DNA of 61,706 nucleotides, the filler included, from Hausera hauseri (Eukaryota): NCBI GenBank assembly GCA_046269625.1. It is 13 parts of 13 records of this genome, joined end to end, with 100 filler letters (N's around TTAATTAATTAA, not from the genome) between each part and the next. Parts side by side here need not be neighbours in the genome. Positions count along the whole stretch, not along the records: positions 48,390 to 52,741 come from JBJURY010621553.1; 12 more parts are not named here. The stretch is one strand, 5' to 3'. Both the position numbers and the translations under genes were made by a program. Below are positions 1-61,706 of this stretch, in pieces. The notes beneath the pieces were generated by a model. The model saw only the letters and a program-made list of their open reading frames with translations. It was not told the DNA's origin and made no database searches. Within the stretch, counting starts at the first letter, position 1, and each line of letters begins with the position of its first letter.

Positions 1-1129
1 AAGATGCAACGATATTGCAAGAGATTTATAAAATTATTAAAAAAACAAACTTTGCAGAAAAGCAAAATATGACTTGCAATTTTTATCCAAGATTAAGAAA
101 CATCCGACTAAAAGGGATCCAATATTTAACAGATAAACCTATCAACAAGATTTCAATCCAGGATATCGAAGCCCTAGACATTTGTCCTGAACATAGAACA
201 ACCTTAGCGGAAACAATAAAATTCTTGCATAAACCACAAAAATGGATGGCCGGGACCGACCAGAATTACCATATCGAGCTGACACGGATCAGAAACAATC
301 GACGCATCAGTTTTGAGGAATCTAAGTTCATAAAGAAATTTCTCGATGTAATGGATCCTGACTCAAAAATCATAAATGATATGTACGAGTTAGCCTTTCT
401 ATTAGTAGAAATGGCAGAGATTACTGATAAGAAAATGAGGCAATTGATGCCCGAACTACAGCAAGTCGAAGAAACATGCATTAGAATCAAATAAAGAGTA
501 ACGAGGTTAGACGAACTAACAAAAGAATTTGAAATCTATCGGAACAAATATGCTTTTAACGAATCGAAAATTAAAAATAAGCGAGAATTTGTACAAAGAT
601 GGCAAATAGACGTAATTATTGAACTAACCGATTATCATCAAAAGGAGTTTATCAAATCTAACGAATTAAGCGAAATGCTAAAAATGATTCAGTGTTCCTG
701 TGGAAACGGAATAGGGTTTCGAACCACGCATATGAAGGAAATACAACCAAGGCTAAAAGAGATTCGAGAAAATTTACAAAAGGCAAGCACAATACTAGTG
801 GATCAGGGACTTCCAGATATTTGAAACGAACCAGAATAGGATGCGTATTTAGAAGTATTGGTGACCGAAAATCCTGTAACTCCGGTACAGCTGAACGAAA
901 TAGAAACGAGTTTACAAAATAGAAAGTTCAACGTGGAGATGCTCTTAGATTCAGCACTAACTGAAAAAGATCTAATTGAACTAATTGACGTAAGCATTGA
1001 TGAAAGCAAACTATGACAACTTATTCCGACCCTAACTAAATTATCCAGCGAAAGTACGGTTTTTAGCGCAGTGCCAAAACTTTTGATAAGGAAGTACGTT
1101 GAAATTTTGAGAGCTAAACCTGAAATGGC

Positions 1130-1355
1130 GATGAAAGTAATGATATCTTCTGAATGCATGGATGAGAAAGAATGTGAACTAACTACGTATTCCTATGTAA
1201 GAGACGTCAAAGAATGGTTGATAAGTAATGCTGGAACAAATGAGTTAAATTATAGATTCTACTTTAAAGGTAGAATACTAGACGATTTAGAATAGTTAAT
1301 AGATGTCGGGATTATCCCCGGCGAGACAAATTGGATAGTAGCAACAGTAGCGAAT
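1130..1355 (+). pseudogene. Internal ubiquitin-like domain (one in-frame stop)
   Basis: MKVMISSE..KECELTTYSYVRDVKEWLISNAG..NYRFYFKGRILDDLE*LIDVGIIPGETNWIV follows the beta-grasp pattern of ubiquitin ([29 protein letters not shown]). Confidence 0.65.
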
Positions 1356-2055
1356 GAACAGACTAAAGAAGAAGTCACACGAAAGGCTAAGACAGAACAG
1401 TGTGTAGGACAAGTCATGGGAGTCCGGGACGCTACAATGTATTTCGAGTATTTACAGACGGATGAGGACAAGGAACAATACGACAAGCATTTAGTATCAC
1501 TGAGTGAGACAGAAATGCCCAGTCGGTAGGTCTAGGAAGACACGGGAAGAAGCTGACTATAATGGCGAATTGATTAGGGAGTTAAGACAAATGTCATTTC
1601 CGACTTTCAGCACAGACAATGAAGAATTAAGCGATTTAATGAAGAATTTGATACGTATTGTGAATTATTCCAGTCTTCAAGGTGACACATTAGATGACAA
1701 AGAAAAAGCAATATTCAATACGGCCAGAATAATGAAAAGTTCACGTTTTAAAATATCAAAAAGTAATTTAAACGATAAATCGGTAATTGAAAGAATCATG
1801 GTAGAAAACACCACTGAAGAATTAAGAAAAGTATTAATATACTTAGCCATTAAAGTAAACCTGAATCGAGAAAATGCGATTGATAGAGCTATGAGCTTAG
1901 CACGAAGAGCGGCGAGAAGGCTACCTTGGGAAGTAAATTGGTTGAGATTATTCGACAAAGAAGAAGACAAACGGTTCGGCAATAGTAAAAAACTTGAGGA
2001 TATGTTACGTAAATTGGTGACAGCCGATAATAATAACCGGAAAAATGAATCAAAT

Positions 2056-4070
2056 TGGCTAATCAGTTTATTCACCTTGATGATGCTAATAAAACATATA
2101 GGTGCTGTTACTGTCTACGACTGTGATAAGTTTAAACTAGGACAGAAATACTCTCTAATGGATTTAGAAGTATGCGAAGATACCCGACCACACAAGTTGG
2201 AAACGAGAGAAATGTTATTTTCTGTACCAACAACAAGAATTGATATCGCTAGACGGAATGGAATGTATGTTGAGAAGGTCTCGTAGTATCTTCCATTGTC
2301 GGATGATACACGGACATTGTTCAATAATCAAACCAACAACTCCTCCAATTCCGATGAACTTAGAACGCCAGCACTGCAAACAGGCTAAGGAGACCGGGAG
2401 AGTACAATGGGACAGTATGGAATTAGAAATGCAACCAGGAAAAATAATTGGGGCATACAATGTAGTGATCAGAGGGTTAGACATGCATAAAGGACATTGT
2501 AACGGAATGGAATACGACACCGAAAAAGGATTAGAAGCAAACGTAGTGGTCGTGGATTTCCATGAATCAGAGATGCGAGCACAGAAAGTAATGTTTCTTA
2601 GTGTCACCAAACTATATACCGAGAATCAAAAATGTCATTTACAAGACGGAGCCTGTGATCTTAGAAGTTCTGTTATAATATAGATACATTTCTCTGTAAG
2701 AAGCTGTAATTTTGTCAAAATTAAGGAATTAAAGTTTATTGAAACTACCGGAAAGCGATATGTGGATAAATCTGATACCAACTGAAGGACACGCGAAGAC
2801 GTATCAGAACATCCTATGCCTACTATATTAATCTCTGATCAGTATGGACTAAAATTTGTTAAGAAAGAAATGATTTCTTGTTGTGAAATAGTGATGTTCG
2901 CTACTAACTATGAGGCGCTTTTCGTCGCAGAAACAGAAATAAATGCAAAGACTTACAAACTATAAACGTAGGATATCCGAACTGAGGATTATCTGAAAAA
3001 CAGAGACGATTATTTCTATTACAAAGGTCAAGTCCGAATAACCGAGTTATGTCATAAAATGATAACAAATGACTGCAAATTTGATATGGAAATTATGAAG
3101 ACAAAACTGGCTCTTATTTATGCTAATCGTGAGTTGGAATCCCCAATCATTACTATGAGGGAAGGAATTTTCGGCCGAGTAACTGGAGAAGTATTATTGA
3201 CTTGCGAATGTGAGAAAAGAGACGTACCGATCAACGTTGAAGAGAAACGTTGTATACAGGAACTTCCCCTTATCTACCAGAATACTCCAAGATTAGCTAC
3301 GCCGCTTACTAGAGTGTTAATAGATAATGCAACTGAACCAACAATCCTTAAAATTGTAAGGCGAGTTTAGGGGAACCCATGTTTAGACATAGTGAAACAG
3401 ATTGGGTTAGTCTCCCTAATGGAGGTATTACCTCTGTCCCAAGTAAACTAACAGGAACAAATCTTGCAAAAGGAATTACCGATGATAAGTTTCAGGATAC
3501 CTCACAAAAGGATACATACAGGCACTTTCGCGCTTTTCCTCGACAACGGACACATGAACTAAATTGAGCCATGGCCTCAGTAGTAGATGATATGTGCCAC
3601 CAAGCTAAGTGGTAATCCTTGCTCGGTGTAAACCATTATCAGCGAGTAACCACAGAAATACTCTACAGAATTTGGGGAAGATTTTTAATGTTCGGACAAG
3701 CTGCATCCGGATTTTTAGCAATATATTTCTTAATACAAATGATCAATGGAGTCATTCACGCACTAATAAATGGATATGGAATACTTACGCTGACCGGATT
3801 CTAATGCAAAATACTGACTGCAATTATAACGCCTTTTGGGGAGATTTTAAAGGCCTACGAAGAAAGCAGATGGAAATCTGACGTAGAACGTCACGTCAGA
3901 TACCGCAACCCTAAACGAAAAGGAAGACCCACGTTCTTATATAAGCGGAGAATCACAAAGCCTATTATACGAAGAGATGATTCAGATGATGACGAGCCTA
4001 AGGGAGGAGAAGTACTTGCAAAAACAGACAAACGCAAGACGTATTCCATCATTAAAGCACCATTACCTAT
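2056..4070 (+). pseudogene. Chuvirus-like (class III-type) envelope glycoprotein, copy 1
   Basis: Signal-like WLISLFTLMMLIKHIGA followed by VTVYDC..YSLMDLEVC, CMLRRSRSIFHC.MIHGH.S, GHCNG.EY and CHLQDGAC. Membrane region FGQAASGFLAIYFLIQMINGVIHALINGYGILTLTGF. Confidence 0.75.
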
Positions 4071-4170
4071 NNNNNNNNNNNNNNNNNNNNNNNNNNNNNN
4101 NNNNNNNNNNNNNNTTAATTAATTAANNNNNNNNNNNNNNNNNNNNNNNNNNNNNNNNNNNNNNNNNNNN
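4071..4170. other. Artificial contig linker (N-run, TTAATTAATTAA, N-run). The same linker occurs at 9380-9479, 13958-14057, 19305-19404, 24276-24375, 29179-29278, 35425-35524, 39718-39817, 44249-44348, 48290-48389, 52742-52841 and 57602-57701
   Basis: Identical 100-nt spacers with stops in all six frames. Flanking sequences are unrelated, so adjacency across linkers is meaningless. Confidence 0.98.
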
Positions 4171-4355
4171 CAATTTGAATGGATTCCAGAGGAAACACCA
4201 ATGGAAAAGAGAATTCGACATCTAACGTATTTGTCATATGAATTGTCTTCCATTGTGACAAAACTGAATCAGATTATTTCATCAGTCACCATTTGGATAA
4301 ATAAAGATTTGTAAATGTTATGTAAATAAATGTTTCCTTATGTTTTTCTCATTAA

Positions 4356-4600
4356 AGGGGTGGGAAATCCGCTTTGTTCCAGGGTAGGAAAACCGCTTTG
4401 TTCCGGGGTGGGAATAGTGAAACCCATTCGACACCAATGCTCTCTGATTGGTCCTCTACTCCTATTGGCTTACTTCCTTCCCCCCCGATAACGTGTCCTC
4501 TTCACATTCGCCAGTTTTCCTCCCCCTCGATGACGTGTTCTCCTCCTATTGGCTTCCTTCCTTCCCTGGGGGGGTTTGGGGAGAAGTCCTCCCTTCCAAC
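4356..4600 (+). repeat. 24-bp tandem repeat/polypurine tract followed by a probable LTR start
   Basis: GGGGTGGGAAATCCGCTTTGTTCC about 2.5 times, then TGAAACCC. A duplicated CTCCTATTGGCTT(A/C)CTTCCTTCCC (CCAAT-containing) motif follows. Confidence 0.4.
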
Positions 4601-4911
4601 TACTCACAGCCAACGGTAAGTAGGCAATCAATCTTAAAACAGTCAATACCTCATCATAATTCTCTTAACTATCACGTTTTACCTCGTAAACGTTCAAAGG
4701 ATAATGTCGGTAGTTAGTCACAACTCAATGTCGACAATCACGATTTCGTATCTTCAGTAAAATCACTAAACAACACCATTTACTCAAATAAGGTCTTTGC
4801 CACGACCGTTCTCCATCAAATCCCACTCGATTTCCCACCAACAATCAACCAACATTCACCAAGTACATCGGTTCATCGTTACTCCCAGTATTCCGACAAA
4901 TACCCGTTAAT

Positions 4912-7880
4912 TTGCAACAATTCATCAATACTTCTTGCCCTCGTATACTTCAGAGAGATCGGATTCTCATTCCTGTAAACAGCATTTACAATCACATAAT
5001 TAGACGACACCAAAGACCGATTCGTCAAAAAGTTCGTCCATTGTCACCGCGTCGCAAGAAGGCAGTAGAGGCGGAATTTTTGAACTCGAACAATCAGGTA
5101 TTGTTCGCATACCTAAATCCCGATGGTCTTCACCTCTCCACGTTGTCCAAACAAGATGGATTCTTAGGACCATGCGACGATTACCGCCAGCTTAATACTT
5201 TAACCATAATGGATGCATATCTACTACCACTGATCAAAGACATATTACATCGGCTTAATTCTACTACAGTTTATTCAATAATCGATTTAGCCAAAGCATA
5301 CCATCAAATTCTTATCGCGCCGGAAAACATCGAAAAAACTGCAGTCACCATATCTTTCGGCCTTTATAAGTATTCGTACATGCCTTTAGGTCTCCGGAAT
5401 GCTGCGCAGACCTTTCAGCGACACGTCGATTCCATTTTTTCGGACTTTCCTTTTGCCCATCCATATGTTGACGATATCTTGGTTGCTTCTTCTTCAATCA
5501 AAAAACACGAGGAACACCTACGCTCTATCTTCAAACGACTTAATGAGTTTAATTTGGAGATCAATTTTGCAAAATGTTACTTCTTCCAAAACGCCTTAAT
5601 TTTCTTGGACATATTATCTCATCAAACGGCAGTTCACCTCAGCCTGATTGAGTTGAGACTCTTATAAACGTCCAACTACCTAGGACAACCACAGAAATGC
5701 GCAGTTTTCTTAGTACCTTACATTTCGTCCGCAAATATATTCCATATTGTCCGGAACTCACGTCACCTTTTGCCCACTTAAGCGGAGGAAAAAAACACCA
5801 GAAAATTCAGTGGATACCACAGATGTTTGATAAGTTTGACAGGCTACGTGAAGGACTAAAGAATGTTGAAATACTAACATTTCCTAAGCCTTACGCTGAA
5901 CTAGTTTTGACCACAGATGCATCAAACATCGCAGTAGGCGCCGTATTACACCAGTTGTATAAAGGCGAAAATCAGTCCCTAGAATTATTTTCCCGAAAAT
6001 TAACGCCGCGCAAAACTAGTTATTCAACTTTCGATCGGGAACTTCTGTCAATAGTTCTTGCTTTAAGACATTTTCTCACTTACAGCTCATCATTTTGTTA
6101 TACAGACTGATCACAAACAGTTGATTAATATAATGGCAATGAAGCACCCTTCAACTCGACAAGAACGACAAATTTCACATTTATTCACGTTTAACTTTGA
6201 CATTAAACACATTGACGGTGTTGACAATCTAGTTGCCGATTCCCTATCTATATCAATCGGTTTAATTAATTTTTTGCCAATTTTTACTCAGACAAAACAG
6301 CAAGAAAATCAGCCATCCCAAAACATTCTAAAGTCGTTCAAGTCTCACCACATCGTTAATGGCGTGGCCTTATATACTTCCAAAGCAGAAAATTCTACAA
6401 TAATTCTTGCCCCATCTTTACACAAACAAGTATTTGATAGTGTATATTCATTACATCATCCTGATGCCAAGGCAACTTTTTGCTTACTTCAACGTCAGGT
6501 ACTTTGGCCGTCCATGCGCTCCGATGTGCAAGCATGGGTTAAAATGTGCGTGGTTTGTCAGAAATATAAAACTATAAAACATTTAAAACCACCATTATAC
6601 CACTTCCTTTGCACATCACGCTTTGAAACAGTACATATTGATATCGTCGGTCCTCTTCCAATAGACAACGGGCACCAATTTATTCTGACCATGATGAACC
6701 GTTCCTCACTATGGCCGGAAGTTATTCCACTGCGGAGTAAAAACACTGACACTATAGCCGATACTTTCATCCGTACGTGTATTAGTAGGTTCGGGTCTCT
6801 TTGTTATACCATCTCATACCAAAATCCACAATTCGAGTAAAATTTGTTTAAATCCTTAGTCAACCGATTGGGAATAAGCCACATTCATACAACACCTTAT
6901 CATCCCCAATCGAACGGCCTTTTCGAACGCTTCCACCTAGCATTGTAAACATCGCTTAGAATCCTTAAACAGTCCAACACTAATTGGACTACTCTTCTTC
7001 CGTTCGTTCTGCTTGGATGGCGGAACACCCCGTCTACTTCCACAGGATGCTCACCAACGGAAGCTTTATTCGGAACCCCTGTATGGTCACTGTTTGAACT
7101 AACCGATCTTGAAGAGACTCCTACAGACGAGAAAATACGAGCAGCACAGGATCACTTTGTAACAATCAGTAAAGATTCGTTCTGCATAATTTTACATAAC
7201 GACAAATCTTACATACCCGAAGACGTATACTCGACAAAGTTTGTATGTCTAAAAAACTTGACACCGTGTGGTTTCCAGCTACAGTACTTAGGATTTTATA
7301 AATTAGCGCAGTTACATTCACACAATGCTATTATTCTCAAAAACGGAAAAGAAGTTGTAGTGAATATTACTAATTTAAAACCCGCTTTTTACGTCGACAA
7401 TACCTCACCAACCGAAGCATCAACCCCATTCCTCACCCCTGTACCCACCTCTACCCCTACTTCAATTTCTCAGTCTACGACATATCATTTCGCTGCTCCT
7501 ATTTCTGTGCTTACATCGTCACCTACCAATCCCACTCCTCTCCATCTTTGCATTACCCTCTACTCTTACTTTCACCCCTCGTTCTGCTCCATACCCTATT
7601 TCTATACCTTTGTCTATTTCTACTTTACCTCCCAACTTATCACCTTCCAAAACTATCGCAGAAAACAGGAATAATTTACCTACAATCATCTCGTCTCTAT
7701 CTTCTGTATTATCGTCCCCAGATACAACACCAAATAATACTAAAACTAATGTTTTTTTTACCAAACCCAGTCAGCATTCAGACACTACGGTGAAAGTACA
7801 TCGAAAATCAGTCACATTCAGCACCTATAGTAGACAATTATATAACGATGGATTACAACGCCTCGTACGCACAAAACCTT
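4912..7880 (+). mobile_element. Ty3/gypsy (CsRn1-like) pol: RT-RNaseH-integrase, decayed; gag and protease missing
   Basis: IDLAKAYHQI, MPLGLRNAAQTFQR, YVDDIL, TTDASNIAVGAVL, YSTFDRELL, integrase HH..CxxC, VHIDIVGPLP, TTPYHPQSNG. Confidence 0.93.
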
Positions 7881-8811
7881 ATTATAACAGTTTGTTCTCG
7901 GGATTTTCTTTCAATCTTTTATTTACAGATTCATCTAGGCCACTGGAGATATTGTAGTGCCTATCACAAGCTATACTTCAATACAATGTAATCTTATTTT
8001 CTCGTGTTTTCCACGTGTAGCTTATGTATATAACTTTTTATGATATAGAGTGTTGTTAGTTGTTCTATATTGTGTAGGTTGTAACGTATTTTATGACGTT
8101 AGTTTATGTTATACATTTATAATGTTAATTTTTTTTTCAATGCTTTCCCATCATCATGCATGTGGTTACGTAATCCATGTAATTTTCTTATGTTTAACAA
8201 TGCTTATTAATAACATGAAAACTATTATAAGAAAAAACTGCGGGGGGTTTCTGGATAGAGACCGGATTCGCTTGATTTGACAATTTTACAATGTCAGCTA
8301 TCTTGCTATAAACGAACGACATCTAATACAAAAAACTTAACACCAATTTTACATGTGTTTCAATAAATATTTATAAGTCTAAACTGACTTTTCATTTGGA
8401 AAATTTAATGGGTACCAACGAAGAAAAGCGCACATCATTACTTACCATGCGTTACAATCTTTTCAAATTACCAAAAAATGATGATCTGTTGTTGGTGCAA
8501 AGAAATTTGACAAGTTACATTTCGATACACCAACAAAACTTGGTTAAAATTTTTGAGAATTTAAACTAATTTATTTACTCCGAAGGACCAGAGACCTATA
8601 CATTCGTATTTTTCACGAACTACAGGTCCTGACTAGAAATGAAGCAAAAATAAGATTACACCAAGGAAAGGTTACCACTGCAGTAATCACAACCTCAAGA
8701 CCCCCACACACGATATACTCACATTCAAAATTAGAGATAATATTAATATGTACAATAGCCCCCATAGTGATAGTAATAGGTATAATAATTACCATAAAAA
8801 TAGTTCGTTAC

Positions 8812-9379
8812 ATGTGACGATCGATAGCGCACATCAGTGCACATCTACTGGTGCAAGTGCAAGCGTGCAGCACTTGTGTAAGTGTGCAAAAATCAATAAT
8901 ATTGGATTTACGATAAAGCTAAAATCTATGATTAGCACTCGGCACCGGGTGCAATTGGTAGTGCATGAAGTTGTGTGTGAATGTGCAGTTAGAATTTAAA
9001 TCGATTGATTGGTTTTCGAATAATTTCCAAGTGGGGCAGAACCGCTACAGACCTTTCTGCCATAAATTTTAAATCAATAATCTCAAAATGGCACATGTAT
9101 AGACAGGTGCAGTAGACGATGCATTTTCGATCAGTGCACAGTTCGAGTGCGGTGTATTTATTGATCAGTGTGCAAGAGCACTTTTTCACTTTACGCACTT
9201 TTGCAATTGTGCAGCGTAGGATTGATGGAATTGATCTGGATCACGTGCAGACGGATAGAGCACATCGAGATGCACCTTTATAGGTGAGGTGCAGTGCAAA
9301 AGCATGTGTGCAAGTGTGCAAAAATCAATAATATCGAATTTCCGATATTTCCAATATGGATGATTAGCACTTGTGACCG
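8812..9379. repeat. GTGCA/TGCAC-rich interspersed repeat (MITE-like); related pieces at about 57710-57830 (inverted) and 59430-59590
   Basis: Internal repeats GTGTGCAAAAATCAATAAT..ATGATTAGCAC recur in three places on two contigs. Confidence 0.7.
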
Positions 9380-9479
9380 NNNNNNNNNNNNNNNNNNNNN
9401 NNNNNNNNNNNNNNNNNNNNNNNTTAATTAATTAANNNNNNNNNNNNNNNNNNNNNNNNNNNNNNNNNNNNNNNNNNNN

Positions 9480-12400
9480 GCATTAGATCGCAAATTGTTG
9501 CCGACTGTAACGCCGCAACAAAAGCTTATGGTATGCCAGAATAGGGTACAGCAAAAGGGTGAATCGGTAACCCAGTTCGCATTTGCGTTGAAGAAGCTTG
9601 CTAATAGTTATATTAGTACATTAAGGATAGCCAACGTAGCTAAAGCCAAGACAGATGCGGAACGTGACGCCACGGAGTAGGCCTCACCACCAGATTTAGA
9701 TGTTATAATGACGACTCAGCTAATAAATGGTATTTAATGACGAGACTTAGTTAAACAATTGATTTTGGCTAGACCTGAAAATTTTGAAGGAACGTTACGA
9801 CTATCTCAAGATTTAGAAATGGCGCTAGATAGAAACGCCAGATATAACAAGAGAAACGACAGGAATAACGACCGGAATGATAGAAATCGCAACGATAATT
9901 GCGGAAGAGGCGACAGACGATTTTCGTGGAATAGAAATAATAATGGCGGTTACAGAAATGGCAGAGGTAATAATTATACTAATACAAACATATCAGACTC
10001 TAATTGGGATAGGAATGGAGGAAATTGAAAAGGCTCGAATTACTCGAATCAAAACGGTGATAACCAAAATAACGAAAATAGACGAAGTGCCGAGAGTGTG
10101 CAAAATTTGTCAAATCAGTATGGTAAGGGTATAAATAGATCTAAGTCACCACTGAATGATGATGGTCGACAGAGAGTCGGCAGAAATGGGAATTTGGTCT
10201 GTTTTACTTGTGGTAAAGCAGGACACATTTTGAGGTCATGCCCAAATCCGCGTAGCGTTTCATTTACCGAATCAAATAAGACTAGTATGATTAAAACTAA
10301 CAAGAACTTAGAAGCAAAGTATGGCGTTCGTGGATATACAGGCACTATCATCGATATACAGGATTTGAGAAAATTCCTGGATGCTCAGCCAGACACTACG
10401 AACTTACAAATTTTGACGGCCAGAAGAGAATACGGGGATAAGTTGAGATTACTAGAAGTGTATCACGGCTTAGTAGAACCAGAAACTAAATACGAACACG
10501 TGATAGCACCCAAACGAAGTGAAATGACACGGAAAAAATGTATTCCAACAAGCACTAAACCATCTGATAAACTAGGCACATCGACGGCAGTCGAATTAGA
10601 CGCAGAGACTGAGTTTACAGCTGAAAAAGTAGCTAAGCTTACCGAAGATGATGCAGCAGAAAAAGAATTTATGGAACAGTTAATACTTAAAATTATGAAA
10701 AAGAGAAGCCAGAGCCCTTCATTAAAAGCGAAACGTAGAAGCCGTTCCCGCTCCAAAATAATCAGAGGGAAAATTGAAGGAACGGAAAAACCGAACGTCG
10801 TTGTAGGAGACGACACGGGTCCTAATCTGAATACACCATAAATTGGTTCACCTACAACCGTCAGAAAAGCGGAGTCTATAGAGTCAATTAACGAAATTAA
10901 CGAGATATGTCCACTTCATGCTAGTGAGGAAGAAACAACGAATACTGACGATTTCGATCCCAAGAAGTGGAAAGTCCGACACTCATGGAAAAACGCCAAG
11001 GAATTACGAAAAGTGAGAAATAAACTCTATGAGTCGGAAATCTTACAATGTGATCTAGAAAGGCTTAAACAAATCAGGTAACAGGTAGATATATCCGGAA
11101 AAGAGCAACAATACTCTGAAAAGTTATATAAAAGTTTGAAACTGCGTAGTGAGGGGAAATTTTCTGAGGAAACTGATTTAGAACAACCCGAAGAAGTCTC
11201 AACCGAAGTGTTGTTAAAATGGAAGCAGGAGTTAGAATCATGGATAAAAAGTGGAGTAGAATTTTCGAAAGGATGGAGTAAAAGTGAAGAGAGTGTTGAT
11301 GTAAAAATTACCAAGGCTCAAACGTTATTATCGACTTTGGAGGAAAAACCCAAAATTGAAGAGAGTAGTCCGTAATTTAGAAATTATGATGGATGAAATT
11401 CGATACGCAGTGTTTAAACGACTTAAGAAAAAACCGGTTAGTAATCGAACTAATATCGACTTAGTAGACATTTCCCCCTTAATGGGGATGATTAAACTCA
11501 CATTCGCCGTATATAGACGATATACGAATTTAGAGAATCGTATTAAAATAGAAAATAAAATACAAGCACAGATTTATGGTTTGAGAAATCTAATTATGTT
11601 CCCAAACAACGAGGAGACTCAAAACGTAATTAAGGCTTGTATCGTAGAATTGGACGAGTACAAGGATGAGTTCAGTTATGTCAGACGAGTTATGAATTTC
11701 TTAAAAGGACCAGACGACGAGTTAGAAGATGCTTATAATATGCTATATAAAGCCATAATTGCGAAACCTGTAATCGCAAATCAACTGCCGGAATGGTCCG
11801 AATTAGTAACCCGGCTGACAAATTGGTAAAAGACCGTAAAACACAATTTCCGCAAAGTGATCCAATGGTGAAGAAGCAATTAGAGAAAAGTCACACAATT
11901 TAGCCACGTTGCGAATAGAAATAGACATCCGTACTCAATTCGAAGCACTACGACAACTAAAATTTATGGAACCGGAACGGAAGCGTCGACGATGGAGGAA
12001 ATCTACAAATTGACCGAAGAAACCAACTTCACGGAGAAACGGTATATGATTTACGATGTAAATTCAAGGTTAAGAATTGTCCGACTAGAAGGGATTCAAT
12101 ACTTAACCGGGAAATCAATCGACGAAATTTCTGCACAAGAAATTGAAATCCTGAACATTTGTCCGGGGCATCAAGATACGCTAACGGATGCGGTAAAATT
12201 TTTGCACAGACCTCAAGAATGGATGGCCGGTTCAAACCAGAATTTCCATACCAAGTTGATAGAAATAGGAAATGACTTACATATTAGTTTTCAGGAGCAC
12301 AAGTTCGTAAAGAAATTATCGGATGCAATGGACCCTGATTTAAAGCTTATAAATGAGCTGTATGGGCTAGAATACTTATTAGTGGGAATGGCAGAAATTA

Positions 12401-13957
12401 GCAATGAGCAGTTGAAGCAGTTTATGCTCAAGATACAGAAAGTAGAAGAAATATGTATAAAGACAAAACAAAGAGAAACAAGGTTAGATGAAATAACAGA
12501 AGAGCTCGGGGTCTATCGTAATAGATATGCTTTTACCGAATCCGAGATTAAGAATAAACGAGAATTTGTACAAAGATGGCAAAAGGTAGTGATTCTTGAA
12601 TTAACAGATTATCACCAAAAAGGACTGATCGACTCTAACGAATTCGGTGAACTATTGAAAATAATTAAATATGCCTGCGGAAATGGAGTAGGTTTCCGAA
12701 CTACGAAAATGAAAGAAATACAGCCTAAATTAAAGGAAATTCGAGAGAACATTCAAAGAGCCAATACGGCTCTGGTGGACTACAGACTTCCAGATGTCGG
12801 AAACAAACCGGAATGGGATGCATACTTCGATGAGGTACTCGCCGGAAAAGCTACGACTCCAGTACAACTAAACGAAATACAAACATGTCCGCAGGACAGG
12901 AGGTTTAGTGTGGAGATGCTAATGGATTCAGCGTTAACTGAAAAGAATTTGAATGAGTTAATTAACGTAAATATTACTGAGAATAAATTACGACAACTCA
13001 TTCCAACTCCAATTAAATTATCTAGCCAAAACACGATTTATAGTACGGCGCCGAAACTTTTGATAAGGAAGTACGCTAAAATCTTGGGGGCTAGACCAGA
13101 AGTGATGATAAAGGTGATGGTGTCAACCGAATGGATGGACGAAAAGGAGTGCGAGTTGACTACACATTCCTACGTAAAGGACGTAAGAAAATGGCTGGTA
13201 AACAGTGGTGGAACAAGCGAGTTAAACTACAAATTTTATTTTAGAGGTAGAATATTAGATCACTTGGAACAATTAATAGACGTCGAGATTACTCCTGATG
13301 AAACGAATTGGATAGTGGTAGTAATAGTTAACGAACAGACAAAAGAAGTCGCTATACGTAAAGCTAAAACAGAACAATGCGTATGACAAATCATGGGAGT
13401 CCGAGACGCTGCACTATATTTTGAGTATTTACAAACGGACGGAGATAAAGAACAATACGATATAAATTTAGTACCACTAAGTGAAGCAACCACTAAAGGT
13501 TCAAGACCGAAACGCACAGTAGGCAGACCTAGAAAAGTGCGAGAAAAAGTGGATTACAATGGAGAGTTAATTAGAGAATTGAGGCAGATGTCGATTCCAA
13601 CCCTTAGCACTGAGAATGAGAAATTAAGCGAGTTAATGAGAAATTTAATACGAATTGTAAACTATTCTAGTCTTCGAGGTGATGTACTAAATGATAAAGA
13701 AAAGATAATATTTGATGCAGCTAAGATGATGCGAAGTTCGCGTTTTAAACTGTCGAAAAGCATTTTAACGGATGAATCGGTAATTTAAAAGATTATGGTA
13801 GAAAACACGAATGAGGAATTGAGAAAAGTATTGCTATACTTAGCTATCAAAATGAATCCTAATCGGGAGGGTGAAATCAATCGGGCTGTAAGCTTAGCAC
13901 GGGGAGCAGCAAAAAGAATGCATTGCGAAGTAAATTTGGCGAGACTAATTGACAAGG
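9480..13957 (+). mobile_element. Giant LTR retroelement, copy 2: gag C-terminus, zinc knuckle, orphan region, UBL, AT-hook
   Basis: Retrotransposon Gag motif RVQQKGESVTQFAFALKKLA, an N/R/G-rich linker and CFTCGKAGHILRSC (CCHC). ORF pieces at 9495, 9759, 10098 and 11136 share one frame; those at 11356, 11992, 13393 and 13795 share another. Confidence 0.88.
13105..13330 (+). CDS. Intact internal ubiquitin-like domain within the 11992-13386 ORF
   Basis: MIKVMVSTEWMDEKECELTTHSYVKDVRKWLVNSGGTSELNYKFYFRGRILDHLEQLIDVEITPDETNWIVVVIV, about 76 aa, with no terminal GG. Confidence 0.7.
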
Positions 13958-14057
13958 NNNNNNNNNNNNNNNNNNNNNNNNNNNNNNNNNNNNNNNNNNN
14001 NTTAATTAATTAANNNNNNNNNNNNNNNNNNNNNNNNNNNNNNNNNNNNNNNNNNNN

Positions 14058-17000
14058 TTTGGTATGTGTCAGACGTTCGATTCCATCTATGAACTTCTCC
14101 CTGCTGTAAGTACTAAATGTCACTTAGCGTGACCTGTTAGATGTTACGGGTGCTTGTGGAGTTGTTTGAGGGAGAGATGCTTTGGATTTTGTGGTGTTTT
14201 GGGAAGATGCTTCATGAAAAGGCAAAAATTGAGAAGAAACTGAAGAGTGGAGTGGATCGAACGAAGAAGGCGAGGCTGGAGATGAAAGCAAAACGTGCGA
14301 CAAAAGTGAAGTGAGTGGTGGATGTGCAGACGATGACGGCAAAATAGGTGGCGAAGGAGCAGTGGACGATGATGGAGGTGAATAGATTTGATTGTGATTC
14401 GACAGTGATTGCTGCGACGGATCAAAGTCATCGAGGAAATTTGATGATAACCCGAAGCAAGAGAAGTTAGAAATAGGATTTGAAACAGTGCTGTTATCCT
14501 GGTCATCGTCAACGAAGAATGCTGGCTTAAGATAAGAAATGTGTATATTTTGAGGTCTGTCCTTATGTAAAGTAGTAGCGGTGTGTGAAGAAAGGTTGAG
14601 TAGTTTGTAAGGGTCAACGTATTGAGGCCGAAAACCAGACGGCGAAGGGTCCTTCAGCCATACAAACTTGGCTGAGTATAAGATTTGTCTTTTATTATGA
14701 GACGGCAAAAGGCGTTTAAGTTTACATCTACAAAATGGAACTGTGCCACACGAATAGCGTCATCTGATGGACTATCATCGAGGTTGGAGAGTTCAAACAG
14801 GGCACGAATTGGTGTCCCAAGGAGAGCTTCAGCCGGGGCACAACTTGTGGTGATGGATGGCGTTTCGCGCCAACCGATTAGGATAAGAGGAAGAATCGAG
14901 GTCCAATTATGATTATTGTTTGCCAGGATTTTTAAGGAAATCTTTACGGTGCGGTGAAATCTCTCAAGAAGATCATTTGCTTGGGGAGAGTACGGTGTTG
15001 TATGAAAATGAGCTATCCCCAAGTGTTTTACCAGAGATTTAAGAAGATCAGCTTCAAATTGCAGACCCTGGTCCGTTATAATGTGGCGTGGTAGGCCAAA
15101 ACGGCTGACCAATATCTTGATATATGCATCTGCTACTGAGTCAGTGTTGGTTGATCGAAGCGGAACAGCTTTAGGTCAGCTGGAAGCATGATCCATCATG
15201 GATAAGATATATTGATAACCATTGTCGGAAGGTAGAGGACTCACAAGATCCAAATGCACGGTTTCAAAACGAGAAGTGCAAGGGAAGTGGTAAAGTGGTG
15301 GTTTGATGTGTTTATGAACCTTATATTATTGACATGCTACACATCCCTTGACGCAGATCTGTACATCGGTACGCATAGTTGGCCATACAACATGGCGTTG
15401 CAGTAGACAAAATGACGCTTTGGAACCCGAGTGATGAAAAGAGTGAAAGTGAGTGAAAGCTGTCTTTTTTAACGATGGAGCAAGAATGATTTTTTTATTA
15501 GTCGAGTTGAATGTGTCGTAGGCGATGCCATCAATGATCTCAACCGATTGAAAGGCTTGGAGAATATCAGATAGTGGCTGATTACTTCTCAGGACTTCAG
15601 AGGAGAAAATTGGCTGAACTGTAATTGAGTTGACCGACCGCGACAGAAAATCTGCTACTAAGTTTTCGGTGCCAGAAATATATTTCATGGAAAAACTATA
15701 TGTCGACAGATATGATATCTGACGTTCTTGCATGGGTGATGGCTGTTTTAACGTTATGATATGAAGTAGAGGTTCATGATCTGTTTGGATGACGAATTGA
15801 CGTGATTGGAGCAAATGCTTAAAATTCTTTACGGCTAGAACAATGGCCAGGAGTTTACGATCGAATGTTGAGTATCGGCTTTCTGGTTGCGTAAGCTTTT
15901 GGGAATAGAATTCTAACGGCTCATCCACACCATTGTGTATTTGGTATAATATTGCACCAGTGGCTGTGGTTGAGGCATGGGTAGTTAATATTAGTTCCGC
16001 GTTCGGTTTTGGTAAAGCCAGGATTTTAACGGATTTCAGACCATCACGAAGGCAATCAGATTGATTAACTAGATCGGGATTCCAATGGATTAGTTGTGTT
16101 TTCTTTCAGAATTAGAGGTGTGCGAAGGGTGCCGTTAGTTCGGAGCAGTGTGAAACGTATTTGTGTACGAAGTGCAGTGTCCCTAAAAAATTCCTCATAT
16201 ATGTAGTGGTAATCGGTAATGTCACATTTTTCAATTGTTGTAAGCGATCAGGCTGAGGCGAATGACCTTCGGGAGTAATTATGTGGCCTAGGAAGTTGAC
16301 GCGTTTCTGGAAGAAATTGCATTTGTCAAAATTAATTTGCAGATTGCTTTGATGCAATCTGTGGAAAATAATTCTAAGGTGCTCATGATGTTGTTTGATG
16401 GAGCTTGAAGTGACTAATATGTTGTCTATGTATAAGTGAGCAAAATCAAGACCAGAAAGAACGGTGTCAATGTGGCGCTGAAAGGTCTGAGATGCACTAA
16501 GTAGGCCAAAAGACATGAAGATGTATTTGTAAAGGTCAAATGGTGTGATGACAGCAGTTTTTGGAATGTCATCAGAGGCAACAAGAATTTGATGGTAGGT
16601 TTTGTGCAGATGAATGGTAGAATAGGTATTGGTGTTATTGAGGCTATGAAGAATATCCTTATTTAATGGTAGTGGATAGGCATCTGTAATAGTTAGGTTG
16701 TTTAATTGTCGATACTTGCCACATGGCATATAGGTACCATCTTTCTTTACCACTACATGAAGAGGAGAAGCCCACGGTGAATTCTATCTTCCAATGATGC
16801 CAAACCTTTCCTGTTTATTAAATTCCTGTTCCACAGCTTTACGTCTGCGTGGCAACAAAAGTCTAACCTTTTATTTGATAGGCCTCTGATGCTCCGTTAC
16901 TATATGGTGATAAGTTGTGGATGGAGGATTGAAGTTGACGTCCCTTTTGACTATGCAAAAACAAGACGCTGTGATGTATGATTTAAGATCGGAGTCTAGA

Positions 17001-19304
17001 GATAAGAATGAATGAGGCATATCATCAAACGAGACAGTTTCAGTAATTAACGAAGAACAACCGGCATTGCCACTGTCAATATTCAGTTTGGATTTTTATT
17101 TTAAAATTAATCTGTGATTGTTATACTCGTTATCATTTGACGAGGTATTCAGTATATTTACAGAAGAGTGCTTTGGGTGTTCGCTAGATTGTCTGCGAGA
17201 CATGCGTTTGAAATAACGATAGAGTTCTTGCTCAGAAGACAGCCGTATTTGCAACCGACCAACAGATCATGTGCGGCAAGAAAATCTGAGCCTATTATTG
17301 GAGATTTAATATTGGCCACGTGGAACTTCAAGACAAACTTATCTGGCAAGTTGGCGAATGTGAAAGTCAGTTCCGTGGTTCCTGCAACGTGCAATGGTTG
17401 ACCACTGGCAGTGAAAAGCGGTGGACAGGAAATTATAGTGAATGTAGGAGTGAAGAACAATGGAAGGAGAGAAAAGGCAGCTCCTGAATCTATAAGGAAG
17501 TCGATATGTGAAGTGTCTCTGCATAGCAGTGCAGCTTTTAACAGAAAGACTGCCGAGGCGGTGTTGAAACGGCCAGAAGATTGAGCGATATTGCCTGCGC
17601 CAGAATGTGCCGTAAAATCTGGCGGCGTTATTGGTTTTTTGAAGGATTTGGAGGAAAAGGAAGAAGGGGAAGAAAAAATACGAGATTTACCTTTGTAGTG
17701 TTTACAACCAGGTACACATGACCTGGCCTGTGACTGATATTTGTTGTGGTATATGCAAATAGGGTTGTTTATAGCGTATCGCTCGCTATAGAATCGACAG
17801 CCCAAGAAGCATTTCCTTGCCTCCTTTCAAAAACGCTTATGATAGAAGCACGTCACATGTCCGCCAGGTGAGATGGACCGGCAGGAGTGTCTTGAAGCGC
17901 TTCACTGCCTTGAATGTCTGGTGTCACTTAGTCGAGGTCCATTAAGATTACTTAGTTGGGTAGTAATAGCCGAAATTGACTGCTGTAACTTGTCAAATTG
18001 TTGCTGCATCATTTTGAATTGTTGAGTAAAAATGTTGTGTCTGTAGTTGAGCACATGTGGTTGCAGCCGCAATAGGGAAAGAAATGTTGGTATGAAGAAT
18101 CTCAAAAAATTTGTCAACCATTATTGCCAGTTTTTCGGTAGCAGTGGACTCATCGCCAACGGTGAGTAATTATCTGATTGAGGTGGGCAAATATGACGAG
18201 AAATAACGGCGAATTAAATCCGCGTTAATCGTAGGTGTCACTCCTAGAGCGCTAGGCTGCAGAATGGTCGTTTCGAGAAAATCGGATGGCTTTTGGTTTC
18301 CTGTCGCATGGTCGTTAAAATACTTTTGTATTATATTGCCAATCGAAGGATCAGTGACATGCAGTACAGCTTCACAGAGTGTCTCGTCAGGTGTCGAGGA
18401 TTGGAGTAGCTCGGAGATGTTACTTGTCTGCTGCTTGACATTGACAAGAAGAAGGATTAAAAGACTATTGGCTCGAACAAAAAAATTAGTAATGTTTTTC
18501 GATTTTAGCCACTGTTGGTGGAATTGGAGCCATGGTTTGCTGGAGTTGTTTTTGTGAAGGAAAAATTTTACACAAGGTAAATTTAACAAACCTCGTAATT
18601 GTTGGGAGTGTGGCAAACGATAGATGTTGACTGTATTTGTGGATTTATCATCCGAGAAGGATGGATTGGGATCCGATCCACCCCGGAGGCGAAAATGGAG
18701 CATGAGATGGATGACTGGACATTTGTGGCATACGAGACACAAGAGGGAGTCGACAGGATGTACAGTCATACCTTGATGTGTGAAGTAGAAGTTAGAAATG
18801 TTGAGTGAGTAGGATAAAGAGGTGTATAGTAGCTGTCCTGTGGCGCTGAGTGGAGCTATAACGGTTGTAATGTGTTGATTATAGCTGAAGACAAGGAAGG
18901 AGAGTTGCAGCGAAGTAATCCCAGGAAAACGGTAAAATGCATGGGAGGCTTGGGCGGTGTCCTTATGTGTTAACAAGATGTACCGACGTGCAGCCGGGGT
19001 AGTGGTGGCAAGTGATGATTGGGATAAAGGAATATTCAAAGATGTTAAGCTTAAAAAACCCTTTAAAATGAAAAATGGTGTGAGCTAAGAAGGATTTGTA
19101 TATGCGCACTGGTGAGGGCAAATCAGTGAAAAAAATCTCACCAAGCTGTGTCTGAATATTTGAATCCTGGATGTCAAATTTGGTCACATCTGAAGTGTTT
19201 TCCCCACTGGATTATTCTTATTAATCAAAACGACGTCGGTCTCGTCAACACTCCTTTCCTTTGTCAAATAAATTGTTACCGAGAGACTTGGAGAGAATAT
19301 TGTG
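14058..19304 (-). mobile_element. Near full-length CsRn1-like Ty3/gypsy element: LTR end, UBL-gag, CHCC motif, protease, RT, RNaseH, integrase (decayed)
   Basis: CIYHNKYQSQARSCVPGC (CsRn1-type Cys-His motif), FLIDSGAAFSLLP, RT and RNaseH motifs, integrase TDQGLQFE and TTPYSPQAN. The putative LTR end CACTTCA (about 19191-19197) is the inverse of the TGAAGTG LTR start at 49272. Confidence 0.93.
18677..18919 (-). CDS. Ubiquitin-like module ending LHFRLRGG, fused to the Gag N-terminus
   Basis: About 81 aa, in frame with Gag in ORF 18170-19039. The C-terminus matches ubiquitin LHLVLRLRGG. Confidence 0.8.
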
Positions 19305-19404
19305 NNNNNNNNNNNNNNNNNNNNNNNNNNNNNNNNNNNNNNNNNNNNTTAATTAATTAANNNNNNNNNNNNNNNNNNNNNNNNNNNNNNNNNNNNNNNN
19401 NNNN

Positions 19405-20225
19405 GTATATGATACAAGATCTTTGATCGTTTATTTTTTACTTTGGTTAGGGCTGTGACCTTGCCTATTACTTTTAGCTGATTACCGTTTATTAATTTGT
19501 GATTTATTTCGCTGCTTTCGGTCAACTTCAGTTTTAAAGTTTCCATCGTGGTTTTACTTAAATAATTTTTTGCTGCTCCTTTATCTATTATTGCTTCTAT
19601 TTTGACCTTATTTATAATTATAGCTGTGGTTGCTGTGTTGTTTGATCCATCTTCTATGAATGTTATTGTTGTATTCTTATCTTCCAATTGAATTCTACTC
19701 CTTAATGGATATTTACAGGGTGTTGTTTGCTCCAAATTGCATTCCTCAGCTACTGGTCTACATCGTTGCACACTCATCCAAGAGGTTTTATTAGGTTAGA
19801 CAAATTCTGTAGTTCTACGCTTGATACGATTATTTGTAATACTTTGTGTAATCCTTTATACGACAATTTCAATTTTGGGCTTTCGCCTGGTTTACAGGTC
19901 TCATTTAGTATATTGACTAAGTCTCCGATTCGATATACATGGGATTTTGCTTTCTTATCATATGATCCTTGTAATTTTCTTGATGGTATTTAATTTTTAA
20001 CCCGGTTCTAATCCGTGCTTCTTGTAATCTTTCTTGCAGGATTGTTGTGATTGTGGTGGTCTATATTCTAAATCGATTGGCATAATATCTCGGCTACCAT
20101 ACAGTAAAAAGAATGGTGATTCTCCAGTTGTCAGATTGGGACTTTGTCGATAAGCACATACACAAGGTTTTATATACAGATCCCAGTCAGCTGGATGATC
20201 ATATGCGTAACTAGATAAAATAATC
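19405..20225 (-). mobile_element. Ty3/gypsy-type integrase C-terminal half followed by a retropepsin-like domain
   Basis: Manual translation gives DWDLYIKPCVCAYRQSPNLTTGESPFFLLYG, YDKKAKSHVYRIGDLV, KLKLSYKG (GPY/F-like) and KYPLRSR, then IEAIIDKGAAKNYLS. Confidence 0.8.
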
Positions 20226-21059
20226 TAAAATTGTTCACTAAAAGCTTCCACTTGTTGTTCGTACAGGGATCTAATTTATTCTGACCTTAAGCGTTACCTA
20301 ACATATAAAATTTCTGAGTCTCTCTGAAGGCGAGTTCGGTGGTGGTCAGGCTACAAGTAGCCTGCACCTGGCAATTTCCAGAACGTTTAACGATTAGATA
20401 CATGACAGGTAATGTTGAGTCCTGATACATCTTAAAGTCCGTAATATCTATCAAACCATACGTCAAGTTTATTTCAATGAATCTGATGCAATCAAAATGA
20501 ACGAAAAACATCTTAAAGTCCTTTTATATAATAATTACAACAACCACATTACGAGCGCTGTTTCATATCCTTAGTACATTTTGAATTACCTAATCGCGAA
20601 TTCCTCAAATGTGATTATATGTGTATTCATTATATATATGCATATATATGTAATTAAAAATATATCTTCCTTCACACTGCGATAGTATATCGATATACCA
20701 TGCAATCTATCATAACATTTAGTTCTAATATTAAAAGTATGCATGACGTTCCTGATGTTAATTGTTATTGTACTTCTCCAAATCATTCTACTTACTTCAT
20801 CGGTAATATACCCATCATTTTAATGGTCAACAAATCTTTATTAATATTCGTGGATCTTATTTGACCAATAATAAGGAAACCTTAACAATATCATTAACAA
20901 TTTTATTATTCAAATAAAAGCAATAGATTAGTACAGTTTTTATTTAAATATTATCAATAATATATTATGAATAGAATAGGAGAAACAAAATGATCGAATT
21001 ATCACTACTAATCAATATTATAGAAAGAAATAATTTAATTTATCGTTAATTTGTCTTAA

Positions 21060-22100
21060 TTGTGTTCTCTAATGATATCCAATGTACTCCTATACGTTAA
21101 TTTCTGTAAGGTTTTGTTAACCTGAACTGTTAAACGTGCATTAACCTCCTGTTCTCTGATTTCATCTAATCAACATTAACTAACATATTACAATACTCAA
21201 TTGTTATCGTTTCTATCATCTGGTTAAATTTACCGACGTCTTGCTTATCTATTTATAAATCGTTCGTCTCCTATTTGACTTCTTAGCGATATCATCGTGT
21301 ACATTGGCATAACCTTCATTTATTTCAACCATCCTGAAATATGAACTCAACCGCATTCTAGTTCCTCGTTTGTAATTCAATTTGAATACTTTGATCATAA
21401 CTAAAAAGCTCTAAAATTATAAGAGGAATCGGCAGTTTAAATCAAAGATTTATAAAATTCCAGTCGTCATTATTTATATATCCATTGCCGCTACTTTCAT
21501 TTTCATCCGACAGCAAGAATATTCACCATAGACTCGGGGAAAAATAATATAATAAACAATTTTATTATACAAATAAAAAGAATAGAACGATATATAGTTT
21601 TGTAACTAACATCAATATCATAATTAGGGTAGAATGAATATAACGATACTGCAATATCGAAATCATCAATATTAATACAATAAAAGGGTATAATTTCAAC
21701 ATCAAAATTATCAATATTATAGGGAGAAATTCTCTGATTTGCCAGAAAAATCATTTCAGTTGTGATCTCTAATAATGTCCGATACACTCATAGGTGTTAA
21801 AACATCCGGGTCTCTAGTTTGATCTGATCCACGTATTATAATGCTCAATTATTATACCCAACATTTTACTGACATCTTGCCAATCATATCCATAAAGTAT
21901 TTAGTCCATAAATGGCTTCTTAACTACATCATTAGGTATAGTGGTATAACCTTACTGACAATGTGACTGACTCAACGTAAATTTAATTGCAATCCTGTTA
22001 CTTATACATAATGCTATTTTAATCCTAACCATGGAATTCTACGAATATGGAAGGCATCGGTAGTTTGGATTAATCTATACAATTCTCCATCATTGAGTAT
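21060..22100 (-). repeat. Diverged tandem duplication (period about 630-700 bp) of a decayed coding-like unit
   Basis: 21061 TGTGTTCTCTAATGATATCCAATGTACTC vs 21761 TGTGATCTCTAATAATGTCCGATACACTC. Also TTTACCGACGTCTTGC vs TTTACTGACATCTTGC, and GAATCGGCAGTTT vs GCATCGGTAGTTT. Confidence 0.6.
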
Positions 22101-23439
22101 TATTATAATACCATTTGGCATAATAGTTGCACTTACTTTCTGCCATTACAAAATGATAATAGATTACGATTCATGCTCCCAACAAAATTAGCTTTGATTT
22201 CATCAATGTCGCTTATATTAATCATACTGGATTGTTTGATCTAAGTACGAATATTATATTATTCGTTATCTCTCATTAGTTATTGTGGGACTAATCGGCC
22301 TTTGTGTGAATACAGTCTGCATTTATGCGTCTTTGCATAGACATATGTACATTATCATCCAATATATGTTCATCTGTTTACAAAATCACACCAACGTATT
22401 TGTGTACGTCAATAATCTGTAAATCAGATCATAGATATGATTCACGCATTTATAAGTTTCTAACTATATATTTTTATCACAAATTAATACAATAATGACA
22501 ATGGTATATTACTGGCAGTAACAATGGAAATAAAGACGTGATAGATTTTTAACAAACTAAACTCTAAGTTATTCAATCTCTATTAGGTCAAAACCATCAT
22601 GTTTAAAACTACCTGTTGAATCATTGGCGAATTCCGATGAAACTGTCGTCGTATCATTACCGTTGTTTATGGCTTGATTTTTGATTAAACTGAGATAATT
22701 TATTAATGCTTGGTAAAAGTCTCCCTTCGAAATGACAGACTTACTTAGAACCTTTCAGTACAATGATAACCTGTCAATTGCAGCTCGACTCGATGAATAG
22801 AAGAGTAACTTTCTGGATCTGAATTTAATTCAGTTAATTACTTTGGCCAATGCCAAAAGACTTACTTGTCTTTTCAAACACCTGATGAGTTGAATTAGAA
22901 TCAAAAATAACTTACTGTGTGTTGTGTTGCAATGCATCTTATTTATATACTGGTCTTTGAACTTTATAATGTAATTTCAGAATTCTATTATTCATTGTTA
23001 AAAGCATTAATGGTCTATTCTGTTCTTAGCGGCATCTTTCATTTTCAGAATTGAAATGAATTTTGAAAACCTTAGTAGACCACTTATCTTGTCAGTTTTG
23101 TCATTTCAACAATCTACTTTACATTCCATTGTCAACTCATTGTTACATTTGACCTAACAATCTTTTATATTTGACCTAAATTTGACCTAACAATTTATTT
23201 TGCATTTAATCTATATCTCATATTTACAACTTTATTCACAATCCCTACTCCTATCAATTGCCAATCGATCAGTGTTGGATTGGTTAACAATCTTTTACAA
23301 AAACAGTGGGGATGTTAAAATATGACACCCATAATCAATTGGGTTTACAGGATAATGAGAAAGAAATAAGAATAATAATTTCAGCATGATAATGTCTTTG
23401 AAATGTTTAATCAAATAACATACATGAACAATATCAAAA

Positions 23440-23550
23440 TGTTATCAAATGTCACATAAATAATGCCAGAATGTTATCACAAATAATGTCACAATGTTAA
23501 ATGTCATCAGAATATTATCACATGAATAATGTCACAATGTTAAATGTCAG
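23440..23550. repeat. Short tandem AATGTCAC/AATGTTA repeats
   Basis: AATAATGTCACAATGTTAAATGTCA occurs twice, plus degenerate units. Confidence 0.7.
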
Positions 23551-23610
23551 TTGATTGGCGAAGTATATTCGAGTTTCATCGAGCATCAGGACATTGGGTA
23601 ATGTTCAATC

Positions 23611-24243
23611 TTAAGAACCTCCAACATTTTTCCCCATTTTGAAAAAGATTCGGTCCTCCGGATCACTCTGGGTACTGACATCAACGAAGCTGAGATTGCG
23701 GAGTCTAATAATCAATGTCGCATCGTTTATCGGGTTCATCCAATGGCATAATCCCTGGGTTCGGTTGTCGTAGGTATAGGAGAAGTGGTAGTAGACTAAT
23801 GGTTGACGGCAGTAATGGCATGATATACCGTTCTGAAATGTCATTTGGAGTGCATCATTTGGATCAATTGATTGTAGAAATTGGGATCGGAGTTTGTTGA
23901 AACATGTTGCACACAGAGTGTGGTTACATTGGAATTGAACTACTGTTATTCTTTCGGTAAGGCAAATTGTACATTCATAAGTAGGAAGCTGATCATAAAA
24001 GAGAATTTGCAATGTTGCCCAAAGATCAGGTAAAGCTAGGTCAGAAATAAGATCAACTCGGCATTTACTAAGTACAGGAAACCAATCTTGTTGCAATGAT
24101 ATTGGCAATGGAGGACTATGAGATATAGTTGGTGTAGGAGTTATTGAAGGTGAAGGTACGGGTAATTCAGATAGTGGTCTAATGACACTTTCAGGATGAT
24201 AACGTGAATGGGGTATTGAAGATGGCTGTTCTAAAAGAGACAT
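23611..24243 (-). CDS. Intronless C3HC4 RING-finger protein (putative E3 ligase), 210 aa
   Basis: CTIC-x11-CNHTLCATC-long insert-CHYCRQP, a Pro/Ser-rich N-terminus, and ATG to stop intact. Confidence 0.8.
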   Translation of the reverse strand: MSLLEQPSSIPHSRYHPESVIRPLSELPVPSPSITPTPTISHSPPLPISLQQDWFPVLSKCRVDLISDLALPDLWATLQILFYDQLPTYECTICLTERITVVQFQCNHTLCATCFNKLRSQFLQSIDPNDALQMTFQNGISCHYCRQPLVYYHFSYTYDNRTQGLCHWMNPINDATLIIRLRNLSFVDVSTQSDPEDRIFFKMGKNVGGS

Positions 24244-26295
24244 AATGTTTATATGTTGTAAAGATACTTTGTATANNNNNNNNNNNNNNNNNNNNNNNNN
24301 NNNNNNNNNNNNNNNNNNNTTAATTAATTAANNNNNNNNNNNNNNNNNNNNNNNNNNNNNNNNNNNNNNNNNNNNTCACGTAATTTAGATACAATACAAG
24401 CATAAGTAGACATCAAAACGCAATTCCAAGCTTTACAACGACTAAATTTTATGATGACGAAGCAAGTGACGACGATACTGAAAGAGATTTATAAAATGAT
24501 CGAAGAAACGATCTTTAGAACAAAGCGGAATATGACTCGCGCTTTCTGTCCAAGATTAAGAAACATCCGACTAGAAAGAGTCCAACATTTAACAGATAAA
24601 GCTATCGACGAAATTTTAATGCAGGATATCGAAACCCTAGACATTTGTCCGAAACATAGAGGAACTTTAGCGGAAGCAATAAAATTCTTGCATAAACCAC
24701 AAGAATGGGTGGCCGGAACAGATCAGAATTGCCATACCGAGTTAACAAAAATAAGAAACGACCAACATATTAGTTTCGAAGAATCTAAGTTCGTAAAGAA
24801 ATTGCTGGATGCAATAGATCCCGATTCGAAAGCCATAAATGAGATGTATGAATTAGCCTTCCTATTAGTAGAAATGACACAGATTAATGATAAAAAGACG
24901 AGGCAATTGATGCCCAACTACGACAAGTCGAAGAAACGTGCGTTAGAACCAAACAAATGACAACGAGGTTAGACGAATTAGTAAAAGGGTTCGAAATCTA
25001 TCGGAACAAATATGCTGTTACCGAATCAGAAATTAAAAATAAGCAAGAATTTGTACAAAGATGACAAAGAAATGTAATTATTGAACTGACTGATTATCAC
25101 CAAAAGGGATTCATCAATTCTAATGAATTAGACAAATTACCAAAAATGATTCAGTATGCTTGTGGGAACGGAATAGGATTCTGGACCACACAGATGAAAG
25201 AAATACAGCCAAGGTTAAAAAAAATTTGAAAGAATGTACAAAGGACGAATACAGCACTAGTAGACTATGGACTTCCAGATGTTGAAAATGAACCGGAATA
25301 AGATGCGCACTTAGATGCGATAACGGCCAAAAATCCTGTATCTCCAGTACACCTAAATGAAATAGAAAGGTGTTCGCAGAACAGGAGATTCAATGTGGAG
25401 ATGCTCCTTAATTCAGCTCTAAATGAAAAAGATTTAATTGAACTAATTAATGTAAACATTACCGAAAGTAAGTTAAGACAACATATTCCGACTTTGACTA
25501 AATTATCCAGTAAGAGCACAGTTTATAGTACGGTGCCGTAACTTTTGACAAGGAAATGCGCTAAAATCTTGAGGGCTAACCCTAAAGTATTGATGAAAGT
25601 AATGGTATGCCAAGACGGTACAGTGTGTAAGACAAATCATGGGAGTCCGAGATGCTGCAATGTATTTCGAGTATTTACAAACAGGTGAGGACAAGGAACA
25701 ATACGACAAGAATTTAGTGCCACTGAGTGAAAGAATAACCAATGTTCCAAGGCCGAAACGCCCAGTCGGTAGGCCTAAGAAAACGCGAGAAGAAGTCGAC
25801 TACAATGGAGAATTGATTAGAGAGTTGAGACAAATGTCGATTCCTACTTTCAGCACAGACAATGAAGAATTAAGCGAATTAATGAAGAATTTGTTACGAA
25901 TTGTAAATTATTCAAGCCTTCGAGGTGACACGTTAAATGATAAAGAAAAAGCAATATTCAATGCAGCTAGAATGATGAAAAGTTCACGTTTTAAACTACC
26001 AAAAAGTAACTTAACCGATGAATCGGTAATCGAGAAGATCATGGTGGAAAACACCACTGAATAATTAACAAAAGTATTACTATACTTAGCTATCAAAATA
26101 AACCCTAATCAAGAAAATGAAATTAATAGAGTTAGAAGCTTAGCACAAACAGCAGCAAGACAGCTACCCTGCGAAGTAAATTAATCGAGACTATTTTATA
26201 AAGAAGACAAACGACCCGGAAATACCAATAGGCTGAAAGATATGTTATGTAATTTGGTAACAACCGATAATAATAACCGGAAAATCGAATCAAGT

Positions 26296-28412
26296 TGGCT
26301 AATTACCTTACTCCCCTTGATGATGCTAATAAAGCACATAGGCGCTGTTACCGTCTACGACTGCGATACGTTTAAACTAGGGCAGAGATATTCCCTAATG
26401 GATTTGGAAGTGTGCGAAGATGCCAGACCGCACAAGTTAGAAACGAGAGAGAAGAATTATTTTCTGTACCAACAAGAAGAATTGATATCATTAGATGGAA
26501 TGGAATGTATGCTGAGACGATCTCGTAGCATTTTTCACTGTGGACTAATACACGGACATTCTTAAATAATCAAACCAACAACCCATTCAATTCCGATGAA
26601 CTTAGAACGCCAGCACAACAAACAGACTAAGGAGTCCGGAAGAGTACAAAGGGACAGTATGCAATTGGAAATGCAACCAGGAAAGATAATTAGGCATACA
26701 AAGTGGTGGTTGGAAGGTTAGACATGCATAACGGACATTGTAACGGAGCGGAATACGACACCGGAAAAGGATTACAAGCAAACGTAGTGGTCGCGGATTT
26801 CTATGAATCAGAGATGCGAGTACAGAAAGTAATGTTCCATAGTGTCACCAAACTATATACCGAGAATAAAAAATGCCATTTACAAGATGGAACCTGTGCT
26901 TTTAGAATTTCTGTTATAATATGGGAACCTCCCTCTGGAAGAAGCTGTAATTTTATCAAAATTAAGGAATTGAAATTTAATGAAACTACCGGGAAGCGAT
27001 ATGAAGATAAATTTGATACCAATTCAAGGACACGCGAAGACGTATTAGAACATCCTGCACCTACTATATTAATCTCTGATCAGCATTGGCTAAAATTTAT
27101 TAAAAAAAATGATTTCTCGTTGTGAAGTAGTGATGTTCGCTACTAACTATGAGGCGTTTTTCGTCGCAAGATGTTCGAATTGAGGATTATCTGAAAAACA
27201 AAGGTGATTATTTCTATTACAAAGGGCAGATCGGAATAACCGAATTATATCATAAAATGATAACAAATGATTGTAAATTGGATAGGGAAATAATAAAGAC
27301 AAAACTGGCCCTTATTTACGCTAATCATTAATTGGCATCCCCAATAATTCCTGAGAGAAAGGATTTTTGGTCGAGTTACTGGTGAAGTCCTATTGACTTA
27401 CGAATGTGAGAAAAAAGATGTACCAATCACCGTTGAAGAAAAACTCTGCATGCAGGAACTTCCCGTTATTTACCAGAATATTCCAAGGTTAACTATGCCA
27501 CTCACTAGAGTGCTATTAGACAATGTAACTGAACCGACAATCCTTAAGGATTTTAAAGCAAGCTTAGGAGAACCAATTTTTAGACGTAGTGAAACAGATT
27601 GGATCAATTTGCCAAATGGAGGTATTACTGCTGCTCCAAATAAATTAACAGGAACAAATCTTGTAAAAGGAATTACATACGACAAATTTCAAGACACCTC
27701 GTCAAAAGGCATATATAGGTCTAAGGAAATCAAAGCGTTCAGACAATTCCTCGCTTTTCCGCGACAGCGGACACACGAATTAAACCGAGCCATGGCCTCC
27801 GTAGTAGACGATACTCGATATCAGGCTAAATGGGAATTCTTGCTTGGCGTAAATCATTATCAGCGAGTAACCACAGAAATACTCTACAAAATTTGGGGAA
27901 GATTTTTGATTTTTGGCCAAGCCGCATCCGGATTCTTAGCAATATGTATTCTGATACAAATGATTAAGGCAGTCATCCAAGCAGTAATAAATAGGTATGA
28001 AATATTTACATTGACCGGATTTTCATGTAAAATAATGACTGCAATCATAACGCCCTTTGGAAAGTTCTTAAAAGCATACGAAGAAAATAGATGGAAATCG
28101 GACGTAGAACGACATGCCAGTTATTATAACCGTAAACGAAAAGGAAGGCCTATGTTCTTATACAAGCGGAAATGTACAAAACCCAATACGTGGAGAAATA
28201 ATTCAGATGATGACGAGCCTAAGGGAGGAGAAGTACTTTCAGGAACAAACAGACATAAGACGTATTCTGCCATTAAAACACCATTGCCTATGCTACCCCC
28301 TACCGCTCCAGTATATAAAGACTGTGACAAACGATCAATGAGTTTATATAAGACAGAAATCTATAAAAGGACGATTAGTTTAGAAGACCCTTATGAAGGA
28401 ACAAAACGTTAA
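26296..28412 (+). pseudogene. Chuvirus-like envelope glycoprotein, copy 3, with transmembrane region and PTAP-containing tail
   Basis: Same cysteine pattern as copy 1, WEPPSGRSCNF, GIYRSKEIKAFRQFLAFP, FGQAASGFLAICILIQMIKAVIQAVINRY..TGFSCKIMTAII and LPPTAPVY. Confidence 0.8.
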
Positions 28413-28427
28413 GGAATCCTACGGAAA

Positions 28428-29178
28428 ATGAGTTATCGACAGCTCCTCAACGACCCCAGAATATTGTATTTCCCGAGAGAACCTCGGAATATAGAAACTA
28501 GATCACCTCTGTGGAAAAATCTAAAGTTAAAAACCTTCCAGAATATAGAACCACACACTGACAATCGAGAACCATTAATTAGTACACATGAAACGGAAGA
28601 ATTGAATATAGAAAACAATGAATTATATCCAAACGGAGAATTAAAACAGTTGTCGGAGAATATAGTATCCTCTCCAAAAATCCAAAACAACGGACATAAA
28701 ATATCAACGACTAAACGCCCAAAAGTTGCATCAAACTGTTTCGGCACAGTAATGGAAGGAAGACCCTTCGCCAAAATCATTATTGAAGATTGGGAAGTTT
28801 ACGCACTAATCGACACAGGTTTTGAGATGTCTTACATTAAGAATGATTCATTACCTCAAACGCTGAGAGAAAAATTATATCCACCATCTACAAAAGACAC
28901 AGGAAGCACAGGAGCTTTTGGCGAAATGTCGAAACCGATGTTTAAATGGAACCCAGAAGTTCAAATAGTTGGACAGTTTTTCCGTCACAAATTTGCACTT
29001 ATGGAACAATTAACTGACGACGTAGTTTTAGGATGTAATCTACTGAAAAGACTACCAAATATAGCAGTTGACTTACAAACAGAAAAGTTAATAGAAATCA
29101 GACAAAATAAAGGCGTAAAGAAATTTGAAGAAGTGTGGATACCAGTCGATGAAAATATTCCACCGAAAACAGAGATAA
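28428..29178 (+). CDS. Retropepsin aspartic protease (start of pol), truncated by the contig end
   Basis: RPFAKIIIEDWEVYALIDTGFEMSYI and DVVLGCNLL. Same frame as the glycoprotein, separated by one TAA. Confidence 0.88.
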
Positions 29179-31098
29179 NNNNNNNNNNNNNNNNNNNNNN
29201 NNNNNNNNNNNNNNNNNNNNNNTTAATTAATTAANNNNNNNNNNNNNNNNNNNNNNNNNNNNNNNNNNNNNNNNNNNNTCCACGAAAGATTTTTGAAATG
29301 TTTAAAAATACTAGGGTTTTGAGAACGTAAATTTGATGGGAAGTTAAACTGAGCAGCTAGCAGCTAGCATTTCATACCTTTTCTGGTTTTTTCCACCCAT
29401 TAAAATTTACTGATGTAATTTTTAATTATAATTAAATGATTAAACTTTAATATTTAAATTATCATTATGAGGAAACAATTGTTTTTAGTTTTTTTACCAT
29501 ATTTAAAAGCCTTCAGTGAGCTGTATACTGCAGGGGTCCATAAGGGGGGGGATTCTTCCATTTGGGGTCCACAGCCTTGTTTCGGTTGGAGGCACTGGTC
29601 TATTAGATGTTTACATAAACTAAAGGTCGGATGTTTGACTACACACGAGCCCGATGGTAACAAAATAATTGTGACCACAGTGAAGAGAATACCTCACAAT
29701 GACCTTGACCTTCCCGCTAGAGGACCCCTTTGTAAATGTGGAGTGATTAAGAAAAAGGTTGCTGAGTTGGGGAAAATTTGCGTCACTGATATTGGCGAGA
29801 AGTTGTGTAGGCATGTGGTGAGTTCAGTACCTCAACGGGTGGAAAATAAAGGACACCCGTGCTCACTAATATTCATGCATGAATAAACTTTAAAAATACG
29901 TTTCTGCTCGACTTTCTGAACTGATCGGCGGCACTGCAAATCGTTTTGTTAGCAATTTTAAAAGAACGTAATTCAGTTTGAAGTCCATTCCTTTCCATCT
30001 TGGGAAATCTTCAGCATCGTCGTGAAACATCCAAAGGCGCTGTTACGTGGTTCTTTGCAGAGATCAGAAGGTAGAAAACATTGGCAATCCTCAAAGATAC
30101 GTGATTAGAGCAGTGAATTTTTCGTCGCAAAAAGCCCAAACATATCTTCTGTGGGCTGCGAGGGCCAAACTGCTCATCCGTTCTTCGTCAAACACACATT
30201 CTTTTGATGGTTCAGTAATTCCGATTGATTCTCCCATTTCATTCCGGTCTGCACGCTACTCTGTACAAAGCCGTATAGTGAAATACATTTCCGTTGACTT
30301 TCTAATGTCAGCCTTCAATCGGTCTCTCCTTATCTTCAATCTGCTATTACGGTCCAACATAACATGATGCTCAATATCAGGATAGAGTTATAGATGGTGA
30401 ATATACGCACACAACAAAAAACCTATTGCCATTTATTTACTGCAACCAATATCACGTTGCACCAGAATCATTAATTCCCTTTTTCCTATTGAACAACAGA
30501 GGAAACCACCGCGGACGTTCTCTGTCCACATCAACAATATACCCGACATGAGTACGATAAACGTCATCTGTATCCGATTTGTAACGGAATTCAACAGGCG
30601 TGTTTAAATTTATTTTCTGATCCTTCAGTTATTCTTTCAATAACAATGTTTCATTGCGTACCTCAGTGTAACAATTAGCTGTCAATAAATAAGTCAGAGT
30701 CGACTTCAAAATAAAAACAACAAACTTTAAATGCAATCTTTTTCATACCAAAGTCCGCAATAATGACAATTGACGATATTCCGATTCAGTTCCATAAATT
30801 TGACGTTTTCTGCAATTAATTAATTTTCATTTATTTCATTTTACTTACGTTTATCGTAACGAATTCGACGACGTGCCTCAATTTATCGACGATTTTTTGG
30901 AACTGCCAACATCAAACAGTCCTTCAGAAATGAATTGAAGTCGAATACGTTTAATTTAGCCATTGGCAGACCATTATTAGCAATTAGGGCAACGTCAAAT
31001 CCTTCTGTAGAATTGATAAAAATTGCAAATCACTAGAATTAAAGAAAAATCAACCGATAAATGACTTCAAGTAATTAATGATTTGCTTCACTAAGTAC

Positions 31099-31333
31099 CT
31101 GGAACCCAGCAATAATTTTCTAAATAATTCAGGAGGTTTTTTCCACCAATATCCTTTGACATATAACATGAAATTGGTTTGAGAACATACTGTTTGACAG
31201 TGACAATTAAAGTGAGAGTTAGTAATACAATCACAGTAAAATGGAAATTGAATTTATCAGCAAAATCTTCTACACCGACATAACTCGTTACTTGAAATTT
31301 TGTGAGAAAGTCCAAAAATTCTGATGCCACCAT
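31099..31333 (-). CDS. inx: Innexin (gap-junction protein), first coding exon
   Basis: EDFADKFNFHFTV, TM1, KQYVLKPISC and YLENYCWVPG are innexin signatures. The exon ends at a CAG|GTACTT donor. The N-terminus resembles flatworm innexins. Confidence 0.93.
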
Positions 31334-33703
31334 TATTAAGTTTAAATTCCAGATCGATTAAAGTTTCAATAAACGCCAATAAATTACAGTAATTGTATGT
31401 AATTTATTACTGCCAATAAATTACATTAATTGTATGTAATTTATTGAAATTATGCTGTGATTTTTGTTAATATTAGCATAATTTTAATATTCTCTGTTAA
31501 AGTAGTAAATGTATTTATAAGGATTGACTAACTGTAGAAAATTTCTGGCATTGAAAATGGAGCTAACGTTGTTGTGATCAATGTCTAATCGTCAAAATGT
31601 TCATGTACGTAAATAATGTCATCAGCATTTCGTATTTACTCTCTTCGTTGTACTACGATTGTTTCAACCGTTATCAATAACTTATATTTCATTCTAAATC
31701 TATTTTTGTCTATTTTTCCAATTAATATTAATCCAAATAATGCATATGATATTTTGATTTTTTTATTTAAAGGTTATGCCAAATTTATCCCGTCATGTTA
31801 ATTTGCTGTAAATTCCATTCTTATACATCGAATCCAACAGTGGAAATGAAGAAATGCTTGGATTTCTTTCTATGAAATTGCTTTATGATCAAAGATGATA
31901 ATTAAGTGCCGATGAACAACAAGGTCAATTTCTTTGTATTGAAATTTTTGTTTTAAAATTTTGCATTTTAAAACGCAAATTTTTCAAAATTTTTAAAATG
32001 CTTAAACATAATGATAAAATTGATGAATTTCTAGATTTCTTCAAATCTGAATTCCAGAAAAAATCTGTGACAACATCAAATGCAGGTTCAGTTAATAAAT
32101 TTGACTGATTTATTATTTCAAAAACACACGAAAATTAGAGAATCTAAAAGTAGAATATCGAAATTTATTAACGTATCAAACACAAATATCCCAGTATAAT
32201 GTAATTTTATTCATTATAATTTTTTAGGTATAAAATTAGAATGAATCATTATTTAGAAAGAACTCCAAGATGTTATAAGAAAATTTCCGGTAATGGAATT
32301 TATATAAAATCAAACTGATGCAAATGTAGCAAAGAAATTATTTGCTTGCGATAAATATTTTGGAATGAAAGTAATTCCACTCAATGATGATTGTCGATTT
32401 GTAATATTACTCAAATCATTGTCATGTGATTTCCCAATTGTTGGGTTAGATGAAATTCATGAACAATGTCAATGTTACGTCGTCTTGGTGAAAAATAACA
32501 GCGATAAATACGCTTTGGAAAAATGTTATCCGACGAAATTATTTGTCAAGATAATCAAGTACGTTGTGGAATTAAATGTGACTCGGAATCATTTACGGTT
32601 TGTTGTGAAATTCAGAAAATGTGTTTTGAATTCGATATGATGTCCTGTTTTACCTATTTTGCTTTTATTGTTTATTAGTTATTACTTGGAAAATTTTGCA
32701 CTTTTACCATGTTTTCCAAAATCCACGTTACGATTGCAAATTAATTTACTGTAAAAGACTTTTTTTATTGTGCACGCATGATTTGCACGAAGATATGTAC
32801 AAGTTTTCTTTTACATACTTTTTTATGTTTTCCACGTAAATTTTGAAATTGCTTTAATCTGGATGGTAATTATATTATTGTCACATTTTCCTGTTAAGTT
32901 TTTGAATTTGATTTTTGTTGCCATTTGCATGAAATAAAATTGGATCACAAATTTTAGATAATTTATCATTTCTGAACTTTACTCAATGGATTGTGCGTTG
33001 AGTACAAGATCTGTTCAAATTGAATAAGATCAATTGTTTGTTGCATTTAGATAACATTTCCCGTTTTTACGATAAAGTCTGGGAATCTTTCCGGTAGTGT
33101 ACATCTGGAGGTTCAAACTGGATACTTCGGTTCTTTCTATTCGTTTTCTTCCTTTCACATTATGAAGAACATACGTCCAGTCATTTACGACTTTCTCATA
33201 ACTATTACCGGAACTCATTACTCATGTATACTCTACGATAATTACATATCCAACACTTCGGTTCTGATTGTATCTTCTCGTTTTCTGCTGTCGATTAAAA
33301 TCCGTCAGATGGGATATTTGTTGATGAATAATTTTCAACTTGCCTACCGAATCTTTTCCATTTAAACAGAAAATTTTGTCGGTACCCGAATCCAGTTTCA
33401 TATTCTGAATGCAACCAGTGACGATAATTCTACCCAATCAGTGAAATCTGCCACTTAACTGGATCGAATAGTCTCTTGACCAACAAATCACTCGACGGAT
33501 AATACGGAGATGTTAATGATTTTCTAATTCACCAAGTAACCCAGATCGAAAATTCCTTCTATAATCACTATGTATTGGATGAGAAATCCCAAACGTCGGA
33601 ATTTAGTGTATCTATAAAGTCTTTACGATTTCTTATGCGGATATTTTTTATGAGAAATATCAGATTTGTGTACATTGCAAATTAATCTATTAATCCCAAT
33701 ATA

Positions 33704-34489
33704 TACACCCGTTCCAAATAAATAACATACACTAATGCTGGCATTGGCAATCTATAAAGTTATTTAAGTAAATAAATGTTAAAAATATAACAAAAGCTAA
33801 AAAAAATATTTTTTTTTAAAAATTGCAAAAAAGCAAAAATATCTAACAAAAAAATTTACAAAAAATTACCAAAACTCAAATGAATAACATACCTATATTA
33901 TAGAAACACACAAACTCATGACAAAACTAACTAATTTGCATGCAGACACACATACAAGTGCAGCAAACATACATGATTTTTTGTAAAATAATTAACATAC
34001 CTGTCAAATTAATAACATACATAAATTTGTCAAAAAGTATCATTAAAATGGACCAAAGTTAACCACATGATAGAAAAGTTTATTTAAGCAAGAATTCCAG
34101 AAAAATAATTACATTAAAAGCTGTTGTATCGAAATATTTACCCATTTTACTCAAAAAATTCAACGAAACAAAAACAGCATAAAAAGTCAATTTTCCATTT
34201 CATTTAACTTCGTTAGTTCAACTATATGCTGACATTTTCAAAGTAATTCAACGAAAAAAAAAGACTTGAAAAAGCATAATTGGAAAATTGGCTTTTATTA
34301 AAAAAATTTACTTACATTCGCCTGGTTTTCTTTAAATCCACAATAAATAAATCCAAATAGAATTTTCTTTATAAATATCCAAAAAAGTCGAGAAGAAATA
34401 ACTGATAAATCCAGAAAATTAACAAAAAAACGATTTTCGGGTATGTTATTAATTTGACAAACGTATGCTATTAATTTGTAACGAATGTA
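33704..34489. mobile_element. Non-autonomous Tc1/mariner-type MITE
   Basis: TIRs TACACCCGTTCCAAATAAATAACATAC and GTATGCTATTAATTTGTAACGAATGTA, TA ends, and internal AATAACATAC repeats. Confidence 0.7.
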
Positions 34490-35270
34490 TTATTTCCGAG
34501 TGTATTATTAAATGACAGTAATTTGTGTTTTGTAGAGATAAAAATGTGTTGCGGATATGGATTTATTCAAGTAAATATTTGACATGAGTATTTTGCCATT
34601 TACAGTATAATACAGACAAATTACTGTCAATTGGAACTAAATTGTCGATTATCATAAAATTATGAACTTTTATGACTAATTTTTATGTTATCAACATAAA
34701 ATTCCTTACAACTAATTTTCAGAAAGGGAACCACATATGCAAGAAGTGTTGCAAATTTCTATAAAAAATTTCAATAAAATATCAATATCAAAAACTTGAC
34801 AGAAAATAAACTTTTTCGACTAGTAGAATGTATTAATCATCATGATCATGAAATTCTGTACTTTTAAGATTAATTTTCATATTAATCATTATAAAATTCT
34901 ATATTTGTATAAATAATTTTCATTAAAAATGTTGTACTACTGTTAAATTTGTAAGTAAAATTCTGAAATTTTTAAATTTAAATTATTTTTTTAACAAAAC
35001 CGGTTGAGTAAATATTTTTATATAAATTATTTTCAGTATTATTTGACATCTACTTTTTCATATTTATAAAATTATTTGATGAAAATAAATCTTTGGATGT
35101 TAATTTCAATGGTTATGCTAGTAATGCTTTTATGGATTTCTAAGAATATGAATGTAGTATAAAATTAGTTTCAATATAAAATTACAGCGGTTGCGTCCGC
35201 GAAAAGAGTAAACTATATATTTATATATATGTTTAAAATAAAAGTAAAAAATATATGTAACTAATACTTT

Positions 35271-35424
35271 ACTAATTGTGTTTTTTCAACCTAATAAATA
35301 TACATCTAATATTTCACTAATTGTCTTTTGTCGACCTATTAAATATACATCTAATCTTTCACTAAATGTCTTTTGTTAACCTAATAAATATCCGTCTAAT
35401 ATTTGACTAATTGTGTTTTGTCCA
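35271..35424. repeat. 45-bp minisatellite, about 3.4 copies, running into the contig end
   Basis: Unit ACTAATTGTGTTTTTTCAACCTAATAAATATACATCTAATATTTC. Confidence 0.9.
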
Positions 35425-35524
35425 NNNNNNNNNNNNNNNNNNNNNNNNNNNNNNNNNNNNNNNNNNNNTTAATTAATTAANNNNNNNNNNNNNNNNNNNN
35501 NNNNNNNNNNNNNNNNNNNNNNNN

Positions 35525-36378
35525 AACTACTCTGATGCTCCACCAGACTTTGAAAAACGTCCCATCAATGGTGGTTCCTTCCCTTTCAGTTTATGAACAG
35601 GACTGTTAGGACCATCAAGAATAGTGAGACATGCTGTACACATCACGTGGGCATAAGAGAAGACGTTTTTGGGATTGTTCGCTCATGGTTTTAAGAAAAT
35701 CATTTACACTATCAAAACACTTGGTTTCCTTATTATAGTAATGAGCAGTAACACTCAAGTATGAGAATGAAAGTCAACACTGAGTCTACAAGTCCAAGCA
35801 AATGTTTATCTTGCCAGCTTTCTTGACATTCCTTGTAACATTGTCTTTCATTTTCTCACTGAGTTCAAGTAACCAATCTCGCAGAGTATGTCAACTTCGT
35901 AATATCTCAGGAGTCCCGGAGTTCAACAATGTTATAAAGTTCTTGAATTCTTAAGTCTATCATCTCTAATGAGAAGCCACTACATCCCTCTAATAGTGAG
36001 AAGCTGGTCTTAAAAGCTACGAAATCAACTGATTTTGGGTCGAATTGTAACATCTTCTTAGTAGAATCTGAAGTGAACCTCTCATTGGAGAGTCTGTTCT
36101 GGTTCCCTTTCTCTTTTTCCTCATTCATTATGAACTCTTCCTCAAATATTTTTTTCAGCAAGGTATTTTAAAAATTCTTCAACATGCTTCCCATGCAAAT
36201 GAGATTTCAAATAGGGTGTGTTACGACCTTTGTTTTTGTAGGAACAGAAATTGCAGAAACTGTAAAGTACTTCACCAATGTTCTTCAGATGCTGAACATT
36301 CCAAATTTTTGATGATTTTTCTGACCCTCTTGCTCCGGTCAATCCATTATGTTCAATAACATCTATGTTCTCCATCAC
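35525..36378 (-). mobile_element. hAT (Ac/ZBED-like) transposase remnant with BED zinc finger
   Basis: SKIW..CNFC..NTPYLKSHLHGKH, and downstream INICLDL*T..SYLSVTAHYY. Confidence 0.8.
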
Positions 36379-36738
36379 TGATGATTATACGAAATTTCAC
36401 AAAGATTCTAAGAAAGCAAAAATACTTAATAAATGTGTTAGTAATTAAACCACAATTACTTAAAGATTTTCAAATGCCTGCTTCCAAACGTTATTAAAAC
36501 AACGCCCAATCATATTATATAGTATATCTAAGTTATTAAGTTACAAAATATAGTTTTATTCAAAGTCTGAATACACCTATTATGTTGCTTTATTTCTGAA
36601 TTACTAGGCAAACAACGCATTGTATGTTCCTGTATACGCATGTGCATGCATGCGTGTATGCATACATGTATGACTGTTTAATATTTACTATATAATAAGT
36701 GTAGCTATTAAAATTAATTGCATAACTATTTTGGTAGA

Positions 36739-39160
36739 ATGGAGCTTTCACCAGATATTCGTGAAAATATTGAGATACTTGAAGGTGAAAGTTATTCCTA
36801 TCGCCGAATTGCTGCTCGATTATGTGTCAGCCTTAGTTCTGTACAACGTGAAATTTCTTGACAGTCATATACAGGTAGTAATGTACGAAAGAAACGAATT
36901 GGGATACCCAGAAAAACGTCTGTAAGAACTGACCGTCATATCCGTCAAATAGTGGTTACAATCAGTATGCTGACATGTTTCCCCTAAAAAGTTTACAACA
37001 AAAGAAAGTGTTTCAATTCTTTAATTTAAAAAAGTATAGCAACGGAATTTCGGAACAAAATTAAACAACACTTACGGTTAATAAAGTAACAATCAAATTA
37101 CAGAGTTCAGGCCGTTTTCAGTACAACAGACAATCTTTTCTTTGAAGTGGGGGAATAGATTTTTCAAGTAAATTGGAGTAAAGGTTTTTGCTTTCTGTTT
37201 GATTCTTCATGCAAGTTGCGTCCGGTTTTTGACGGTTTAGATATTTTCTTATACCTTCAATTTAAGTTGGGCCCAGAAGCGCTCAATTGGGCGGATCTGT
37301 GGTGCACAAGGTAGGTTTTTCTCTTTGGGATTGAATGGTATTTTTTGCTTTTCAACCACTCCATGTGTCACAGCCATAGTGACACGAGGCTAGGTCAGGC
37401 CAAAAGATGTAATGTCCTCTGGAATAGATAGTGGAGAGAAATGATAATAAATGCTTTTTTAAGAATTTATTCACGTAAACTGTAGAATTGAGAGCAAATG
37501 AATTTGACTTGCGAATAAACAAAGAAATTCAAAGCTTGGAAACGGCAGCCCAAACTAAGATTTTGGAACAAAATTTATAGCGGTATTTCAAGGTAGCTCA
37601 TCAAGAACATTGTTTTTATCTGCTGTTGAGATGTAAAGTAAAATACAATAAAATAGAATTCATCATCTAATACAAACTCGGTTCTTGAGTGCTCGACGAC
37701 AAAATCCTTCAGAACTTGAATGAGCTCTTCGTGACGAATGAGTTGGTCAGGTGAAACTTTTGAAGCCTCTTTACGTTTTCTATAAATAATTTTTTCTTTA
37801 TGAAGTATTCGGGATATATGTGACTTTGAAATATTAAATTTCCTTCCAGGTTTCGAAGGCTTTGGCCTGTCTTTCAGATGGCAGCAGAAACAAGGCGTTT
37901 ACAACGCCTTTAATACTTTTTAGAACTTTTTCTAACACTTCCAGGCTTTCTCATTACTGTTGCCCTTTCTTTGTAACGTTTGAAAACCTTGCAAACACCT
38001 TGCCCTGTCATTTCTATGCCACCGAACTTCTTCACGGTGTCTGCTTTGAGTGGTTCAAATTTAGATGATCATTTCCGGTAAGGTCTTCATTTTCAAATAT
38101 TTACCAAACACAGCTAACAAATTTAAACAAACCTTTATTAATTCCTTTACCATCACAGTTATATTTTTCAACAATAAAATGTAGTTTAGTTAAATATTAG
38201 CGAAATTAATTTTTATTATGCGTTGATTAGTTTATAAACTTTTTAGGGTACACATGTTAGTAGCTCATTTGTGCAAGCTCAGCTGCCATCCCATGTACAA
38301 ATCCACACTTCAACAATACGCAGACGCCCGTCTGGAGAATTTGGGCTATCTGCTTATCGCCCATCTGTCAAGGCAAAGTTGTCAATCAAAAACATTCGTG
38401 ATCGCACGGCATTCTATCAAGCCCATAAAAATTGGACACAAGAACAATGGGCATCTGTTATGTTCATTGACGAGACCCTCATTCACCAATTCACACAGTA
38501 TGCCCCTTACGTACCACGACCAAGAAATCAACGTTTAAATCCCAGGTATGTTTGTCACACAGTAAAAAGTGCACCACCAGTCATGGTGTGGGGTGAAATT
38601 TTTTACAAAGGTCCAACGTAGCAAACAATCAATGCTGTTACATATGACGATATAATTAAAAAGAAGCTGCCACTAGCGATGCGCTGTACTCATTGTTCCA
38701 CTTTTCAGAACGATGGGACGTCATGCCATCAAGCCAAATCTACAAAACAATGGTTCCTCAACAACAATATCAACGTTCTCAGTCCTTGGCCTGGTTCATC
38801 ACCAGATTTCAATCCAAATGAAAACTGTTGGTTATTATTAAAGGTATCCTGCATGAATCCTACATCGTTGGAAGACTTGCGTCCAACTGTTGTCAATGTT
38901 TGGCACCGCAAAATTACTCCTGCATATTGCAAAGAATTAATAAATTCAATCCCTAGTAGAATGGCTGCCGTCATCGCAGCCAAAGGACACCATATTAAGT
39001 TTTAATTTGAACTTATATTACTGTTGATATTGTCTATCAAACTCTGTCATGTATGTTTAATATATATCTTTGTTTTTTCAAAAACTATTTTGTGAATACC
39101 TGTTTTAAATAATGAAATCAGTAGTTTACAAGTGTATTCAGACTTTTACACACCATTGTA
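36739..39160 (+). mobile_element. Tc1-like transposon, decayed and interrupted by a nested element
   Basis: HTH region SYRRIAARLCVSLSSVQR..GIPRKTSVRTDR, then WASVMFIDE, VMVWG, FQNDGTSCH and WPGSSPDFNPNENCW. 3' TIR CTTTTACACACCATTGTA. Confidence 0.88.
36968..38262 (-). mobile_element. ITm DD37E-like transposon nested in the Tc1 element
   Basis: TIRs TGCTGACATGTTTCCCCTAAAAAGTTTA and TAAACTTTTTAGGGTACACATGTTAGTA. Minus-strand FWPDLASCHY and PQIRPIERFWAQLK. Confidence 0.8.
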
Positions 39161-39308
39161 TATGTACATATATATCTTTTTTACCGTGGAATATTGTTCC
39201 AAATTTTCTTTATTTAGAATGAAAATTGGATATTAATACATAGAATAAATAATTTTCTTATTAAACAATAAGTCGTTTAGAGGACAATAATGTTGCAATT
39301 TATTTGGT

Positions 39309-39346
39309 TCTGATATTTCAATCTTGCTAAGATCTTCCTCAGAGTA
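39309..39346 (-). ncRNA. Minimal type I hammerhead ribozyme motif in the Penelope 3' region
   Basis: CUGAGGA-A-GAUCUU-AGC-AAGAUU-GAAA-UAUC. Core boxes and stem II are present; stem I is only 2 bp. Confidence 0.6.
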
Positions 39347-39427
39347 TGGACTTTTTTGATTTTTTGTGTTCGTGTATGAGTTCATTTTGTTGTTCTTTTT
39401 CTTTTTCTTCTCGTTTTTATTGGTTTT

Positions 39428-39717
39428 TTAGAAAAATATGCTATTTATGTCGCTGATTTCTTGTCTGACGTTCAGTTGAGGCTTGGATCTTCTTATGTGG
39501 ATGGCTTCTTTGACTCTTAGGTTAATCTGATCTCTTGCCGTGTCCAGTACCTCCGCCGAGAACTTTGAGTCAGATTCTTGTTGGTGTTCAAATACTGACC
39601 TTTTTTCGTCCTTGAGGTGTTCGGTTATTCTGGTGTGTAGTTCTCTTATTGTGCTGCCTATGTAGTTTTTGTTGCATTTGTTGCATGTCATTCTGTAAAC
39701 TACATTCTTCCTGAGGC
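39428..39717 (-). mobile_element. Penelope-like element GIY-YIG endonuclease
   Basis: KNVVYRMTCNKCNKNYIGSTIRELHTRITEH..LRVKEAIHIRRSKPQLN. Confidence 0.92.
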
Positions 39718-40138
39718 NNNNNNNNNNNNNNNNNNNNNNNNNNNNNNNNNNNNNNNNNNNNTTAATTAATTAANNNNNNNNNNNNNNNNNNNNNNNNNNN
39801 NNNNNNNNNNNNNNNNNTATTACTTTATTAATACATACTATTGATAATTCAAATTTAAAGTTAACAACAATATGTTCAATTTTCTAATATGTACAATTTA
39901 ACAGCTGTATTATCTAGTCATGTACAATTTATCAGCTGTATTATCTAGTCAATTCACAACACTACGGTTTGTTTGTTGTATACCAAACTTGTTTGAGTTT
40001 ACTGTCCTTTTGAATTTTGTTTCTTTTTTCAACCATTCACTTAAACTCTGAACGTTAGTTGCTCCGTTTTTATCCTCTTTCCAACGGTCATATTGCACTG
40101 TCATTTCTTTTGGTAATTTCTTTATTATGTTGTGGTAT

Positions 40139-40290
40139 AGGAAAGTAGTTATAAAAGGGCTGGTATAAACCGGCCTCTCAAAATTTTTAAAACTTTCTTC
40201 ATTTGCTCATCTCCTAACTACCACTCGCTCATGAAAAATTTTTTAATTTGAAAAACCGACTCATACCAGCTCTTTTACAACTACTCCCAA
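40139..40290. mobile_element. Small MITE
   Basis: Inverted ends AGTAGTTATAAAAGGGCTGGTAT and ATACCAGCTCTTTTACAACTACT. Confidence 0.65.
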
Positions 40291-40469
40291 CATTTCAATT
40301 ATAGAAATATACAACAAAAATGACTTCAAATAATTCCGTTTGTAAATTTTGTGAAACAGGTCGCATAATTATGAAATCAGACAATAAATATGCATGGAAT
40401 GAAAGTACAATTTGTAAATGTTGTATTAACATTATAAAAAATATACAATACAAATGAATAATCCGGAAT

Positions 40470-41625
40470 CGACTGCTGTAACTCGTCAAACTGTCGCTGC
40501 ATCGATTGCAATCGTTGTAAGAATGCAGTATTGTCAGTGTATGAAGGTGCGTGAGCGGTTGCTGCAGCTACCGGTTGTTGACTATTAGATTGCAATATAT
40601 CAAAACTTTTGTCTGCCAATAAAGCGAGATTTTCAAGGGCACTAGAGTCGTCTACTACAGTGCCGAAAGGAAATACCGACGAAGAAGATCGGCATTTTTT
40701 ATAGGAGTGACGCTTAAGGAAATCAACTGAGAGATTGCAGTTTTCAGGAAGTCCGATGGTTTCTGATTTCCGATGGCATGCTCATTGAAGTATTTTTGAA
40801 TTATGCTGTCAATGGAAGGGTCGGTTATATGCGGAACTGATTCATAAAGCATATCATATGGACTTGAACAAGCAAGTATGTCAGCAAGATTGTTGATTTG
40901 CTGCTTGATGTTAGCTGGAAGTAATAGCAGCAAACTGTTTGCCCGCAAAAGGAGCCTGTAATATCATGGGCTTTAAGCCATTGCAAGTGGAACTGCAACC
41001 AGTACGACTAGAATTCGTCTTATCTAGAAAAAAATCCGTGCAGGGGAGATTTGGAGATGTAGTTGGTGTGGTATTGGCAAGACGACGACCAGATCTGGTC
41101 TTTGTGGAGTTTTCCACATAGGAAGGATCGGCGTGCAATCCACCCCGTAAGCGAAAATGGAGCATGATACAGGTGTATGAACGTTCGTGGCGTACGAAAG
41201 ATAGGAGGGAGTCTGAAGGATGTACTATAAGCCCTTTATATGTTAAATAAAAATCCGAAGTGCTATGTGATGAGGTCAAAGCGTCATATAAGACTTGTGC
41301 TGTCTCGTTGAGTGGAACTTGTAAGGTTGTGATGTGTTGATTGTAACTAAAGACCCGAAAAAATTGTAATGAGCTCATCCCAAAGGAACGATAAAATGCA
41401 CGGGTGGCCTGGGCGGTTACCTTTTGGATTAAGAAGCGGTTCGAGCGTACAGCCGGGATAGCGGTGACTAAAGATAATTGGGATAAAAAGATGTTAAGTT
41501 TAGAAACCCTTTAAAATGAAAGATAGTTTGAGCCAGAAAGATTCCGTAAATGCGCAGAAAGCGGTCACATTGGTGGGCGCGAATCGATAAAAGAAATCTC
41601 ACCCACTTGTGTTTAGACACCTCTG
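40470..41625 (-). mobile_element. CsRn1-like element, second 5' copy: leader plus UBL-gag, 3'-truncated
   Basis: Collinear homolog of about 17970-19150; GNQKPSDFL and NADLLRRYF are shared. Confidence 0.9.
41139..41378 (-). CDS. 80-aa ubiquitin-like module ending LHFRLRGG at the Gag N-terminus
   Basis: ATG to GG is exactly 80 codons. DFYLTYKG lies at the position of ubiquitin RLIFAG. Confidence 0.82.
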
Positions 41626-41862
41626 ATGGTTTCATGTCCGCCGGTCGATCGGTGAGGTTGATGTTGACTCGCGTGATGTCCTTAGAATCAATACGGTGGT
41701 CTGGTCCAGAGTTTGAAATCCAAATACCTTGTCCAGTGATGCGATTTCTTTCGACAGCAGCTGTTCAATTTTGGATAGATTGAAACTTTTGAGTTTTTCT
41801 TGTTCAAGAGTTTGAACTTTATAATTAGGAATTTTAATCGGAGCCTCTGGTGGCAGAACAAC

Positions 41863-42120
41863 GGATGTCAAGGAACCATTTATCTGGAAATCTAGCATCA
41901 AGTCAGCAACTTGTTTTTTGAAGTCATCGGATTGAATCAACACGCCAGTTTTAAATTTATCTTTAGACCTTTTAATCATTCGTTCGGCATGCATAGTCAA
42001 TTTCTTCATGCAATTGTGCAAATAATACAACTGTTCAGTTGCCATCGATAGCAAAAGATTTGCGAGTTTCTGTTGCCAATCACTACAATGTGCGGTAATA
42101 CTGTTTTTAGACATCGACGT
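41863..42120 (-). pseudogene. DNAH2: Two joined fragments of an axonemal dynein heavy chain (DNAH2-like) within mosaic ORF 41632-42327
   Basis: KNSITAHCSDWQQKLANLLLSMATEQL and ERMIKRSKDKFKTGVLIQSDDFKKQV resemble recalled DNAH2 segments HCNEWQNKFATLL and MLKKHKEKFKTGLIHSADDFKKK. Confidence 0.7.
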
Positions 42121-42541
42121 TAGATTCGAATTTGACGAGACAAATTCAAAATACGTGCAATACTGTGAAATTGATTGGGTGTACGTAATAAAAATTGAAA
42201 GTTTAATTGAAAATCCATTCAGGTCATGCAAAATGGAGTAGTAACATTTTTGCAACGAATCACTTGATTCTTTCAATATATCGACATTCAAAACATTAAC
42301 ACAATTGATAAGATGTTTGGCATACATTGGGATTGTTTTTGAAACTTTGAAGTAGTCAACTTTGAGTTGAATTGCCGGATTTTCTTCTACAACCTTATGA
42401 GATTTGATATAAGGAAATATACTAATAGTCGACTTATAAAAATACCATGATTATTTCTTCAAAGGAGCATATTCGTGTACCCAAGCAACTTGATCTTCTG
42501 AAGGATAGAATAAACTTTCGTAAAGGATGCTTTGACCGCTT

Positions 42542-44248
42542 TTAGAATATGATGGATACTTTGACGTGTCGAGAGACTTGGTGATTTCTTGATTGCTTGT
42601 CAATTCTTTTTTTCGGAGTTTTCTGATTCGACTTACGATCAGTTAGTTTGCTTTGCAATGACAAATTGTGCATCTCATCACAGGGTTCCAAAAACGCCTG
42701 CTGGTAATAAATGAACAAAAACTGAAACAACAGTTTCCTAGCTTCCTCCATGGAATAGGTTTGGAAATCAGACAAGAAAAACTGAGAGGATGAAGTGAAG
42801 CTGACATTGAAGTAGCCATCACATGACGTTAATTGGATACAAGGCTCAAAGATGCCGAGTTTAGCACAGAGGCTGAAAATAGGATGGAATTCAGATGGGT
42901 AGTCGTTGGTGGTTATCATCGTTGTTCTTGGAAACAAACTGTGACAATGCGCAATGGAATCCATCTGTGTTTTACTTTTCCGTTGACTAATAAAGGAATT
43001 ATGTGGCAGATTATTAGGCCGTTTGTTTTCAAAGAACTCTTTTGGTGGAGCCGGTGACACTTCATCAAAAGAAGCATCAGTTGTGACCATTTTTCGTCCA
43101 TAAAACTCATAACTACAACTATAATTTAGATTTGGTGCAACTTTGGTATGAATTCTATGTTTAAGTTTGGATTTTGTTGGAAACACATCAAAACTTTCGT
43201 TGGTGACCTTATGGACTGGTTTAGGAGAATGAAGTCTCATTCCATGAGAAACATCAATTAACGTGTAAGGTGCTACTCTGTAGCATCGATTTTGATTTCC
43301 GCGAATTCGGATACCTTTAGGGAACTCCTTATCAAACAAAACTTCAATCCAATGATCACCATTAGACTTTGGTTCGATACCGATGACTACACTACTAAGG
43401 CCAATCGAAACACAATGACATTCGGAAACAAAAACTACTCTGTCTAACAAACGAAACTCGGTGATTCGATCGGGCTTTGCAGATTGCACGGTAAAGTAAG
43501 GCACGTAGAGTTTCTTAAATTCTACTTCAACTTCATTCGTAGTTCGATTATCATCCATTTTTTGATGTAAATTATCAGCAATAGCTTTCAATATTTCGAT
43601 TAATGAACTGCGAATGATTTTATGACCATTACTCAGTCGCTCTAGGCCTTTACATGACAAACTGTCAAGGTACTCCTTTAGTTCATCGCATCTTTGTACT
43701 GCTAATTCTCGATCACCATCATAACTGAAAACGTCTTCCAGTGAAAAATTATCCGATTCATTATTATTCAGAAACTCAAAAATATCAGGGAACTTCGTTC
43801 GGTAATCTTCAAGCAGTCTTACGACTTTCAAAGTATACATCCAAATCCCATTGCTGTTTTCCGAAGCCGAATCAAACGTTTTAATCCAATCAGGAATCTG
43901 TTCGTTCTTCTTTTTGTTTTTTAAATCCAAGCCGATGTTAAATCGATCGTGTTTCCGTTTCTTTCGAATGTAGTTATCAACCATTTCTGTTGGACAGTTG
44001 ATGAATATCGAACCGGTAATTCAAGAAACCAAAAACGGACTCAAATCCAGATATTCTGCAGCCTGTGACGCAGACATGTAGTCCATGTCCAATTTATCAA
44101 CGTCGACTTCACCATAAAATGGATCGTTGATAGAGTCAGTAGCTACCTTCACGACACTCTTCGTATTTTCGATAGCCGGAAAAATAGTGGCAAGTATATA
44201 TTGTGATAAAAGAATATCCAAAGTTTTTGAGCTTAAAAGGTTTTCAAA
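42542..44248 (-). pseudogene. XRN1: 5'-3' exoribonuclease 1, C-terminal portion, intronless, with one in-frame TGA
   Basis: LVS*ITGSIFI (normally SRITG), NIGLDLK, LLEDYRTKFPDIF, FRLLDRVV, VLFDKEF and LIDVSHG. Confidence 0.88.
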
Positions 44249-45528
44249 NNNNNNNNNNNNNNNNNNNNNNNNNNNNNNNNNNNNNNNNNNNNTTAATTAA
44301 TTAANNNNNNNNNNNNNNNNNNNNNNNNNNNNNNNNNNNNNNNNNNNNCAAGATCTCACACTCACGATGGCGAACGTCCCTGAACTGCCTCGCCTCTGAC
44401 ATCACTGTTCCTCCCACACTTTAAACCCTGGATATAACCAGTCACAACATAACGTACGCAGCCCAGAGGAACCGTCCTCCTCACGGCCCGCCTTCATTAA
44501 ACACTCCACCAGAGGAACTAATCCCAGTTAAACACGCCAGAGATGAAAACGAACACCGCAGTTAAGTGTGCATCACTTCATCGTCCCTAAACCGCCCTGC
44601 TGGTGGAGAGGAACGCCTCCCTGCGTCACAACCGTGAATCATCGAGACCATGAGCACGGCTCCTTCTGTAATCCACGACTGGAGGATTACCGAAGCACGG
44701 AGACATGAGAGACTCTTCATCCCTCAACTTCTCAAAACCTTTTTAAATAACCGCTTAAAACCTTCCTCCCAAACTGGCTTGCGTGACCTTCACGTACGAA
44801 GCTGAAAGAAGTGACGGCGCAGTACGAAACGAACAAAGAAATAACTGAGCATATATGATACGGCTAACTTTACCTAGAAGTAATGGTGACTGCAATGAAA
44901 GCAATTTTGAAAAACTTTATTAATTCATACCTCCGTAACCACCAGTCTAAATCGCACATAACTTGATAGAAATATGGTATAGGCGAATTTATAGCTGCTG
45001 TTGAATACAGAACATGGAAAAATACATGGTATCAAAAAATTAATCAATATTTAAACTAGATATTGAATCGTGTCCCAAAAAAATAAATTTTTCGCTGCCA
45101 TGTAAGGTACATATACGTTATGTGGCCCATTTAAAAATCGCTCATGAATTAACCCTCATTTTTTCCATTAATATTGCATGTCATTGAATTCGTGAAGTCT
45201 GCACTTATACAATTTCTCCATACGAACACAAATGGACATGTAATAAAATGAAGAATTTTTTAATTTTAACCCACTGAATTTTGATATCCATAACAAAAAA
45301 TGCATGTGCAAAATTTGGTTAATCAATGATTCAACTACAACTTGATTTATTAAATATTTCTTATGGATGTTGAATCCACAATTATGTAAGTTAAAATTTC
45401 AACCATGTAGTTTCGTGTGATGACTTCAGTTTTAACTGTGTCGCCTACGTAATGAATCCATTTTAAATTATAATTTTTTCACGACAAAAATAGTTAAAAA
45501 CACTAAATATATGTGATAAGTTTAGATG

Positions 45529-45730
45529 TGTAAGATTTATTTGGAATTACGACCTTAAACTTATACTATCAATCCTCAACTTGGGCCCTCTCCTTGTCCC
45601 AAGTTCGATTTAATTAATTACGGTATTCGGCAGCCTGTGGGTCTGCCGAAATTCAGGAATTTTATTCAATTACTTTTTCCTTAATGTGCGAGTTCGGTCA
45701 GGAGGTACACTGACTTCACTCTCCCTGATT
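45529..45730 (-). repeat. Putative PPT plus 3' LTR (about 190 bp)
   Basis: Minus strand AGGGAGAG, then TGAAG...AATAAATCTTACA. Two internal hairpins (CGGCAG/CTGCCG and AACTTGGG/CCCAAGTT). Confidence 0.5.
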
Positions 45731-46243
45731 TATTATAATTTTGACAACCGACCTGTATTAAAGGAAGGTATACCAAAAGGGGGTCTATAATTAATTCTGG
45801 ATTTTAACTATTACTATACGGTATCTTTTACTTACTTTAAATCAATAAATCAAAAGATAGGACTAAGAAATGAGAATTTTAATAAAATTGAATTTTATAA
45901 ATTTTATACAGAACAATCAAAATGTATAACAGAACAAAAATACAATAATACACTTACAGTTGTCGTAAATGACGTTCATAATATATTGAAGATCAGAGTT
46001 ATAAAAATTCTGTGTCAAGAAAAATATTGTGTCATAATACAATCCATACCAGTATATATAGTTATCATTTGATAAAGGAAATTTGTACAGTAAATAAAAA
46101 CCAATTATCATAAACCCAAGAAAAATAGAAAAATCATTTTGGTCAACAGAAGGAAAATTGAAATTAAAATCAAGTAATGTCTTTTTGTTTATTTGTTTAT
46201 TTTTTTCAATCAGATCTTATTTGTCTAATTTATTTCATTTCAG

Positions 46244-48289
46244 TTAATTTCCGGTCTTTGATTTCCGGTCTTTTCGGACATCTCCCTCCTTAGATGATGC
46301 TGTCCGCAGCATCAGAGGGTAGGCCTCGATAATTCCATTAGAATCTTGGTAATCAACAGATTTGATGTGGAGTAATCTTCCTTTCTTTCTAATCTGCTTC
46401 TTCAAGGTGATTGTCTCTGTTTTTAGGGTTTTATTTTTCTTTTTCGGAGTTTTCGTTAGATCAATAAGAATTGACTCTGGGGAACTAGCTATCGTTAGCG
46501 GATTTAGATCAATGTAACAATCTCTTGTAGAAGTTGATGCCTGGTCATTGGCAGATTGGGTGAATGTTGGGCGATCGGCGTTTAATTGGGTATCTGAAAA
46601 TTCTTGTATATCCATTGGGATTTGGAATTGTTCACTTTGATATTCCGGAATAGAGTTATAAATTTTTAGTATTGTTGTCGCTTTATCTCTTGTCCTTTGA
46701 GGGTATACATTACCATTATACTGGGTAAGAATCTGTTTGGCCGTAAATATTCGTTGGGGATTGATACTATCATGATATAGCAATTCTCTGATTCCCAATA
46801 GATTGTTGTAATCATATCTAAGGATAGTTGCAAGGATGTGGTAAACATCAATGCCTATGATTACTTTTCCAGCGATTGTTTTTCTTATGAAAGGTTCTTC
46901 ATAATAGGAATCCTTCTTTCCAATAATATGATCTTCTTTTAGTCCAGTTATGTGACTGTTGTAGTTGTCAATTTTTTCTCTGGGGCATAAAATTTCATCT
47001 AGAACTATTTCGCCATTTAAATTCATCAAGGTTATCTCTACCGTGGTCATCTCGGTATTTCTAATGGGAGTGAATAGGTATATAGGGTTTATGGCCATTA
47101 TTAACATTTCTTCTTTTAACGCTATTGATCTTCTTGCAAATGATAATCCTTTCTCCACATCGATTTCTTTTGGTTTGGGAGTAGTGTATTTAGGAATTTC
47201 ATAATCCAAGCGCGGTATTAGGTCTCTTTTTATGACTTCTAGATAGATTATTGGGGACGGTCCTTGACATGTTCGTAAGGTAATCGTGGCGTTGGCGTAC
47301 AATCGAGGATCCAAACGAACTGTTATACGGGTTAAGACTTCCATTACATCTATAATCCCGTTGGAATGTGACTTGCTTTTGAGCTGGATAGTTCCTTTAG
47401 CCACGGAGACGTATATAGCATAAGTACGTCCGGAAGTATCTATCAGATCGGAAAGGTTAGTTGAGCTTTGTCGTACTTTGATTATGAGACTGCTCCTTTG
47501 CTGGACTGAATAGCCTTTAAGATTGTTAGGGATAAAAACGGCTTTTCCGTAATAGCAGTAATCTTTGTTAGAGGTGGCCCATAAATTGGATAGGATATGA
47601 TTATAAAAGGAGTTGGGTCTTTCGGTTCTTTCTGCACCTTCTTGGACTAAAAATAAAAGCATTAATGTTAGCCAAGCGGTTTTAAAAAAAGGAATGTTAT
47701 CATATTTTGATTGTCGGTTTTTTATATAGGTCGCCAGGAATTTTGCGGCCTGATCATGGGTTTTTATACAGAGACATACGGTTGTGTCTTTCAACGGTCG
47801 GGTCTGCCGCTTTTGATCGGTAAGTCTTTCAACTTGCCGTTGGTTTTCTAAGAAAGGCGCGCTTATATCTTGTAACGATACCTGGGAATCTCCCCTTAGA
47901 ATTTTTAATTGGCCTAATATTTCCCTTATTCTACTTTGTCGTCGCCTTATTTTTGAACAGTAAATTACTAAGGGTAAGAATATGGCTAGTAATACTAAGA
48001 AAGCACATAATAAACTAATTATCCAAGGATGTTTATTCGAGGTTTGTTCTGGTTTTTGTGTAGTTGTTCTTGGCATAATTTTAGGGGTTGTTATTACTTG
48101 TTTTAAAGTCTTTTCTATACGAGAAGTTGTTCGCAATTTTTCTCCTTCATCATCTAATTCTATTATGATAACTTTATAATTTGTGTCTGCTTTTAGGAAC
48201 ATACATGCAGATGTCGGTTCTTCAGGAGTTAAAACTCCTTCACTAATCACTCTATGGTTGAGATAACACTCAAATTTTATATTTGTGCT
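46244..48289 (-). CDS. 5'-truncated membrane protein with an inactive DEDDh (REXO4/ISG20-like) exonuclease domain
   Basis: Open to the contig end (more than 680 codons). Thr-rich stalk, TM WIISLLCAFLVLLAIFLPLVIYC and a basic stop-transfer segment. ALKEEM..ITLMNLNGEIVLDEILCPREKIDNYNSHITGL..GKVIIG. Confidence 0.72.
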   Translation of the reverse strand, partial: STNIKFECYLNHRVISEGVLTPEEPTSACMFLKADTNYKVIIIELDDEGEKLRTTSRIEKTLKQVITTPKIMPRTTTQKPEQTSNKHPWIISLLCAFLVLLAIFLPLVIYCSKIRRRQSRIREILGQLKILRGDSQVSLQDISAPFLENQRQVERLTDQKRQTRPLKDTTVCLCIKTHDQAAKFLATYIKNRQSKYDNIPFFKTAWLTLMLLFLVQEGAERTERPNSFYNHILSNLWATSNKDYCYYGKAVFIPNNLKGYSVQQRSSLIIKVRQSSTNLSDLIDTSGRTYAIYVSVAKGTIQLKSKSHSNGIIDVMEVLTRITVRLDPRLYANATITLRTCQGPSPIIYLEVIKRDLIPRLDYEIPKYTTPKPKEIDVEKGLSFARRSIALKEEMLIMAINPIYLFTPIRNTEMTTVEITLMNLNGEIVLDEILCPREKIDNYNSHITGLKEDHIIGKKDSYYEEPFIRKTIAGKVIIGIDVYHILATILRYDYNNLLGIRELLYHDSINPQRIFTAKQILTQYNGNVYPQRTRDKATTILKIYNSIPEYQSEQFQIPMDIQEFSDTQLNADRPTFTQSANDQASTSTRDCYIDLNPLTIASSPESILIDLTKTPKKKNKTLKTETITLKKQIRKKGRLLHIKSVDYQDSNGIIEAYPLMLRTASSKEGDVRKDRKSKTGN

Positions 48290-48389
48290 NNNNNNNNNNN
48301 NNNNNNNNNNNNNNNNNNNNNNNNNNNNNNNNNTTAATTAATTAANNNNNNNNNNNNNNNNNNNNNNNNNNNNNNNNNNNNNNNNNNNN

Positions 48390-49167
48390 AAAAATCTTGG
48401 CTGATACTAATCGTAATTGGACGTCCATTCTACCATTTGTTCTACTAGGTTGGCGCAACACACCTTCGACCACTACCGGTTGCGCTCCAGCCGAAGCACT
48501 CTTTGGGACTCCAATTAGGGCCTTATTTGAGCTTTCTGATCTCGACGACAATCCTGCAGACGAAAACATTCGTGCGGCACAATCTCACTTCGTCGAGGTC
48601 AGCTCAGATTCATTCTGCCGCCTCTTTAATAACAACAAATCCTACATTCCGAAGGATTTATACTCCGCCAAGTTTGTGTGGTTAAAAGATCAATCTCCTT
48701 CTGGTTTTAGACCTCAATATGTTGGCCCGTACAAACTGCTGAATCTTTCATCTCACACAGCAACAATCTTACACCAAGAAAAACCGTACAACGTCCACAT
48801 TTCGAATCTGAAGCCTGCCTTTTTCATTCACGACATTCAAGATAACAATTATACATTCAATTCAGACTCACCTAGTAATTCCACTGACTTTTTAAATGAT
48901 TTTGCGTCGGTGCAGCAATCACTACTTGATTACACTCAATCATCATCATTTCCTCCATCCATCTCACTTCACTCTCCGTCATCATGCTCACAACCTTCAT
49001 CTTCTTTCTTGCTTGACTCATTTTCGCTACCACCCCAGTCACAAAATATCACACAACAGCCCAGCGTAAATCCATCGAGTAAGGTACGTAGAGTGACACT
49101 CAATACGTACAGCAGAGAAAAGCTCTTTGATGGCACACAACGCCTGACCCGTACTAAAACTGATTAG
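48390..49167 (+). mobile_element. CsRn1-like integrase C-terminus (same family as 14058-19304)
   Basis: WTSILPFVLLGWRNTP, PQYVGPYKLL, VHISNLKPAF and a Ser-rich tail. Confidence 0.92.
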
Positions 49168-49258
49168 GAACCAAACATTATTCCTTCTTGCGATTCATTG
49201 TTGTAATCCGTATTATCTTCATCATTCTTTTTCGCCTTTACATAGTTTCTCTTTTGCC

Positions 49259-49658
49259 AAGGGGGGGGAAGTGAAGTGGTGCCGCGGCCGTGGGCGTGCT
49301 TGTCTCCTCGCCGGATTTGCAAATTATCACAATTCAAAGCGGACACAATTCAATCAATTGGAATGAAACTATGCTGATCGTCAAACGTTGCGAACACAAT
49401 TCGGTCGATTGAAAATATTGGAATGAAATTATAATTGCCAGTGAATAGACTTTCAAAGACAATATTCTGTATATATGTATATATTCATATGATGTATATC
49501 AAGAAAATATAAATATTAAATATTGATAAATAATTTGTAATTGTGATTTCAATACAATTTAAGCTTTTAGATTTATTCATTATCTTTTTACATCGCCTGG
49601 ATTACTTTATCGTTGGATTTATTTATCTAATTAAACAAGACCCATATTGGTGTCAGAA
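49259..49658 (+). repeat. PPT, LTR-like segment and tRNA-Leu-type primer-binding site
   Basis: AAGGGGGGGGAAG, then TGAAGTG at 49272. ..CCCA at 49644, followed by TGGTGTCAGAA (49648-49658). Confidence 0.65.
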
Positions 49659-49789
49659 TAAAACTAAAACCAACAGCTATTGTATTTAAAATATCCGAAT
49701 TTCATTCTTCTTCTATAAACATTACTTATTTTTGAAGTATGGAAAAATGCCGAGTCTTATCTCAATTAAATTTATTAGAAAAATATACA

Positions 49790-50668
49790 TCTGACAGAAG
49801 TGCATTCAAAACAAAAGACGATGAAAGAGTTACATAAAAAATTTTGACTGCAATAAAAGGAAACGAACGCATTTATCGGAATATCATCGTCAAAAATCCG
49901 AGTTATGTAGATGCTCTAATAAACACACTTCAGGGAATAGTCGATCCAGCCATCACGTACAATGCTATGAAAATTATAAATGAACTAGTTGCAAAACAAA
50001 ACGCTCAGAAAAAAGACCAAATTCTAGTCTACCATTGTGCAACAAAAGCGCTCTTGCAATGCATCTATTTGAAGTCAAGAGAACAAAATCCAAGTGAGGA
50101 CTACATGTTCCTTCTTCATCAAGTACTATACCGAGTTGAAATCAAAGATAAAATAATCGGAGTCCGAGCCAGATTGTGTCAATGTCTAAACGTTATTGTA
50201 AATTTACTGAGTATCCATGTAAATCTCATTCCAAAAAATCGAATTGCAACTGGCGGGATGACCATCGTTTCTCAGCTAAGTAAAACTATTATCAATATTT
50301 TACAGATTCTTCGACTCTATTGCCGTAATTTGATTAATGCATCTCGTCTGGGTCGTATTGGTGTTGTAACTTTTTTGCTAAAGATGATCTCCTGTTGCGG
50401 AAAGAGCAATTTAAACATTTTAAGGATCACCTTGGATTGTTTATATCTATATGTTCGAACTAAGAGTAATTCACAAAGAGCACTTAATCAAGGAGCTATG
50501 TCAATGTTATTAGATTTATATTTGGACTGGAACAAAGGAGAGAGCAAAGAGAAGCAAATCGCTGGACGGAAGTTCATGTTAGGCATCATAAAGCACTCAA
50601 TTAATTTGAGAAGCGGGAAAAAAGCTTTTTTTTCGAAGCCGACGGACTACAAATACTACATGCGTTCT
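49790..50668 (+). pseudogene. AGTPBP1: Cytosolic carboxypeptidase 1 (Nna1/CCP1) N-terminal armadillo-like fragment, intronless
   Basis: KDKIIGVRAR, NASRLGRIGVV, KSNSQRALNQG..LLDLYLDW and GKKAFF(EADGLQIL) match the recalled CCP1 pattern. Frameshift in a T8 run near 50630. Confidence 0.8.
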
Positions 50669-50670
50669 GA

Positions 50671-50937
50671 GATGCCTTTGTCAAACCGGGATTACCGATG
50701 AAAAATGCATTAGACAGAGTCACAAAAACATCGGATGTTGAATTTATTCAAAATGATGTACGATTATATGGCAATGCTGCAATGAATATGGGAATAAAAT
50801 ATCCGATGAATTTGTATCATTTCATTACAACTTTATTAGAAAAGGACATTAACCATGAAGTCGTCAGGGATGTTATGAAGAACTTTCAATATTACAATTT
50901 GTTTATGGATGAAAGTGCAGATACGATACTGGATTTC
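50671..50937 (+). pseudogene. HYOU1: Hsp70-family HYOU1/GRP170 N-terminal fragment
   Basis: AFVKPGLPMKNALDR..RLYGNAAMNMGIKYP..LLEK vs recalled AIVKPGVPMEIVLNK..RFFGDSAASMAIKNP..LLGK. Confidence 0.72.
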
Positions 50938-50939
50938 AC

Positions 50940-51460
50940 TAATATAACACCAATGAAATCAATGTTTAAACTTCGAAAATCAAAGACATTCAATCGACCA
51001 TCAATTTTTTATAAAGCATTTATTAATTCTAAGGAAAAATTTGTTCTGTTTCGAAGGCTTTCAGGACTTGTTTTACAATCTACCAACGATAAGAATTTTT
51101 TGGAAAAGTTTCGTAAAATTAAGCATCCTTGTTTGATATCAGTAAATCAAGTTTTTGTCACCGAAGAGTTTGATGACCACTCTACTATTTTTATTACCGA
51201 TTATTATCCATATCACTGTACAATTTTGCAAACGTATCTCAGTAATGTTGGAAAGTTAATTGGATTTTCGTCTCGGTTTAATTTGAGTCAACAAGCTCGT
51301 CCATACAGTTCAAAAAAACCGTCTAATCTGAACATGTTACTTGAGGATAAAACTTGGTACTACTTTATTCAAATAATCAATATTAATTCAAATAATGACT
51401 TTCCATCAAACATTCTTTGTTCCCCGAAATACAATTATAAAACCAATCATCGGGTTGTTC
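50940..51460 (+). pseudogene. PAN3: PAN3 pseudokinase fragment, in frame with the HYOU1 fragment
   Basis: FYKA..LFRRLSG..FRKIKHPCLISVNQVFVTEEFDDHSTIFITDYYP..ARPYS..LLEDKTWYYFIQI. Confidence 0.78.
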
Positions 51461-51700
51461 TTATAAATCAAATACTCAATTGGGCTGTTAGATCTGGATA
51501 TTTTAATCAATATCAGTATCGTAACCGTCAGGCATATAAACGTCGCGACAATTTGAGGCCGAGAATAAGGAATAGATTTGAGTGTGTTAAAAATGGTTTG
51601 GCTGTAAATTGCAGACCAAATGGATGGTGTAGTAATTATTGCGTAAAAATGCAGAACTGGTGATTTTTACAATGAGCGCAATACGAAAAATAACTTTACA

Positions 51701-52741
51701 ATGTTCAATCCAATGTGTGTACTTTTTGCAAAATTAGATTTCATGTACGCCCTTAATATTATAACTGAGCACTACCATCCCTATATGAATCGGTTTAACT
51801 TTCTGCTCTCTGGTTTGTCGGGATCTATATCGTTAGAAGTTAGAACCAAATTTCAATTTAATTTTTATAATGATCTGTACGAAATTACAACAACTGAACA
51901 TAAACAAAAGTGTCGTCGTTATTTTAAATTTTTTCAATCACAAATATTCAAGGGTAATAACAATCTCATCCTGTTCAACTTTACGGACATTCTCAATTCG
52001 TCTATAATTGGTCCATTTGAAATAGAAATGTCACCGTCATTTCCGACTCCATCGAAACAATTGCGACCAAAGTCAAGTCCTACGTCACTTAAGTCTTATA
52101 ACAATCATCCTACCGTTAGACAGTGTTCGAGGAACTCAACTCCGACAACTTATTGCTTGACCAGTCCCGACGAAATAACAAAAGGTAATTGTGACAGTTT
52201 TTCGTACATTCAATCATTTAAATACTCGTTGCCCGACATTTATGCTTCAGCTTTTGGCGAATCATTTTTAATTATTAAACTATCATCTGGTTATATTGAA
52301 TTTCACGAAATCGACTTTCAAACTGGTGAAACCGACTGCCGTTTCAACCTACACAGTCACATTGCATCGGTTTTTCAATTGTCCATCTCTCAAAAATCAT
52401 GTTTCATAGCCAGTGGCTACATCAACGATTGGATTAATGCTTTGCACATCAAAGATAGCTGCCTTTTGATCCACCGTTCACATTTATACAAAATTATGAT
52501 GATTGTATCAATTTGTGAATTTAATTTGCAACCTACCATTTTAAAACCAAAATCGCAATTCGCATCTAGTTTGAAATTACCGCTTACAATGTATCGAAGT
52601 ACTGGTCGTCCTACGACGATGGTCACTCATACAAGGGATTCTCTGGTTGAGGGACCGAGCATGTCCGCCCCCGCTGCGCCGCGTCACTTATCCCTGTTAA
52701 TTTTTTTTAATAACACGCACATCAATACCTTTTATGCTCCA
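51701..52741 (+). pseudogene. Mosaic-looking ORF including a single WD40-like segment
   Basis: SSGYIEFHEID..LHSHIASVFQLSISQKSCFIASG, with abrupt compositional changes. Sources not identified. Confidence 0.4.
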
Positions 52742-53607
52742 NNNNNNNNNNNNNNNNNNNNNNNNNNNNNNNNNNNNNNNNNNNNTTAATTAATTAANNN
52801 NNNNNNNNNNNNNNNNNNNNNNNNNNNNNNNNNNNNNNNNNAAAGATGCCCGAGCGTACTCACTTAAACAGATGATCGCATACGGGAGTAGACAGACAAT
52901 TTACATCCACCTAGCAGATGGTGAGATATATTATCGATTTAAAGACCAAGAATGGAACACAAACGAAGGAAGACAATACCGATTCAGTACACTTAGCTTC
53001 TGTAGTCAAGATTTGCAAAATTATGAATTAGAATTCATTGTTTTCGTAATCGCGTTAATTTTGTAATGCAAATGTTCTGCAGCAATTCAAAGCGTGTTAA
53101 TAATAACGACAATTTACTACAAACTTAATTAGTATATAGTAATAAAGAACCAATCCCTACGAGACCAAATGAAACAACAGTCGAATTCATATGAGACAAA
53201 TATGTACATAATTGTCAAACGCCCTAACGAAGTAGGTAAGCAAAGTTGTTAGGAAAACAGATGAGCTAAATTTGTATAACTGTTGAGATTTCTTTGTGTT
53301 TGAAAAGAATTTTATGGCTGTGTTCTTATTGTTGCAATTTGTTCTGTAAGAAGAAAAGAATATTTACAATTGTTTACAAGTTTCTATATGCTGGAAAGAA
53401 CAACTTTATTCTAGGTGGTGAAATAAACGCATACAATACAGTGGTACAATAAGGTTTCATGTTTAACAAATTATTGTTTTTAATTTGGTTATAGGGAATA
53501 TGTTGAAATGTGGGTTATTTCAAGCACAACTATGGCTTAGTAACTTCTAAAAAATGTAGAATGAGTGAATATAACGATATGAAAATTTCTTAAGCACATC
53601 GATATAC

Positions 53608-56600
53608 TGTGCCGGACTAACCATGGCGCAGGTAGCGCACGTACGCCGGGCCTCCGAGCTGTGAGGGCCTTCTAGTCTAAAACAAAAATGACTTTTTAAA
53701 CTCATTCGATACTGATGGGACCTGGGTCCAGCCCTAGGTGCTGGGTTTGATGTAGTCGGTCCGACGGTCCCCGGTCTATTTGTTTACGTCGTCAATTCGC
53801 ATACCTAACATTTTTAAAAACAATTAAAAAATGATTTAATTGCCCCTTTGACATCGTCTACTCTTAACTTGCTTAAGTGTACTATTTGGATCAAGGTTAG
53901 GGTTAGGGTACAGCCGTACGGGTTAAGGACATTACGCTTATGGCGACTCCAAAACTGGCTTACGTTAAAAAATATGTTGCGCATTCAGTACTGCATTCGA
54001 TGTTCGACGATGTACCTCAATTAAAATTTTATTGAAGTTTGAACTCTAAGCTTAAATTTAAGTCTAATGTACATTTTTGTTTAAAAGCTTGATTTGCCTA
54101 CTTCTTTTGTTGTCTATTTACTTCATTGAGCTCATTCCGGTAATGATTTTGATGAATCGTGTCATTTATGTAAAGTATTTTTGTTGGCAATAATAAGTCT
54201 ATTCTTTTTATATTTGGATTTTTCTGTGTCCAAATGACTTATGTAAAACACTTTGCAATTGCTGCCCAGAAAAGAAAACTTAAAGCCAAAGTGGAGATAT
54301 ACATCCATGAAGTTCCAAAAATCAGTGCATTTCTTTCTGTTCATTTGTCTCCTACTCCTGTCTGAACTTTCACCGAAGCTGCTGGGAATTCCGCTGTAGT
54401 CAAAACCTAACCATAAGATAAAACATATGCCGAAACTCCTTCAATATCTGTCGATGCTAAAGTTCTTCCAACATCCGTCGATGCTAACATTCCTCCAACA
54501 TCTTTTGATGCCTCTTAAAATCCTTTGACTACTGCAGAAAACAATTATTCTTTTCCTCTGAGGGATCCTGCTCTCTGGAACACTGCTGATTATCAAATTG
54601 TTTATTATTGGATTTGGTGTGGACCTGAAACGTGTAGGAATCATGATGGCCATTACGCCAAATTATCCATGATCATACATAAAATAAATAGGAAGTTCAG
54701 TAATTCGGCATTTGTGAAAACTCTTCCGTCCGGTAAAACGAAACAGATGAACTGGTTGCTGTATTCGCCGACTACTGGTCGTGTTTTTTGTTTTATTCGC
54801 CTATTATTTTTCAACAGTCAATCATGTTTGGCAAAAGATAGATTCGATGCATGAGATCACATAAACAGACTCTCGGAACATGAAGAATCTGCTGATCATC
54901 GGCGAGCAGTGACCCAGTATCCCATTCGAGTCGCCAACAAAAAGACATTGGATCATGTTCTAATTGAAGAGCATAAAAAAGAAAAACATTATTAGAGAGA
55001 AGTCCTGAAATGTACCGTATCCACTGTGAACTTTCTGGCTGGTCCAGGTCTAGTATTTCGTGGATCCGATGGAAAATTTGGTGGCCTTAGCAAAGGAAAT
55101 TTCCTTGGATGCTTGGAGTTGTTGGTTAAGTACGACCCATTCTTAGCAGGTTATTTTGAAAAGTATGGTAACTCAGGACGTGGTAAAGCATCCTATCTTT
55201 CTTCAACAATCTGTGATGAATTTATTAAACTAATGACTAGTCACTTAAAGAATACAACCCTTAGCGAACTGAAGATTGCGAAGTACTTCTCGTTCACTGT
55301 AGACTCCACTTCAGACATCACACATATCAATCAGTTGACTTTTACTATTCATTATGTTTCAATTAATGGCGATCCAGTTGAGAGATTTATACTGTTCGTT
55401 CCTATTGCTTCTAATACTGGTGAAACTTTGTACCAAGTTATCAGAACAACATTTCAAGATCTTGGAATACCTATGGGTGACTTTGTCGGACAGACGTACA
55501 ACAACACGTCCAATATGTTTGAAATTTTCAACGGATTTCAAGCTAAACTGCTCAATGACAACCCTAGAGACGTTTTATCCCCTGTATGGCTCATTTTCTA
55601 AATCTTCCTGGTAGTACTGCAGCAGAATCCTATGCCCAAATAATTACCTGTTTCGGAGATGTACAGAAATTATACGTGTTTCTGTCGACCTTTGCTTTGC
55701 AGTGGATCTGTTTCTAAGCGACTGAGTAAAACTCGGTGGTCAGTACGTGTTGATGCGCTCACTAGTTTGAACTCAAACTACCAAATGTACCTTTAAGCTA
55801 TGCAATACATCGCCAAATACCCGTTGCAGACGAAAGCTACCCAAGTTGAAGCTGATTCAATGATCAATGCACTGGTGAAGATGAAAACACTTTCTGATAG
55901 CATTTTGGAGCTGTGTTCTGAATAGAACAAATAAGACCAGTAAGTTTCTTTAAAATTAAAAAGCTGGTCTGGGATCTTCAGTTTGTCTTCTTAAATCACT
56001 GAGTGAGTTTGTTGGAATGGATTAGAATGAGTTGTTGAAAACAAGTTCGAAGAGTTTGTTAAGGTGGGGTAGAAATGTCTGGATTATCAAATTTTTCTGA
56101 GAGGCGGAACTGCAGATGATCAAAGTGTTCAAGGCGACACCATGTCTAACCCAGAAGACGAATTTCGAATATCCACTTTTCTGTTGATTATAGATTTCCT
56201 TTTTCTTAATCTAAACAAGAGAATCAAAGCGTACTCAAAGGTCGACGAGCTGTTCTCGTTCTTACAATACACTAATGTAGAAGTAGATGTGTCTTTGAAT
56301 GGAGTCGTAGATTTCTACTCCAAAGATGTGGAAGATGTGAACACAGCGGAGAATGAATGGTTTCAGTGGAGATTACTGCTTAACAACCTCAAGGCTTGAC
56401 TGTTCAATTCCGGAAATCCTGAAACTAATGCGGCAGAATGATTTCAACACATCTTTCCCGACCACCTACATTCTTCTTCGTCTCTATTTGACTCTCCCTG
56501 TAACGAACTGTACCGGTAAACGCTCCCTTACTCACATGAAACGCATTAAATCTGCTCTAGGATCAGCACAAACACAAGAGAGACTAGATAACCTACCTCT

Positions 56601-56859
56601 GTTGAACACTGAAAGTGAATTGCTTCATGAGTTAGACTTTTCCTCAGTTATTGATGCCTTTTGCTTAGCTAGATGTAGGAAGAGATCCTTCTGACTTAAT
56701 TTTTATATACCAATATCATGTGTAAATACTCTACACTTTTGCGCCTGTTTTCGTCAAAAATATGATGATAGAATTTTCTGTTCAAAATCGATTTTACAAC
56801 ATTTGAGAGGTCTCCTTTTCAAAGGGCGCCACGGTCTCCAAAGTCTTAATCTGACTCTG
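53608..56859 (+). mobile_element. hAT transposon (ZMYM1/TTF-zinc-finger type), decayed
   Basis: WLLYSPTTGRVFCF, GNFLGCLELL, YLSSTICDEFI, YFSFTVDSTSDITHINQL and FPTTYILLRLYLTLPVTNCTGKRS. GC-rich subterminal ends. Confidence 0.88.
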
Positions 56860-59800
56860 GACATTAGCATGCATATTTGTGAGCTGAACAGGCACACGAG
56901 CAGATGTTGCGTACGCGTAGCAAGTGCATCCGTTATCAGTAACATGTGCGTCGTTATCATGTGTGATGTAATGGAACAGATGCTTCGTTATTGTGGTACT
57001 GTCTGTCGATACGGCTCCCTGGGGAGTTTTGTCTCCGTTTCACCACTTTTCGGGGCTCGGTTTCTCGCTTCGCAGAATCGCACCTGCCTTCATAGCCATC
57101 CAAAACCTTAATTTTACAAAGCTTCCGAAGTTAAGCTTGCCATACATTCCTTCAAGAATATCAGACTTATACCACTTAACCAACTTGGCAGAGTCAGACC
57201 ATCTCTTTTCTGAAACTCCATTAAAAATGGACAGTTTAACAATAATTTCGGCAATAATATTTTATGACTTTCAACAATTCCTACAACCACTGACTCATAA
57301 TCGTTAATCATGTTTTGCCTGATAGTAAATGATTTCATCAAATTTCGAAATTGTCTTGATGATTGATGTATAATTCGTCGATTATGTTGTACATTATATT
57401 GCAGCTTGAATTTTCTTGGATTTTTTGCAGTTAAAACTTTCGTACACATGTGGATCATTATGACAAAGTTGATAAATGGAAATTTCTCGTCTTGGTTATG
57501 CTGCCCCTTTGTTACAATTTATTTTTACGGGTAATGAACTTATTTCACCTGGGTACTTGATGAATGCAACTTCTATTTGGAATTATTAAATAAATTTAAA
57601 ANNNNNNNNNNNNNNNNNNNNNNNNNNNNNNNNNNNNNNNNNNNNTTAATTAATTAANNNNNNNNNNNNNNNNNNNNNNNNNNNNNNNNNNNNNNNNNNN
57701 NTACACAGTATATATCAAGGTGAATCTCGATGTGCTCTATTTACCTGCACTTGATTCCAATCGATTCCATGAATCCTATGATGCAGTGACAAAGATGTGA
57801 AAAGTGAAAAAGTGTCTTAGCAACCGTATCCAAGAGCACACTTTACTGAAATTTTTTTGATACACATAATTCTTAACCAAATTTAGTATAATTTGCTGAT
57901 TGGTACTTTTGGACTGATCCATGTTGAAACGAAATATATCCTTTTGTTAATCTCCTTTTTCTTAAATTAGTATACAGAGTTAATTATATGAAATGAATAA
58001 CTATGTGAAAACCATGTTTACCAACAAGGCCAAATTAGTGCTTTTAATGCTTTCAAATATTAGAACATTTTTGTACATATTTAATCTCACAAAATGCGTA
58101 AGAAATTTGATATAAATTTCATCACGTTTTTGACCAACGTTTCCCTTAATATTTGATTCATGTATTTTTGATGTTTCCATGGAACTAAAATATATTCACA
58201 CAAATTCTGTTGATAATATATAATGCCAATATTTAAAACCTTTAAGTAGAAATATTTACTAAATATTACTTTTTAATCCGAGGGAACATTAACGACACAC
58301 CATAAATCAGAGTGTTGAAAAACAACGGCTGAAAATAGCGACAAAAAATTTACCAAAGGTTAAAATTGTTATGCATTTATTTTTGAGGTGGTAATTGAAC
58401 GTGCCATTATAGCAATACTGAACTAATATATACCGAAATAATAGAGAAAAGAAATATGCATATAAAGTTTTAATTTTAAGGTTATTGTGCAAAATATGTT
58501 TTTATGAACCTTTATTCAGATTATAGTTTTTATTTTTTATACATGTAAATATTATTTTCAAATTTACTGTTGTCTTTTAACGCCTTATTCCTTTACTGAA
58601 TTTTGACTCATAACTGAATTTATATATTGGTCTATTTTATTATGAAATTGTAGTCTGTTTTGTTTCTTCTAGATTGATCCACTTAAAGGCTTGGCTACCT
58701 TCGAACAATTGGATACAAAAGAAAAATCGAAATTTGAAGTAAGATCTTGTAGTATATAATATTTGTAGAATGCTTGTTAATTAAATTTCTATTCACCTCC
58801 TTTTGACTTTTTGCGACACATTTATGTGATATTTGTTTAAATATTCAGTTGGATTGCATAATCATTTTAATAATTAAACTTTTTCGTCCAATTCAAAAGT
58901 GTATGCAATGCAAAATCAATGTTTTAATTCATTTTATTCTATTGAATTTTTCATGTAAACCAATAGCTTTACATTATCCTTTAAATTATTCCTGTTTAAA
59001 ACGCAGTCGTTGTTGATGAAAAAGCAGAAATAATGATGACACCAAGAAGGACTTTTCAATATCATTAAAGATGCGCTTTTGAAATCCATAATACTTCAAC
59101 AATTTGTACTTCAATCCAATGAAGCAAAACAGAATTATGTGAAGACTGTTCGGGATCTTCAAACATTTGCCGAAAAGTGCGAAGCTACTAACACAAAGCA
59201 GAGATTTATCACGCAATATTTTCATGTTTAAACTGAATAAGTGCTTTGATCTTTCGAATTTTTTGATTATTCATCCAATACAATATCTGATAAAGCAGAT
59301 TTTTTCTAACTGGGTATTATTAAATGTTATCGAAATATCCGAAGTACCGTACAATCGTTACGTATATATAATAGGGGGAAAATTTACCTTTGGCATCGTT
59401 TCCATGGAACTTTGCATATATTGATTGCTGCACAGTGCAATATTTATCGAATCGATCGGGACAAAGTGCTAATCGATAGTGCACATCGACTAATGCACAG
59501 TGCAGTGAAGGTGCACATGTGCAAATGGGTTAAAATCAATAATGTCAGTTTTCCAATAATTTCAATATTGATGATTAGCACATTACGGTGGTTCATTGAC
59601 ACAATATGAATAAATAATTGTCAGATACACAACGGACCACAGCATGCCTTCGTTTGGTTTGACAATGATAATCTGTACAAAATTTCAGCTTTATAGATTC
59701 ATATTTACAGGTCCCTCAAGATGCACTATATGAAACAACAGTAGATATGCAATGCACTTTCCTTTGTAGACTGAATTCATTCAAATTTCTTAAATTTTGA

Positions 59801-59879
59801 TTATTATAATACCGTGTTTACAGTATGTACTCTAATTCACAAATAACTTCAGATTTTATTCTGTTTTTTTTACAGTACG

Positions 59880-61706
59880 ATGAGTAGTTTAATAGTAACA
59901 CGTAGTTGTGACAAATTATGGCTGCTAGGCCATTCGCAAAATGAGATAACTGGTTTTCGGCTTCCTTCCAGAAAACAAGGGCTACAGAAGTACTATTTTC
60001 TTCACAAAACAGAAAAGCTGGTGAAGGCTGAAGCTACAAGGGTGACTATACAGAGTGTCTTCAACTTCTGGAATGCTGCCCACATACCAACCTCGACGAT
60101 GGCATACTCCAAAAAGAGGCTTTTGGCCTTGGTATACGAGTATGATTGTCTGGTAAAGAACAAGAAGCGAACCTCTGAGGCCAACATGCTGAAAATATCA
60201 ATGTTTCAAACCACAATGAAGGATATATTTGATATTAGCCACAAAGACTCCATGTCACTGATGAAAAATCATTAAGTCAGAGATTTTCTCCCGCCCCAGA
60301 AAGACGACAGACAATCATCATCAATGGCTGGAGTAGACACTTTTAGCAAAGAAAACTGCCAAGAAAAGAGCCAGGGATGAAGCCGACAAAAAGAGACGTG
60401 AGAAAGCTAAGATAAATGACAGTCATTTGCATCAGTGGATTCCAGAGAGTTGGAACTTTTTCATCATCCACAGATGTAGAAGTTGAGGACGCTGACCTGA
60501 ACTTTATTGCCACAACTGTTCCAAAAAGAAGCAATTTGGAACGTACTAGTACTCATACATTCCTGAGTCCAGAAGTTACATCAGTTATGGATTGCTTCAA
60601 TATCTCACACCGCAAAGCCATGGCTGCGAACGGAGTTGTGGCAAAAGTAACTGGACAGAGCATTCAGAACAAGACCCTCTCTACCAGCTCAATTCGACGG
60701 CATCGCATGACACAACAGCATCCAATATAGGTCTTTCTCAAGGAGCCTGTGTCAAAATTGAGCAGAGTTTGGGCAGGGATCTCTTTTGCGTTGCTTGCAG
60801 GCAGCATATGCAAGAAATCATTCTTTCATATGTATTCAAGTCTGCATATGGTCCCTCGAAAGGTCTGAACATACCATTCTTCATTAAGTTCAAGGAAACA
60901 TGGCATTCGATTGACTATGATGACTGGTGTTCCTCACTTGATGATCCTGTTTTGTCAGATAGATTCTCAGAGGCAGGGGACCTTGTGCAGCTGAAAGAAA
61001 AGGCAGTGGCATAACTCAAGTCAGCAATCGAATCACCTCACCATACACGTGACGATTACAAAGAGCTGCTAGTCCTTTCCTATGCATTTTAGGAGCACAA
61101 CTTGAAGGAGAATGCATATCAGATTGCCCGGCTTATTCCATCAGGTCAGGATGATGGCAAAGGCAATCTATGCCCTTTAGATCTTCCTTTTCCTAAATCA
61201 GATGTAGCTGTCGCAAAGTGAACTGAAAATTGTAACAGACTTCAGCCACTTCGTCAGCCTCCTGTATAGCTTTTACTTAAATGAAGCACAAATTGCTTCT
61301 CATGCTCCAAAAAACAATCTAGACTTAATAAAGGATTTGCAAATGGGCCCACCTGATCTAGTACTGACCTCTGCGGCTCTCAGTGACTTTAAAAGACATC
61401 TCTGGTATCTGTTAGAATAGCTGGTAGCATTGACATTTTTGACAGTCGCATCTGTCCAGAGGAAAAGCTACAGATGGTCAAGAACTTGGACCTTCTAGAG
61501 CATAAAGATGGCAAGAAACTAAAAAGGCTTGACAAGAATGTTTTCGTAGCAACATGCATTTTTGACTATGTTACCAAGCGAACAAGAAGTTTTTTTGACA
61601 ACATTATTTTTGATGGACAACAAACATCCTTAACCTTTCTCGCAACACCACCAGCAACATGGGAGGATGATGCAACTTATCAGGAGTTTAGGGATGCTGT
61701 ACAGGA
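59880..61706 (+). mobile_element. hATm-like transposase, decayed
   Basis: LPSRKQ..FWNAAHIPT, ACRQHMQEIIL, RDDYKELL, RMMAKAIYAL and FKRHLWYL. Confidence 0.75.

Follow-up and report, generated by a model that had tools for sequence, protein, structure and literature searches.

The question raised by this locus is whether a viral envelope gene (env) has been built into a retroelement between gag and pol, within one polyprotein, as a first-pass annotation of the DNA had proposed. The DNA analyzed (hereafter the window; 61.7 kb) is composed of 13 fragments joined by N spacers. The preferred reading, given a probability of approximately 0.78, is that the copies found here are dead members of a high-copy, Burro-like LTR family in which a class III env lies between Gag and the protease, probably as part of a single Gag-accessory-Env-Pol polyprotein. 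By analogy with its relatives, we infer a single ORF and a gypsy-type Pol for the window's family; the host, judged from the likeness to flatworm elements, would be a flatworm.

Copies and element organization

Copies A (1-4070), B (9480-13957) and C (24376-29178) were homologous and collinear, with nucleotide identities of 80-82% (A/C), 72% (A/B) and 73-78% (B/C). Because the window consists of spacer-joined fragments, the three are read as separate loci, of diverged subfamilies, and not as one. Copies B and C together span 7,453 nt, beginning within Gag and reaching approximately 120 codons beyond the protease motif, and both ends of this stretch are fragment ends. The tiled order is Gag-CCHC, helical orphan region, ubiquitin-like domain (UBL), AT-hook-like motif and helical domain, followed by an internal signal-like segment, glycoprotein, transmembrane helix (TM), tail and DTG protease. 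The earlier description of three overlapping copies was sound as to homology, collinearity and order, but the copies come from different loci, and C lacks Gag as well as the UBL, the latter through a 239-nt deletion.

Stops and frameshifts were present in each of A, B and C, none of which was open throughout; by their sequences, they are decayed, dead elements. The potentially infectious lineage of the first-pass annotation is therefore not represented by these copies; for the family, infectivity is hypothetical. No reverse transcriptase (RT), integrase or LTR was linked to A, B or C, as the fragments stop before RT. The estimate of about 7.5 kb ahead of RT was borne out by the tiled length, and the term "giant" holds only in the sense of at least 7.45 kb before RT, because RT, integrase and LTR are not linked. 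The window also has two fragments with an RT (4171-9379 and 14058-19304), which were considered as the family's Pol and rejected, with 26-37% identity to the RT and RNase H of the relatives and a sense strand that is C-rich, not A-rich.

Gag and accessory region

All features are on the plus strand. Copy B, the sole copy covering Gag, carries the C-terminal part of Gag with an N/R/D-rich stretch (9480-10247) and a single CCHC knuckle (10197-10247; zf-CCHC, PF00098, Pfam E 7e-5). This region matched its counterpart in the relative P0006 with an E value of 2.5e-6 in a search among 156 proteins. A low-complexity and helical orphan region follows (10248-13101), with a frame switch near 11.3 kb, and then the UBL (13102-13338). 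In copy C the helical orphan region and the helices before the UBL occupy 24376-25608 (80% nucleotide identity to A 9-1146; one frameshift and four stops), and the copy alignment places the junction of the 239-nt deletion, which removes the UBL kept in A and B, at 25608-25609. A splice was considered for this gap and rejected on its length, which is out of frame. The helical orphan region of copies A and B had no Pfam or PDB match.

A ubiquitin-like domain upstream of env in A (1125-1361) and B is supported, an assignment that is weak on its own. The copy A domain reached E 0.016 with PF00240, below the cut-off, and was assigned by profile comparison; the copy B UBL by itself gave no ubiquitin match. 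Compared with P0154, the UBL scored z 13-15 (14.6 for copy B, preceding helices included), and none of 500 shuffles scored as high. With a five-row profile of two window and three relative pieces, E values of 8e-4 (UHRF1 UBL) and 0.002 (NEDD8) were obtained.

Between this region and env, copy C has a GRP-core motif (25747-25782; no family match), which we take to be AT-hook-like, and of 11 relatives checked, four have a GRP[RK] motif upstream of env. The helical domain next to it (25783-26295) holds the position of a Bcl-2-like domain in Burro and in P0001, P0008 and P0016. Homology to Bcl-2 was considered but not detected: a tblastn match to P0001 (E 3e-8) disappeared when the signal segment was removed. 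For the helical domain, z was at most 1.8 in all nine pairings, the hhalign probability was 0.1, and there was no PDB match. A structural model of the orphan-UBL-helical region had a pLDDT of 38.8.

Glycoprotein

The internal signal-peptide-like segment of copy C (26296-26346) was identified by hydropathy and stops just ahead of the conserved VxxYDC motif that opens the ectodomain, the cleavage site being placed by eye. The class III glycoprotein ectodomain (26347-27893) was assigned by PF24664 and by the fold obtained for the corresponding stretch of copy A; frameshifts, a stop and a 41-nt deletion interrupt it. The membrane-proximal region and TM (27894-27989; hydropathy 2.35) include a WG[KR]FL motif common to the relatives, and are followed by the cytoplasmic tail and linker (27990-28754). 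A retroviral-type aspartic protease (28755-29054; PF00077, E 4.6e-5; DTG at 28812-28820) precedes the fragment end at 29178. In copy A, positions 2107-4070 hold what is left of the glycoprotein, which is broken, together with the TM and the first part of the tail.

The Monjiviricetes fusion glycoprotein family (PF24664) matched four ORFs of A and C with E values of 5e-7 to 3e-28. A 379-residue piece of copy A (2216-3352), read in a single frame with X at its four stops, was folded from an alignment with 72 relatives, and the resulting model had a pLDDT of 91 and a pTM of 0.70. In Foldseek it matched chu-like virus glycoproteins (best E 2e-21, TM score 0.70, 19% identity), herpes gB (E 3e-8) and GP64 (E 1e-5); identity to the viral glycoproteins in the top rows was 13-19%. 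In a structure search without Foldseek, all nine rows at Z of 5 or more were class III fusogens, headed by HSV gB (Z 10.5, rmsd 7.0, 320 residues aligned). The env sequence profile matched herpes gB only at E 0.02-0.9. The chuvirus-like envelope named in the first-pass annotation was thus recovered by both the family match and the model, and the structural comparison of the ectodomain with class III fusogens, which had been proposed there beforehand, came out in its favour. These results show that the embedded glycoprotein has a class III (chuvirus G/herpes gB-type) fold.

Relatives of the embedded envelope

A search of 1.84 billion representative sequences with env yielded 256 matches at E values of 0.001 or less, of which 150 were listed. 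The best of those listed were long proteins with 28-32% identity, and env identity to any sequence found was at most 33%. Among 19 relatives scanned (the best or longest of the 150 listed), env was followed by a protease in one protein in 10, with RT further on in four. Three further cluster members had env-PR-RT-RH-IN (two) or Gag-env-PR (one). The env-PR-RT-RH-IN arrangement, which is the gypsy order, was found in P0002, P0005, P0112, P0151 and P0154, and the copy C protease matched those of P0151, P0154 and P0005. Gag markers were located ahead of env in P0006, P0011 and P0156; P0006 has three CCHC knuckles, a UBL-like region, a GRP motif, env and proteases, and P0008 has a weak Bcl-2 match ahead of env. 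One env relative is labelled by its source as a bacterial MAG, which is probably contamination. A word-based search for the env ORF among longer proteins, a weak method by its own note, gave no match among 1,083 candidates.

A quick tree with 86 rows placed the window env together with 15 polyprotein-embedded envs and against 70 others (SH-aLRT 91), on an unstarred branch from an unfinished tree search in which the window row was long and two rows were left out. The same tree separated the window env from the DUF5641-linked env P0040. Both A and C, and 10 of 12 relatives, have a hydrophobic segment whose end is three residues ahead of a [YF]DC motif, and a small residue was found at the presumed cut, placed by eye, in nine of the 10 relatives having the segment.

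Selection on the coding region

Comparison of env between A and C gave a dN/dS of 0.22 (0.17-0.30, 461 codons). The blocks upstream of env gave 0.08-0.26, with 0.13 for the orphan region and UBL of B versus A. The TM-tail block, which is outside the pooled env figure, had position counts of 24/21/56. One env block (A 2456-2857) had no third-position bias (15/18/14) and may have been shared by A and C through recombination. These dN/dS values show that purifying selection acted on all of the coding region prior to the decay of the copies, env having been kept in the same way as its flanks.

Frame continuity and alternative explanations

The glycoprotein had been described as being in frame with the region upstream, and this was confirmed in copy A, where a frame (1504-2205; ORF to 2283) that leads from the AT-hook-like motif, by way of the helical domain and the signal-like segment, to the N-terminus of the glycoprotein is stop-free across the 5' junction. 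It had also been described as being in frame with the protease. In copy C the ORFs at 27348 and 28413 do share one frame, but a stop codon (28410-28412) lies between them. This codon reads otherwise in at least 54 contigs of run X1 (depth 2142/4544) and in nine contigs of run X2 (42.5/42.5). At the frame switch of copy B, at least nine X1 contigs differed in length (depth 268/531), and no X2 contig differed at a depth of 5.6. Contig coverage extended to all 30 bins in B and likewise in C, and 18,691 (B) and 9,705 (C) pieces were placed from X1; the family is therefore abundant, which suggests a high-copy element. X1 is not independent, because it may be the window's own source sample. No RNA data set containing the sequence was listed, which carries no information about expression.

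These breaks bear on an explanation, judged unlikely, in which the gene order is the same and the ORF is not single: Pol would be reached by readthrough or frameshifting after the env tail, or Gag would lie in a separate frame. In its favour, C has its stop and B its frame switch, approximately half of the X1 depth carried no listed difference at either break, and the gap from TM to protease (305 residues) exceeds that of six of the seven relatives measured. However, the table of contig differences gives one alternative letter per place, so that the X1 figures are minima, and the entire X2 depth differs inside the stop codon. The copies also hold many further random stops, and the relatives are open across both the env-protease and the Gag-orphan junctions. 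The proposal of one polyprotein is supported for the family, by the distant intact relatives and by the many other copies that lack the breaks, but for no copy in the window.

A nested origin, in which a separate endogenous chuvirus element or a BEL/Pao fragment was inserted into a gypsy element, would account for the chu-like virus glycoproteins among the top structural matches, and chuvirus-like G is known in BEL/Pao elements (as cited in the available part of PMC13524379). It is nevertheless very improbable. The 5' junction is the same in two diverged copies, two of the listed contigs bridge the tail and linker within the complete bin coverage, the viral glycoproteins are distant in sequence, and the distant relatives carry env, PR, RT and IN in one ORF; with env selected like its flanks, the glycoprotein is not a nested insertion. 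Slightly more probable than the divided ORF, and still doubtful, is the retention of env for a purpose other than extracellular infection, such as the fusion of neighbouring cells or the transport of capsids in vesicles, by an element that copies itself mostly within the germ line. The portions of the literature searched hold no particle or transmission data for such elements, and the BURRO1 passages of PMC8532177 cover expression and silencing only. The purifying selection seen on an ectodomain that is complete and has a signal-like segment and TM is in keeping with a working fusogen, and infection from soma to germ line is argued by analogy in the part of PMC13524379 available; neither point separates the two uses. 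The single-polyprotein element with an embedded class III env is retained as the preferred reading.

Proposed processing of the polyprotein

Processing by signal peptidase at the conserved hydrophobic motif is plausible from the sequences. The polyprotein would be synthesized in the cytoplasm until the internal hydrophobic segment directed the ectodomain to the ER; there, its link to the Gag-side product would be severed by the signal peptidase of the host. Transfer would be halted by the TM, so that the tail and protease, and in the relatives RT, RNase H and integrase, would remain cytoplasmic. Given a single internal signal-like segment and a single TM, the predicted topology puts Gag and the accessory region in the cytoplasm, the ectodomain in the lumen, and the tail and Pol again in the cytoplasm. 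The element's protease would then release the Gag domains and Pol. Gag, Env and Pol would be made in equal amounts, both halves staying at the membrane at first; enveloped particles, to judge from the kept fusogen, would fuse with neighbouring or germ-line cells. This model is reasoned from the established biology of viral polyproteins. If it is true, a one-to-one supply of Gag, Env and Pol would set these elements apart from retroviruses, which splice env and ration Pol. The present locus is poorly suited to testing it, since its copies are dead and a catalogue of intact planarian elements already exists.

A more far-reaching reading is held only tentatively, at well below even odds. It would make the element a deeply diverged lineage of gag-env-pol proviruses, possibly of flatworms outside the three free-living genera sampled, whose enveloped particle is formed from one polyprotein cut by signal peptidase in the manner of flaviviruses, with Gag on the leftover signal anchor and Pol on the Env tail. 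A conserved helical protein of 300 residues and a post-Bcl-2 domain, both without known relatives, would be part of it.

Comparison with known systems

BEL/Pao elements carry env at the 3' end, and the mosquito elements with a chuvirus-like glycoprotein are reportedly named Anakin. The window element has the glycoprotein family PF24664 in common with the mosquito elements (Dezordi 2020, as cited in the available part of PMC13524379). It differs in its protease, which is of the RVP/gag-asp and not the Pao type, and in having env ahead of the protease, whereas theirs is behind the integrase.

The implied novelty of the gag-env-pol order fails, because this layout has been published for Burro (PMC6431247) and for GAG-ENV-POL errantiviruses (PMC13524379). 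According to the portions of the 2019 paper available (PMC6431247), Burro-1/GYPSM1 are giant gypsy-like LTR retrotransposons of planarians, with an in-frame env between gag and pol, a total length of more than 30 kb with LTRs, and an ORF of approximately 4,900 residues (4,873 codons). In the window, env likewise lies in frame between the accessory region and the protease, apart from the one 3' stop that many contigs lack, and copies A and B have a Ubi/SUMO-like domain upstream of env. By analogy, we infer that the element works like Burro. Burro has a BCL2-like domain just before env, where the window has a helical domain in which Bcl-2 homology was not detected, and two or three CCHC knuckles where the window has one. 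Burro also carries MATH/TRAF, BIR, ankyrin or AAA domains and a dUTPase; the 7.45 kb of tiled sequence yielded no Pfam match to MATH, BIR, ankyrin or AAA, the remainder of the element lying outside the fragments. Its env was likened to the gypsy F-type Env in the available part of PMC6431247, whereas the window env is class III by fold. With one knuckle, no detectable Bcl-2 and a full size beyond the fragments, the window element was not filed as Burro proper.

In the parts of PMC13524379 available, errantiviruses of Platyhelminthes, Nematoda and Bryozoa have an ENV solely of the HSV/gB type, along with the order GAG-ENV-POL. The accessible supplement gives nine flatworm elements, six of them S. 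mediterranea elements that reach as many as 215 intact copies. Four of Smed_errantivirus_1-6 measure 14.5-14.9 kb, a length near that of the Burro ORF of 4,873 codons, and are for this reason likely Burros, a name absent from the portions available. The window shares the order, with Pol represented by the protease only, and a class III, gB-like ENV with signal-like segment and TM. By eye, the 'Platyhelminthes_C1a' rows of the paper have the cysteine spacing and the closing TP..S..G/LRF.K..C..ATNY motifs of window domain I-II. The Smed errantiviruses are, as far as the available record goes, intact, multi-copy and placed by RT, in contrast to the decayed window pieces without linked RT.

The available main text of PMC13524379 has neither "polyprotein" nor "single ORF" and does not treat processing, and no paper on signal-peptidase processing of such elements was found in a search of the openly accessible literature. 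What is added here is a strongly diverged family (env identity of at most 33%), a structural demonstration of class III for an embedded env, and a conserved internal signal-like cassette that hints at how such polyproteins would be processed, a subject not treated in the available parts of PMC6431247 and PMC13524379. Pending RT, the window element is best filed as a diverged, decayed member of the GAG-ENV-POL group with gB-type ENV.

C-rich gypsy family and other features

Four decayed pieces were assigned to a C-rich gypsy family, at 4792-7671 (+), 14127-19084 (-), 40380-41510 (-) and 48391-49164 (+). The family is without env and is distinct from the env-bearing, A-rich Burro-like element; in two of the four pieces a ubiquitin-like stretch ending in RLRGG was recognized by eye ahead of Gag. 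Two host-gene-like pieces, 41635-44020 (-) and 49838-52741 (+), between them carry XRN1 D2/D3 and SH3-like domains and CCP1-like TPR. Because they are intron-free and adjoin pieces of the C-rich family, the evidence suggests that they are captured retrocopies.

Also present in the window were an open frame of 221 residues that encodes a C3HC4 RING finger (23614-24276, (-); E 1e-6) and transposase relics of Tc1/mariner (38247-39002, (+)) and hAT (54996-56691, (+)).

Env divergence

Comparison of two diverged loci of the env-bearing element showed that the env domain I/II block (2456-2857 versus 26697-27098) is less diverged than neighbouring blocks and, unlike them, lacks codon-position bias. 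Recombination between subfamilies is possible.

Candidate 3' regions

A 681-residue open frame at 46247-48289 (-) is A-rich, as is the env-bearing element, and may represent the 3' accessory region of an element of that type. It contains a DEDDh-type nuclease-like region (judged by eye), a T-rich stalk, a TM and a second hydrophobic stretch. This layout is similar to that of the surface-protein tails that follow integrase in P0002, P0005, P0151 and P0154, distant relatives with env embedded in a polyprotein; sequence scores against those tails were no higher than those of shuffles (28 or more of 300), and Pfam gave no firm match to the frame.

Several aspartic-protease-like domains were seen within single polyproteins of the relatives P0151 (six Pfam stretches), P0006 and P0005, some of them behind integrase.

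At 19406-20251 (-), the C-terminal end of an integrase, now decayed and 35-44% identical to integrases of the relatives, precedes a YPLRS motif and another domain resembling a protease (PF13975, E 1e-4). This stretch is a candidate 3' piece of the env-bearing family, and its order is that of the P0005 and P0151 tails.

Follow-up and report, generated by a model that had tools for sequence, protein, structure and literature searches.

The window analysed here, a 61,706-nt stretch of Hausera hauseri DNA, consists of 13 contigs of 3.9-6.1 kb (c1 to c13) joined by 12 identical 100-nt linkers, each made up of N44, a six-frame stop 12-mer and N44. The mosaic tract described below lies on contig c9 (39818-44248, 4,431 nt). 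Position 44248, which the first-pass annotation took as the boundary of the tract, is the end of this contig; an artificial 100-nt linker follows (44249-44348), and nothing past 44248 is part of the mosaic locus. No tRNA or Rfam family was found in the window, and an innexin exon on c7 points to an invertebrate host.

The 3' part of XRN1 occupies positions 42542-44173 (minus strand), as indicated by Pfam, a Drosophila Xrn1 match and an alignment with the homologue P0003. A single minus-strand frame encodes the D2/D3 region (Pfam E 1e-17), the SH3-like domain (E 4.5e-14) and a lineage-specific tail; the catalytic domain is absent. Drosophila Xrn1 (2y35) matched this piece with an E of 1e-11, and P0003, the nearest among 233 representatives, was 34% identical over 475 columns. 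The frame comprises 568 residues when one TGA is read through and, since P0003 shares the tail up to residue 528, the native stop probably marks the end of the piece. The premature TGA (44021-44023, minus) falls at the conserved arginine of SRITG, as originally noticed, and both outgroups, P0002 and P0005, read SRITG at this site. XRN1 had been described as 1.7 kb long and intronless; Pfam confirmed its identity and no intron was seen, and its length was reduced to 1.63 kb, because the first 75 nt belong to an element leader.

Downstream of the XRN1 stop, a 91-nt spacer (42451-42541, minus) is followed by a 272-codon open frame, which would hardly arise by chance (P about 4e-9 from composition). 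Neither AATAAA nor poly(A) was found in this spacer or elsewhere in the tract, the sole A7 run lying within XRN1 coding sequence. The frame was characterized, from its 5' to its 3' end, by 111 open codons with no assigned identity (42118-42450, minus; chance of staying open about 4e-4) and, in frame with them, two pieces of the dynein heavy chain DNAH2, which agrees with the initial description of an ORF patched from unknown segments and dynein. Piece a (42001-42117, minus) corresponds to a stretch of the tail, at about residues 1018-1056 in chain 8j07_k9 (18.7 bits; E 0.014 independent and 8e-8 conditional), with 17 of 39 residues identical as counted off the printed alignment; piece b (41722-42000, minus) corresponds to residues about 1130-1227 (32.2 bits, independent E 8.5e-7), with a core identity of 20/47. 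The two pieces abut in frame at 42001/42000 and skip 73 residues, so that their non-adjacency in the native protein, as proposed in the first-pass annotation, holds for this chain. DNAH2 chains were the sole matches of the frame at E ≤ 10 among 177,635 PDB sequences, which weakens the objection that the dynein similarity might not be recovered by search; the homologue search gave no match for this frame. The 111 preceding codons were blank in Pfam (including a six-frame scan), in the PDB and in the homologue search, and their single-sequence model (pLDDT 43) had no Foldseek match. Envelopes of the HMMER dynein matches extend back to DNAH2 residues 960 and 921, a hint that these codons are possibly decayed upstream DNAH2. 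The last 26 or so codons of the frame (41710-41632) overlap a putative LTR.

At its 5' end, the XRN1 piece is fused directly to the leader of a CsRn1-like LTR element, that is, to the 5' region lying 3' of the primer-binding site (44174-44248, minus), which is cut by the contig end. Positions 44248-44174 matched 18992-19056 of a near-complete relative on contig c4 (77% over 65 nt, E 2.4e-7), with a local score of 70, whereas 500 shuffles reached 38 at most; in the global alignment, 55 of 75 positions were identical and none of 1000 shuffles reached the score. XRN1 homology begins (residue 25) where the leader match stops, which places the junction at 44174/44173. At the level of sequence, this junction is direct evidence of an element fused to host coding sequence, and it is the best evidence for capture, the visible upstream flank being 75 nt only. 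We also considered an in-frame fusion of an element ORF to XRN1. This was dropped although the frames agree: the junction precedes the probable gag start (located at 41378 in the downstream copy) by about 70 nt, so that no fusion protein is implied, and codon-position identities at the junction show no coding signal.

The state of the XRN1 frame was compared with expectations for neutral decay, under which 543 XRN1 codons would contain 0.8 stops at 1%, 3.9 at 5% and 7.7 at 10%. The single stop observed thus corresponds to a decay of a few per cent only (P 0.004 at 10%). The SH3-like domain scored 52.6 bits, versus 62.4 and 64.3 in the nearest relatives (P0003 and P0004), and 25 of 38 conserved sites were kept, versus 35 of 38 in P0004. 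Despite these site counts, accelerated protein evolution with a preserved frame was dropped as an explanation, because none of six relative-rate tests against P0003 and P0004 was significant (P 0.14-1.0). In the homologue search for a parental XRN1, a single match was obtained, to a beetle XRN1 at 28%, and a three-sequence alignment gave none; no XRN1 closer than 35% was present among 1.84 billion representatives.

These data bear on two further possibilities: that the genome has a single XRN1 gene whose last large exon is seen here, the TGA being a sequencing error, or that the tract is an assembly chimera. The assembly is fragmentary, with contigs of 4-6 kb, the frame is otherwise open to the probable native stop, and both the relative-rate tests and the lack of a closer homologue (best 35%) are consistent with such a gene. 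However, homology starts right at the element leader, with no good splice acceptor by eye; coding sequence in the dynein frame resumes 91 nt past the stop, with no AATAAA between; the SH3-like score is lower than in the nearest relatives; and the combination of stop, truncation and fusion recurs for CCP1 on contig c11 (see below). The start within element sequence weakens the idea of a sole XRN1 gene with a sequencing error, which the first-pass annotation had named as a refuter of its own reading, and we consider either possibility distinctly improbable.

At its other end, the tract is co-oriented with a CsRn1-like element (both on the minus strand), as had been claimed, but it abuts a putative LTR start at about 41710 instead of the element leader. 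This short 5' LTR (41608-41710, minus; about 103 nt) was delimited by eye on an alignment to c4 19250-19146; the call is tentative, since support is strong globally only (2 of 1000 shuffles reached the score, i.e. 998/1000) and lower locally (55 of 1000, i.e. 945/1000). The dynein match stops 11 nt before similarity to c4 sets in, at about 41710, and the 54 nt upstream of the putative LTR are unrelated to c4 (429/1000 shuffles); from these alignments, the LTR start is tentatively placed there. The LTR is followed by the start of a degenerate tRNA-Trp-type primer-binding site (41571-41604, minus), and then by the leader, a block ending in RLRGG and gag (40460-41570, minus; 69% over 508 nt to c4, with tblastx blocks), with a probable gag ATG at 41378. 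The gag has at least 3 frame changes and is cut before the CHCC motif, and no pol is present. Just past the gag cut, a 39-nt MITE-like inverted repeat (79%, arms 64 nt apart) was observed at 40144-40285, and the contig also carries a 31-nt tandem duplicate at 39889-39950.

The c4 element (14058-19304, minus) comprises a purine tract, LTR, primer-binding site, gag, protease, reverse transcriptase, RNase H and integrase. Its gag contains the CX2HX9CX3C motif, with a stop in the spacer; this motif and a tRNA-Trp primer site define the CsRn1 clade in the available part of PMC2582038. Because the c9 gag is cut before the motif, the c9 element was placed in the clade through c4 (69% identity). A 4-bp target-site duplication likewise characterizes the clade; no copy in the window has its two ends on a single contig. 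The first 7 bases of the clade's primer site, as given in that part of PMC2582038, match in 6/7 positions in c9 and 7/7 in c4, and later bases differ. In both copies, a hairpin (c9 41571-41604 and c4 19110-19143, both minus) is formed between the start of the site and a complementary stretch further downstream; its sequence differs between the copies (z -2.9 in c9 and -1.6 in c4), and it is a possible packaging or priming structure. Immediately upstream of the putative c4 5' LTR lie 12 purines (19251-19262, minus), as in an LTR shared head-to-tail. Elements with short LTRs are often found in shared-LTR tandems, according to the portion of bioRxiv 10.1101/158386 available, and c4 may be part of one.

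Directly before the LTR start, purines account for 6 of 12 bases in c9, versus 12/12 in c4 and c11. The idea that the purine tracts of c4 and c11 are homologous base by base was rejected (8/18, P 0.08), and purine content alone stands. A polypurine tract and 3' LTR of the same element were therefore not found after the c9 cargo. The two leader copies on c9 are homologous globally (0/1000 shuffles) and not significantly so locally; 48 of 65 aligned bases are identical (17 differ, about 25%), in addition to a 10-nt deletion. Because this divergence is too large for twins given the state of XRN1, the two flanks come from different element copies, and the downstream element probably represents a copy of its own rather than the second half of a single capture. 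Its separate insertion is the simplest reading. Against a later insertion, the gag is more broken than the cargo frames, with at least 3 frame changes in 0.9 kb versus none in 2.4 kb (P about 0.02); such damage fits a copy that was defective before arrival, or recombination with an older copy.

The block of about 80 codons that ends in RLRGG was observed before gag in both copies (18671-18928 and 41097-41354, minus). With its RLRGG end it may resemble a ubiquitin-like protein, and the element had been called a UBL-gag element. The gag part of this label was supported by the 69% identity to c4, whereas the ubiquitin-like part was not: neither copy had any Pfam hit at E ≤ 10, no ubiquitin was found in the PDB search, and the single-sequence model (pLDDT 52) had no Foldseek match. 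Identities between c9 and c4 by codon position were 0.74/0.79/0.28 in gag and 0.66/0.76/0.63 in the RLRGG block, which, unlike gag, shows no third-position excess of change. The block may be an old capture, constrained at the RNA level, or recently exchanged.

Compared with its homologues, the XRN1 piece contains no insertion longer than 8 aa in its core or 11 aa in its tail, and no intron was seen by collinearity in its 1,629 nt. An intron scan gave no hits in XRN1 (1,629 nt) or in the CCP1 piece of c11 (902 nt), and two overlapping intron-like hits in the 111-codon segment before DNAH2; the scan recovers one of two control introns. These controls belong to an MRPL32-like pseudogene on c7 (PDB E 0.0055), in which two GT-AG segments measure 39 and 47 nt; once they are removed, one frame with 3 stops remains, versus 10-11 in all unspliced frames. 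The lack of introns in the cargo is meaningful because the c7 pseudogene keeps its own, and it favours an RNA origin, a single control gene being thin; the parent genes were not found, and a loss of introns relative to them is putative. The same contig carries an intact first innexin exon ending at a splice donor (30600-31333, minus), with the MRPL32-like pseudogene within 94 nt and no further innexin exon found downstream on c7; the pseudogene either sits in an intron or is part of a DNA-level mosaic.

A DNA-level origin, in which genomic fragments were duplicated and partly deleted through a Helitron, a Pack-TIR element or replication template switching that took intron-free stretches by chance, can be weighed against these results. 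The intron-bearing c7 pseudogene shows that DNA-level duplicates occur here, the 111-codon segment contains intron-like hits, and a deletion after insertion into an XRN1 duplicate could also join the leader to XRN1. Such scrambling would nevertheless have had to draw on four genes, whose coding sequence here amounts to about 3.4 kb, all sense-oriented and with no intron seen, and to leave the dynein gap in frame. Terminal inverted repeats bracketing the tract were not found either, one end being cut by the contig end. We judge this origin unlikely.

The companion mosaic on c11 (48390-52741, plus) was composed of an integrase end, a polypurine tract, an LTR, a spacer, CCP1, PAN3 and an ORF. The integrase end is 70% identical to c4 and contains the GPY motif. 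The putative LTR (49272-49397) is followed by a 340-nt AT-rich spacer and, from 49739, by the N-terminus of CCP1/AGTPBP1 (PF25571, E 1e-54, from model position 2), which begins at its probable native start. Further downstream lie a PAN3 pseudokinase piece (4bwp, E 1e-12) and a 365-codon frame (51647-52741, plus) with a weak WD40 hint (E 0.12) and no homologue match. That the LTR was followed by a primer site and leader was rejected, as no resemblance between spacer and leader was seen (935 and 287 of 1000 shuffles). With the LTR end tentatively placed, the c11 mosaic thus appears to lie outside the element, as far as is visible.

It had been stated that the same family flanks both mosaics, suggesting a recurrent mechanism. 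The first statement holds in part: c11 carries a c4-like integrase end, but on a different contig, with the cargo beyond the LTR and with no direct match between c9 and c11, which are linked through c4 only (about 70% each). The second is suggestive only. The CsRn1-like family occurs on 4 of the 13 contigs, and both mosaics lie on contigs of this group (P 0.077); all five cargo orientations over c9 and c11 agree with the element sense strand (P 0.03), both probabilities having been computed after the fact. The two cargoes showed no similarity to each other, no second copy of the c9 mosaic was found in the window, and cargo was not separable from the other contigs by CpG content. RNA-decay genes account for two of the four identified cargo genes (XRN1 and PAN3), the other two being tubulin/cilium genes, and we treat the XRN1/PAN3 pairing as a lead, not a result.

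We favour, at a probability of roughly 0.55, the reading that the c9 tract is a multi-mRNA processed retrocopy, made by template switching in a CsRn1-like LTR retrotransposon and now a pseudogene. Host XRN1 and DNAH2 mRNAs, and the piece without identity, would have been copied by the CsRn1-like reverse transcriptase, which would have switched between host mRNAs and the element's own RNA. The product would have been the element leader fused to the XRN1 3' half and then to the dynein pieces, and the 73-residue gap would go back either to exon skipping in the template or to a jump along a single template. Most probably a different family member, the gag-bearing element at 41710, inserted into the dynein piece or recombined beside it, thereby hiding the original 3' end. 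We infer the RNA intermediate, the polymerase responsible, the template switching and the order of events; the link of the tract to the CsRn1-like family is supported, by the leader-XRN1 junction more than by the downstream element.

Template switching within LTR particles is described, in the available parts of PMC5131818 and PMC5470649, as producing partial, intron-free and sometimes multi-gene copies that are fused to the element and lack poly(A). The tract resembles the LTR-mediated retrocopies of Tan et al. 2016 (PMC5131818), as far as the available text goes, in its partial, intron-free pieces joined to LTR-element sequence at the 5' junction (here 44248-44174), in the absence of poly(A), in having more than one parent gene in a row in sense orientation, and in loss-of-function mutations with age. 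As in such copies, the pieces are cut at arbitrary points, with no AATAAA or L1-type hallmarks. In contrast, those retrocopies have both flanks from one element, LTRs at both ends and microsimilarity at junctions, whereas the c9 flanks are not twins, differing by about 25%, and no polypurine tract precedes the downstream LTR (6/12 purines), which argues against a canonical product. Because the 3' side thus lacks the purine tract and LTR of the same element, the assignment of the tract to this class is inferential, not demonstrated. The species listed in that part of PMC5131818 include no flatworms. Maize Bs1 (PMC5131818 and PMC5470649, parts available) is likewise an LTR element with exonic pieces of several genes; it exists in multiple copies that share junctions and has a coding role, whereas the tract was seen in one copy, with a premature stop. 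Ty1 retrosequences, according to the accessible sections of PMC7175516, are also cellular mRNAs copied by an LTR element and are incorporated at rearrangement sites, a route that could explain flanks from two different copies; they come from an experimental system, and no rearrangement is demonstrable on a 4.4-kb contig.

An RNA-derived mosaic could also have formed by another route, through a non-LTR or Penelope-type reverse transcriptase or through cDNA patched into a DNA break, in which case the leader would simply be a further abundant RNA among those joined, and the LTR elements nearby would be bystanders in a repeat-rich region. This would accommodate the missing polypurine tract, the flanks from different copies, the c11 cargo outside the LTR and a family found on 4 of 13 contigs anyway; a GIY-YIG piece is present on c8, and yeast retrosequences enter at breaks and rearrangements, as the available part of PMC7175516 describes. 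On the other hand, neither a poly(A) tail nor a target-site duplication is visible, though insertion may have cut off the 3' end, and no element sequence other than the leader of the CsRn1-like family was found in the tract. We consider this route somewhat unlikely, and retain template switching in the CsRn1-like element as the preferred reading.

A bolder version, that the CsRn1-like lineage habitually builds host-mRNA cargo in short-LTR tandem arrays and favours RNA-decay mRNAs (XRN1, PAN3), is highly improbable in our view. If real, the preference might arise because particles assemble in decay granules or, alternatively, because cargo turns the host piRNA response on its own decay genes, and the RLRGG block ahead of gag would go back to an earlier event of this sort. 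Compatible with the habitual-cargo reading are the tandem signature of c4, cargo frames that are less broken than gag, and the dependence of yeast Ty1/Ty3 particles on Xrn1 and P-body factors (PMC7175516, part available).

Among CsRn1-clade elements, PwRn1 and AgCR (PMC2582038, available part) share with the window elements the CX2HX9CX3C motif and the tRNA-Trp site start (c4), as well as the GPY motif (c11). The window elements differ in their LTR of about 100-125 nt, versus 381 bp in PwRn1, in a primer site that is degenerate after 7 bases, and in the RLRGG block before gag; cargo is not mentioned for the clade in that part of the paper. Host-like accessory domains are also found in the gypsy-type planarian element Burro (available part of PMC6431247), where they are in-frame parts of a multi-copy polyprotein, whereas the tract is broken and linked to another clade; XRN does not occur in that text. 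The Burro order, with env before protease, is shared by three copies, 72-82% alike, of a large element on c1, c3 and c6 (1-4070, 9480-13957 and 24376-29178), which encodes a CCHC gag, a coiled-coil ORF, a mononegavirus-type fusion glycoprotein and then a retroviral protease. Together with the innexin exon, this order makes a planarian-like flatworm a likely host.

Other features of the window included, on c5, a RING-finger ORF (23614-24273, minus) with a fragment of a retroviral protease downstream of it; on c8, pieces of a Tc1-type transposase and of GIY-YIG (38227-39715); a hAT-type transposase on c12 (54996-56691); and a GTGCA-rich repeat common to c2 and c13 in both orientations (8823-9379, 57713-57818 and 59442-59581). 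An intact 681-codon ORF (46244-48289, minus) has a hydrophobic segment and a weak DUF5527 hit as its only Pfam match; it also contains a putatively exonuclease-like stretch.

Literature searches at listing level, in a collection with few subscription papers, gave no description of retrocopies linked to CsRn1 elements, of a gypsy element carrying XRN1 or of a ubiquitin-like block ahead of gag in the CsRn1 clade. LTR-mediated mosaic retrocopies are known in kind, and the tract is probably a new instance. It would be surprising only if cargo were enriched for RNA-decay genes or silenced them, which four genes cannot show. Confirmation would add a probable flatworm and the CsRn1 clade to the range of LTR-mediated exon shuffling; with two such mosaics in 62 kb, the implied rate would be high. 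Copies of this kind mislead gene annotation and orthologue counts, as an apparent XRN1 or PAN3 hit may be cargo.

What the first reader, a model, noticed from the sequence alone, without database searches (positions are those of the whole stretch)
49648..52741. Intronless mosaic of unrelated host-gene fragments (AGTPBP1-HYOU1-PAN3-WD40-like) behind an LTR and primer-binding site
Seen: after PPT, LTR-like DNA and a TGGTGTCAGAA PBS, pieces of at least three unrelated conserved genes follow with no spacer. All are on the sense strand and lack introns. HYOU1 and PAN3 are joined in one open frame, and the CCP1 end is in that same frame after the T8 slip (one TGA at the joint). Inference: a non-autonomous LTR element that serially captures mRNA fragments by template switching, acting as an exon-shuffling vehicle or a source of small RNAs against host genes.
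Basis: partly seen in the sequence, partly recalled or inferred. Interest (0 to 1): 0.85.

Follow-up and report, generated by a model that had tools for sequence, protein, structure and literature searches.

The report
Gene-fragment mosaic inside LTR retroelement
Behind a genuine retrotransposon LTR and tRNA-Leu primer site lies an intron-free, same-strand patchwork holding pieces of at least two unrelated host genes (CCP1 and PAN3), a reverse-transcription chimera of a kind already described in flies, mice and plants.

Summary
The core observation holds, but only in part. An integrase C-terminus, a polypurine tract, a 373-bp TG...CA LTR and a primer-binding site lie in canonical order. The primer-binding site matches the published tRNA-Leu site of Steamer elements at 11 of 12 bases. 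Downstream, on the same strand, sits an uninterrupted CCP1/AGTPBP1 N-terminal fragment (Pfam E 2.7e-52) and a PAN3 pseudokinase N-lobe fragment (PDB E 1.3e-12).

The "HYOU1" piece got no support from any tool. The "WD40-like" piece is a 365-codon open frame with no hit among 1.84 billion representative proteins, only weak beta-propeller leads.

Three open runs of 287, 330 and 365 codons far exceed shuffles. The breaks are two in-frame stops and two frame changes, the first at a T8 run and the second near an A5 run.

Public contigs show several diverged copies. They also show a shorter form, present in two coded organisms, that joins 50008 to 51751 in frame.

Best reading: a chimeric retrocopy made by reverse-transcriptase template switching inside a Ty3/gypsy-type element, probably re-copied as a non-autonomous element. 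This mechanism is published (Tan et al. 2016), so this is a new member of a known kind. Parental introns, junction microsimilarity, a 3' LTR, read support and any small-RNA role remain untested.

The parts
48397..49167 (+). C-terminal part of a retroelement integrase ORF (cut by the piece's edge), with a GPY/F-like motif and a Ser/Pro-rich tail. It is very highly repeated.
   Evidence: ORF. There is a weak but colinear match to PFV integrase residues 244-378 (E 0.14). Summed contig depth is above 20,000 with 54-70 distinct contigs at variant sites, against about 21 in the least repeated part. The GPY/F reading comes from established knowledge of Ty3/gypsy integrases. Pfam gave no hit.
49259..49271 (+). 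Polypurine tract AAGGGGGGGGAAG directly before the LTR.
   Evidence: Sequence. An organism-B contig with a different upstream (...CCACGGGGG) joins the window exactly at 49272 (table 7). This places the LTR start.
49272..49644 (+). LTR of 373 bp, TG...CA. It has a GC-rich start, an AT-rich TATA-like middle and imperfect 51-60-bp internal direct repeats (49339-49432).
   Evidence: (families D2, D3). Summed depth is about 170 over 49266-49557 but only about 35 from 49558 on, so the 3' limit rests on the CA plus primer-binding site, not on depth.
49648..49659 (+). Primer-binding site TGGTGTCAGAAT, of tRNA-Leu type, 3 nt after the LTR's CA.
   Evidence: It is unique in the piece, with 0.0018 expected. 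It matches 11 of 12 bases of the Steamer primer-binding site TGGTGTCAGAAG, described as complementary to the 3' end of sea-urchin tRNA-Leu (PMC8905726). The first 9 nt also match the human tRNA-Leu(CAG) probe in PMC3413118.
49660..49738 (+). Leader without any ATG. The first ATG after the primer-binding site is 49739.
49739..50667 (+). CCP1/AGTPBP1 N-terminal (TPR/ARM-like) fragment, uninterrupted. Its lesions are a TAA at 49835-49837, a frame change at the T8 run 50626-50633, and a TGA at 50668-50670 at the joint.
   Evidence: Pfam PF25571 E 2.7e-52, protein aa 4-266 matching profile positions 34-278 of 310, which is nt 49853-50641. The extension to the ATG and beyond the T8 run is inference: the spacing fits the profile, but the short pieces gave no Pfam hit. 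T-run length differs among contigs (table 4).
50671..50937 (+). Its identity is not verified.
   Evidence: No hit in Pfam, PDB, the Atlas or the region-restricted search. The resemblance to the HYOU1 N-terminus is recollection only.
50938..51385 (+). PAN3 pseudokinase N-lobe fragment, uninterrupted.
   Evidence: PDB 4bwp (Drosophila PAN3) E 1.3e-12. Also 4cyi, 4bwx, 4bwk and 9qtu (human PAN3, residues 429-571), all within query aa 81-227. An organism-B contig of 441 nt matches only 51199-51385, so it leaves the window where PAN3 homology ends (table 8).
51386..51663 (+). Tail of the 330-codon frame, origin unknown. It carries a borderline phosphomannomutase-like stretch at about 51502-51648.
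   Evidence: PDB 7myv E 0.048. Pfam was blank. This is a lead only.
51647..52623 (+). Orphan open frame (365 codons to the piece's edge). It overlaps the end of the previous frame near an A5 run (51645-51649). A weak WD40/beta-propeller-like stretch lies at about 52208-52438. This is the most repeated part of the tract.
   Evidence: 0 hits in 1.84 billion representatives. PDB was blank. Pfam WD40_CDC20-Fz scored E 0.1-0.24. Atlas leads are all below 0.9 and all beta-propeller. Summed depth is 216-1050.
52624..52741 (.). Start of a different, high-copy repeat at the piece's end. It is not the LTR.
   Evidence: Summed depth is 4378. It shows no real similarity to the LTR start and no direct repeat of the LTR.
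50008..51751 (+). Alternative joint seen in public contigs. 50008 is joined to 51751 with 5 other letters between, skipping 1742 nt. The joint keeps the CCP1 frame in register with the orphan frame.
   Evidence: tables 5 and 5c: organism A, 1 contig at depth 68.5; organism B, 2 contigs with 95 letters on the shorter side.

Best explanation
The tract 49648-52623 is the internal region of a chimeric, non-autonomous LTR retroelement.

How it formed (inferred): during reverse transcription inside a virus-like particle of a Ty3/gypsy-type element that uses a tRNA-Leu primer, the reverse transcriptase switched repeatedly between the element's RNA and co-packaged host mRNAs. It copied a CCP1 5' piece, a PAN3 middle piece and two to three further pieces of unproven origin, then switched back to the element's leader next to the primer-binding site. 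The gag-pol region was thereby replaced by an intron-free, sense-strand mosaic.

How it spread (inferred): the locus kept the LTR and primer-binding site, so it could be re-copied in trans by autonomous relatives. This gave several diverged copies and a shorter in-frame deletion derivative.

Current state: this copy is decaying, with two in-frame stops and two frame changes, the first at a T8 run and the second near an A5 run. It most likely has no organismal function.

Shown: the integrase, polypurine tract, LTR and primer-binding site in order; the CCP1 and PAN3 identity; their colinearity and strand; the long open frames; the multiple variant contigs; the alternative joint.

Inferred: template switching, mRNA origin, trans-mobilisation and lack of function.
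For: - Canonical order of integrase C-terminus, polypurine tract, TG...CA LTR and primer-binding site. The primer-binding site equals 11 of 12 bases of the published Steamer tRNA-Leu site.
- The LTR start is fixed independently by an organism-B contig that carries another polypurine-tract context.
- CCP1 E 2.7e-52 and PAN3 E 1.3e-12. Both alignments are uninterrupted, both are on the LTR's sense strand, and they lie within 300 nt of each other.
- There are no poly(A) remnants at the joints. The only runs of 7 or more are T8 at 50626, A7 at 51312 (inside the PAN3 alignment) and T8 at 52701.
- The first ATG after the primer-binding site is the one that opens the CCP1 piece.
- Four to five distinct contigs at 85-95% identity cover parts of the PAN3 stretch. 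Depth is uneven along the tract. A 1742-nt-shorter joint form is present in two coded organisms.
- The mechanism and its products are documented in animals: multi-gene chimeras, a four-gene 'Super' retrocopy, filler letters at joints, and loci acting as non-autonomous elements (PMC5131818).
Against: - No 3' LTR or second polypurine tract lies in the piece, so a complete element is not shown.
- The LTR is shared with an upstream integrase. This needs a tandem arrangement or a mis-join.
- Summed depth falls from about 170 to about 35 at roughly 49558, which is 90 nt before the inferred LTR end.
- Parental genes could not be reached, so intron loss and junction microsimilarity are untested.
- Only two of about five segments are identified.
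- The largest and most repeated segment has no known relative and need not be host-derived.
- The contig data are short unitigs, possibly from the same sample as the assembly. Summed depth is not a copy number.
- No junction-spanning record could be inspected.
Confidence: 0.6

Rival explanations
1. Assembly artefact. The 373-bp LTR, or one of the fragment joints, is a false join between different loci, so the integrase-LTR-primer-site-mosaic order, or the mosaic itself, does not exist in one molecule.
For: The LTR is a repeat, and an integrase-polypurine tract-LTR-primer site order is unusual for a single element. Both frame changes fall at or beside homopolymer runs (T8 and A5) whose lengths differ among contigs (table 4), which is typical of long-read consensus errors. 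No listed contig spans the whole stretch.
Against: All 30 bins are covered in run X1, and 65% of sampled 31-mers are held. Depth is fairly even (77-97) across the 'HYOU1'-PAN3-tail stretch, which suggests these travel together. The frames are continuous across the joints. A related joint form recurs in a second organism. Homopolymer errors would affect frames but not the mosaic order.
Confidence: 0.12
2. DNA-level patchwork. The fragments were brought together by a DNA transposon (Helitron, Pack-MULE-like), by filler-DNA repair or by segmental duplication. The LTR element merely landed upstream, or recombined there.
For: Parental intron positions are unknown. The most repeated part (51748-52623) and the high-copy end (52624-52741) are not LTR-like. 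No 3' LTR was seen.
Against: A tRNA-Leu primer-binding site 3 nt after the LTR marks the tract as the internal region of an LTR element, not flanking DNA. About 790 nt of CCP1 and 440 nt of PAN3 coding sequence are uninterrupted, which would be unusual for genomic DNA of an intron-rich animal (inference). No terminal inverted repeats were found. All segments share the LTR's orientation.
Confidence: 0.1
3. A selected, translated chimeric gene. The mosaic is kept open because its fusion protein, or its translation as such (for example to escape nonsense-mediated decay of the element's RNA), matters.
For: Open runs of 287, 330 and 365 codons compare with a shuffle maximum of 199. The joints are in frame, including the independent deletion joint 50008/51751. 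The first ATG after the primer-binding site opens the CCP1 piece. The frame breaks fall at or beside runs whose length varies between contigs. Tan et al. report frequent in-frame products.
Against: There are two in-frame stops (49835, 50668) in this copy. Only 5 of the 14 listed substitutions in the tract are synonymous, which is close to neutral. The fragments are truncated domains: half a pseudokinase and a TPR array without its peptidase. No RNA data were available. In-frame joints have a chance of only about 1/3 each, so this is weak statistics.
Confidence: 0.1

Closest known systems
LTR-mediated chimeric retrocopies of animals (Tan et al. 2016, PMC5131818), including CG4799_CG11924_r in Drosophila and the mouse 'Super' retrocopy of four genes plus an Alu
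   Same: Partial mRNA copies of unrelated genes are joined without spacer inside an LTR retrotransposon, on the sense strand and often in frame. De novo filler letters occur at some joints. The loci can behave as non-autonomous LTR elements and be re-copied.
   Different: Here only the 5' LTR side is seen, and the microsimilarity that defines the mechanism is untested. The mosaic starts within about 90 nt of the primer-binding site, so essentially all of gag-pol is replaced. The tract is older, with diverged copies and a form shared by two organisms. Its largest segment has no identifiable parent.
Plant LTR retrotransposons carrying host gene fragments (maize Bs1 and the gene-fragment-bearing LTR elements of maize and rice). 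Cited in PMC5131818 (Elrouby and Bureau 2010) and in PMC2774510; the details are from my own knowledge.
   Same: A non-autonomous LTR element whose internal region is a patchwork of several host gene pieces, amplified to low copy number.
   Different: A different kingdom and different element lineages. Membership is not a meaningful question; this is an analogy of mechanism.
Steamer and Steamer-like Ty3/gypsy elements of bivalves and other aquatic animals (PMC8905726)
   Same: A 12-bp tRNA-Leu primer-binding site matching at 11 of 12 bases, a polypurine tract before the 3' LTR, and an LTR ending near a TTAAACA-like motif (ATTAAACA at 49629-49636).
   Different: The LTR is 373 bp against about 177-187 bp. 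The primer-binding site follows the CA after 3 nt rather than immediately, and it lies 11 nt after the TTAAACA-like motif. No RT or gag was available for phylogeny. Steamer elements are autonomous and are not reported to carry host genes in the paper read.
Acutely transforming retroviruses (host oncogene transduction by read-through and template switching). Established knowledge; cited in PMC5131818.
   Same: Replacement of viral coding sequence by spliced host mRNA sequence through reverse-transcriptase template switching, and dependence on a helper for replication.
   Different: Here there are several unrelated, truncated, non-oncogene fragments. This is an endogenous retrotransposon and not an infectious virus. 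No evidence of function exists.
Pack-MULEs and Helitron gene capture (PMC8277862; PMC4067079)
   Same: Mosaics of fragments of several host genes inside a mobile element.
   Different: Those capture genomic DNA with introns and have TIR or hairpin ends. Here the fragments are uninterrupted, and the tract sits behind an LTR and a primer-binding site.

Membership tests
LTR-mediated chimeric retrocopy (sensu Tan et al. 2016) | Contains mRNA-derived (intron-free) copies of host genes | tested here: inconclusive
   CCP1 and PAN3 align colinearly without interruption.
LTR-mediated chimeric retrocopy (sensu Tan et al. 2016) | Flanked on both sides by discontinuous LTR-retrotransposon sequence, with both LTRs present | tested here: inconclusive
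   The 5' side is met: LTR plus primer-binding site. The 3' side lies beyond the piece, and no LTR repeat occurs within it.
LTR-mediated chimeric retrocopy (sensu Tan et al. 2016) | Microsimilarity or short de novo filler at the switch points | not testable with these tools
   This needs parental mRNA sequences. Only the derived joint 50008/51751 shows a 5-letter filler (table 5c).
LTR-mediated chimeric retrocopy (sensu Tan et al. 2016) | No L1-type hallmarks (poly(A) tail at the 3' end of each copy) | tested here: met
   No A-run of 7 or more lies at any inferred joint.
Non-autonomous LTR retrotransposon | LTR, primer-binding site and polypurine tract retained; no own RT or integrase in the internal region | tested here: inconclusive
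   The LTR and primer-binding site are present. The 3 kb behind them hold no pol or gag domain. The element's own polypurine tract and 3' LTR were not seen.
Non-autonomous LTR retrotransposon | Dispersed multiple copies with target-site duplications | tested here: inconclusive
   Several diverged contigs and a deletion form occur in two organisms. Their genomic positions and target-site duplications cannot be seen from unitigs, and summed depth is not a copy number.
Ty3/gypsy (Metaviridae), Steamer-like group | tRNA-Leu primer-binding site TGGTGTCAGAAG after the 5' LTR | tested here: met
   11 of 12 bases are identical. The paper itself notes 1-2 substitutions in the last three bases among copies.
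Ty3/gypsy (Metaviridae), Steamer-like group | RT/RNase H/integrase phylogeny within the group; LTR of about 180 bp starting with TGTAACA | tested here: not met
   The LTR is 373 bp and starts TGAAGTG. RT is not in the piece. The integrase C-terminus gives only a weak PFV match. I therefore do not file it as Steamer, only as an LTR element using the same primer type.
Helitron or Pack-MULE capture | TIRs or a 5'-TC...CTRR-3' hairpin end; captured DNA keeps introns | tested here: not met
   No terminal inverted repeats were found. The fragments are uninterrupted. The ends of the tract are not both in the piece, so this is not fully excluded.

The most novel reading that the evidence does not exclude
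A family of trans-mobilised LTR elements whose whole coding region has been replaced by a translatable, in-frame fusion of host-gene fragments (CCP1 N-terminus, PAN3 N-lobe and an orphan, possibly beta-propeller part). The reading frame would be kept open by selection, as hinted by the in-frame joints, which include an independently derived deletion form shared by two organisms. Selection could act because translation protects the element's RNA, or because the fusion acts as a decoy for host tubulin-deglutamylation or deadenylation machinery.
Probability: 0.08. Interest if true: 0.65.

Novelty: new member of a known kind. Interest (0 to 1): 0.36.

Why it matters
If the junctions are real, this is a clear animal example of serial mRNA capture by an LTR retroelement. 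It holds at least two, and perhaps five, fragments. It has persisted, diversified and spawned a shorter derivative. Such loci show how retroelement reverse transcriptases shuffle coding pieces and can seed chimeric genes.

The mechanism is already documented in flies, mosquito, fish, chicken, mouse, yeast and plants. The value here is therefore as an additional, fairly elaborate case, possibly in a lineage where it has not been described. It is not a new principle.

The orphan 365-codon frame, repeated more than the rest, is the one piece that remains truly unexplained.

Tried and rejected
HYOU1 identity:
- Pfam at E<=10, PDB phmmer at E<=10, the ESM Atlas and the search for homologous proteins restricted to residues 1-90 were all blank.

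WD40 and the identity of the last frame:
- The HMMER search of 1.84 billion representatives gave 0 hits.
- PDB was blank for the whole frame and for two parts.
- Pfam gave only E 0.1-0.24.
- Atlas scores were below 0.9.
- The single-sequence AlphaFold2 model had pLDDT 30, so no fold search was run.

Other copies or parents at the protein level:
- The search for homologous proteins with the 321-aa frame and with the CCP1 frame was blank in both cases. The tool's length window excludes full-length parents.

Other checks that led nowhere:
- Phosphomannomutase-like stretch: PDB E 0.048, not backed by Pfam or by the adjoining piece. I keep it as a lead only.
- Short pieces on either side of the CCP1 lesions gave no Pfam hit.
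- A 3' LTR in the piece was rejected.
- Rfam gave only a chance-level SNORD115 match, E 0.57.
- Alternative genetic code (in-frame TAA and TGA read as sense) was rejected. ORF ends use TAG and TGA as well, and both frame changes are indels.
- Tiny introns at the frame changes were rejected, because the CCP1 profile alignment is colinear up to the T-run.

Full report
**Scope.** Pieces on either side of stops and frame changes were always searched apart.

**1. The retroelement context is real.**
- The piece opens inside a 256-codon ORF (48397-49167). Its first 144 residues align colinearly, though weakly (E 0.14), with residues 244-378 of foamy-virus integrase. That is the end of the catalytic core plus the C-terminal domain.
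- The ORF carries a GPY/F-like motif (…YVGPYKLL…HISNLKP…). From established knowledge this motif is typical of Ty3/gypsy integrases. Pfam finds nothing, because the core domain is cut off by the piece's edge.
- In public contigs of the best-holding run, this stretch has a summed depth above 20,000, with 54-70 distinct contigs at variant sites. The least repeated part of the piece has about 21. It therefore belongs to a very abundant repeat.
- After the stop come a polypurine tract (AAGGGGGGGGAAG, 49259-49271) and a TG…CA stretch of 373 bp (49272-49644). Three bases later comes TGGTGTCAGAAT.
- The 11-mer TGGTGTCAGAA occurs once in the piece, where composition predicts 0.0018 occurrences.
- It equals 11 of 12 bases of the primer-binding site published for Steamer elements. 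That site is described as complementary to the 3' end of sea-urchin tRNA-Leu, with substitutions noted in the last three bases among copies (PMC8905726). Its first nine bases also match a human tRNA-Leu(CAG) probe (PMC3413118).
- The LTR's 5' limit is fixed independently. A contig of a second coded organism carries a different polypurine context (…CCACGGGGG) and joins the window exactly at 49272 (table 7).
- The 3' limit is less secure. Summed depth falls from about 170 to about 35 near 49558, about 90 nt before the CA. This happens in a 22% G+C stretch.

**2. What lies behind the primer-binding site.**
- On the + strand there are three open runs of 287, 330 and 365 codons. The mean longest run in 300 dinucleotide-preserving shuffles, over all six frames, is 99, and the overall maximum is 199. 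The minus strand has nothing comparable.
- The first run is an N-terminal CCP1/AGTPBP1 fragment. Pfam PF25571 (CCP1-like N-terminal TPR repeats) scores E 2.7e-52, with residues 4-266 matching profile positions 34-278 of 310. That is nt 49853-50641 without interruption.
- The 38 codons between the first ATG after the primer-binding site (49739, the only ATG since 49648) and 49853 fit the 33 missing profile positions. The fragment therefore probably starts at or near the parental start codon. This is inference, because the short piece alone gives no Pfam hit.
- The CCP1 fragment carries an in-frame TAA at 49835 and a frame change at a T8 run (50626-50633). After that run the reading continues in the frame of the next ORF, up to a TGA at 50668.
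- The second run (50671-51663) contains a PAN3 pseudokinase N-lobe fragment. The best match is Drosophila PAN3 4bwp at E 1.3e-12. Three fungal PAN3 chains and human PAN3 (9qtu, residues 429-571) also match, all within query residues 81-227, which is nt 50938-51378.
- A 441-nt contig of the second organism matches only 51199-51385. It parts from the window just where PAN3 homology ends (table 8). This supports a junction there.

**3. What could not be confirmed.**
I recall a resemblance to the N-terminus of HYOU1/GRP170 (a VKPG-PM … G--A--M-IK-P pattern). That is a recollection, not a test, and I did not type remembered sequence into a tool.
- The tail of the same frame (51386-51663) gives one borderline match to a phosphomannomutase (7myv, E 0.048). 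Pfam and the adjoining piece do not back it.
- The third run (51647 to the edge, 365 codons) has no hit at E<=0.001 among 1.84 billion representative proteins and none in PDB.
- Its 'WD40-like' label rests on a Pfam CDC20-WD40 score of E 0.1-0.24 and on Atlas neighbours that all score below 0.9. All ten of the best family-bearing neighbours were beta-propellers, but the tool warns that a third of shuffled proteins get that result too.
- A single-sequence AlphaFold2 model was worthless (pLDDT 30).
- The change from the second to the third frame lies in a 17-nt overlap next to an A5 run (51645-49).
- No 3' LTR lies in the piece. The last 118 bases belong to another, much more abundant repeat (depth 4378).

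**4. Copies elsewhere.**
- Two public runs hold parts of the tract. They are coded organism A (65% of sampled words, possibly the source sample) and organism B (11%). Both are kept only as short contigs, and neither is on record as RNA.
- All 30 bins are covered in A.
- The middle of the CCP1 fragment (50142-50579) is covered at depth 21-26, including one 344-nt contig with a single difference.
- The 'HYOU1'-PAN3-tail stretch lies at an even 77-97, with 4-5 distinct contigs at variant sites and contigs of about 90% identity.
- The orphan frame lies at 216-1050.
- Summed depth is not a copy number, as the tool states. Still, the several diverged contigs show that parts of the tract exist more than once.
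- One joint form is notable. 50008 is joined to 51751 with five other letters between, skipping 1742 nt. It is seen in A (depth 68.5) and in two contigs of B with 95 letters on the shorter side (tables 5, 5c).
- CCP1 homology runs straight across 50008 in the window. The shorter form must therefore be the derived one.
- By codon phase, the shorter form keeps the CCP1 frame in register with the orphan frame.
- Run lengths at the T8 run and next to the A5 run differ among contigs (table 4). The two frame changes may therefore not be common to all copies, or they may be consensus errors.
- Of the 14 listed substitutions inside the tract, 5 are synonymous. That is too few sites, and too close to neutral, to argue for constraint.

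**5. Interpretation.**
- The anatomy is LTR, then a tRNA primer site, then an ATG-free leader, then uninterrupted sense-strand pieces of unrelated genes abutting without spacer or poly(A).
- This matches the published model of LTR-mediated retroposition. In that model reverse transcriptase switches between the element's RNA and co-packaged mRNAs at short similarities. It produces partial and multi-gene chimeras, sometimes with filler letters. The resulting loci are co-transcribed from the LTR and can be re-copied as pseudo-LTR elements.
- Tan et al. 2016 describe a two-gene chimera in Drosophila and a mouse 'Super' retrocopy of four genes plus an Alu (PMC5131818).
- I take this as the best explanation, with confidence about 0.6.
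- The integrase-polypurine tract-LTR-primer site order means the LTR is shared by two internal regions. That implies a tandem arrangement, from LTR-LTR recombination or from two copies of the same chimeric element that kept an integrase tail, or else a false join in the LTR.
- Rivals are an assembly artefact (about 0.12), a DNA-level patchwork or other transposon (about 0.10) and a selected, translated fusion gene (about 0.10).

**6. Verdict.**
The LTR, primer-binding site, CCP1, PAN3 and the frame layout hold. HYOU1 and WD40 do not.
- This is a new member of a known kind, of moderate interest.
- The one truly open item is the repeated orphan frame.

Noticed in passing
window 48390-48827: The integrase-coding stretch reaches a summed contig depth of 21,000-25,000 with up to 70 distinct contigs. 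The least repeated part of the piece has about 21. This retroelement family must therefore be extremely abundant in organism A, and it is also present in organism B. Depth steps down in stages (about 3,000 from 48828, about 600 after the stop codon, about 170 in the LTR), as expected if many subfamilies share the integrase core.
   Followed up: partly
window 49339-49432: There are imperfect direct repeats of 51-60 bp inside the LTR's presumed U3 (families D2 and D3). Contigs of both organisms show 'goes back 42-47' joints at 49368. The number of these repeat units therefore varies among LTR copies.
   Followed up: no
window 52624-52741: A different high-copy repeat (summed depth 4378) starts here, with a GC-rich head followed by a T8 run. 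It is unrelated to the LTR. The orphan frame runs on into it, probably by chance.
   Followed up: partly
window 51502-51648: There is a borderline similarity to phosphomannomutase (PDB 7myv residues 146-196, E 0.048), including a C-P-GW…C pattern. It could be a further captured fragment. Pfam does not back it.
   Followed up: partly
window 49629-49636: ATTAAACA lies 11 nt before the primer-binding site. It resembles the TTAAACA/ATAAACA motif reported at the 3' end of Steamer LTRs (PMC8905726), although there the primer-binding site follows immediately.
   Followed up: no
window 49850-50008: This 160-nt start of the CCP1 fragment has four to five times the summed depth of its neighbours on either side (160 against 34 and 39). 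The abundant shorter form therefore has a different or strongly diverged sequence upstream of about 49850.
   Followed up: no
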